DNA from: a virus
Taxonomy: Duplodnaviria; Caudoviricetes
Direction: 5' to 3' (one strand)
DNA length: 37,319 nucleotides
Virus record (IMG/VR): IMGVR_UViG_3300043442_000283
Location: 1-37,319 of that record
The notes below the pieces were generated by a model. It was not told where the DNA came from and made no database searches. It saw nothing but the letters and a program-made list of their open reading frames with translations. Both the position numbers and the translations under genes were made by a program. Position 1 is the first letter of the stretch; each line of letters opens with the position of its first letter. Below are positions 1-37,319 of the stretch, in pieces.

Positions 1-253
1 CGGCAGGTTGCGAGCTGCCCGACTGCATTGGCTACGGACCGCAGCCGCGCTCGTCAGTCCTGCTTGCAGAGCTGCAGCAGCGCGCACGCCGTGTCCATCG
101 TGACGATGCAGAGCCTGGAGACATCTTGTTGTTCGAGTGGCGCGAGGACATGCCGATGCACTTCGGCATCCTGTTGGCGAACGACTACCTAGTGCATGCG
201 CACGGAGCGACTGGACGCGTGGTCAAGCATCGCTTGACGGCAGCATGGGCTGA
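1..253. repeat. Terminal direct repeat, left copy (assembly circular overlap)
   Basis: 1-253 matches 37067-37319 except at 60 (C/T), 89 (C/G), 95 (C/G) and 126 (T/C). Confidence 0.97.
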
Positions 254-296
254 ACGCTTGCACAGCATCTGGAGAGCGGAGGGCGTCGATGGCTAG
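3..296 (+). CDS. C-terminal part of NlpC/P60 tail-tip peptidase (gene starts at 36940 and wraps)
   Basis: Frame from base 3 reads AGCELPDCIGYG...PGDILLF...MHFGIL...VHAHG...AEGVDG and ends at TAG 294-296. Not in the ORF track because the start lies at the other end. Confidence 0.9.
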   Translation, partial: AGCELPDCIGYGPQPRSSVLLAELQQRARRVHRDDAEPGDILLFEWREDMPMHFGILLANDYLVHAHGATGRVVKHRLTAAWAERLHSIWRAEGVDG

Positions 297-3200
297 CGTT
301 GGAGTTGCAGGAGCAGCGGCTGCGTATGCCTGGAACCCGTTCCTTGCAGCGGGTGCCATTGCGTTGGCGAGCTATCTCGACCAGCAATACCTCTACCCCG
401 CGTTGCTTGAGGATGACAAAAGCAAGGCGCGTCCCCGTGGGCTTGTCGGGTTGCCGCAGACAACGACAACGCCCGGGACGCCTCGCGTCTGGGCGATTGG
501 GCGACGCCTGCGCGTGCCTGCGCACGTCTTCTACCAGTCGCAGAAGGAACGCGAGGACACGATCAACGGGCCGAAGGGCGGCGTGGCAGGCGTTGTGCGG
601 CGCGTGTTCGCAGACGTTGGCCTGCATGTAAACGACAGGCAAACGCTGCGCCTGACGCAGCTCGCTGCCAACGGGCAGCTGATCTATTGGCGCGACAAGA
701 ACCTCGTGCGCGTGACCACGAGCGAGATGACTTGCAGCATCGTGACCACAACGATTGCCACAGGCACAACGGCTGCGGGCAGCACAACGACTTCGGTCAA
801 CGCGACCACGCCTGCGTCGGCTGCTGGCGACTATCGTCAGCTCCAGTTTACAAGCGGTGCAAACAACGGCAAGGCGCGGCCCATCAAGACCAGCGCGGGA
901 AGCACCTACACCTTCAACCGCGCCTTCCCAAGTGCGCCCCTGGCAGGCGACACGTTCTCTGTTGTGCGGCTGCAGTTGCAGCTCACGATGACCACAAGCT
1001 ACGAGCCCGACTTCACCGACTACTTCGTGCTTGGCGACGTCGTTGACCTGCGCGGCTTCATCTCTGACTACTTGCCTGGTCTGGCGAACAACACGCCGTG
1101 GCAGACGAAGAGCTGGTGGCGCATCAGCGCGATCACTCAACACGCAGCGACGCCTTCGTCGATCACGCTCGACCCGATTATGGAGCAGGACTTCGGGCCT
1201 GTGACTTCCGTGACAGCCGGGACTGCGTTCGTGCCTGCGTCTGTTGTGCGCGAAGACGAGGTTGTCCTGCTGACTGAACCGCAAGAGGTTGTGACATCCA
1301 CTGTCTACACGCCGCCAAGCGGTTCGCCATACGTCAAGGACACAAAGATCACTGCAGGCACGTTGTCGCAGGAGATGATCAACGAGCGGTTCCTGCGGTT
1401 CTTTGGAACCAACGGGCGCGTCAACGTCTTTGGCTACAACTTCACGGTCGCTGGCGTGGATCAAGGCACGACCACGCATCGCCTGCGCTACGCCTACGAC
1501 GCAAACCCGCCTTACCCTTACCTCTATGCCAATGCGCTGGGCAGCGTCGGTTCCACGAACATCAGCACGATCAACGGACGCGCCGCAGTCATCGCACGAC
1601 AGGTTGCGCTGCCCTACGAGACGGGCATGTTCTACGACGACCCAGCGGGTTGGTTCTACTCAGGCGACGACCTGCAAGTAGAGAACGAGATCATCCTGAA
1701 GACCGAGACGTCTGGTCAGGTGCCTGGGTTCCGAGGCATGGCCTACCAGATGCTGCAGCAGTGGGACTTGTCGACTTACTTCGGCAACCAAGTCCCGCCG
1801 ATCGTGGAGGCGATCATCGAGCCAGATGCGTTGATGATCGTGCCGCAGGCTATCGTTCGCATCTGCGAGAGAGCGCAAGCACGCGACTTGAAGTTCGACA
1901 CCGTTGGCGTTGAGCCAACGCCGTTCGATGGCTACTGGACGCAGGGTGCCATCCCGACCGTGACTGCACTGCAGCCGCTTCTAACTGCGTTCCAGGTCGC
2001 TGCACAGGAACGCAACGACACGTTGGTCTTCTTCAACATCGAGAACGCGGACCTCGTGCAGATCGAGAACGGAGCTGCGTTCTCTGATCTTGGTGTGACG
2101 AGCGGCGCAGACACTCCGTTCGCGGGCGACAAGATCAAGATCACGCAACGCGACATCTCGGATCTGCCGACGAGCATCGGCATCACGCACCAGGACCCAG
2201 ATCAGCAATACAGCCAAGGCTTCCAGCACTTCAAGCAGCGGCAACCCTCGCCGTTGCCAAGTGCCAACGAGCAGAACATCAACCTCGACAACGTGGTCTT
2301 GAGTCGCAAGCAAGCTCGCAACCTTGCGGGCACCATCATGCGGAGGGCATGGGTCAACGCGACGTCCTTGGAGTTCCAGTTGCCCGTCGCCTACATGGAG
2401 CTGCTGGAGAATGACTTGGTGACGCTGACCGCCGACAACGGGCAGGACTTCACGGCGCGCATCATCCGCAGAGAGATCGGCAACAACTTCGTCATCAACG
2501 TCTACGCAGTCGTCGAGGACGTATCGCTTGCGGTTCGAGGTTCGCCTGTGCAGACGGCTGCAAGCCTCAACGTCGGCGTGATCGAAGCAGAGACGCCCGA
2601 AGCGCGCATCCTTGACGTTCCGCCGTTGCTCGATGCAGACGCGTCGATCCCAGGCTACTACGTGGGCGCGTGCAGCACTTCGTGGCAAGGCGCAACCGTC
2701 TACGAGTCACGTGACGGCGGCAACAACTGGACACAAGTGGCAACGCTCAACACGCAAGTCGGTATTGGCACGACCTTGACCGCGTTGCCTAGCGGGCCTG
2801 CAGGCGATGGCATCGGCAGCGTGACCTACGACACGACCAACAGCGTCACCGTGCAGATCGACAACCTCGGGCCTCTTGGCTTCCTGGTTACGACTACGAC
2901 GGCGGGAGTCGAAGCGGGCGAGAACTGGATGCTGATCCAAGACGGCAACAATTGGGAGATCCTCGGTGCCCGCGATGTGATCGACAACGGCGATGGGTCC
3001 TACAGGTTTGAGCATCTGCTGCGCGGGTTGCGAGGCACCTTCGACTCCTGTGCAACAACGAAGGCCGCAGGTTCCAAGGTCACGTTCCTGCAGCTCGCAC
3101 GCGACTACGAGGCGTTGAAGTTCGTGCCGCTGAACCTGTCAGGGTCGAGCTTGCCGATCACCCTGCAGGTCAAGGTTGTTGGCACGGGTCAAGCGTTGGT

Positions 3201-3612
3201 CGACGTCACAGCGGAGACGGTCACGATCAACGCATGGAACGCAAGGCCGATGCCGGGCAAGCTCTTCACGACCGAGCTGGATCTCACGTTCTACGACCGC
3301 AACTTTGTGTTTGAGCCGTGGACGCGCAGGCAGTCAGTCGTTGGCAGCGGTGGCCCCTACAACCTCGATGACTCGTTTGAGGGCTATCGCGTGCGCATCT
3401 ACGACCCAACAGGCACAACGCTGCTGCGGACCAAGACCATCACGAGCTTGAGCACAGGCAGCAATCGCATCCGAGGAGATCGCTCGTGCCCGTATCCTGC
3501 AGCAGAGCAAACGGCTGACGGCTACACGCCTGGGCCTTCGACCACGTTCAAGGTCGAGCGCATGCAACTGGGCGACTTCGGTGAAGGTCGCACTTGGATG
3601 GAGGACGTCTGA
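289..3612 (+). CDS. Tail tip / central fibre protein (Phage-tail_3 family, RcGTA g15-like)
   Basis: 1107 aa, directly after NlpC/P60. Motifs VPGFRGMAY, DLPTSIGITHQDPDQQY, ILDVPPL, WQGATVYES and LLRGLRGT are typical of GTA-like baseplate proteins. Confidence 0.85.
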   Translation: MASVGVAGAAAAYAWNPFLAAGAIALASYLDQQYLYPALLEDDKSKARPRGLVGLPQTTTTPGTPRVWAIGRRLRVPAHVFYQSQKEREDTINGPKGGVAGVVRRVFADVGLHVNDRQTLRLTQLAANGQLIYWRDKNLVRVTTSEMTCSIVTTTIATGTTAAGSTTTSVNATTPASAAGDYRQLQFTSGANNGKARPIKTSAGSTYTFNRAFPSAPLAGDTFSVVRLQLQLTMTTSYEPDFTDYFVLGDVVDLRGFISDYLPGLANNTPWQTKSWWRISAITQHAATPSSITLDPIMEQDFGPVTSVTAGTAFVPASVVREDEVVLLTEPQEVVTSTVYTPPSGSPYVKDTKITAGTLSQEMINERFLRFFGTNGRVNVFGYNFTVAGVDQGTTTHRLRYAYDANPPYPYLYANALGSVGSTNISTINGRAAVIARQVALPYETGMFYDDPAGWFYSGDDLQVENEIILKTETSGQVPGFRGMAYQMLQQWDLSTYFGNQVPPIVEAIIEPDALMIVPQAIVRICERAQARDLKFDTVGVEPTPFDGYWTQGAIPTVTALQPLLTAFQVAAQERNDTLVFFNIENADLVQIENGAAFSDLGVTSGADTPFAGDKIKITQRDISDLPTSIGITHQDPDQQYSQGFQHFKQRQPSPLPSANEQNINLDNVVLSRKQARNLAGTIMRRAWVNATSLEFQLPVAYMELLENDLVTLTADNGQDFTARIIRREIGNNFVINVYAVVEDVSLAVRGSPVQTAASLNVGVIEAETPEARILDVPPLLDADASIPGYYVGACSTSWQGATVYESRDGGNNWTQVATLNTQVGIGTTLTALPSGPAGDGIGSVTYDTTNSVTVQIDNLGPLGFLVTTTTAGVEAGENWMLIQDGNNWEILGARDVIDNGDGSYRFEHLLRGLRGTFDSCATTKAAGSKVTFLQLARDYEALKFVPLNLSGSSLPITLQVKVVGTGQALVDVTAETVTINAWNARPMPGKLFTTELDLTFYDRNFVFEPWTRRQSVVGSGGPYNLDDSFEGYRVRIYDPTGTTLLRTKTITSLSTGSNRIRGDRSCPYPAAEQTADGYTPGPSTTFKVERMQLGDFGEGRTWMEDV

Positions 3613-4166
3613 TGCCAGTCATCGACCAGAACTACGGCGAGAACGTCATCCTGTCGGGCGACTTTGCGCGCTTGACAGTCGCTGCCATCGACACGGCTGC
3701 GGACTACGTGCAGTTCCTGGACGCGACAGACGGCGCAGTCAAGCGCACGCTCGCGTCTGCCTTGGGCGGAGGCGGAGGTGGGGGCGCAGGCAACGCAGGC
3801 TCGACGACGATCGACTTCGGTCCGTTCCCAGGCGGTAGCGACGCCACGGTCACGGTCACGGGTCAGACGGGCATCGTGTCTGGGTCTGTCGTGCAGGCGT
3901 GGCTTGTTGCGCAAGCGACCGCTGATCACACCGCAGACGAGCATCGCGTTGAGACGCTAGCGATCACGTGCGGCAACATCGTCGCCAACACGAGCTTCGA
4001 CATCTATGCAACCAACACGTCGCAGCTCAACGAACCGTTGATCCAGGCAGGCAACAACAAGAACCGCAACGCGTTGACGATGACCTTGGGTGCTTCCTCT
4101 CCTTCAATCGGCGGGCAAGGCACTCGCATCTACGGGACTTGGACAGTTCACTGGCGGTGGAGCTAA
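3612..4166 (+). CDS. Putative tail fibre / virion protein with poly-Gly hinge
   Basis: ATG at 3612 overlaps the upstream TGA. GGGGGGG linker followed by a Thr/Gly-rich beta domain. Sits after the tail tip gene. Confidence 0.55.
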   Translation: MPVIDQNYGENVILSGDFARLTVAAIDTAADYVQFLDATDGAVKRTLASALGGGGGGGAGNAGSTTIDFGPFPGGSDATVTVTGQTGIVSGSVVQAWLVAQATADHTADEHRVETLAITCGNIVANTSFDIYATNTSQLNEPLIQAGNNKNRNALTMTLGASSPSIGGQGTRIYGTWTVHWRWS

Positions 4167-4169
4167 CAC

Positions 4170-4826
4170 ATGGCGATCCAACTTCAAGGAAACAGCGGCA
4201 CCGTTGCCGAAGTCGATGGCACCAACTACCGAGCGATGCGCACAACGCTTCGCCCGTTGGATTACGGCACGCTTGGCAGCTACCGCGTGTCGGGCCTGAG
4301 CGGCACGATGGCGGCAGGCCTTGCTGCCAATGCCGAGGTGTTTCAGTTCCGCTGGGTTGATTCCACGCGCTTGTGCGTCGTGACATCCGTGCTGTGGGAC
4401 GGCTTGAGCGGGTCCGCTACTGCGTTCGCTGCGGGCTTTGCCAAGGTGGACATGCTTGTTGCCCGTTCGTGGACGGCAGACGGCAGCGGTGGCACGACGC
4501 TGACGCTAGCGGGCAACAATCAGAAGATGCGCAGCAGCATGAACACCACGCTGATCGGTGGTTCGCGCATCGCATCGACTGCTGCGTTGAGCGCAGGCAC
4601 CAAGACCCTCGACGCGCAGGCCATCGGCCAATACTCCGCAGCCATCGGCACGGCGACCAGCACGCAGTGGATGCCTCAGTTCGACTTGTTTCACGCAGAC
4701 CCAGGTGGCGAGAGTCCTTTGATCCTGTCGCAGAACGAGGGCTTCGTCGTGCGTGCAACCGTTCCAGCGACTGGCACGTGGCAGTTCGGCGTGACGGTTT
4801 GCTGGACCGAGCTGACGGACTACTGA
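4170..4826 (+). CDS. Hypothetical virion protein (beta-rich, Ala/Gly/Thr-rich)
   Basis: 218 aa, GGAG RBS, coding-like codon usage, lies in the late operon. Confidence 0.6.
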   Translation: MAIQLQGNSGTVAEVDGTNYRAMRTTLRPLDYGTLGSYRVSGLSGTMAAGLAANAEVFQFRWVDSTRLCVVTSVLWDGLSGSATAFAAGFAKVDMLVARSWTADGSGGTTLTLAGNNQKMRSSMNTTLIGGSRIASTAALSAGTKTLDAQAIGQYSAAIGTATSTQWMPQFDLFHADPGGESPLILSQNEGFVVRATVPATGTWQFGVTVCWTELTDY

Positions 4827-4827
4827 C

Positions 4828-5085
4828 ATGTCGGCCATCAAGATCATCGTGGCGCACCCGCACATCGAGAGCGAAGGCGGCGTCTTGGAATACTGCGCCA
4901 CCTACCGCTTGAGCGAAGCAGTGCTTGGCGTCATCGACGGAGAGGTTGGCTACGAGCCAGACCCAGGCCTGTCCGATGCTGAGATCCGCACGGAGCTGAT
5001 CAACATGATCGTGGCCCATGCGAACCTGCAGACGAGCAACGTCGAAGCGTTCACTATCAGCGACGTCATCACATGGGAGCTGTGA
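4828..5085 (+). CDS. Hypothetical acidic protein
   Basis: 85 aa, tightly packed between neighbours. Confidence 0.6.
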   Translation: MSAIKIIVAHPHIESEGGVLEYCATYRLSEAVLGVIDGEVGYEPDPGLSDAEIRTELINMIVAHANLQTSNVEAFTISDVITWEL

Positions 5086-5375
5086 TCGTGACAACGGCAG
5101 ACAAGCAATGGGATCGCTGGATGCGCATCGCCAGCGTGGCAACGACAAGCGTGGTTCTTCCCGGGATCGCGTGGGCCGTCAACATGACCAGGGACCTCGA
5201 CGACCTGCGCAACCGCGTTGCGATGTTGGCGCAGCAGATGGACACAGATCGCAAAGGCATGGCGTCGCTCTGCGACGAGATCAAAGGCCTCCGCAGCAGC
5301 GTCGATGCACTTCGCAGCGACGTGTTGCAGAGACTGACGCGAGTCGAAACTCGCTTGGACACGACCATCAAATGA
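5073..5375 (+). CDS. Single-TM plus coiled-coil membrane protein (holin or i-spanin candidate; start may be GTG 5082)
   Basis: Hydrophobic IASVATTSVVLPGIAWAV followed by heptad-rich LDDLRNRVAML...LTRVETRL. Confidence 0.55.
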   Translation: MGAVIVTTADKQWDRWMRIASVATTSVVLPGIAWAVNMTRDLDDLRNRVAMLAQQMDTDRKGMASLCDEIKGLRSSVDALRSDVLQRLTRVETRLDTTIK

Positions 5376-5782
5376 AAGCACTTCTACTTGCAGCCGTGAT
5401 CTGCACGCTTCCATCGTGCGGTATCTACACCAAGCTCAACGACGCCGTGGACCGCATCGACCTCGCAACCAAAGAGGCCGATCAAGCCTTGCAAGGCGTG
5501 CAGCAGGGCCTCGTTGCGATGGGCGACAAAGGCAAAGAGCTTGCCGACAAGGTTGAGCAGGTGCGGACCGCGCTTGCGCAGGCAGACTTGAACGCCGATG
5601 GGCGCGTGGCAGGCGTCAACGAGTGGACGGAGCTGATCTATCAACTGCTCGCGCTGCTTGGCGTCGGCGGCTACGCCGTTGCGACGAACGCGAAGAGGCG
5701 AGCCAACACCCAGGCGATCTATGCGCAACTCGACGAACTCAAGGCTGCTGTGCGCACTGGCAGCGATGTCCCTCCTCAGTAG
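5372..5782 (+). CDS. Lipoprotein with coiled coil and C-terminal TM (spanin candidate)
   Basis: ATGA overlap at 5372. MKALLLAAVICTLPSC lipobox-like signal, helical middle, LIYQLLALLGVGGYAVA TM followed by basic KRR. Confidence 0.6.
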   Translation: MKALLLAAVICTLPSCGIYTKLNDAVDRIDLATKEADQALQGVQQGLVAMGDKGKELADKVEQVRTALAQADLNADGRVAGVNEWTELIYQLLALLGVGGYAVATNAKRRANTQAIYAQLDELKAAVRTGSDVPPQ

Positions 5783-5900
5783 CTGCGCAACGACCAAGGC
5801 GATTGCCGAAGCTCCCGTTGAGTTCTGGCTGACCCTTGAGCGCATCGCGTTTGCCATGGGCAGCGACCTTGAATCGCTGCTCTTGTTGTTCGGTCTGTAG
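5721..5900 (+). CDS. Small overlapping lipoprotein (o-spanin-like)
   Basis: MRNSTNSRLLCALAAMSLLSSC signal with an LSSC lipobox. Starts inside the preceding gene in another frame. Confidence 0.55.
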   Translation: MRNSTNSRLLCALAAMSLLSSCATTKAIAEAPVEFWLTLERIAFAMGSDLESLLLLFGL

Positions 5901-5921
5901 GTTCAGACGAGGTCTTCATCC

Positions 5922-7703
5922 ATGCCCATCGTTCTCGGCAATCGTTGTCCGCACTTCTTCGACGGATGGCGGCGCGTCATCACTTCAGACACACACGAGC
6001 ATCTTGCGGGTAAGTGCGCAGACGGAACGCGGTGGGTGTGGGCCTACGACCTTGGCAACGACCTTGCGGCGTTCGATGTGCGCGTTCAGCTCGCACCATA
6101 CCAGCAGCTGAAGATCGAGCTGGTAGACAGCGAGCCCGAGGCGTTCGAGATCGCACCGCTCCCGCCGCACTTGTTGGATTGGTTCGGCGGACCTCCGTGC
6201 ATCGAAGGCATCCCCATGTCGTGGGTGACGTCAGCGCAGGAAGGTGCCTGCTACAAGGCGCACTTCCGCATGAGGACCAGCACGTTGCTGCTCATCGACT
6301 TGTGGGTCCGCTGGTATCCCGACACGCCAAGCGTTGCCGAAGGCGAAGTCGTGATCGCTGCAAGCAACCCGAACGTGCAAGACGTGACACTGCACCTGCA
6401 GGACGATCTCAACCTGACATGGGGCACTGCGCAGGTGAACACGTTCGGCGACGCAGACGGCGTGTTGATGGCGCGAGGTTCAAGCCTTGCTGATGGGCAA
6501 GCGCGCTCGCTCCCGTTCGTGATGGCATGGGGCAACCGAGCAACGACGCAAGCGGATTGGTCGCGCATTAGCGCGCTCAACTCGTTCGGAATCGTTGGGC
6601 ATGGCGTGCGTGATCTCTACCCGCAAGGCAACCCGTGGCCCATTGCAGGCAACCACAGGTTGCGCGTGGAGCAAGCGATTGCCGATGCCGTTGTGCGCAT
6701 CCACAGCTACGACGCAGGACCTCTAGGCGTTGCGAAGGCCAGCACGGTGACTGGTTCGCAGGAGGATCAGCTGTTCCCAGGAGCCGATGCAGCTCTAGCA
6801 ACTGGCTACGTTGGGCACGAGCTTGCGCGATACCTGACCGCTATGCGGCAATCGTTGCGCCCGTGCCATCACCTTGAAGCAGACGGTGAGCATCTGCGAG
6901 TTGAGCAGCATCCGCAGCTAGTGTTCTGGGATGGGCGTCCGCACTGGCACCCAGGCGTTTCGCCTGATCGCTTGGGCAAGCCGCGCACGCCTTACGCAGA
7001 CGAGCTGCACGGGTGGTGGGGGCCTGATGTTGAACACGCGCTCTGCCAGACGCTGACGCTTGCGGCGCGCACGACACCTAGCGACGCGCTGCAGTGGCAG
7101 CTGCAACATTGGGCGCGCATCTATCGCCTGCAGTGGACAACGCGTCCCGGCTACAGCACGACGCAGACCTACGCAGCTCGCGCAGTTGGCTACGAGTGCT
7201 TGCTAGCGTGCAACCTGTGGAGCGCACTGCGCAACCGCGACACTGCACAACGTGTGCGCCTGCACTGGCAGCAACGCTTCGACACTGTGTTGCGTCCTGT
7301 GTTGTCCGCTAAGTGGGCCAACATCTGGGACGTTCGACAGGACGATCCGCGTCTTGGTGTTGGCCCTTGGTGGATGCCATGGCAACAGGCACTGGGTGCC
7401 TACGGAATGCAGCTAGCAGGTCGCACGTTCGACAGCGATGCTGCTACGACAATCGCGCAGGCCGCAGCGTTGAAGGTGGTCGAAGATGCATGGGTGCTGC
7501 GCAGCGAACGCTGGTTGTCGATGCCGCAGATGCCAGCGTTGGGGCAAGCACCAGCAACTGCGGACGAATCGTTCAATCACTTCGGCATGTGCCTCGCCCC
7601 TGCGGTTGTGCTGATGAACGACGCTAGCCACGCGAAGTCGAAGGCCATATGGGCGCAGCTAACCAGCGACAACAACGCGAAGGTCTGGTTGCCTCCGTTG
7701 TGA
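5922..7703 (+). CDS. Hypothetical 593-aa Trp/His-rich protein (possible beta-sandwich plus alpha/alpha-toroid glycan-acting enzyme)
   Basis: GAGG RBS at about 5909 and a long ORF. Beta-like N-terminus and helical aromatic-rich C-terminus (WWMPWQQALGAYG). Fold is inference only. Confidence 0.6.
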   Translation: MPIVLGNRCPHFFDGWRRVITSDTHEHLAGKCADGTRWVWAYDLGNDLAAFDVRVQLAPYQQLKIELVDSEPEAFEIAPLPPHLLDWFGGPPCIEGIPMSWVTSAQEGACYKAHFRMRTSTLLLIDLWVRWYPDTPSVAEGEVVIAASNPNVQDVTLHLQDDLNLTWGTAQVNTFGDADGVLMARGSSLADGQARSLPFVMAWGNRATTQADWSRISALNSFGIVGHGVRDLYPQGNPWPIAGNHRLRVEQAIADAVVRIHSYDAGPLGVAKASTVTGSQEDQLFPGADAALATGYVGHELARYLTAMRQSLRPCHHLEADGEHLRVEQHPQLVFWDGRPHWHPGVSPDRLGKPRTPYADELHGWWGPDVEHALCQTLTLAARTTPSDALQWQLQHWARIYRLQWTTRPGYSTTQTYAARAVGYECLLACNLWSALRNRDTAQRVRLHWQQRFDTVLRPVLSAKWANIWDVRQDDPRLGVGPWWMPWQQALGAYGMQLAGRTFDSDAATTIAQAAALKVVEDAWVLRSERWLSMPQMPALGQAPATADESFNHFGMCLAPAVVLMNDASHAKSKAIWAQLTSDNNAKVWLPPL

Positions 7704-7722
7704 TGCACGCGTGCTGCACCAT

Positions 7723-7738
7723 CATCTAGATCTAGATG
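7723..7738. repeat. Perfect 16-bp palindrome CATCTAGATCTAGATG
   Basis: Read directly. A 10-bp palindrome GCACGCGTGC lies at 7705-7714. Confidence 0.9.
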
Positions 7739-7781
7739 TTGACGATGCTGCGTCTACTCTTTAGAGGTAGAGCATCACACC

Positions 7782-7860
7782 GCTGGGCGATCGAGGCCGC
7801 TTTCTGACCGTTAGCGACTCCCCTTCCACCTTCCTACCTGCTCGGTCGCCCAGCTTTTCC
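7782..7860 (+). terminator. Long-stem terminator-like hairpin ending the late operon
   Basis: GCTGGGCGATCGAG (7782-7795) pairs with CTCGGTCGCCCAGC (7841-7854), 14 bp with one G-U, followed by TTTTCC. The 45-nt loop is atypical. Confidence 0.5.
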
Positions 7861-7870
7861 TTCGCGTGTG

Positions 7871-7899
7871 TTTACACATCGCAGCGAAGGTGCTAAGGC
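7871..7899 (+). promoter_or_regulatory. Putative sigma70-type promoter for the replication operon
   Basis: TTTACA-N17-TAAGGC with TG upstream of the -10. The same -35 hexamer occurs at 10205. Confidence 0.4.
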
Positions 7900-8067
7900 T
7901 GCACTCGCTTGCGAGTAGCTGTGCAGTGCCGCGCAGCTATAGCAGTCTCCACCCGTGGTCAGCGGGGTTCCCTACGACTCGTCATCCGTGGGAAGCAAGC
8001 AGCCCGCAAGGGTTGTTCGCTGCACTTGGCACTAGGTGCGGCGAACCTTTCTACAGGTGGTGGCTAG

Positions 8068-8892
8068 GTGGTGGAGTTCTACGTCAAGGTTCACAAGTCG
8101 ATGTTGCTGTCCTCGATCTGGGACGAGGACGATGCGACGCGCATCACTTGGGTGACGTTGCTGATGCTGTGCGACCAGACAGGCTACGTTGGTGCCAGCA
8201 TCACGGGCATCGCGCACATGGCCCGTCTCAGCGTGGAACAAGCAGAGGCAGCGATGGCTGTGCTGATGGCACCCGATGCAGCTAGCAGGTCGAAGGCCCA
8301 CGACGGCAGACGCGTTGTGGCTTGGGAGCGTGGCTACCTGTTGGTGAACTACGTTGCGCTGAAGGACGGCGATGACGAAACCACGCGCAAGGTGCAAGGC
8401 AGAGCAGCTTCGCGCAAGCACCGCAGCAACAAGCAGGATCTAGAACAGCAAGCACAGCTTGCAGAAGCTGGTGCAAGCCAGCCAGATCAGCTCATCGGTA
8501 AGGCTATCAAATCAGATCAGATCACAGAGTCTGTACCAGTACAAGCACCAAGGGGCAGAGGTGTGGAGGCACCACACGATGTGCGCGAGGACGTGTGGGT
8601 CGATTGGAACAAGCTGCGCAAGAGCTGCCGCGCACCCGTTACGCCAACAGTGCTCACGATGCTGCGCACCGAGGCAACCAAGGCAGGCATGAGCTTGGAA
8701 GCCGTGATGCAGTTGTGCCTGCTGCGTGGTTGGCGTGGCTTTCAAGCTGCATGGGTGCAAGGCACGCACAGAACACAACGCGAGCCAACAGGCACAGCAC
8801 GCACTGCTGCGCAGGCCCGCCCGTTCATAACTCCAGACGGCACGCCCACTGTGGGCGACCTGTCTACCTACATGAAGAAGCAAGGAGACTGA
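8068..8892 (+). CDS. Phage replication initiator (lambda O-like architecture)
   Basis: N-terminal wHTH-like region (YVKVHKSMLLSSIWDED...LLMLCDQTG), low-complexity linker, C-terminal WVDWNKLRK..APVT...GWRGF domain. Directly upstream of a DnaC-like ATPase. Confidence 0.75.
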   Translation: MVEFYVKVHKSMLLSSIWDEDDATRITWVTLLMLCDQTGYVGASITGIAHMARLSVEQAEAAMAVLMAPDAASRSKAHDGRRVVAWERGYLLVNYVALKDGDDETTRKVQGRAASRKHRSNKQDLEQQAQLAEAGASQPDQLIGKAIKSDQITESVPVQAPRGRGVEAPHDVREDVWVDWNKLRKSCRAPVTPTVLTMLRTEATKAGMSLEAVMQLCLLRGWRGFQAAWVQGTHRTQREPTGTARTAAQARPFITPDGTPTVGDLSTYMKKQGD

Positions 8893-8895
8893 CAG

Positions 8896-9852
8896 ATGAC
8901 GAGCTTGGAAGAATGGCTAACCACAGAACTTGCACGGCACCCGTTCATCGAATGGGACACGCCACGCTGCCACGAGCTAGGTGCGCCAACGTGGAACGGG
9001 AAGCTGCGCACGTTGCAGGACATGCAGCGCACCAAGATCTGCACGACTAAGCACACAGACCCCATGAGTGGCATCGACGTTCGCTGTGCCAACTACGGGC
9101 AATCGTTCACTTCTTGGGACCTCATCGTGTGGCGTGACCACCGTGCGCACGTTGGCAAGAGCGACAGTGCAGGTTGGAGCAGGTGCCCAGAGTGCGACCG
9201 CCGCATTCAGCAAGAGCAGGGTGCATGGGCAGAGCGTCAACAGGAGCTGCACAACTACGCAGCACAAGCACAACGACAACGCACGGAGCAGGCCGCGATC
9301 CCCGAGCGATACGTTGGCAAGACCTTCGCAACGTGGAGCAGCAGCAGCGACGCGCAGAAGCAAGCGTGCGATGCAGCGTGGCACTATGCCGACAAGTTCC
9401 GCACAGCAGCACGCAAGACTGGTCGTTGCATGTTGCTGACGGGCAACATGGGAACAGGCAAGACGCACTTGGCTTGTGCGATAGCGCACGAGCTGTTGAG
9501 CCGTGGAATGAGCGTTGTCTACACGACAGCGATGGAGATGTTGGACAGGTTGCGTGCTACCTACGACACGAAGAACCGCACGGAGACCAAGCACGAAGCG
9601 TTGGAGCAGTTCGCAGAAGCGGACCTGTTGGTGATCGACGAGCTAGGCATGTCGTGGGGAACCGACAGCGAACGTGTCGAACTCTTTGCGATCTTCAATG
9701 CTCGCTACAACACGAAGCGACCAACGCTGATCGCTTGCAACGTTGCGCCAGAACAAGTGCGTGCGATTCTCGGTGAGCGCATATACGACCGCATCACAGA
9801 GCAAGGTTGCGATCTGATTCGCTTCGATTGGGACAGCAGGAGGTCAGCATGA
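8896..9852 (+). CDS. DnaC/IstB-like AAA+ helicase loader
   Basis: CPEC, IPERY..KTF, Walker A GNMGTGKTHLA, Walker B LLVIDELG, RY...PTLI, GERIYDRI. Confidence 0.92.
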   Translation: MTSLEEWLTTELARHPFIEWDTPRCHELGAPTWNGKLRTLQDMQRTKICTTKHTDPMSGIDVRCANYGQSFTSWDLIVWRDHRAHVGKSDSAGWSRCPECDRRIQQEQGAWAERQQELHNYAAQAQRQRTEQAAIPERYVGKTFATWSSSSDAQKQACDAAWHYADKFRTAARKTGRCMLLTGNMGTGKTHLACAIAHELLSRGMSVVYTTAMEMLDRLRATYDTKNRTETKHEALEQFAEADLLVIDELGMSWGTDSERVELFAIFNARYNTKRPTLIACNVAPEQVRAILGERIYDRITEQGCDLIRFDWDSRRSA

Positions 9853-10151
9853 GTTGGGCACGCGCAACCGACCCCAGCACATCGCACGCTGCCGCTGCAT
9901 CGGTGCGTGGCACACCCGACAAGCGTGGTGCGTGCCTGCTGGCACTTGCTACCTGCGGACCCTGCACCGACGAGGAGTTGTTCACCTACTACCTGCGCCA
10001 AGTGCCTGCGCAGGGTTGGCCCATGCAGTCGCCGTCTGGCCTGCGCACCCGTCGCGCTGAACTGGTGCGCGAAGGACTGGTGCGCGACAGCAAGATGCGC
10101 TCGCTAACGGTGGCAGGACGCAGGTCCATCCTGTGGGAAGTGTCGCCGTAA
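9849..10151 (+). CDS. Winged-helix DNA-binding protein (ARxTDPxTSHxAA type)
   Basis: ATGA overlap. MSWARATDPSTSHAAA...TDEEL...SGLRTRRAELVREGLV. Confidence 0.7.
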   Translation: MSWARATDPSTSHAAAASVRGTPDKRGACLLALATCGPCTDEELFTYYLRQVPAQGWPMQSPSGLRTRRAELVREGLVRDSKMRSLTVAGRRSILWEVSP

Positions 10152-10204
10152 CTGACGTAGATGCGTAGGTTTAGACGGCTTCGAAAATATTTGATCACCT
10201 GTGC

Positions 10205-10233
10205 TTTACAACGGGCAGCACCTTCGCCATGCT
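10205..10233 (+). promoter_or_regulatory. Putative early promoter
   Basis: TTTACA-N17-CATGCT, preceded by an AT-rich tract (GAAAATATTTG) and followed by a hairpin at the expected +1. Confidence 0.6.
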
Positions 10234-10239
10234 GATCTG

Positions 10240-10295
10240 GTGCGCCACATGGTGTGGTGCACGCAAGTTGGCACTGCCAACGGAGACTGCAAGTG
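10240..10295 (+). promoter_or_regulatory. Stem-loop plus GGAGAC start element (copy 1)
   Basis: GTGCGCCACA-TGG-TGTGGTGCAC hairpin (10240-10262), then CCAACGGAGACTGCAAGTG. Confidence 0.6.
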
Positions 10296-10589
10296 ATCAA
10301 GACGAAGCAAGCTAGCAAGGCACCCAAGCACCAGTGGCTTGGCGTGGTGTTCTACCTCGGGGCGATGATCTGGGCGCACGGCGCGACGCAGGACGAGGCT
10401 GCGGTGGCATGTGCCAAGCGTGCGCAGCGTGACCTGCGCCCCTACCTGAAGCGTGGCGCGAAGCCTGTGTGGCTCGTGAACCTCTACGAAGTGCACGACC
10501 AGGACTGGTCGTATGACCAGGACACGGGCATCACGCTGGCCGATGGCACGCGTGCACAGGTCGAAGCCAAGATGGGACTGCAAGCGTGA
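10293..10589 (+). CDS. Hypothetical early protein
   Basis: GGAGAC RBS and GTG at 10293, in frame with track ORF 10254..10589. Confidence 0.65.
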   Translation: MIKTKQASKAPKHQWLGVVFYLGAMIWAHGATQDEAAVACAKRAQRDLRPYLKRGAKPVWLVNLYEVHDQDWSYDQDTGITLADGTRAQVEAKMGLQA

Positions 10590-10597
10590 ACCACTGC

Positions 10598-10651
10598 GCC
10601 CCGCCTTCGGGCGGGGCCAACCCAACCAACACGGAGACCACCATGACGAAC
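10598..10651 (+). promoter_or_regulatory. cUUCGg hairpin plus GGAGAC...ATGACGAAC start element (copy 2)
   Basis: GCCCCGCC-TTCG-GGCGGGGC (10598-10617), then CCAACCAACACGGAGACCACCATGACGAAC. Confidence 0.75.
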
Positions 10652-10954
10652 ATGAGCTACTGCCGATTCCAGAACACGCTGCAAGACCTGCTCGACTGCA
10701 AGGACCAGTTGGAGCTGCTGCTGTGCGGTGACCCCGAGGTCACGCGCATCGACTGCAAGGACGAACGTCGTGCACGCATTCGGCTTGTCGAGACCTGCTT
10801 TGAGCTGGTCGAGTTGTTCACCAGTGCTGGCATCGACCCCGACGTTGCGGACCTGCAACGTCCCATCGAGCGAGTGGTGCAGGAGAACGAGGACGCGGTG
10901 GAAGCCTTTGCCGAGGAGGATCAAGCCTACTTCGACAAGGAGGACAACGCATGA
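10643..10954 (+). CDS. Acidic hypothetical protein with MSYCRF(Q/E)NT N-terminal motif
   Basis: 103 aa from ATG 10643. About 26 D/E against about 11 K/R. Confidence 0.75.
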   Translation: MTNMSYCRFQNTLQDLLDCKDQLELLLCGDPEVTRIDCKDERRARIRLVETCFELVELFTSAGIDPDVADLQRPIERVVQENEDAVEAFAEEDQAYFDKEDNA

Positions 10955-11211
10955 AGGCCCAACGCGTGTGGGTGCAGTGCATGGGCGGCAGCAGCTACTC
11001 GTGCGACTACGCAGAGCACAGCCAAGCCTTCGCCTCGGTAGCCGAGGCCAAGCGGCACGCGATGCAGTTCTGGCGGGTGCAGCCTTGCAGCCAGGATGTG
11101 ACCTTCTGGGTCTACATGTCGAACCCGTTGCACGACCGCAGCGGGCGAGACTACCCCGACCAAGTGTGGAGCCGCACGCGCACTGGTGGCGTGCGAGTGG
11201 AGGCAGCATGA
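10951..11211 (+). CDS. Hypothetical early protein
   Basis: GGAGG RBS, ATGA overlaps at both ends. Confidence 0.7.
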   Translation: MKAQRVWVQCMGGSSYSCDYAEHSQAFASVAEAKRHAMQFWRVQPCSQDVTFWVYMSNPLHDRSGRDYPDQVWSRTRTGGVRVEAA

Positions 11212-11417
11212 GCAGCCTGCCTGGATCGCGCCGCGAAGGCGAGACCCTGCGTGAATGGGTCGTGCGTTGTTGGCGGTTGGGTTGGGTGCCTGCTAACGGT
11301 GGCACCGAGCAGCCGATGCTGCGGCACGGGAGGCGCGTGCTGTATTGCGTTGACCTACAACGCGGCGTTCACGCCTACATCAACTGCGACACGGACATGG
11401 TGGAGGAGAACGTCTGA
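11208..11417 (+). CDS. Hypothetical early protein (WVPANGGTE...LYC...HAYINCDTD)
   Basis: GGAGG RBS and ATG 11208 in frame with track ORF 10728..11417. TGATG overlap with the next gene. Confidence 0.65.
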   Translation: MSSLPGSRREGETLREWVVRCWRLGWVPANGGTEQPMLRHGRRVLYCVDLQRGVHAYINCDTDMVEENV

Positions 11418-11839
11418 TGCAGACATTCCTTCCCTACGCCGACTTCCGCGCATCTGTCCGATGCCTGGACTACCGCAGGCTAGGCAAGCAGCGTGTGGAA
11501 GCCATGCAGCTCGTCCAGGCGATCCAAACCAACGGCACTTGGCTCAAGCATCCTGCTGCACAGATGTGGAAGAACCACGTGCCTGCGCTGCAGTTTTACC
11601 ATGACTGTGCGGTCGTGGAGTGGATTCGTCGTGGCTACCGTAACTCCATGACCCTGTATCTACCCACGGAAGTCGAGATGCCCTCTTGGATCGGCATGGA
11701 GACGTTTCATGCCAGCCACCGCAGCAACCTGCTCCGGAAGGACCCAGACTTCTACGGGCAGTTTGGATGGGTCGAACCCAACAACCTGCCCTACGTGTGG
11801 CCCAGCCACGAACGCAAACCCATGTTGGTCAATGCGTAG
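11417..11839 (+). CDS. MSMEG_6728-family / pyrimidine dimer DNA glycosylase (DenV-like)
   Basis: MQTFLPY.DF...LD.RRLGKQRVEA, HPA..MW, W..RGY, P.W.G...HASHRSNLLRKDP..Y, LPYVWP. Confidence 0.85.
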   Translation: MQTFLPYADFRASVRCLDYRRLGKQRVEAMQLVQAIQTNGTWLKHPAAQMWKNHVPALQFYHDCAVVEWIRRGYRNSMTLYLPTEVEMPSWIGMETFHASHRSNLLRKDPDFYGQFGWVEPNNLPYVWPSHERKPMLVNA

Positions 11840-11869
11840 GACAGGCGGCAACTTTTGTCCACATTTTGT

Positions 11870-11897
11870 TTTACTTGCCCACAGCTACCCGTAGCCT
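11870..11897 (+). promoter_or_regulatory. Putative early promoter
   Basis: TTTACT-N16-TAGCCT downstream of a T-rich tract in the intergenic gap. Confidence 0.45.
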
Positions 11898-11959
11898 GTG
11901 TTCCCGTGGTAGCTGACCTTCCAAACCTGACCAAGCAAGCCAGCCATGGGCTGGAGGAG

Positions 11960-12262
11960 ATGACGATGTCCGACGACCTGTTCAAGCAGCTGCATCAGCT
12001 GGAGCAATACGCGTTCTACGCATGCATCGGTGCCAAGCACGCAGCACAGTCTGCCTTCTACTGGATGGCAGAAGGCAACCGCAGTGATGCTGCCGAACGT
12101 GCCGAACACGCCAACCGCATGGCGAAGCGTTGCATCGCCACCCATCAACAGGTGGTGGCGTTGACGAGCGACCCGAAGTGCCGCGCAGCACGCGACTGCA
12201 AGAAGCTGGCTCGCAAGGCACGCCTGCACGCGATGACCGCTGCGCTGGAGGTGGCACTGTGA
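11960..12262 (+). CDS. Hypothetical helical Ala-rich protein (start 11960 or 11966)
   Basis: GGAGGAG RBS after a CCAGCC-ATG-GGCTGG hairpin. Confidence 0.65.
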   Translation: MTMSDDLFKQLHQLEQYAFYACIGAKHAAQSAFYWMAEGNRSDAAERAEHANRMAKRCIATHQQVVALTSDPKCRAARDCKKLARKARLHAMTAALEVAL

Positions 12263-12531
12263 CACGTTCCTACGACCACGCGATGCAGTCGGGCTTTGGT
12301 GGAGCATGGAGGTTCCACGCATGCCCAGAGTGCAACGGCAGTAACCAGCAAAGCAACATGGTCAGCGGCATCGTGAACTGGTGGTTCGCTGATGCAGAGG
12401 ACGACATGTGTTCCATGTGCCGTGCCGAACATGAGGCACAGGAATGGCACTACCACGAGCAGCGTTTGGTTGCCGACGAACCGCAACCAGAACCTGAGGC
12501 CCCGATCAACTACGACGATATTCCGTTTTGA
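12259..12531 (+). CDS. Zn-finger-like protein with SSB-like acidic C-terminal tail
   Basis: GGAGG RBS and GTGA overlap. CPEC...CSMC. Ends EPQPEPEAPINYDDIPF. Confidence 0.7.
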   Translation: MTRSYDHAMQSGFGGAWRFHACPECNGSNQQSNMVSGIVNWWFADAEDDMCSMCRAEHEAQEWHYHEQRLVADEPQPEPEAPINYDDIPF

Positions 12532-12538
12532 TGACCAC

Positions 12539-12587
12539 GGTGCCCCATGGTGGGGCACCACAACTAGGAGACTGACAGATGACGAAC
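12539..12587 (+). promoter_or_regulatory. Stem-loop plus GGAGAC...ATGACGAAC start element (copy 3)
   Basis: GGTGCCCCA-TGG-TGGGGCACC (12539-12559), then ACAACTAGGAGACTGACAGATGACGAAC. AGGAGACTGACAGATGACGA is identical to the sequence around the DnaC-like start at 8896. Confidence 0.7.
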
Positions 12588-13661
12588 TCGATGATGCTGA
12601 ACGCCCAGTGGGCGACCCGTCCGAATGACCAGCGGTTCCTCACCCTTGAGGACCTGCACACGGCAACCTTGGCCCGCAAGGATGCTAGTTTCACGCAGCA
12701 GGTGCGGCTTGCTGACATGCGAGCCTTGCCGCTGGAGGACAACCGACTGGCGTTGTCGTGGAACAACTACGGCGAGATCGCTCAAGCCGAGCCGACGCAC
12801 TGGTCGTTCAACCAGATTGCCAACGTGACCGGATCCCCCGCAGCATGGATGCGCCGCATCCCATCCGCACTCGCCGCGATCAACCTACAGTATGGGTTGG
12901 AGAACCTGTCGAGCCGCGAGGATGGGCTGCTGTTGGTGGACGAGCGCGACATGGGCATCCGAGCCTTGACCTCCACGACGTATGGACGCGTGTGGGATCA
13001 CGAACTGGTGGAGGCCGTGATGGCAGTGAACGAGGCCCACGGCGGTCGCTGGAAGATCCCTACCGCCAGCTACGCAACGCAGAACCCGAAGCGTGCAACG
13101 ACGCTCTACGCATCCGACCGTGACGTGTGGATGTTCCTGGTGGATGACCAGCATCCCATCGAGGTGGACGGCGAGACGCTGTTCCGTGGGTTCGCTGCCA
13201 GCAACAGCGAGGTCGGTGGCGGGACCGTCTACCTCACGACGTTCCTCTACCGCTACATCTGCGACAACCGCATCATCTGGGGCATGACTGACCAGAAGGA
13301 GATCAACATCAAGCACACTCGCAACGCGCCCGAGAGGTTCCGGTCGGAGGTTGGACCTGCGCTGCTTGCCTACAGCAACGCCAGTGACAGTGGCGTGGTG
13401 CAGATGATCCGCGCTGCGAAGAACGAAGTCATCAGTGCGCAGAGCGACACCGAGGAGGTGAGCAACTGGCTGCGTGCGCGTGGTTTCACTGCAGCCATGG
13501 CGAAGTCGGTGCAGACTGCAGCACGCGCTGAAGAGGGCGAGGTCCGCACTGTGTGGGACATCGTGCAAGGTGTGACTGCACACGCACGTTCCATCGAACA
13601 CCAGGACGAGCGCATCGAACTGGAGCTGCGTGCAACCAAGTTGCTGTCGGCTTTGAACTAA
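12579..13661 (+). CDS. DUF932-like phage/plasmid protein
   Basis: QWATRP.DQRF..L, PTHWSF.Q, RALTS..YGRVWD.ELV, TTLYASDRDV..FLVD, NSEVGG, R.ICDNRIIWG. Confidence 0.8.
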   Translation: MTNSMMLNAQWATRPNDQRFLTLEDLHTATLARKDASFTQQVRLADMRALPLEDNRLALSWNNYGEIAQAEPTHWSFNQIANVTGSPAAWMRRIPSALAAINLQYGLENLSSREDGLLLVDERDMGIRALTSTTYGRVWDHELVEAVMAVNEAHGGRWKIPTASYATQNPKRATTLYASDRDVWMFLVDDQHPIEVDGETLFRGFAASNSEVGGGTVYLTTFLYRYICDNRIIWGMTDQKEINIKHTRNAPERFRSEVGPALLAYSNASDSGVVQMIRAAKNEVISAQSDTEEVSNWLRARGFTAAMAKSVQTAARAEEGEVRTVWDIVQGVTAHARSIEHQDERIELELRATKLLSALN

Positions 13662-13670
13662 CCAACCAAC

Positions 13671-13718
13671 GCCCGCCTTCGGGCGGGCACCACCAACAAG
13701 GAGACCGCGATGACGAAC
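13671..13718 (+). promoter_or_regulatory. cUUCGg hairpin plus GGAGAC...ATGACGAAC start element (copy 4)
   Basis: GCCCGCC-TTCG-GGCGGGC (13671-13688), then ACCACCAACAAGGAGACCGCGATGACGAAC. Near-copy of 10598-10651. Confidence 0.75.
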
Positions 13719-13940
13719 GTTACGAACGAAGAACAGCAGGTGCGCATCAGGCTCACCGACGAGTTGAAGATCTGGGCTGTAAGCCACGGAGCCGATCTGG
13801 CGAAGTTGTGGGGCGCGCCCTTGGACATCTACCGCGATCTGCTGCAGTCTGAGATCAAGATGTATGAAGCCGCAAGGGAGCAGCGCGTCGCCATGGACGC
13901 TCTCAGCAACTGGCTCAAGAGCCAAGTGGTGCAGGCATGA
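13710..13940 (+). CDS. Hypothetical protein
   Basis: 76 aa, strong RBS. Confidence 0.7.
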   Translation: MTNVTNEEQQVRIRLTDELKIWAVSHGADLAKLWGAPLDIYRDLLQSEIKMYEAAREQRVAMDALSNWLKSQVVQA

Positions 13941-14068
13941 ACGGCTTGCAAGGCGGACAAGGCCGTGACGCGCAGGAGCTGCTCGACACTGCGCACGGCA
14001 TGTGGATTCTGCTGCTGTTGCTGGGTGCAGCAGCGGCAGTGGCTTGGCTCGTCACGGAGGTGATGTGA
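13937..14068 (+). CDS. 43-aa single-pass membrane protein (not in ORF track)
   Basis: MNGLQGGQGRDAQELLDTAHGMWILLLLLGAAAAVAWLVTEVM. ATGA overlap upstream and TGATG overlap downstream fill the gap exactly. Confidence 0.7.
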   Translation: MNGLQGGQGRDAQELLDTAHGMWILLLLLGAAAAVAWLVTEVM

Positions 14069-14853
14069 TGGCCCACTGGTATTCAGCAGACGGAACGCGG
14101 GTCGATGTAGTGGTTGGGTCGAAAGGCCAACCAGTTGCACCGGACCTGCGGCACGCTCGCAAGAACAACCTTGCCTGCGGCGTGACCACGATCATCAAGT
14201 GCGCTGCTGCCGAGGCCTTGGTGGTCTACCGGGAGAGGCAAGTGCTGATGGCTGCGCTAACGCTACCGCGCAGCGAGCAGGAGAGTGACGAGGACTACTG
14301 CGCTCGCGTGATGCGCGACAGCAAGCAGCACGCCGAGGAAGCTGCGCTTGCTGGCACTGCGCTACATGCTGAGATCGAGCATGGCATCAACGACCCTGCT
14401 AACGACAACGCATGGGTGCAGGCTGCACGCGCTGCACTGGTTGCCCAATACGGGCAGCGGGAGTGGTTCACAGAGCACAGTGCGGTGAGCTGCTACGGGT
14501 TCGCAACCAAGAGCGACCTGTGTTCGCCGCCAACCGTTGGCAACAACGGTGCGCACAGGCCAGTCGTGGTCGATATCAAATCGAAGGACGGGCCTTTGGA
14601 TGAGCTAAAGACCTACGACGAGCACCACATGCAGCTCGCAGCTACTGCACAGGCACTGGGCTGGAGCGTGGATCGACAGTGCGCGATCCTGTTCCTTCGA
14701 CGTGACCAACCCGAGGCAAGGTTGGTGATTGTGGAGCACGAGAAGCTGCAACGCGGTTGGCAGATGTTCGGTTGCCTACTGCGGTTCTGGCAGCATAAGA
14801 ACAACTACAAGCCCGCGTGGGCACAGGACATTCCCTACTGGAGTCTGCAATGA
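14068..14853 (+). CDS. PD-(D/E)XK exonuclease (recombination)
   Basis: HWY N-terminus, GVTTII, GTALHAEIE, E..., KSDL, VVDIKSK, YDEHHMQLAA. Adjacent to ERF. Confidence 0.8.
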   Translation: MAHWYSADGTRVDVVVGSKGQPVAPDLRHARKNNLACGVTTIIKCAAAEALVVYRERQVLMAALTLPRSEQESDEDYCARVMRDSKQHAEEAALAGTALHAEIEHGINDPANDNAWVQAARAALVAQYGQREWFTEHSAVSCYGFATKSDLCSPPTVGNNGAHRPVVVDIKSKDGPLDELKTYDEHHMQLAATAQALGWSVDRQCAILFLRRDQPEARLVIVEHEKLQRGWQMFGCLLRFWQHKNNYKPAWAQDIPYWSLQ

Positions 14854-15476
14854 CCAAGAATCTGATGACTGCGTTGTGTGCGGCGATGGGCGAGATGCGT
14901 GACCCTGTCAAGCGATCGCAGAACCCGCACTTCCGTTCCCGGTTTGCCGACCTGAGCGAAGTGCTCGACTGCATCGAGGGACCGCTGCACAAGCACGGAC
15001 TCGTGTTCGTGCAGTTGCTGCGGCCCGACAGCGGCGGGAACCTGTTGCTGCACTCGCAGGTGCACCACGCAGCTAGCGGCGAAGTGCTGGAGGCGATTGC
15101 ACCAATCGTGGCGGAGAAGGCAGGCCCGCAGGCTCTTGGCTCAGCGATCAGCTACATGCGCAGGTATTCTGCCAAGGCTATGTTCTCGCTCGCAGACGCT
15201 GACGAGGACGATGACGCAGAGCGTGCTACGATGCGCACACAACCGCCACCCAAGGCTGCACCCGTGGTGCGTGCTGCACCAGCACCTGCCGAGAGTGCAC
15301 CGAAGCCCAAGGCACCAAAGCCACGCGTTGAGGATGGAATGCAGCAGCTAGCAGAGTGCCAGACTGTTGCGGCACTGAACGCAACCGCTGCCAAGTTCCA
15401 GAACGCAGGCTACACACCGGAGCAGCTCGACGAACTGCGCGGTGCGTTCATGGCACGCAGGGAGGCACTGGAATGA
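14850..15476 (+). CDS. erf: ERF-family single-strand annealing protein
   Basis: NPHFRSRFADL, PQALGSAISYMRRYS, DDDAE. Confidence 0.88.
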   Translation: MTKNLMTALCAAMGEMRDPVKRSQNPHFRSRFADLSEVLDCIEGPLHKHGLVFVQLLRPDSGGNLLLHSQVHHAASGEVLEAIAPIVAEKAGPQALGSAISYMRRYSAKAMFSLADADEDDDAERATMRTQPPPKAAPVVRAAPAPAESAPKPKAPKPRVEDGMQQLAECQTVAALNATAAKFQNAGYTPEQLDELRGAFMARREALE

Positions 15477-15694
15477 CCGTGCAAGCCATTCGCAATCTGG
15501 AGGACCTGCCTCCCATCGTGACGATTGCCGAAGCTGCACACGTTGCAAGGTGCAGCGCATCGACCATTCGGCGTGCTATCCGCACAGGCCTCATCAAGTC
15601 GAGCCGAGCGTTTGCAACAGGTGCATCGCCGCACAGGATTCTGCGCGAGGACCTCATCGCATGGCTCAACACTGGTGCACAGGTGCAGCCGTGA
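15473..15694 (+). CDS. HTH_17 / excisionase-like DNA-binding protein
   Basis: VTIAEAAHVARCSASTIRRAIRTG...HRILREDLIAWL. GGAGG RBS. Confidence 0.8.
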   Translation: MTVQAIRNLEDLPPIVTIAEAAHVARCSASTIRRAIRTGLIKSSRAFATGASPHRILREDLIAWLNTGAQVQP

Positions 15695-15951
15695 ACGACG
15701 CTACGGCAGACACCATCGCGCAGCTCATTCGGCAGATCGAAGTGCTGCGCAGTGCGCTAACTGGTCGCACCATGTCGTGCGAGTGGTGCAACAGCACAGC
15801 GAAGCAACTAGCGCAAGCCGAAGCCGAAGCTGGTCTGCTGCGTGCTGCAATCGTCGAGTTCGTCAAGTGGGACAGCAACGGGCAGCAGACGCGTCGCTGG
15901 GTCGATGCAAAGAACCGCTTGCACAATCTGGCGAACAACGCACAGCCGTGA
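15691..15951 (+). CDS. Hypothetical protein (CxxC plus coiled coil)
   Basis: GTGA overlap. SCEWC motif. Confidence 0.6.
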   Translation: MNDATADTIAQLIRQIEVLRSALTGRTMSCEWCNSTAKQLAQAEAEAGLLRAAIVEFVKWDSNGQQTRRWVDAKNRLHNLANNAQP

Positions 15952-16124
15952 AGCCAACCGACGAACAACTGCGCATGTTGCGCGACACCTACCAGCACTG
16001 CCGCAAGTGGGCAACTGCTGGTCAGGTGGGCCAGAACGCAATCACACTGCTAGCTGCACTCGACGAACTGCTCGATCGCCGTGCAGCAGATGCAAAGGAG
16101 AAGCAACCAACGTCGCATGACTAA
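15948..16124 (+). CDS. Hypothetical protein
   Basis: GTGA overlap. MKPTDEQLRMLR..., 58 aa. Confidence 0.55.
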   Translation: MKPTDEQLRMLRDTYQHCRKWATAGQVGQNAITLLAALDELLDRRAADAKEKQPTSHD

Positions 16125-16575
16125 GCCACAGAAGCTGGTAGACACTTGGGTCGAGGGCGAGCCGAAAGCGCAACCTCGGCCCAGAGCCTTTTCTAGGGGA
16201 GGAAAGATCCGACTATGGGACCCAGGCACTGCCGACCCGTGGAAGGCACTAGTTGCGCACGAGCTGCGCCCCTATCGCCCCGAGCAACCAATCGACTCAC
16301 CTGTGCTGCTGGTGGTCGAGTTCCACTTGCCCAGGCCACAGAGGCTGATGCGTGCCAAAGACCAGGACGAGCCTGTGTCGTGCACAAGCAAGCCCGACAT
16401 CGACAACTTGCTGAAGGCTATCATGGACGCTCTCACGGACGATGGCTGGTGGATTGACGATGCGGTGGTTGTTGCCACCAGTGCGTCAAAGATGTTCCAT
16501 GCCAAGCACAGCGGGCCAGGAGCAGCGATTAGCATCTACCAACTCGACGAAGAGTTGCGCATCCACTTCGAATAG
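16117..16575 (+). CDS. rusA: RusA-family Holliday junction resolvase
   Basis: GEPKAQPRPR, KPDIDNLLKAIMDALT, W.DDAVV. Confidence 0.92.
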   Translation: MTKPQKLVDTWVEGEPKAQPRPRAFSRGGKIRLWDPGTADPWKALVAHELRPYRPEQPIDSPVLLVVEFHLPRPQRLMRAKDQDEPVSCTSKPDIDNLLKAIMDALTDDGWWIDDAVVVATSASKMFHAKHSGPGAAISIYQLDEELRIHFE

Positions 16576-16581
16576 ACACAC

Positions 16582-17367
16582 ATGATCCACGCTCAAAAGG
16601 TAGTAGTCGTTCCGATCAGCACGCTTGTTCCAGACCCTGCCAACGCACGCAAGCACGACGAAAAGAACGTCACGGCCATCGCCAACTCGCTGCAGTTGTT
16701 CGGGCAGCGCAAGGCCATCGTCGTTCAAAAGAAGGGCATGGTGGTTCGCGCAGGCAACGGCACGCTGCAAGCAGCCAAGCAACTAGGCTGGAAGGAGATC
16801 GCTGCCGTGGTCATCGACGATGACAACACGACCGCAGCACAGTATGCCATTGCCGACAACAGATCAGCAGAGCTAGCCGATTGGGACATGGACGCGCTCG
16901 GCAGCTTGCTTACGGAGTGGGACGATGAAGTGCAGCAACAGCTCGGCTTCGACAAGGGCGATCTAGAGCAGCTCATGCAGGACTCCGAGCAGGCAGCGGC
17001 AGAGCTGACTGACAACTACTCGCGCAAGGTGCAGGCCCCAATCTACGAACCCAAGGGCACGCAGCCCAAGGTTGCTGAGTTGTTCGACCGCAGTGCCACC
17101 GAACGGTTGCAGCAGGAGATCGCCGCGCACCAACTGCCGCCCGACGTGAAGGAGTTCTTGCTGGCTGCTGCGCAACGGCACACGCAGTTCCACTTCGCAC
17201 GAATCGCCGAGTTCTACTGCCACGCAGAACCAGAAACGCAACGCTTGATGGAAGCGTCCGCGCTAGTGGTCATCGACTTCAACGAAGCGGTGGCACGCGG
17301 CTTCGTGCAGCTCACGGAACGGCTGCGCAACCTCGCAGAACAGGAGGCCACCAATGACGATGCGTGA
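16582..17367 (+). CDS. ParB/Srx N-terminal domain fused to a helical glycosyltransferase-associated domain
   Basis: L.PDPANARKH...SLQLFGQ...AGNGTLQAA...IADNRSAELADWD, then YSRKVQAPIYEP...FLLAAAQRH...IAEFY.HA...MEASALVVIDF. Confidence 0.8.
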   Translation: MIHAQKVVVVPISTLVPDPANARKHDEKNVTAIANSLQLFGQRKAIVVQKKGMVVRAGNGTLQAAKQLGWKEIAAVVIDDDNTTAAQYAIADNRSAELADWDMDALGSLLTEWDDEVQQQLGFDKGDLEQLMQDSEQAAAELTDNYSRKVQAPIYEPKGTQPKVAELFDRSATERLQQEIAAHQLPPDVKEFLLAAAQRHTQFHFARIAEFYCHAEPETQRLMEASALVVIDFNEAVARGFVQLTERLRNLAEQEATNDDA

Positions 17368-18226
17368 TGACTTCTGCATGTTGATCCTCACGCACGGCAG
17401 GCCAGATAACGTGCTAACGCTGGAGGCACTCGCAAAGGCAGGCTACACAGGCAAGGTCTTCCTGGTGATAGACAACGAGGACAAGCGAGCGCAGGAGTAC
17501 TTCGACAGATACGGTGATCGCGTAGTGCAGTTCGACAAGCAGGCTGTCGATGAGTGGTCCGACGCAGGCGACAACACCGGAAAGCGCAACGCGATTCTGT
17601 GGGCACGCAACGCGTCGTTCGACATCGCCAAGCAGGTTGGCTGCCGCTACTTCATGCAGCTCGACGATGACTACGTCCGTTTCGAGTTCATGTTCGACCA
17701 CGAGTTCCGCCCGACGCACATACCCATTCGGGCTGCAATGGACGATGTGATCAACGCGATGCTCGACTTCTACATCGCAACACCAGTGCTCACGATTGCC
17801 ATGGCACAGCAGGGCGACTTCAACGGTGGCCCGCAAGGACAGCCGAGCGTGCGGTTGTTACGCAAGGCCATGAACAGCTTCTTGTGCAGCACAGATCGCC
17901 CGTTCAAGTTCGCTGGCAGGTTCAACGAGGACGTAAGCACCTACGTGAGCCGCAGCCTTCGCGGGCAGTTGTTCTTCACCGTCATGCAGACCTCGCTGTC
18001 GCAGAAGCAAACGCAGACGCAGAAGGGTGGAATGACCGAGGCCTACATGGATTCGGGCACCTACGTGAAGTCGTTCATGACCGTGATGCACGCGCCCTCG
18101 TGCGTCAAGATTGGCGAGTTCGGGGACAACAGGTCCGACAAGTATCGCATTCACCATCGCATCAACTGGGAATGCTGCGCACCCAAGATCCTGCACGAAA
18201 AGCACAGGAGCACCATGAATGGCTAG
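17354..18226 (+). CDS. TAGT/GREB1-like GT-A glycosyltransferase (putative DNA base modification)
   Basis: ILTHGRP, RNA, YFMQLDDDY (DxD), GRFNEDV, Q..GGMTE.Y, RIHHRINW. Context is ParB upstream and terminase downstream. Confidence 0.7.
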   Translation: MTMRDDFCMLILTHGRPDNVLTLEALAKAGYTGKVFLVIDNEDKRAQEYFDRYGDRVVQFDKQAVDEWSDAGDNTGKRNAILWARNASFDIAKQVGCRYFMQLDDDYVRFEFMFDHEFRPTHIPIRAAMDDVINAMLDFYIATPVLTIAMAQQGDFNGGPQGQPSVRLLRKAMNSFLCSTDRPFKFAGRFNEDVSTYVSRSLRGQLFFTVMQTSLSQKQTQTQKGGMTEAYMDSGTYVKSFMTVMHAPSCVKIGEFGDNRSDKYRIHHRINWECCAPKILHEKHRSTMNG

Positions 18227-18605
18227 GCCACGCAGCAAGATGACTCCCGATGTGGAAGAGGCGATTCTCCGTGGAGTTCGCCTGGGCCTGCACGCTGACC
18301 GAGCAGCCATGGCAGCAGGCGTGAAGCCTTCGACGATGCGTATGCACAAGAAGGCCAACCCCGAGTTCTTGACGGCTATAAAAGAAGCCGAAGCCGTAGC
18401 GGAACGCGGGTTTCTCAGCCGCATCATCCAGCACTCGCAGCGGCACTGGACCGCCGCAGCCTGGATGTTGGAGCGCAGGTTCCCCGACCGTTGGTCGAAG
18501 CGCGAACACGTCGAGGTCAGCACTCGCGGAGAAGCCAAGCAACTCCTTGAGGACTTGGCAGCCATTCGCAAGGCATCGGAAGCCACGCCAGATGATTCCC
18601 AGTAG
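18219..18605 (+). CDS. terS: Terminase small subunit
   Basis: RPRSKMTP HTH start and WTAAAWMLERRFPDRW. Directly upstream of TerL. Confidence 0.8.
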   Translation: MARPRSKMTPDVEEAILRGVRLGLHADRAAMAAGVKPSTMRMHKKANPEFLTAIKEAEAVAERGFLSRIIQHSQRHWTAAAWMLERRFPDRWSKREHVEVSTRGEAKQLLEDLAAIRKASEATPDDSQ

Positions 18606-19896
18606 GTGGACGAAGCTGCGGTGGCACCCTGAACAGCAACGGCTGCGTGCAAGCAGTGCACGTTGGCGTGTGGTTGCAGCAGGTCGCCGCAGTGGCAAGA
18701 CCGAACTTGCCAAGCGCAGGCTCATCGAAGCTGCACTCGATCCACCCATGGTCAGCGTGCCGACGTTCATCGCGGCTGCACCAACGCGTGACCAAGCCAA
18801 GCGCATCTGGTGGGACGATCTGAAGGGCATGTCGCCCCTTCAGTGGGTTAGCCACATCAGCGAGTCGGAACTCACCATCTACTACAAGACAGGTGCACGC
18901 GTGCTGGTGGTTGGGCTTGACCGTCCGCAACGCATCGAAGGCATCGCCATCGACGGAGCCGTCATCGACGAGATCGACGAATGCCGTGCGAGCGTGTGGA
19001 CCTCTTCGCTGCGGCCTGCGCTATCGACGGCAGACCGTCCTGGTTGGTGTTGGTTCATTGGCAGGCCCAAGGGTCGCAGGTTGCTTTACGACCTGTTCCA
19101 GAACGCAGCCAACACGCCCGACTGGGAAGCGTTCCACTGGACAAGTGCTGAGGTGATTGGGCCAAGCGAAGTGGCAGCAGCTCGCCGCGACCTCGACCTG
19201 CGTTCGTTCCAGCAGGAATACGAGGCCGCGTTTCTCAGTGCGACGGGCTTGGTCTACTACGCATTCGACCGCGCCAAGCACCTGCGCACAGTTCGCTACG
19301 ACCCAAGCCTGCCACTAGTTGTCGCGCTTGACTTCAACGTGTCACCGGGATCAGCAGTGCTGTTGCAGGAACAGATGCTGCCACCGTGGGACAACCCTCA
19401 CGGCGCAGTGGTGCAGCACACGGTGGTCGTGGGCGAAGTGCACATCCCCGATGACAGTCGCACGGACCTCGTGTGCCAACGCATCGCGCAACGGTTCGCT
19501 GGGCACGCACAGGAGGTCTACCTGTATGGGGACCCAGCAGGCAACCAACGCAGAACGAGTGCGCAGTCGAACGACTGGGACATCGTGCGTCAGCACCTGC
19601 GTCAAGTGTTCAGCAACGTGCGCGACCGCGTGGCTAAGAGTGCGCCACTGGTGGTGGACAGCAGCAACAGTGTGAACGCTAGGCTGTGCAACGCAGCAGG
19701 CGAGGTTCGCTTCGCCATGGATGCAGCCGTTGCGCCCCAACTGCTGATGGACCTTGAAGGGGTTGCGTGGATCGAGGACCATGCCACGCGTGAGATCGAC
19801 AAGTCCGACAGCAAGCGAACGCACTGGAGCGACGCGCTGCGCTACTACCTGCACGAGCGATTCCCAATCGGCGGCAACAACATGAGGGTGAACTGA
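18592..19896 (+). CDS. terL: Terminase large subunit
   Basis: Walker A AGRRSGKT, Walker B AVIDE, FQQEYEAAF, RNase H-like LDFN, GDPAG, H.SDALRY. Confidence 0.95.
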   Translation: MIPSRWTKLRWHPEQQRLRASSARWRVVAAGRRSGKTELAKRRLIEAALDPPMVSVPTFIAAAPTRDQAKRIWWDDLKGMSPLQWVSHISESELTIYYKTGARVLVVGLDRPQRIEGIAIDGAVIDEIDECRASVWTSSLRPALSTADRPGWCWFIGRPKGRRLLYDLFQNAANTPDWEAFHWTSAEVIGPSEVAAARRDLDLRSFQQEYEAAFLSATGLVYYAFDRAKHLRTVRYDPSLPLVVALDFNVSPGSAVLLQEQMLPPWDNPHGAVVQHTVVVGEVHIPDDSRTDLVCQRIAQRFAGHAQEVYLYGDPAGNQRRTSAQSNDWDIVRQHLRQVFSNVRDRVAKSAPLVVDSSNSVNARLCNAAGEVRFAMDAAVAPQLLMDLEGVAWIEDHATREIDKSDSKRTHWSDALRYYLHERFPIGGNNMRVN

Positions 19897-21803
19897 TGGA
19901 TGGCAAGTTTGTCGGAGCGTGGCACACCATGCGCAAGGCCATGGAGGTCGACCGCATCATCACCAGGGCGTTGCGTGGTGGCACGACCGCCATGCGGGCA
20001 ATCGGCACGGTGCTGACCCCAATGGACCACCGCGAGCGCAAGCAGTGGCGCGAGTATCAGTCCCGCCTGCTGCGCACCTGCTTGTTCGGAGCCTACAACG
20101 ACGCCATCGGTGGAATCGTCGACAAGCCTTTCCAGCGTGCCATCGAGCTGAAGGCCATGGAACAACTACCGGACAACCTTCAGGCCCTAGAAACCGATTG
20201 TGACCGCGAGGGGACGAACCTTACGCAGCTCGGTCGCGTGCTGATGGACGCACTGGCCGACACTGGGTTGGCGATGCTGCTGATTGACAAGCCACCTGCT
20301 CAAGTGGTGGACGAAACCACGTTGGGCCTGCCGCCAGAACAGCAACGGCTGCGCCCGATGACACTTGCCGAGGAGGAAGCCCAGCAGGTTCGCCCCTACT
20401 TCGTGCACCTGCACCCAGACTCCGTGATCAACTGGGCATGGCGGCGGGACACCAGTGGCAAGCGCATCCTGTCCTCGATTGCTATCTACGAGGAAGAGCA
20501 AGCAACAGGCAACCTCGCGCAGCAAGACACCACGTTGCAACGCGTGCGCATCTGGACTGAGAACGATTGGCAGGTGTGGGAGCGCGAGGCCCCGTTGAGC
20601 AACGCAAGCGGGCTGACGGCGGACATCACCACGCAGGCCGACCTGTTGATGACTAGCAAGCAGGCCAGCAACCAAACGAGCGGCAACGAGCGCGACCCAT
20701 ACAGGTTGATCGCACAAGGCCCCAACCCTCTGGGCCGCGTGCCTGTTGTGTGGCGCAACGTGAGCAAGCGGGGCAGTGACCCACTTTCAGCTCGGCCACC
20801 ACTTATCGACCTCGCCTGGAAGAACGTCGATGACTGGCTAGTCACCAGCAGCCTTTCGAACAACCTGCACTGGCACAGCTACCCAGTTCTGTCGATTGCA
20901 GGCGCATCGGCTGACCTTGCGGACGGTTCGCAGGAGATCGTCTACGGTGCAGGTGCCACCATCGTCTCCCGCGATCCACAGATGCGCGTTGGGTTCGTGG
21001 AGACGGCAGGTGCCGCAAGCAAGCAGCTCATGGAACGCCTTGCCACCATCAGGCAAGAGGAGCAGAGCCTTGGCCTTGCCCCGTTCTTGGATCAGGTAAG
21101 CGCAGGCACCACCGCGACAGCAGTTGACGCAGCTGGAGCAAGGTCGCAGTCACGCGTGCAGGCGTGGACCGAACAGATCGAGTGGTTGCTCTACGACGCG
21201 TTCCAGCTTGCGATGCTGTGGGAAACCAACGGCAGCACCAACGAACTTCCCGAGGAGTTCGACCTCGACATCTTCAGGGATTTCGGCATTCCAACGCGTT
21301 CGCAAACAGACTTGCAGACCCTGTTGCAGATGCGCCAGATGCGTGAGATCACGCAAGAGACCTTCCTGCGCGAAGTGCAGAAGCGTGGCACCCTTGGCGA
21401 CGAAGTGGATATCGAGGTCGAGGTCGAGGAAACGGACGCTGAAGGTGCAAGCCTTGGCGAGTTGATGCCTGCCACCGCATTGCCGAATGGCGAGGACGAA
21501 CCGAGCAACATGGAAGAACCGCAAGAAGAGCCAAGCAACAACACGGCAACGGAACCAACGGCTGCCGCTGCTGCTGCCGCTGCTGGTGTGCCTGCTGCCG
21601 ATACCGCGTTGAATGGTGCGCAGGTGCAGGCCGCAGCTGCGATCGTGCAACAGGTGGCGTTGCGCCAACTGCCGCGTGACAGTGGCGTGGCACAGTTGGT
21701 CGAGTTCTTCAACATCGGCCAAGACAAGGCCGAGCGCATCATGGGAGCTGTGGGCAAGACCTTCTTCATCGAAGCACCTGCGCCAACCCCGCCACCTGCA
21801 TGA
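19896..21803 (+). CDS. Portal protein (DUF4055/SPP1-like) with C-terminal extension
   Basis: Follows TerL. RPYFVH..P..VINW, RPPLIDLA..N, IT.ETFLREVQKRG.L. An acidic/poly-Ala linker leads to an extra domain. Confidence 0.88.
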   Translation: MDGKFVGAWHTMRKAMEVDRIITRALRGGTTAMRAIGTVLTPMDHRERKQWREYQSRLLRTCLFGAYNDAIGGIVDKPFQRAIELKAMEQLPDNLQALETDCDREGTNLTQLGRVLMDALADTGLAMLLIDKPPAQVVDETTLGLPPEQQRLRPMTLAEEEAQQVRPYFVHLHPDSVINWAWRRDTSGKRILSSIAIYEEEQATGNLAQQDTTLQRVRIWTENDWQVWEREAPLSNASGLTADITTQADLLMTSKQASNQTSGNERDPYRLIAQGPNPLGRVPVVWRNVSKRGSDPLSARPPLIDLAWKNVDDWLVTSSLSNNLHWHSYPVLSIAGASADLADGSQEIVYGAGATIVSRDPQMRVGFVETAGAASKQLMERLATIRQEEQSLGLAPFLDQVSAGTTATAVDAAGARSQSRVQAWTEQIEWLLYDAFQLAMLWETNGSTNELPEEFDLDIFRDFGIPTRSQTDLQTLLQMRQMREITQETFLREVQKRGTLGDEVDIEVEVEETDAEGASLGELMPATALPNGEDEPSNMEEPQEEPSNNTATEPTAAAAAAAAGVPAADTALNGAQVQAAAAIVQQVALRQLPRDSGVAQLVEFFNIGQDKAERIMGAVGKTFFIEAPAPTPPPA

Positions 21804-21857
21804 ACCAAGCTGGTGCGCTAGCTGCTGCCAGCTAGTTGCACCAACACGACACACACC

Positions 21858-22955
21858 ATGGCAACCGCAAAGAGGAAGCAAGGCACCACGGTCAACGCCA
21901 AGCTGCAAGACCAAGCGATCAAGCACGCGTTGTTCTTGGAGCGTTACAAGACTCTGGTGAGCGAAGAGGCAGTATCGTTCCTGAACGCCGATGTGTTCCC
22001 AGACTTGTTGGCCCGCTTAGAGGCACGACTGCAAAGCATCCGGCAACGCGGGGTCGATACAGGTTGGGAAACGACCCAACGATACAAGCAGTTCCTCACC
22101 GACTTGCAAGACCTGCTCGACGAGGGTTCTGTTGAGTTGCGCAAGCGCACAGCCAAGGTGCTGCGCGAGCTAGCTACTATCGAGGCCAAGTGGCAGTTGC
22201 GAACTGTGCGCGAGCTGGTGCCGAAGGATGCAGTGGCAGCAGTGGTGCCAGACAAGCGGCTGAACCTGACCACGGTTCAGGCAGTGGTGCAGCAGCCCAT
22301 CCAAGGCAGGGTTCTTGGTGATTGGGTGCAGGACCTAGCCGACAGCACACGCAAGCGAGTCGAACGGCAGGTAGGGATCGGGCTAGCTTCTGGCGAAACA
22401 GTTGACCAGATAGTGACCCGAGTTCGCGGAACCAAAGCTGCCAGCTACCGTGACGGGGTTCTAGACGCGACCAGGATCGAGGCACAGGCTGTTGTGCGCA
22501 CTGCTGCGGCACATGTGTCAACGCAGGCCCGCGTGGCAACCTACGAAGCCATGGCCGACGTGATCGAGGGCGTTCAGTGGGTGGCAACGTTGGACACGTC
22601 CACCTGCAAGATCTGCGGGCCGTTGGATGGGCAGGTGTTCGAGATCAAGAAACTGCCGCCGCAGCCTGCGCACTTCAACTGCCGCTGCACCACAGTGCCT
22701 GTGCTTATGAGCATCGACAAGATCGGCCAGCGCAAGAAGGTTGGCGAGGTAAGCGACGAAACACGCAGCGCGATGGACGGCGATGTGCCAGCAAGCGTGA
22801 CCTACGACGAATGGATTAAGTCCCAACCTGCCGAAGTGCAGGACGAGGTGTTCGGGCGTGGTCGTGCCAAGCTCTACCGCGAAGGCAAGATCAGCACGCG
22901 GGACATGGTTACACGCACGGGGCGCACCAAGACCCTGGACGAGCTGCGCAAGTAG
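21858..22955 (+). CDS. Minor head morphogenesis protein (Mu gpF / SPP1 gp7 family)
   Basis: AVVRTAA.H, WVATLDTSTCKICGPLDG, PAHFNCRCTTVP, TYDEWIKSQ....QDEVFG. Confidence 0.92.
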   Translation: MATAKRKQGTTVNAKLQDQAIKHALFLERYKTLVSEEAVSFLNADVFPDLLARLEARLQSIRQRGVDTGWETTQRYKQFLTDLQDLLDEGSVELRKRTAKVLRELATIEAKWQLRTVRELVPKDAVAAVVPDKRLNLTTVQAVVQQPIQGRVLGDWVQDLADSTRKRVERQVGIGLASGETVDQIVTRVRGTKAASYRDGVLDATRIEAQAVVRTAAAHVSTQARVATYEAMADVIEGVQWVATLDTSTCKICGPLDGQVFEIKKLPPQPAHFNCRCTTVPVLMSIDKIGQRKKVGEVSDETRSAMDGDVPASVTYDEWIKSQPAEVQDEVFGRGRAKLYREGKISTRDMVTRTGRTKTLDELRK

Positions 22956-23229
22956 TTTCCAGTTCGGAAACAACTGCGGCACCCAAGCGCACGCAGTTGA
23001 GAACACTGACGAGCTGTGATACGTAGTGACTCACTACCGCATCAAGTGGGCAGCGTGTTCGGCCTGTTGACTGGCTGTTGAGTCAACACGCTTGGCTGTG
23101 GCAAGGGTTGAACGCGTTGAGCTGCTATTGATTCAACACCCATGCAGCAGGCAGGGTGCTGAGCTGTTTGAGTTGGCGTGAGTCACTGCTGGTCTTGCGC
23201 TGGCTTGCGTTCACGGGTAAGAAGCTGGT

Positions 23230-23964
23230 GTGCTTCGAATCGTTGCCGACAAACTCGATGACCTTCCCGAAGGCCTGCGCGGCAACGCCAAGGCAGAGGG
23301 CGACAAGTTCGTGGTCACGGACATGCCCAAAGGTTGGGCGGTCGACGACGTTGGCGGCATGAAGCACTCGCTGGGCATCGAGCGCACACTGCGCAAAGAG
23401 GCCGAGCAAGCCCTCAAGGCGTACGAGGGCATCGAGGATGCGGACGCAGCTCGCAAGGCTTTGGAGCAGATGAAGGCGGGGAGCCTTCGCAGTTCCAAGG
23501 AGATTGACGAGTTTCGTCAGCAGCTCGAAGCGAAGGTTGCTGCCGACTTGAGTAAGAAGGATCAGCTCGCCAACGGGTTGACCAAGCAGCTGCGGGAGAT
23601 GTTGGTAGACAAGGCCATCACCGAAGCGATTGCCAAGGAAGGCGGAAACCTCAAGCTGCTGCTCCCCATCGTGCGTGGAGCAGTGAAGGCCGAGACGTCA
23701 GCGGACGGTGTGTTCGCTGTGTCGGTGGTCGACGAACAAGGCAAGGAGCTTGTGAGCAGGGTCGAGGGGTCGACCAAGCCCATGGGCATCGCTGAGTTCG
23801 TCAACGGGCTGAAGTCGCAGGCGGAGTTCCGTGCTGCCTTCAGTGGTTCAGGCATCGGGGGGTCCGGTGCCGCCCACGCGAACGGGGGGTCCGTTGCGAG
23901 TGGTTCCAACAAGGCAAACCTGTCCTCGCTGGAGCTTCTAGAGCGTGCAAACAGCCGTATGTAG
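23230..23964 (+). CDS. Capsid scaffolding protein
   Basis: Charged coiled coil ending F...G..GSGA. Lies immediately before the MCP. Confidence 0.8.
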   Translation: MLRIVADKLDDLPEGLRGNAKAEGDKFVVTDMPKGWAVDDVGGMKHSLGIERTLRKEAEQALKAYEGIEDADAARKALEQMKAGSLRSSKEIDEFRQQLEAKVAADLSKKDQLANGLTKQLREMLVDKAITEAIAKEGGNLKLLLPIVRGAVKAETSADGVFAVSVVDEQGKELVSRVEGSTKPMGIAEFVNGLKSQAEFRAAFSGSGIGGSGAAHANGGSVASGSNKANLSSLELLERANSRM

Positions 23965-24008
23965 CGGCCACGCTATCCACGGGGACACAGTTCTCTGTGA
24001 GGTAGTTC

Positions 24009-24947
24009 ATGGCTCTTACCATTCTCGAAGCGGCGCGCATCGCCGCTAACAACGGCGAAGACAAGAAGGCGGGCGTCTTGATGACGTTCGCCGAGACCTC
24101 GCCTCTCCTGGCAGCGATGCCCATCGTCAACATCGCTGGCAACTCCTACGCCTACGTGCGTGAGTCAGTCCTTCCTGGCGTCGCGTTCCGCGCCGTCAAC
24201 GAGGCCTACACCGAGTCGGCAGGAGCGACGGCGCAGATCAGCGAGCCGCTGAAGCTCATCGGCGGCGATCTCGACGTGGACAAGTTCCTCGTGCAGACGA
24301 ACGGCGCGCAGGTGCGCAGCGTCCACGAGCGCATGAAGGCCACGGCTTTGGCGCAGCAGATCGGCATCAAGCTCGTCAAGGGCGACGCCACGATCACCAC
24401 GAAGGAGTTCAACGGTCTGGAGGCCCGCTACGGCGGCACGACCACGACCGTTGTCGCTGGTGGTCAAGTCCTCTCCCAGGCGGGCGCGCTGTCGATGAAG
24501 AAGCTGGATGAGATGATCGACTTGGTGGACCCGGGTATCGGCAGCAAGGTTCTGCTGATGACGAAGGCCATGGCGCGCAACATGCTCGCCTACTTGCGCA
24601 GCAGCTCGACCGCCATCAGCATGTCGGTCAACGAGTTCGGCCAACGCGTCACGAGCTACTACAACATGCCCATCCTGATCGCTGACCAGAACGGCGATCA
24701 AGCGGGCATCGTTGCAGGCGATGACGGCACCAGCCCGAACCGCGAGTCGATCTACTGCCTCGCTCTCGGCCCGTCGGGCCTGCACATGATCCAGAGCGGC
24801 GGCATGGTCGTGACGGACCTCGGTGAGGTCCACACGGCTCCCGTCTACCGCACCCGCGTGGAGTGGTATTGCGGCCTCGTTGACGAACACCCGCGCTGCG
24901 TGGCGCGCCTCGCCAACATCAACTCTGCCGACACGGCTGGGGCCTGA
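24009..24947 (+). CDS. Major capsid protein (HK97 fold, BPP-1 Bbp17-like)
   Basis: LPGVAFRAVNEAY, LIGGDLDVDKFL, KEFNGL, YRTRVEWYCGL...PRCVARLANI. Strongly biased codon usage. Confidence 0.9.
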   Translation: MALTILEAARIAANNGEDKKAGVLMTFAETSPLLAAMPIVNIAGNSYAYVRESVLPGVAFRAVNEAYTESAGATAQISEPLKLIGGDLDVDKFLVQTNGAQVRSVHERMKATALAQQIGIKLVKGDATITTKEFNGLEARYGGTTTTVVAGGQVLSQAGALSMKKLDEMIDLVDPGIGSKVLLMTKAMARNMLAYLRSSSTAISMSVNEFGQRVTSYYNMPILIADQNGDQAGIVAGDDGTSPNRESIYCLALGPSGLHMIQSGGMVVTDLGEVHTAPVYRTRVEWYCGLVDEHPRCVARLANINSADTAGA

Positions 24948-24962
24948 TCCAAGGAGCAACAC

Positions 24963-25421
24963 ATGTCCATTCCAGGCGACTACGACGGCACGCTCGACAG
25001 CCTGCTCGTCATCAACAGCACCGCGCACACGGTCGGCAGCGCAACGACGGGCAACGGCTCGACGCTCACGCTGCCAGCCGTCGCGGGTGAGTACACCTTG
25101 CACCTTGAAGTGACCGCCTGCAGCACGGCGACGGGCGACTGCGCGATCCTCAACGTGCAAGGCAGCACGAGCAGCACGTTTGCATCTGGCAACCACCTGC
25201 TCGGAACGCACGCCTTCGGAGCTGCTGCGATCATCACGACTACGCTCGGCGGCACGAACTCTGCGGCACGAGGCACCGGGAGCTACAGCTTCCGTCTGTC
25301 CAACGTTGCGTTCGACAACACGGCGACGCCTATCGTCCTGCCCTACGTTCGCATCCAGGTGCGCACGGTAGGTGCGACTTCGGGCGTGACCTACACCGCG
25401 AGCTTGACGCAGGTGCAGTGA
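24963..25421 (+). CDS. Capsid cement/decoration protein paralog A (Bbp16-like jelly roll)
   Basis: Follows the MCP with an AAGGAG RBS. VQGS...F, LG...G, RGTG.Y, YVRI. Confidence 0.7.
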   Translation: MSIPGDYDGTLDSLLVINSTAHTVGSATTGNGSTLTLPAVAGEYTLHLEVTACSTATGDCAILNVQGSTSSTFASGNHLLGTHAFGAAAIITTTLGGTNSAARGTGSYSFRLSNVAFDNTATPIVLPYVRIQVRTVGATSGVTYTASLTQVQ

Positions 25422-25427
25422 TGCATC

Positions 25428-25450
25428 GGGCCTGCTTTGGCAGGCCCTTA
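25428..25450 (+). terminator. Hairpin between cement A and B (weak terminator or processing site)
   Basis: GGGCCTGC-TTTG-GCAGGCCC followed by TTA. Confidence 0.5.
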
Positions 25451-25463
25451 CCCAGAGGCAACC

Positions 25464-25931
25464 ATGAGCATCAACCAACGCAACGACGCAACGCAGGACC
25501 AAGCGCAGTTCGTCGAGTTCATCGCGGTCGACAACAACGACACGGTCAGCACTCAGGTCTACGACTTGAAGCAAGCAGACCCGTGTCAGTTCAAGGTGCG
25601 CATGGAATGGACGTGGACGAGCATCGCCATCTCCAATCATCAGCGCGTCCTGGTGGTCGGGGGCGACTCGCCCACGTTCGCCACGGGCTACTTCGTCCTG
25701 GGAGCTACCTACCTCGGCGCGCCTGACAGCATCGCTACAGAGACGGGCGTGACGATCTCGGGCTTCCGAGGCACCGGGAAGTACGTCATCGAGTGCAGCA
25801 ACGTCGCAGCCTACAACGACGGCGGCGCGTTCGACTTCAGGCATCGCGTGTGCCGCTACGTGCAAGTCTGGGTGACCAGCGTTGGCGCGAGCAGTGCAGG
25901 CGAAGCCGCCATCCGCATCGACCACAAGTAA
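25464..25931 (+). CDS. Capsid cement/decoration paralog B
   Basis: GAGG RBS and ATG 25464. TFATGYFVLG, RGTGKY, SNVA, CRYVQV align with A and C. Confidence 0.7.
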   Translation: MSINQRNDATQDQAQFVEFIAVDNNDTVSTQVYDLKQADPCQFKVRMEWTWTSIAISNHQRVLVVGGDSPTFATGYFVLGATYLGAPDSIATETGVTISGFRGTGKYVIECSNVAAYNDGGAFDFRHRVCRYVQVWVTSVGASSAGEAAIRIDHK

Positions 25932-25940
25932 GGAGCAAGC

Positions 25941-26432
25941 ATGGGACTCATCGGATCGCTCGACAGAACGCCAGACACCGCCACCGTCTGGGACTCCTCG
26001 GAGTCAGTCGGCAACGCCACAACGGGTGCTAGCTCGGTCTTTGATCTTGGCCCCAGCACTGCTGTGGACCTGAATCAGAACCCGCACGGCGAGCTGATGC
26101 AGGCGCGCTTCACCTTCACGACTTGCAGCGTCGCAGTTGGCGACTTCGTGATGGTTCACGTGCAAGGCTGCAACAAGGCAGACTTCTCGACTGACGTCTA
26201 CAACCTCGGCACGTTGGCTGTAGGAGCTGCGGCTGTCACGAACACGACGATTGGCGTCCTGCAGACGCAGGATCGCGGCCGAGGCACCTACGTCCTCCCG
26301 TTCTACAACATCGGCATCCTTGGCGACGACACTGCGCAGAAGCAGCAGTCGTGTCGCTACGTGCGCATCCAAACCAAGACCACTGGCGCAAGCAGCGCGT
26401 GCGTGTTCTCGGTGCGCATCGAGAAGCTCTAG
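25941..26432 (+). CDS. Capsid cement/decoration paralog C
   Basis: AAGGAG RBS. VG.ATTG, CS.A.GD, VQG, GAAA, RG.G.Y and YVRIQ are shared with A. Confidence 0.7.
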   Translation: MGLIGSLDRTPDTATVWDSSESVGNATTGASSVFDLGPSTAVDLNQNPHGELMQARFTFTTCSVAVGDFVMVHVQGCNKADFSTDVYNLGTLAVGAAAVTNTTIGVLQTQDRGRGTYVLPFYNIGILGDDTAQKQQSCRYVRIQTKTTGASSACVFSVRIEKL

Positions 26433-26490
26433 CCGCACGACTGCGCGGGGCAAGCAGTCACGGAGAGCATGAGCGTGTGACATGGATGTG

Positions 26491-26525
26491 GCCCAACGGG
26501 TTGCGAGGCCCGTTGGGCATTTACT
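26491..26525 (+). terminator. GNRA-capped hairpin after the capsid genes
   Basis: GCCCAACGGGTT-GCGA-GGCCCGTTGGGC followed by ATTTACT. Confidence 0.6.
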
Positions 26526-26539
26526 GATGAGGTGATGCA

Positions 26540-28639
26540 GTGGCTGTTCGGAAGTTCTTCCTCAACATCGGACAGAGCAACGCAGGCCCGTCAGCCGACG
26601 CAGCTACGTGGTGGGTGCTTCACCCCAACGTGGACATGCGTTCGGTGCATCCAACGATCAACTCGCCCAACTACGCTCAGGGCAGCTACTCCGACACCTA
26701 CGACTTCCCGTTGGGTCTGTTCCCGAACTACCCATCGGTCAACGTCAAGGGCGTCGGCATCAGCGCGTTGCGCTACCTGACGTTCTACAACCCGATGCCA
26801 ACGGGTGCGTCCGACTACCCGAACACGATGCGGGTCACTGCGGTCGCTAGCACGAACGGCCTGACGTCGCAGCAGTATTGGGTCAGCTCGATGGTCGGCA
26901 AGACGATCACGCGCAAGCGCACGGGAGTGACTTACACCATCGCCACGCACACAGCTCCTGGCAGCGTGATGACGGTCAGCACGAACTTTGACCCGCCGCT
27001 TGAGGTGGGCGAGACGTTTGCGCACACGCTGCACGCAACGGTTGGCGGAAGCGACACAACCTTCACGCACACACTCCTGCTTGGACAGGATTGGCAAAGC
27101 AACGGCACATTCCAATCGAGCCTTGAGGGGTGCCGCATCAAGTGCGTGGCGTTGGGCGTTGGCGGGCACGCGCAGAACCTCAACGAGATCAGGCAAGTCG
27201 CCAGCGTCAGCGGCACCTTCAACAACGTGCTGACGGTCACCGCTGCATTCCCGCAACACGTAACGGCAGGCGATCAGTTCGAGATCCTTCCGCCGAGCGG
27301 CGTCACCTCGTTTGATCGTTGGGCCTACTTCCTGCCGTGGTGCCCGTTCGAGGGCAACGTCAACGCGAACACGCCGCCCAAGCGCAACCCATACCCTCCT
27401 GGGTTCAACTACCCTGCGCATCACGACACGCAGCCGGTCTACAACCCGTTCGCGGGCACGACGCGATTGTGGAACGGGACGTTTGAACGCATCGCCTACC
27501 ACGTAGGCCTGGGCCTGCGCCTGCACGAACACTTCGGTGAGACGATGCACGTGATCTCGCTCGCTCCAGGCGGCACAAGCCTTGGGCATCGTGAGCTGCG
27601 AGACAACGCCTACGGGCACGGGTGGTTCGACTCGTCGCAGCACAGCTACTGGGCACCTGGAGAGGGGAACGCGTGCTTCCAACGCCTGCTTGACACGTTG
27701 GACGCAGGCATCGCCGCAGCCGCGCTGAACGGTGACACACTGCAGTGCGTCGGCGTGTTCTTCGTGCAAGGTGAGGCGGACGCAAGCGACTTGCTGTGGA
27801 GCCAGAACTACCGACCCAACCTGCAACGCCTGAAGACGGCGGTCCGCGATGCGCTTGTTGCTCGCAACATGTGGGCAGGAGCAGCTGCGTCGATCCCGTG
27901 GGTGCAGCCCAAGATCAAAGCGAGCTGGACGTATGCAGCAGCGGTCAACGCAGCCATCGAAGCCGAGGCGGACGCTGATCGCTACATGCGCACGTTGGAA
28001 GTCGAAGACTTCCTGATGGTCGACGCGGCGCACTACAGCGGCATCGGCGCAACGCAGCTGGAGTCGGCAGCATTCACGGCTTGGCTCGCTGCAAGCCAAG
28101 GCATCGTGCAAGACGCGTCCCCGCTCGTAGTTGAGGATGGCGTTGGAGCATCGAGCGGTACCGAGGTCAGCTACGCCACGCCCGACTTCGCTGGTGTCTA
28201 CTTCCAGAACCAAGGCGGCAACGCCGCATGGACTGCGGCGACTGAACAGCAACGCAACGTGGCGTTGATGCAAGCGACCATCTGGATCGACTCGACCTAC
28301 GGCATGCAGTTCGTCGGCTACAAGTCGGTGAACACGCAGCCGCTTGAGTGGCCTCGTGCGTTTGCCTACGACCGCGAGGGCTACGAGATCACGGGCATAC
28401 CGCTCGCCTTGAAGCGTGCGACTGCAGAGGTTGCTCGACGCTGGTTGGAGGACCCAACGCAGCTCTCGCCTGACGTCGCAGTCGGCAGCAACGTCACACA
28501 AGACACGGTGAGCGTTGGACCGATCACGGTGAGCAAGTCCTACGCAGGCACTAAGGATCCCGAGAAGAAGTTCCCAGTCGTTGCGCGCCTATTCAAGGTT
28601 GCGGGCCTGATCGACTCGTCCATGTGGGTGCGTCGATGA
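26540..28639 (+). CDS. SGNH (SASA/NanS-like) O-acetylesterase fused to a DnaT-like head-tail adaptor
   Basis: GQSN (26570), GGTSL, QGE (27767), DAAH (28022). From 28124: LVVEDG...SYA...ALMQAT.WID...F.G....TQPLEWPR...IP.ALKRATAEVA...VGPITVS. Occupies the adaptor position. Confidence 0.8.
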   Translation: MAVRKFFLNIGQSNAGPSADAATWWVLHPNVDMRSVHPTINSPNYAQGSYSDTYDFPLGLFPNYPSVNVKGVGISALRYLTFYNPMPTGASDYPNTMRVTAVASTNGLTSQQYWVSSMVGKTITRKRTGVTYTIATHTAPGSVMTVSTNFDPPLEVGETFAHTLHATVGGSDTTFTHTLLLGQDWQSNGTFQSSLEGCRIKCVALGVGGHAQNLNEIRQVASVSGTFNNVLTVTAAFPQHVTAGDQFEILPPSGVTSFDRWAYFLPWCPFEGNVNANTPPKRNPYPPGFNYPAHHDTQPVYNPFAGTTRLWNGTFERIAYHVGLGLRLHEHFGETMHVISLAPGGTSLGHRELRDNAYGHGWFDSSQHSYWAPGEGNACFQRLLDTLDAGIAAAALNGDTLQCVGVFFVQGEADASDLLWSQNYRPNLQRLKTAVRDALVARNMWAGAAASIPWVQPKIKASWTYAAAVNAAIEAEADADRYMRTLEVEDFLMVDAAHYSGIGATQLESAAFTAWLAASQGIVQDASPLVVEDGVGASSGTEVSYATPDFAGVYFQNQGGNAAWTAATEQQRNVALMQATIWIDSTYGMQFVGYKSVNTQPLEWPRAFAYDREGYEITGIPLALKRATAEVARRWLEDPTQLSPDVAVGSNVTQDTVSVGPITVSKSYAGTKDPEKKFPVVARLFKVAGLIDSSMWVRR

Positions 28640-29001
28640 TCGACGCCGCAAGCGTGTTGCTGGAAGTCGTTGATGCTGTTGCGCAGGTCGGCGCACCTGT
28701 GGTGCTGACGAGCTACGTGGACACGTTCAACGCGGCGACAGGCAAGACCACGCGCACTGCAACGCAGCAGACGGTGATGGCGTCGCCGCTTTACGCGTCG
28801 AGCAAGACGCTTGCGCAGGACACGCGTGAGCCTGCAAGCGCGCAGCTCCTCATGCCTGCGTCGGGCCTAACAACGCCTCCGCGCAACGGCAGCAAGATCG
28901 CTGTCGCCTCGCGTGTGTTCACTGTGCAACAGGTCACAACGCACACGGTGGGCGCAACGATTCTCGCCTACGAGCTGAGCCTGTCGGAGGGCGCGCCGTG
29001 A
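28636..29001 (+). CDS. Head closure / stopper protein
   Basis: ATGA overlap, about 120 aa, beta-rich, neck position. Confidence 0.65.
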   Translation: MIDAASVLLEVVDAVAQVGAPVVLTSYVDTFNAATGKTTRTATQQTVMASPLYASSKTLAQDTREPASAQLLMPASGLTTPPRNGSKIAVASRVFTVQQVTTHTVGATILAYELSLSEGAP

Positions 29002-29528
29002 GCAACAAGCAGAACGCTGCCAACTTCATCGCAAGCCTTGAGCGATTCACGGGCACGGACGTCCCTGCCGCCGTTGTGAAGTTCCACCGCAAGGTGCAGC
29101 TGGAGCTGCTGCGGCGCATCGTCCTTGGGTCGCCTGTTGGCAATCGCACGCGCTGGAAGATCAACCAAGGGCGCAGCCGCAGGAAGCTCCTGCCCAAGGG
29201 GTATGTCGGCGGGCAGTTCCGTGGCGCGTGGCAACTGACGCTTGGCACGCCTAGCACGCTCGACATCCGCAGACCGAAGAACGGTCCGCCCCCGCGTCCC
29301 ATTGGAGCCGCAGACGGCAAGGCCATCCTGGGTGGCCTGCAGCCGTTCACCGTGTCCTACTTGGTGAATAACCTCCCCTACGCAGCCGTCTTGAACGAGG
29401 GCAGGCCCAAGGGCACGCCGTGGACGAAGATCAAGGAGATCGGGTGGGTCGAGACCATCGTTGCGTCTGTTGCGCAGTGGGCACAGCGCGAGCAGCTCAC
29501 CAAGTCGGAGGACGCAAGTGGTCAGTAG
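28998..29528 (+). CDS. HK97 gp10-like neck / tail completion protein
   Basis: SPVG...GY.GGQFRGAWQ...YLVNNLPYA.VLNEG. Confidence 0.78.
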   Translation: MSNKQNAANFIASLERFTGTDVPAAVVKFHRKVQLELLRRIVLGSPVGNRTRWKINQGRSRRKLLPKGYVGGQFRGAWQLTLGTPSTLDIRRPKNGPPPRPIGAADGKAILGGLQPFTVSYLVNNLPYAAVLNEGRPKGTPWTKIKEIGWVETIVASVAQWAQREQLTKSEDASGQ

Positions 29529-29946
29529 CTTGACGCAAGCGGTCGCTAGCGTGCGGCAACGCTTCCACACGCTGATCACTGTCGGAGAAGCTCTGCCGAC
29601 GATGCACGACAACGCCTTGAACGTTGCGTTGCCTGCAACGGGTCGCTATTGCCGCTTCCTTGTGCAGCTCGGAGACCAGCAGCAGCAGACCGTCAGTGCC
29701 AACGGCGGCGGGCATTGGCGCACAGTCGGCACTGCGGTCGCAGCGATCTACGAACCAGCAGGCGATGGCGACGGCTGGCAGCTTGAGCTGGCAGATGCGG
29801 TCGTTGATGCGTTCCGTGGGCAGACCATCGTCGGCCCGCCTGTCGTGCGCTTTGATGCGCCAAGCGTTACCAACGAGCCTGTGCTAGAGGACGGCATGTG
29901 GCTCGTCATCGTGTCCATCCCGTTCATCGTTGAGGAGTACGTCTAG
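29518..29946 (+). CDS. Tail terminator protein
   Basis: GGAGG RBS and GTG 29518. IYEPAGDG....LADAV...F, W...VSIPF. Lies before the tail tube gene. Confidence 0.72.
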   Translation: MVSSLTQAVASVRQRFHTLITVGEALPTMHDNALNVALPATGRYCRFLVQLGDQQQQTVSANGGGHWRTVGTAVAAIYEPAGDGDGWQLELADAVVDAFRGQTIVGPPVVRFDAPSVTNEPVLEDGMWLVIVSIPFIVEEYV

Positions 29947-29948
29947 TC

Positions 29949-31178
29949 ATGGCAGCGATCAGCTCTAGTCGGTTCGGCAGCTACTTGTGGACGGGCACGC
30001 CGTCGACCACGTTGCCTGCCACGCTTTCGTTCAAGAATCACAACGTCGCCAAGCCGGGAGTGAGCGGCGGGCCGAACAACACGACGGTGGAGTCGCAGGT
30101 CATTCGGCAGTCGCGCAACCCTCCTGGCATCAAGCTCGTAGGTCCAGGTAGCGCGTTGACGATCCCGTTCGAGATGCAGGTGCCCGTGATCGCTGGCAAC
30201 CCAGGCTGGTGGGATCTGCTGAAGGCCAGCATCTACGCAGACACGGTGACTGCTAGCTGGACGAGCGCGGTGAACACGACATGGACAAGCACGAACCTTG
30301 CCATCACTGGAGCCGATCAAGCTGGCGTGTTCAGTAACGTGGAGATCGGCGATGTGTTGCAGGTCTACAGCAACGCAGCCGCCACGGTGGTCTACTACGC
30401 TCGCGTCCTTAGTCGAGCCAACTCAGGCTCGACCACGACGTCGCTTGGCCTCGATCGCTCTGTGCCGACTGGCTTGTCTGCTGCAACAGACCTTCGCTTC
30501 AAGCGCGGCACGCGCATCAAGAACGGCAGCACGCAGGACCACTTCGTGATGCTGCGCAGCTACTACGCTCCAGGCACAAGCACCTACAACAGGTTCGACC
30601 TCTACACAGACGAGACGATCGACAGCGCGAACGTGACGCTCTCCAACAAGGGCATCATCACGGGGCAGTTCCAGACGGTCGGCATCGGTTGCGATGGTGT
30701 CTACGACGATACGACGTTTGCAACGCGCACGGTCGGCAGCACGGTGACGCACGCCAACGCGCCGTCTGGGCAGGTCCTCGATGCGACCAACGACGTTCCG
30801 TGGATTCGCGTTGCGGGTGCGAGCTACGGCGTGCAGTCGATCACGTTCAGCTGGAACAACAACGGGCAAGCGCGCTCGCAGGTGGGCCAGTATGTGGCGA
30901 GCGGCATCAGCGCGGGCGACTTCCGAGGCAACGGCCAGTTCACCGCCTACTTCGACGACATTGCCGAGTTCAACAAGGCCCTCGCTGGCACCGCGTCCAG
31001 CATGTATGTGGTCATGGAGAACGACTCGCAGCAGGCGATCATCGTTTCCTTCCCGCGCATCCGCTACGGCAACCCAACGCTGGTCGGGCAAGACCGCGAT
31101 GTGATCGCCACGCTCCCGTTCTCGTTCGAGCAGGATGACACGGAGAACCTCGGCGTGCGCATCCAGGTGGTGAACTGA
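29949..31178 (+). CDS. Major tail tube protein with inserted beta domain
   Basis: ES..IR.SRN, SITFSWNN, G.FTAYFDD, IVSFPRIRY, IATLPF. Followed by chaperone and TMP. Confidence 0.82.
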   Translation: MAAISSSRFGSYLWTGTPSTTLPATLSFKNHNVAKPGVSGGPNNTTVESQVIRQSRNPPGIKLVGPGSALTIPFEMQVPVIAGNPGWWDLLKASIYADTVTASWTSAVNTTWTSTNLAITGADQAGVFSNVEIGDVLQVYSNAAATVVYYARVLSRANSGSTTTSLGLDRSVPTGLSAATDLRFKRGTRIKNGSTQDHFVMLRSYYAPGTSTYNRFDLYTDETIDSANVTLSNKGIITGQFQTVGIGCDGVYDDTTFATRTVGSTVTHANAPSGQVLDATNDVPWIRVAGASYGVQSITFSWNNNGQARSQVGQYVASGISAGDFRGNGQFTAYFDDIAEFNKALAGTASSMYVVMENDSQQAIIVSFPRIRYGNPTLVGQDRDVIATLPFSFEQDDTENLGVRIQVVN

Positions 31179-31606
31179 TGAAGCTGCAGGACATCAAGCG
31201 CAGCCAACACAGCACGCAGGGCCTGTGGTGGGACTTTGAGCGCGGCCAACGCTGCGACGCGCCAACGGACAAGCTGTGCGTCAAGATCGCTGAGCGCGAC
31301 AACCCGATGCACCGCGCCTGCCTTGCGCGCCTGCAGCTCGACGCCGCTGACAAGCTGCGCCAAGGCGGTGAAGCGGCAACGCTCGCATGGAACAAGATCC
31401 AGGTGCGCGCCATGGCGGAGGCGATCTTGGTCGATTGGGCCAACGTCGATGCCGAGGACGGGTCGCCAATCCCCTACAGCGTTGCAGAGGCCGAGCGCGT
31501 CTTGGCTGACCCTGCGCTGTGGCCGTTCCGCAACTTCATCGAGGACGCTGCAGGCCTTGCTCGCGGCTATCGCTTGCAACAGGAGGCAGACGCCAAGGGA
31601 AACTGA
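31178..31606 (+). CDS. Tail assembly chaperone (G)
   Basis: AEAILVDWANV...G.PIPYS. Ends KGN at a slippery site. Confidence 0.85.
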   Translation: MKLQDIKRSQHSTQGLWWDFERGQRCDAPTDKLCVKIAERDNPMHRACLARLQLDAADKLRQGGEAATLAWNKIQVRAMAEAILVDWANVDAEDGSPIPYSVAEAERVLADPALWPFRNFIEDAAGLARGYRLQQEADAKGN

Positions 31607-31950
31607 CAGACCTCCTGCGGCTCGCCCTGATCCCGCAGGAGGACCGTGACTACTTCGCAGCGTTGGCGAAGTGGCGCAAGAAGAACGGGCTACCTCCACC
31701 AAAGCATGCGGCGTTGCAACATGTCGATCTCGACCCGAAGCACCTCGACCTCTGGGATGCGTTCCTGGAACTCAAGGGCAGCGCGGCGAGCGGTCTCGGC
31801 AGCAGCACTATCACGGCGTCCGATGTCCACGCGTGGTGCGTGATGAACGCGATACCACAAGAACGCTGGGGCATGTTCTGGCGCGTGTGCCATCACCTAG
31901 ACGGCGTTGCTCGCAAAGCGATGCACGAACGAGAGAAGAGCCATGACTGA
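31178..31950 (+). CDS. Tail assembly chaperone GT (about 257 aa, via -1 frameshift)
   Basis: The -1 frame (track ORF 31519..31950) continues LTDLLRL...LWDAFLEL...IT.SDVHAWC...LD. Confidence 0.82.
31597..31642 (+). other. Programmed -1 frameshift signal
   Basis: G GGA AAC (31597-31603), a 7-nt spacer, then a perfect 10-bp stem CCTCCTGCGG/CCGCAGGAGG (31611-31642). Confidence 0.88.
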
Positions 31951-33559
31951 ACTGATCCTCGCAGTGAACAGCACGCAGGCCGTGCAAGGCGTCAACGCGA
32001 TCAGCCGCGAGGTTCAGGACTTTGCCAAGAAGGCAGACGAGGCAGCGTCCCGCGTTGACGGTCTGGAGACGCAAGTCGGGGATCTAAGCAAGCAGCTAGA
32101 CAGCAGCCGTCGTGCCACGGGTTCGTTGGCCGATGAGAACAGGCGACTAAAGGACACTCTTGTTGGGACGCAGGCACAGATGGATGCCGCCGCTCAAAAG
32201 ACGCGGCAGTTCCAACAAGCAGCAGGTGCCTTGACCGAGCTGCAAAGCATCGGCGCACGCGCAAAGATCCTCGGAGACGAGATCGGCAACCTGGGCACGA
32301 GCTTTGGAAGCTCTGCACGCGTCGGGCAAGCGTTTGCAGGTGTCCTGTTGGACGTTGCGCAAGTTGGCGACAAAGCCAAAGGAGGCTTGTCGGCGTTCAC
32401 GGCGTTGCTGAGATCGAACCCGTTGCTTGCAGCCGCTGGCGTGATCTCGGCAATCGCCACTGCCATGGCCTTGTTCGGCAAGGAAACGAAACAAGCCAAC
32501 GTTGATCTAGAGCGGCAGATCAAGCTGCAGGAGGAGCTGCGGCGCAGCGGCGTGGACTTGGCTTTGCAGATCCAGCGAACATCTGACTTGCAGAGAGTTG
32601 GGTTCAACGTCGATGCGAAACAGCTAGAAGTTGATCGTGCCAAGCAGTTGACGCAGGCCGCGTCTTCCCTTGCTGGACAACCAGGAACGCAGTCGATCTC
32701 CGATCTGCAAACGCTGACTGGGCTGTCCTACCAGCAGCTGCGCGACCTTGCGCAGCAACGACAAGGCTTGGTCAACATCCAGCAGGAATCCATCGCTCCA
32801 ACTTTCGGACCTATTGCGGGCGTCCCAGCTGGCGTCTCGCTGGATGTCAACGCTCCAACAACTGAAGCGATCACGAACGAAGCAGCGCGTGTGATTCTGC
32901 TTCAGCTAGCAACAGCCTTGCGCATTCAAGCGGAGCGCACTGACTTTCAAGCGCAGGTGCCCAAAGTTACGCCTGCGGCAGCCGCACCAGGTATTAGCGG
33001 AGAAGTCTACGGACCTGCGTTGCCGCCACCTGCTGGCAGACGATTCACGCAAGAAGAGGTGGATCGCATCATGGCATCGCGTGTGCGGCCAGACGAAGCG
33101 TTCCAAACCGTGCGACCACGCGTTGCGTACGAGGAACCAATCGGACCAAGCCCTGGCCCTGGGTTTGAGATGCCGATGACTCCCGAGCAGCTTGCTGCCT
33201 ACCAGAAGCAGTTTGCACCTCCGACTGTGCTGCTTGATCCCGAGAAGATGAAGCAGGACGCCGAGGAGCTTGAACGGTTCAACGAGAAGCTGCGTGAGAT
33301 GAAGTCGCTGGGGCAGGACGTTGGCGCAGCTTTGGGCAGTGCGTTCTTCTCAATCGTCAACGGCGCAGCAAACGCACGGCAGGCTCTTGCTGCGTTGCTG
33401 CAGCAGTTCGTTGCCATCGCGCAACAGCGAGCGATCCAAGGCATCGCCAACTCGATCGGCAACGCTTTCGGCTCTACTGTTCAGCAAACCAACGCCAACG
33501 CGCAGACGCCTGGGACAGCCAACACTGGCATCAGCCTGCGCGGAGGCTCGACTCCCTGA
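31943..33559 (+). CDS. Tape measure protein (538 aa)
   Basis: Lies after G/GT. Ala/Gln-rich coiled coil with an NPL..AAGVISAIATAMALF TM-like segment. Confidence 0.85.
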   Translation: MTELILAVNSTQAVQGVNAISREVQDFAKKADEAASRVDGLETQVGDLSKQLDSSRRATGSLADENRRLKDTLVGTQAQMDAAAQKTRQFQQAAGALTELQSIGARAKILGDEIGNLGTSFGSSARVGQAFAGVLLDVAQVGDKAKGGLSAFTALLRSNPLLAAAGVISAIATAMALFGKETKQANVDLERQIKLQEELRRSGVDLALQIQRTSDLQRVGFNVDAKQLEVDRAKQLTQAASSLAGQPGTQSISDLQTLTGLSYQQLRDLAQQRQGLVNIQQESIAPTFGPIAGVPAGVSLDVNAPTTEAITNEAARVILLQLATALRIQAERTDFQAQVPKVTPAAAAPGISGEVYGPALPPPAGRRFTQEEVDRIMASRVRPDEAFQTVRPRVAYEEPIGPSPGPGFEMPMTPEQLAAYQKQFAPPTVLLDPEKMKQDAEELERFNEKLREMKSLGQDVGAALGSAFFSIVNGAANARQALAALLQQFVAIAQQRAIQGIANSIGNAFGSTVQQTNANAQTPGTANTGISLRGGSTP

Positions 33560-33561
33560 CT

Positions 33562-34518
33562 ATGGCCTTCCACAACGTTCAGCTTCCGCCCGCGATCAGC
33601 TACGGCGCAACAGGTGGTCCTGCATACGGCACGACGGTGCAAACGACGTCGAGCGGGCACGAGTACCGCGTCGCTCGCCAAGCGCGTCCGCGTCGCACAT
33701 ATCAGTTCGACAAGCTCCTCATGCAGCCTGCAGAGTGGGGCGCGTTGATCGACTTCTGGATCGCTCGACGCGGACATTTGCATGGGTTTCGCTTCAAGGA
33801 CTGGAGCGACTTCACGACCGCAGCAGACGGCGTGAGCGCGCCTAGCAACCTCGACGTCATCCTTGGGACTGGTGATGGCATCGAGACGCAGTTCCAGCTC
33901 CTCAAGTCTTACGACGTTGGAGGACTGAACCCGTTCAACGAACCGATCAGCCTGCCTGTAGCAGGAACGCTGCAGGTCGCGGTCGCGGGCACGCCGACCT
34001 CTAGCTACACGCTTACGAATCCAGGCGGGTTGATCACGTTTGCTGCTGCGCCAACTGCTGGGCAGGTCATCACCGCAGGCTTCGAGTTCGATCGCAGCGT
34101 TCGCTTCAACCAAGCGGACGAGACGCTCAACATGCGCATCGAGCGCGGCTACGTCGCCAACTGGGCGGGCATCACCTGCCTGGAGCAGCTCGACGAAGAG
34201 CAGTCGCCAGAACTTTGGTATCCAGGCGGCAGCAGCGGCACGATCCAAACCGCGCAAGACGTTGTGCTGACGTTTGACACCGAGCTGTGGACGATCCAGA
34301 ACACAGGCGCAACAACGCGCAACGTGTTCTTGCCTGCTCCCGATCGTGTGGTAGGTGGACCTCGCTTGTTCGTGGTCATCAATCTGCTTGCAAGCGCAGG
34401 CAACTTGCAGCTGCGCGATGACACAGGCGTGCCTGTCGGGACTGCGTTCCTGCCTGGAGAAACCAAGCGCGTCGCCCTGAGCTGGACAGGCGCAACTGCA
34501 ACGTGGTTGACCTACTGA
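33562..34518 (+). CDS. Distal tail protein (DUF2460-like, RcGTA g12-like) with about 110-aa C-terminal extension
   Basis: FH.VQLP..ISYGA.GGP...T.V...SGHE.R, F.ARRG..HGFRFKDWSD, GTGDG..TQFQL, ITAGFEFD..VRF. Confidence 0.9.
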   Translation: MAFHNVQLPPAISYGATGGPAYGTTVQTTSSGHEYRVARQARPRRTYQFDKLLMQPAEWGALIDFWIARRGHLHGFRFKDWSDFTTAADGVSAPSNLDVILGTGDGIETQFQLLKSYDVGGLNPFNEPISLPVAGTLQVAVAGTPTSSYTLTNPGGLITFAAAPTAGQVITAGFEFDRSVRFNQADETLNMRIERGYVANWAGITCLEQLDEEQSPELWYPGGSSGTIQTAQDVVLTFDTELWTIQNTGATTRNVFLPAPDRVVGGPRLFVVINLLASAGNLQLRDDTGVPVGTAFLPGETKRVALSWTGATATWLTY

Positions 34519-35588
34519 TGGTCCACACGCGCACAGCTTTTGATGAGCAGTTTGGGCGATCGCTCAGCCGCTCGATCACAGCGAACGCAGACCTGCCACT
34601 GAACTACGGTGCGGGCGGCGCACGCTTCCTGGTCATCAGTGCCAGCGCGGGCTTGAGCGTGCGTCTGCCTGATGCCAGAAAGCTGCGAACGGGCGCGGCT
34701 GTGTTCTCGATCTACAACAGCGGCTCCAACCTCTTCACGGTCACCGACTGGGCAGGCGCGTCAGTGCAGGTGCTGCTGCCTGGACGCATCGTGGAGCTGC
34801 ACCTGTTGTCCAACGCAACGTCTAGCGGCTCATGGTGGCCCGAGACGTTCGTTGCAAGTGCGGGCACGCCGCTGACGCTGGGGCGCGTTCCCCTAAGCAT
34901 CAAGGTCTCGTCGAACCAGTCGGGTTTGAACCTGAGAACGTTGGCGGATCGCTACGACTACACAGGCGAATACCCTCTGGCGTTGCGTGTTGAGATTGCG
35001 CAGAGCGTCAACATTGACGCCAACGTGCCAGGAGTCACAAGCCAGATCCGTGCCCTTGATACTGGTGTGTTCTTCGCAGGCACAACGATCCTGCTCGTGA
35101 ATCGCGGGACCATTCAAGGCTTGGGAGGTGCAGGTGGACAAGGTGCAGACAGCTTCCTAGGCGCAACGCCGAGTCCAGGCTTCAACGGTGGGACCGCGAT
35201 CTACGCACGCCACAACCTCACAATCGTCAACTTCGGGCTGATCGCTGGTGGCGGCGGAGGTGGCGGCGGCGGCGGTGCCTATGGCGGCGGCGGCGGCGGA
35301 GGCGGCGCAGGCTACCCTCCTGGGCGTGGAGGCTTGGGCCGCAACGGCGGGCAGAGCGGAGGCGACGGGAGCGCAACTCTAGGTCTTGGTGGCGCAGGAA
35401 GTGCAACAGGTGGAGCGGGTGGCGATGGCGGACCTTGGGGATCGGCAGGCACGGCAGGCAGCGCAGGAACCGGAGGCGCGGGCGCAGCTGCTGGAGCTGC
35501 AGGCTACGCGCTACTCTCAGCGGGCGGCGGGCCTGTCATCACGAAGCTGACGGCGGGAACGATCTACGGCCCGGAGGTTCTGTCGTGA
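34518..35588 (+). CDS. Glycine-rich tail-tip / fibre protein
   Basis: TGATG overlap. NRGTIQGLGGAGG, N.GLIAGGGGGGG and a long GGxGG run. Confidence 0.7.
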   Translation: MVHTRTAFDEQFGRSLSRSITANADLPLNYGAGGARFLVISASAGLSVRLPDARKLRTGAAVFSIYNSGSNLFTVTDWAGASVQVLLPGRIVELHLLSNATSSGSWWPETFVASAGTPLTLGRVPLSIKVSSNQSGLNLRTLADRYDYTGEYPLALRVEIAQSVNIDANVPGVTSQIRALDTGVFFAGTTILLVNRGTIQGLGGAGGQGADSFLGATPSPGFNGGTAIYARHNLTIVNFGLIAGGGGGGGGGGAYGGGGGGGGAGYPPGRGGLGRNGGQSGGDGSATLGLGGAGSATGGAGGDGGPWGSAGTAGSAGTGGAGAAAGAAGYALLSAGGGPVITKLTAGTIYGPEVLS

Positions 35589-36940
35589 CCATTCGCAGCG
35601 GTAGCCAAGCGTTGCAGAATCAGAAGTGGAGGCGTGCGCAAACGCTGTGCAACGTGTTCCGCGTCACGCGCCTTGACGGCTACGTGCTGCGCTTCACGGA
35701 TCATGATCGCATCTTGACCGTTGACGCAGAGCAGTATGCGCCTGCGTTGCTTGGCAGCTTGAGCGCAGAACGCAGAGACAGCGACCTCAAGGTCAGCAAC
35801 CAGGAGGCACGCGGCCTTGTGGACGGCTCGACTGTGTTGATCCCGGATCTGCTTGGCAACAAGTACCGCGGTGCCAAGGTCGAGCAGTGGATCGTCGATT
35901 GGCGCAGGCCTTGGGTGTGGCACTACCGTGCGACCAAGCGCATCCGCATGATGAGCTACGACGGGTCCGGTTGGGTTGCAACGCTTGAAGGCGTCAGCAC
36001 GCAGCTGCAGCAACCTGTTGGCGGTCGCTTCGGAGGCACGCACAGCCAGCAGTGCACCTACACGCTGGGCGACGCGGCGACCTGCAAGGCGGACATCTCG
36101 GATGACCTGATCTACAACGAGACGGCAATCACGGTGGCGACCGCTGGCACCACGGCGATTCTGATCGCGGTGTCGGGCACGCCTTGGACTACGAACCAGT
36201 GGGCGGGCTACTACTTCCACATGCGCGAGGGCACAGAGCGCGGCAAGGAGCGGCGCATCGTTAGCAACACGACCAACGTCCTGACCCTCGCTTCGTCGCT
36301 GGATGCGTCTCCTCTCAACGGGCAAGTCGGATGGATCGGGCAAGGCCCGCGTGTTGCCGCAGTCGTGTCGCCACGTATGGAGTTCACGATCACAGCAGGC
36401 GACTTCCCAACGTCTGCGTCCTACGTCAACAACTTCTTTCGCGACGGCGAGTGGCAATGGACCACGGGCGACAACGTTGGGCACGTGTCGCCCATCATCG
36501 AGTACGACGCAGGCACGCGCACGGTTCGCCTGCTGTTGCCAACGCCGTTCGACATCAACGCCAACGACCGCGGGATCATGCGCCCAGGTTGCGATGGTCT
36601 GATTGGCACGTGCTTCACGAAGTTCAGGCAGTTCCCCTTCAAGCAAGGCACAACGACTGCCAGCAGCACGACCACGCAGATCAACGACACGGCTGCGGGA
36701 ATGATCGTGAACCAATACCAGAACGGGAACTACAAGCTACGTCTGGTGTCTGGCCCGTTGGCGGGTGAAGAGCGAGCGATCGCAAGCAACGCCACGAACA
36801 GCTTCACGGTGTCGCCAGCGTTCTCTGCCGCGCCTGCGTCTGGCGTGAGCTACCGAGTCGTGAAGAACAACGTGGACAACTTCGGCGGGACCGACGTCTA
36901 CTCCCCTGGCGCGAACAAGACCATCGAGCAGATCGAGTGA
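35585..36940 (+). CDS. Baseplate hub (DUF2163 + BR0599-like, RcGTA g13-like) with inserted modules
   Basis: R.DG.VLRFTDHDR.L and four Cys (CTYTLGDAATC, GCDGLIGTC) resembling the Fe-S ligands of lambda gpL-type hubs. NVDNFGG near the end. Confidence 0.88.
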   Translation: MTIRSGSQALQNQKWRRAQTLCNVFRVTRLDGYVLRFTDHDRILTVDAEQYAPALLGSLSAERRDSDLKVSNQEARGLVDGSTVLIPDLLGNKYRGAKVEQWIVDWRRPWVWHYRATKRIRMMSYDGSGWVATLEGVSTQLQQPVGGRFGGTHSQQCTYTLGDAATCKADISDDLIYNETAITVATAGTTAILIAVSGTPWTTNQWAGYYFHMREGTERGKERRIVSNTTNVLTLASSLDASPLNGQVGWIGQGPRVAAVVSPRMEFTITAGDFPTSASYVNNFFRDGEWQWTTGDNVGHVSPIIEYDAGTRTVRLLLPTPFDINANDRGIMRPGCDGLIGTCFTKFRQFPFKQGTTTASSTTTQINDTAAGMIVNQYQNGNYKLRLVSGPLAGEERAIASNATNSFTVSPAFSAAPASGVSYRVVKNNVDNFGGTDVYSPGANKTIEQIE

Positions 36941-37319
36941 TGAGTATCAAGGGAGACATCATCGCTGCCGCAGCCGAGCGCATGGTCGGCACGCCGTTCC
37001 GGCATCAAGGTCGCAAGCCCAACTCGGGCCTCGACTGCGCGGGCGTTGTGTTGTGTTCTGTATGGTCGGCAGGTTGCGAGCTGCCCGACTGCATTGGCTA
37101 CGGACCGCAGCCGCGCTCGTCAGTCTTGCTTGCAGAGCTGCAGCAGCGCGCACGGCGTGTGCATCGTGACGATGCAGAGCCTGGAGACATCCTGTTGTTC
37201 GAGTGGCGCGAGGACATGCCGATGCACTTCGGCATCCTGTTGGCGAACGACTACCTAGTGCATGCGCACGGAGCGACTGGACGCGTGGTCAAGCATCGCT
37301 TGACGGCAGCATGGGCTGA
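36940..37319 (+). CDS. NlpC/P60 tail-tip peptidase (RcGTA g14-like), continues at 254-296
   Basis: MSIKGDIIAAA...GTPFRHQGR...GLDCAG (catalytic Cys)...PGDILLF...HFGI...VHAH. Confidence 0.92.
   Translation, partial: MSIKGDIIAAAAERMVGTPFRHQGRKPNSGLDCAGVVLCSVWSAGCELPDCIGYGPQPRSSVLLAELQQRARRVHRDDAEPGDILLFEWREDMPMHFGILLANDYLVHAHGATGRVVKHRLTAAWA
37067..37319. repeat. Terminal direct repeat, right copy
   Basis: Matches 1-253 at 249 of 253 positions. Confidence 0.97.

Follow-up and report, generated by a model that had tools for sequence, protein, structure and literature searches.

Genome and gene neighbourhood

The window analysed here, i.e., the whole stretch of 37,319 nucleotides, covers an entire phage genome, which is circular and about 37.07 kb long. 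The two ends of the window share 253 nt, with 4 mismatches between the copies, and an ORF for tail assembly, running from 36937 onward, crosses this terminal overlap. The CheckV estimate of 61% completeness was rejected because of the 253-nt overlap of the ends. A Pfam and PHROGs scan showed that the plus strand codes for terminase, portal, scaffold, capsid, neck, tail tube, tape measure, hub and tail-tip proteins, and this set of head, neck and tail genes identifies the phage as a siphophage. Neither an integrase nor a canonical endolysin was found among the 37 ORFs scanned against the two collections. The sequencing runs containing most of the stretch were freshwater or aquatic metagenomes. 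The tape measure is about 540-550 aa long; since tail length amounts to about 0.15 nm per tape-measure residue, the tail is predicted to be near 80 nm. The phage also encodes a separate tail-tip protein and a gp38-like adhesin.

The genes around the neck follow the order MCP, three small paralogous genes, the fusion gene described below, Hc1, Ne1, Tc1 and tail tube. The MCP gene and the three small genes, which probably encode cement or decoration proteins, occupy positions 24009-26432 on the plus strand, as recognised by Pfam and PHROGs and, for the paralogs, by mutual tblastn matches of 29-37%. On the other side, at 28636-31178 on the same strand, the Hc1 head closure, Ne1, tail terminator and tail tube genes were assigned by PHROGs 161, 169 and 179 and by Pfam Phage_tube_2.

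The fusion reading frame, its start and its junction

Positions 26540-28639 on the plus strand were confirmed to be an in-frame fusion of a SASA/CE6-type esterase and a YuA-like Ad1 head-tail adaptor. The initial annotation had read this gene as one uninterrupted ORF of 699 aa, and the frame is indeed free of stops from the GTG at 26540 to the TGA ending at 28639, with Pfam, PHROGs and homologs all agreeing on its two parts. A split SGNH esterase takes residues 1-519 and the adaptor residues 528-699. The linker between them, residues 520-527 (28097-28120, plus strand), contains an in-frame GTG at 28106, and model confidence falls to pLDDT 66-67 across residues 521-540.

The GTG at 26540 is preceded at a distance of 5 nt by a Shine-Dalgarno (SD) sequence, GAGGTG (26529-26534, plus strand), whose duplex with the anti-SD has an energy of -6.9 kcal/mol, like that of the MCP gene. 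The recorded protein begins at Met33 and lacks Ser13, so that the recorded start removes the catalytic serine. We rejected this start, as there is no SD at Met33 and the full-length homologs begin with MAVRKF, which makes the recorded start a gene-calling error.

A stop or frameshift near 28090-28125 had been a concern in the initial annotation. Contigs of three studies (X2, X3 and X6) cross this junction without gaps; a fourth set, X5, has no piece over the junction and is excluded from the bridging contigs. X2 and X6 showed 0 differences from the window, and X3 differed at 8 positions; the 5 substitutions listed for the junction are all synonymous. X2 and the possible source run share a sample, and the independent contigs are those of X3 and X6. 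The fusion protein had 79 non-self matches, 44 of them joining the esterase to Ad1, 34 joining it to a podoviral adaptor and 1 joining it to a gpW-like domain. Full-length Ad1 fusion homologs were 41-87% identical to the window protein.

The esterase domain and the inserted barrels

All SGNH blocks listed in the initial annotation were recovered, and all lie on the plus strand: block I, GQSN (residues 11-14, 26570-26581), in which Ser13 (26576-26578) is the predicted nucleophile; block II, GGTS (residues 344-347, 27569-27580), of which Gly345 is conserved in 24 of the 28 aligned Ad1 fusions; block III, QGE of the SASA/CE6 type (27767-27775), as part of QGEAD at 410-414; and block V, D495-x-x-H498 (28022-28033), as part of DAAHY at 495-499, with the His kept in 28 of 28 and the Asp in 26 of 28. 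The GQSN nucleophile, the QGE block and DxxH are motifs of the SASA/CE6 family. Pfam SASA matched residues 369-472 with 27.9 bits against a curated cut-off of 24.8. G11-Q-S-N14, Q410-G-E, D414 and H498 were invariant in all 28 aligned Ad1 fusions, and as a control on residues 1-520 of the same set, Ser13 was the sole invariant one of 35 serines and His498 the sole invariant one of 18 histidines. A motif search over 51 Ad1 fusions found all motifs in 42, all except the Asp in 3, and the loss of more than that in 6. Of the 86 podoviral fusions, 23 had no GQSN in the first 45 residues, some being fragments and some reading GQNQ or GQNN, which indicates that catalysis is not retained throughout the wider family.

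An AlphaFold2 model of the fusion, built from a 92-row alignment, had a mean pLDDT of 86.6 and a pTM of 0.75, with pLDDT 88-96 at residues 1-30 and 92-97 at residues 491-520. Model residues 3-519 matched residues 1-228 of 1ZMB, an acetylxylan-esterase-like protein of Clostridium acetobutylicum, with Z 23.3 and an rmsd of 2.0 Å over 217 aligned residues. Further matches were Arabidopsis At4g34215 (2APJ, Z 23.2), Escherichia coli NanS (3PT5, 21.5) and the tailspike of cyanopodophage Pan3 (21.5), followed by XAC1771 (18.8) and a sialic acid esterase (17.1). Of the six best folds, at Z 17-23, one is thus a phage tailspike and the other five are carbohydrate acetylesterases, either SASA-type or related, and generic SGNH proteins reached 14 at most. 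The model predicts a SASA/CE6-type acetylesterase fold for residues 1-519. Superposition of such a long segment on single-domain 1ZMB means that blocks I and V rejoin across the insert described next, and it implies that Ser, His and Asp of the putative triad would lie within hydrogen-bond distance. A weak local match to the tail fibre PHROG 4201 was also seen within the SGNH core. With the single fusion protein as query, a PDB sequence search gave 0 matches, and the esterase part had no match among 50,697 deposited phage records.

The insertion after block I, put at about 300 aa in the initial annotation, proved to be about 286 aa (residues 30-315; 26627-27484, plus strand) and separates block I from the rest of the SGNH core, as delimited by the secondary structure of the model and by the SGNH alignment around the insert. 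Within it the model places two six-stranded RIFT-type beta-barrels, at residues 94-162 and 163-252 (26819-27295, plus strand; pLDDT 94.7). Their fold matches were middling (Z 7-8.3) and were to accessory barrels of tail tube, baseplate and tail-tip proteins, GH110 galactosidases and depolymerase spikes. A barrel profile matched residues 160-224 of the phage's own tail-tip protein (iE 1e-4) and, marginally, its own hub (iE 0.03), and an ESM Atlas search with the insert returned no usable match. The barrels look like a common virion-surface module; that they bind glycans is a guess.

The adaptor domain and its predicted ring

The C-terminal domain (28121-28636, plus strand) is the Ad1, PF20557 DnaT_2 or YuA gp63-like adaptor. 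Pfam DnaT_2 matched residues 528-686 (E 7e-21), PHROG 477, head-tail adaptor Ad1, matched residues 528-689 (E 6e-30), and residues 522-693 were about 33% identical to the annotated adaptors of YuA- and M6-like phages. In the model this part is a helical bundle with a beta-hairpin. Together with the gene order, these matches bear out the earlier proposal of a DnaT-like adaptor in the neck slot; a DnaT-like role in ssDNA binding, as the Pfam name would suggest, was rejected on the gene position and the phage annotations. An adaptor-only profile gave 0 matches against the PDB. With no solved relative found by profile, the identity of the domain is based on the PHROG and Pfam labels, the phage annotations and the gene order. 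The adaptor was also absent from the whole-model PDB fold searches, whose matches were filled by the SGNH domain, and this absence is no evidence against an adaptor fold. There is a single adaptor match in the window, and likewise in every Ad1 locus that reaches the fusion gene; the domain is predicted to be the only head-tail adaptor of the phage.

The adaptors of roseophage R4C and of phage phi24B are present in 12 copies (PMC10276861; bioRxiv 10.64898/2026.04.10.717836). The R4C report describes twelve adaptors capping the portal, hooked into its clip by the C-terminus and with the Ig domain of the N-terminus at the periphery (PMC10276861). By analogy with these known necks, the fusion protein would form a 12-mer under the portal with its C-terminus inside and its N-terminal cargo directed outward, and a layout of the R4C kind accounts for the N-terminal position of all cargo found here. 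By crude geometry, twelve spheres of 520 aa need a ring radius of about 98 Å, and the larger cargos of 1000-1270 aa need 120-130 Å. The outer radius of adaptors is 60-70 Å, and it is plausible that a cargo ring of about 98 Å fits around it.

A mobile cassette and other cargo

The initial annotation had suggested a survey of fusions to this adaptor family. In total 219 homologous proteins were classified, of which 152 have an esterase core. Behind this core, Ad1 follows in 51, the podoviral adaptor in 86, a gpW-like domain in 3 and an unassigned C-terminal domain of 160-227 aa in 7; the other 5, in which little if anything follows the core, could be free forms or truncations. Thus, 140 of the 152 esterase copies stand N-terminal to one of three adaptor families. 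The gpW profile was made from two sequences, one of them itself a member, and the gpW assignment is supported independently by PHROGs. The podoviral adaptor domain matched the connector PDB 8CK1 (E 6e-32) and a 12-chain protein in 9EFK, and Ad1 and podoviral adaptors had no profile similarity to each other. At the loci examined the fusions each occupy their own adaptor slot. This applies to the Ad1 loci, to the podoviral locus L008, which reads portal, scaffold, capsid, fusion and nozzle-like tail gene, and to locus L025, where terminase, a small ORF, fusion and portal correspond to the lambda W slot.

A tree of the esterase, built from 88 dereplicated cores out of 146, required the adaptor type to change 12 times, where 4 changes would have been the minimum, the changes being counted without direction. 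Monophyly of the Ad1 fusions was rejected (p-AU 5e-106) on a set of 26 esterase rows chosen after viewing the 88-core tree, namely a 22-row group that includes the window and 4 others. In this 26-row set the nearest relative of the window esterase is a podoviral fusion, 64% identical and placed with it in a clade with support 98/96. At the level of sequence comparison, these results show the esterase to behave as a cassette that has moved repeatedly between neck families. Its repeated landing on adaptors implies that the position is selected, and it is our strongest evidence for such selection.

Esterases are not the only cargo of Ad1. There were 65 Ad1 proteins without an esterase core, 22 of them longer than 250 aa. 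An 11-member cargo family (A5) matched the dextranase 1OGM (E 9.5e-6); Pfam gave no glycanase match on this cargo, and in a scan of the loci for it 0 of 21 matched the cargo part, the matches being to the adaptor only. Other Ad1 cargos resemble tandem or degenerate SGNH domains or Ig domains.

Comparison with known systems

The enzymes 1ZMB, 2APJ and NanS are alike in fold and in the GQSN, QGE and His motifs; unlike them, the window protein has a two-barrel insert of 286 aa, only 14-18% identity and a fusion to a neck protein. The SGNH fibres and spikes of phages are alike in being displayed on the virion (Z 10.8 for G7C gp63.1, 4QNL; 21.5 for Pan3, 9VYH; 12.2 for an N4 tail chain, 9LC0), but they are separate fibre, spike or tail products, whereas the window enzyme would sit in a subunit of the essential neck ring. 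SGNH tailspikes have an N-terminal tail anchor and come from tail-tip genes; the window fusion has a C-terminal anchor and the neck slot. The adaptor is usually viewed as pure plumbing, and glycan enzymes are expected on fibres, on spikes and, recently, on capsids. Klebsiella phage KP32 TTPA adaptors reportedly hydrolyse saccharides, but in that case the bare adaptor itself is credited with the activity and no enzyme domain is fused to it, in contrast to the fused enzyme fold of the window protein. YuA/M6-like Ad1 proteins (PHROG 477, PF20557) occupy the same gene slot as the window fusion, yet the cultured YuA/M6-like members match the adaptor part only, and none of the 169 matching phage records covers 80% of the query.

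The deacetylase activity of G7C gp63.1 is described as essential for infection, and a processive motor has been proposed for it (PMC10743462). SGNH fibres of Klebsiella prophages are reported to hydrolyse pNP-acetate (PMC13123978). The gp84 protein of phi24B combines a SASA esterase with a small anchor domain and was found in the virion; its anchor, which decorates the capsid hexons, is N-terminal, and the esterase is removed by cleavage, in contrast to the C-terminal adaptor that anchors the window protein (bioRxiv 10.64898/2026.04.10.717836). The initial annotation had named tailspike domains and free NanS-p proteins as the settings of phage O-acetylesterases; it missed the NanS-p already known to decorate a capsid. 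The usual NanS-p layout, with N-terminal DUF1737 and a C-terminal jelly roll, differs from what was found here, which is an SGNH strand from residue 2 and an adaptor at the C-terminus. The R4C adaptor is alike in being a dodecameric siphophage adaptor with an extra N-terminal peripheral domain and a C-terminal portal hook, but it belongs to a different adaptor family, and its cargo is a 106-aa Ig-like domain of no enzyme activity that is thought to be structural (PMC10276861). The neck passage structures (NPS) of lactococcal phages are collars carrying CBMs and are alike in their carbohydrate-directed neck function, but they are a separate and non-essential protein (PMC6669499). One survey assigns depolymerases to fibres and spikes, a pre-neck appendage being the one exception, and P22 gp4 is the sole lysin it lists at a neck (PMC5380687). 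An adaptor-esterase fusion was not found in our full-text literature search, which covered titles and abstract openings outside subscription journals and supplements, and placement of a virion-displayed SGNH deacetylase on the neck ring is apparently undescribed in print.

Proposed function and its alternatives

We consider it very probable that the fusion protein is built into the neck. As to what it does there, we lean, by analogy with the systems above, towards a collar of up to twelve esterases which would bind and de-O-acetylate the capsule or EPS of the host, accessory to the tail-tip adhesins. The adaptor domain would form the neck ring and display the esterases, and each of these would bind an acetylated sugar, hydrolyse its acetyl ester by Ser13-His498-Asp495, release it and rebind, on the model of G7C gp63.1 and the Klebsiella SGNH fibres. 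Such a cycle of release and rebinding could give multivalent, reversible capture together with passage through the glycan layer. The inserted barrels would be, speculatively, spacers or weak glycan grips. As the collar would stand where a long tail meets the head, in a phage with its own tail-tip protein and gp38-like adhesin, its part would be accessory, i.e., that of a first-contact or escape device in a thick glycan layer and not of a trigger for DNA ejection.

The neck is far from the tail tip and a poor site for receptor work, which counts against this reading. The authors of the R4C study regard the Ig domain of the adaptor as unlikely to act in adsorption (PMC10276861).

The collar might instead be mainly a multivalent sugar-binding adhesin, gripping through the SGNH pocket or the barrels, with catalysis slow or dispensable. 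Some podoviral relatives keep the domain despite a lost serine motif, among the Ad1 cargos some look like degenerate SGNH or Ig domains, and lactococcal neck passage structures carry binding modules (PMC6669499). However, none of the 28 aligned Ad1 fusions departs from Ser13, QGE or His498, while other serines and histidines vary, and we regard an adhesin as unlikely. We find it improbable that the virion serves for delivery only, the esterase being packaged and then cut at the linker to become soluble after lysis, like phi24B gp84. This has a precedent in the phi24B NanS-p, which is cut off the virion (bioRxiv 10.64898/2026.04.10.717836), and the linker has low model confidence and a column identity of 45%. 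Against it, the linker extends just about 8 residues past the last esterase helix and has no conserved motif at the loci examined, and a soluble role would be served by a free gene, without repeated refusion to adaptors.

Little credence is given to an active, neck-displayed SGNH hydrolase with another substrate, such as a lipid ester, peptidoglycan O-acetyl groups or the glycans of algae or particles. Enzymes with the SGNH fold act on a wide range of substrates, and lipases and peptidoglycan O-acetyl enzymes were matched at Z 11-14; but the six best folds, being carbohydrate acetylesterases and a tailspike, stand well above the rest, and the alternative Ad1 cargo is glycanase-like.

The initial annotation had also suggested that the GTG at 28106 might yield bare adaptor, which would give a mixed ring. 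This codon (523) is in frame, lies 5 codons before the adaptor and is common to the related locus L001, and the crowding expected for the larger cargos at 120-130 Å would favour mixed rings. The suggestion was not supported: the SD of GTG 28106 reaches only -2.6 kcal/mol, within the range of the 28 internal ATG and GTG codons of the gene (to -3.7), whereas 9 of 12 correctly placed gene starts have -6 to -10 kcal/mol; locus L009, near-identical over the linker, has no start codon there; and among 8 Ad1 sequences with a located junction no candidate SD was better than -3.0. We hold an internal start to be very improbable. An artefact of assembly or a recently lost stop codon, as one may suspect in any metagenome-assembled genome, can practically be dismissed as the origin of the fusion, given that three studies bridge the junction and that other Ad1 fusions make up 44 of the 79 non-self matches.

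Implications and host

An enzyme-fold domain of 57 kDa on the neck ring, as predicted here, and its repeated transfer among virion types would mean that scans limited to fibres miss host-recognition genes. If the collar reading is true, adaptor N-termini tolerate large 12-fold payloads, and the phage offers a direct test case of whether adsorption can be driven by deacetylation at a site distant from the tail tip. The fusion may also serve as a marker for phages of poorly sampled hosts and as a source of new acetylesterases.

The host of the phage may be a member of Planctomycetota. A 593-aa gene at 5922-7703 resembles PcRGLX-like clusters, of which the nearest bacterial ones are mostly Planctomycetota, and among the 120 homologs listed, all 4 with an organism name were Planctomycetota MAGs, at 38-44% identity. 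A prophage search over 185,579 prokaryotic genomes confirmed 0 of 54 pattern matches, and an N-terminal DNA pattern gave 0 matches over the same 185,579 genomes. As a wider and tentative picture, possible although we would not favour it at present, a large guild of uncultured aquatic phages, possibly of Planctomycetota, might use the adaptor ring as a general display platform for glycan-attacking enzymes. In such a guild the esterase would have jumped many times among siphoviral, podoviral and lambda-like necks, other members would carry a beta-helix glycanase or tandem SGNH domains, and the 12-fold collar would act as a processive motor through acetylated capsule. A distant homolog of the 593-aa gene (22%) was also seen in podovirus L008.

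Further Combinations of Cargo and Adaptor

Among the proteins recovered by homology searches with the fusion, seven (P0084, P0088, P0118, P0153, P0159, P0167, and P0180) carried three additional types of C-terminal domain, 160-227 aa long, behind the esterase. A PHROG search with these domains gave no matches; they are probably further adaptor families. The Ad1 adaptor of the fusion's own family was also found with other cargo. In the 11 proteins of alignment A5 (P0205, P0136, P0163, P0165, P0174, P0184, P0186, P0189, P0194, P0198, and P0221) it was joined to a dextranase-like cargo of 500-600 aa, which matched the GH49 dextranase 1OGM (E 9.5e-6). The Ad1 cargo of P0158, P0203, P0215, and loci L035 and L036 looks like two SGNH domains in tandem, partly degenerate. 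In locus L025, where the esterase is placed on a gpW-like adaptor, the fusion gene overlaps, in a different frame, with a portal-holding open frame of 1007 aa (3351-6374, minus strand). Since the portal match begins only at aa 454, the preceding stretch is probably a shadow frame.

Other Genes of the Window

All window features described here lie on the plus strand. Downstream of the capsid gene are three unannotated paralogous genes of 152-164 aa (24963-26432), with 29-37% mutual identity, which probably encode cement or decoration proteins. Their counterparts occur in L001, L024, and L029, with no match in other Ad1 loci. A glycine-rich gp38-like adhesin (34503-35588; PF05268, E 4e-8) belongs to a GTA-like siphoviral tail-tip module. 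Directly upstream of the terminase, a ParB-like gene adjoins a TET-associated glycosyltransferase (together 16582-18226; PF20691, E 5e-32 for the latter), and the pair is likely a DNA base-modification module. The pyrimidine-dimer DNA glycosylase at 11417-11839 (PF03013) fits a phage of sunlit surface water.

Small membrane and lipoprotein-like ORFs (5049-5900), of which the one at 5372-5782 has a lipobox-like signal, occupy the expected place of a lysis cassette; no canonical endolysin was found among the window ORFs scanned. Close to this region lies a 593-aa protein (5922-7703), possibly glycan-acting, which matched no Pfam or PHROG family and resembled PcRGLX-like RIFT-barrel/toroid proteins in the ESM Atlas. 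The searches found 184 homologs of it, and a distant homolog is encoded in the podovirus locus L008 (4024-5928). All four organism-named homologs among the matches listed came from Planctomycetota MAGs, and the protein offers the best hint at the phage's host.
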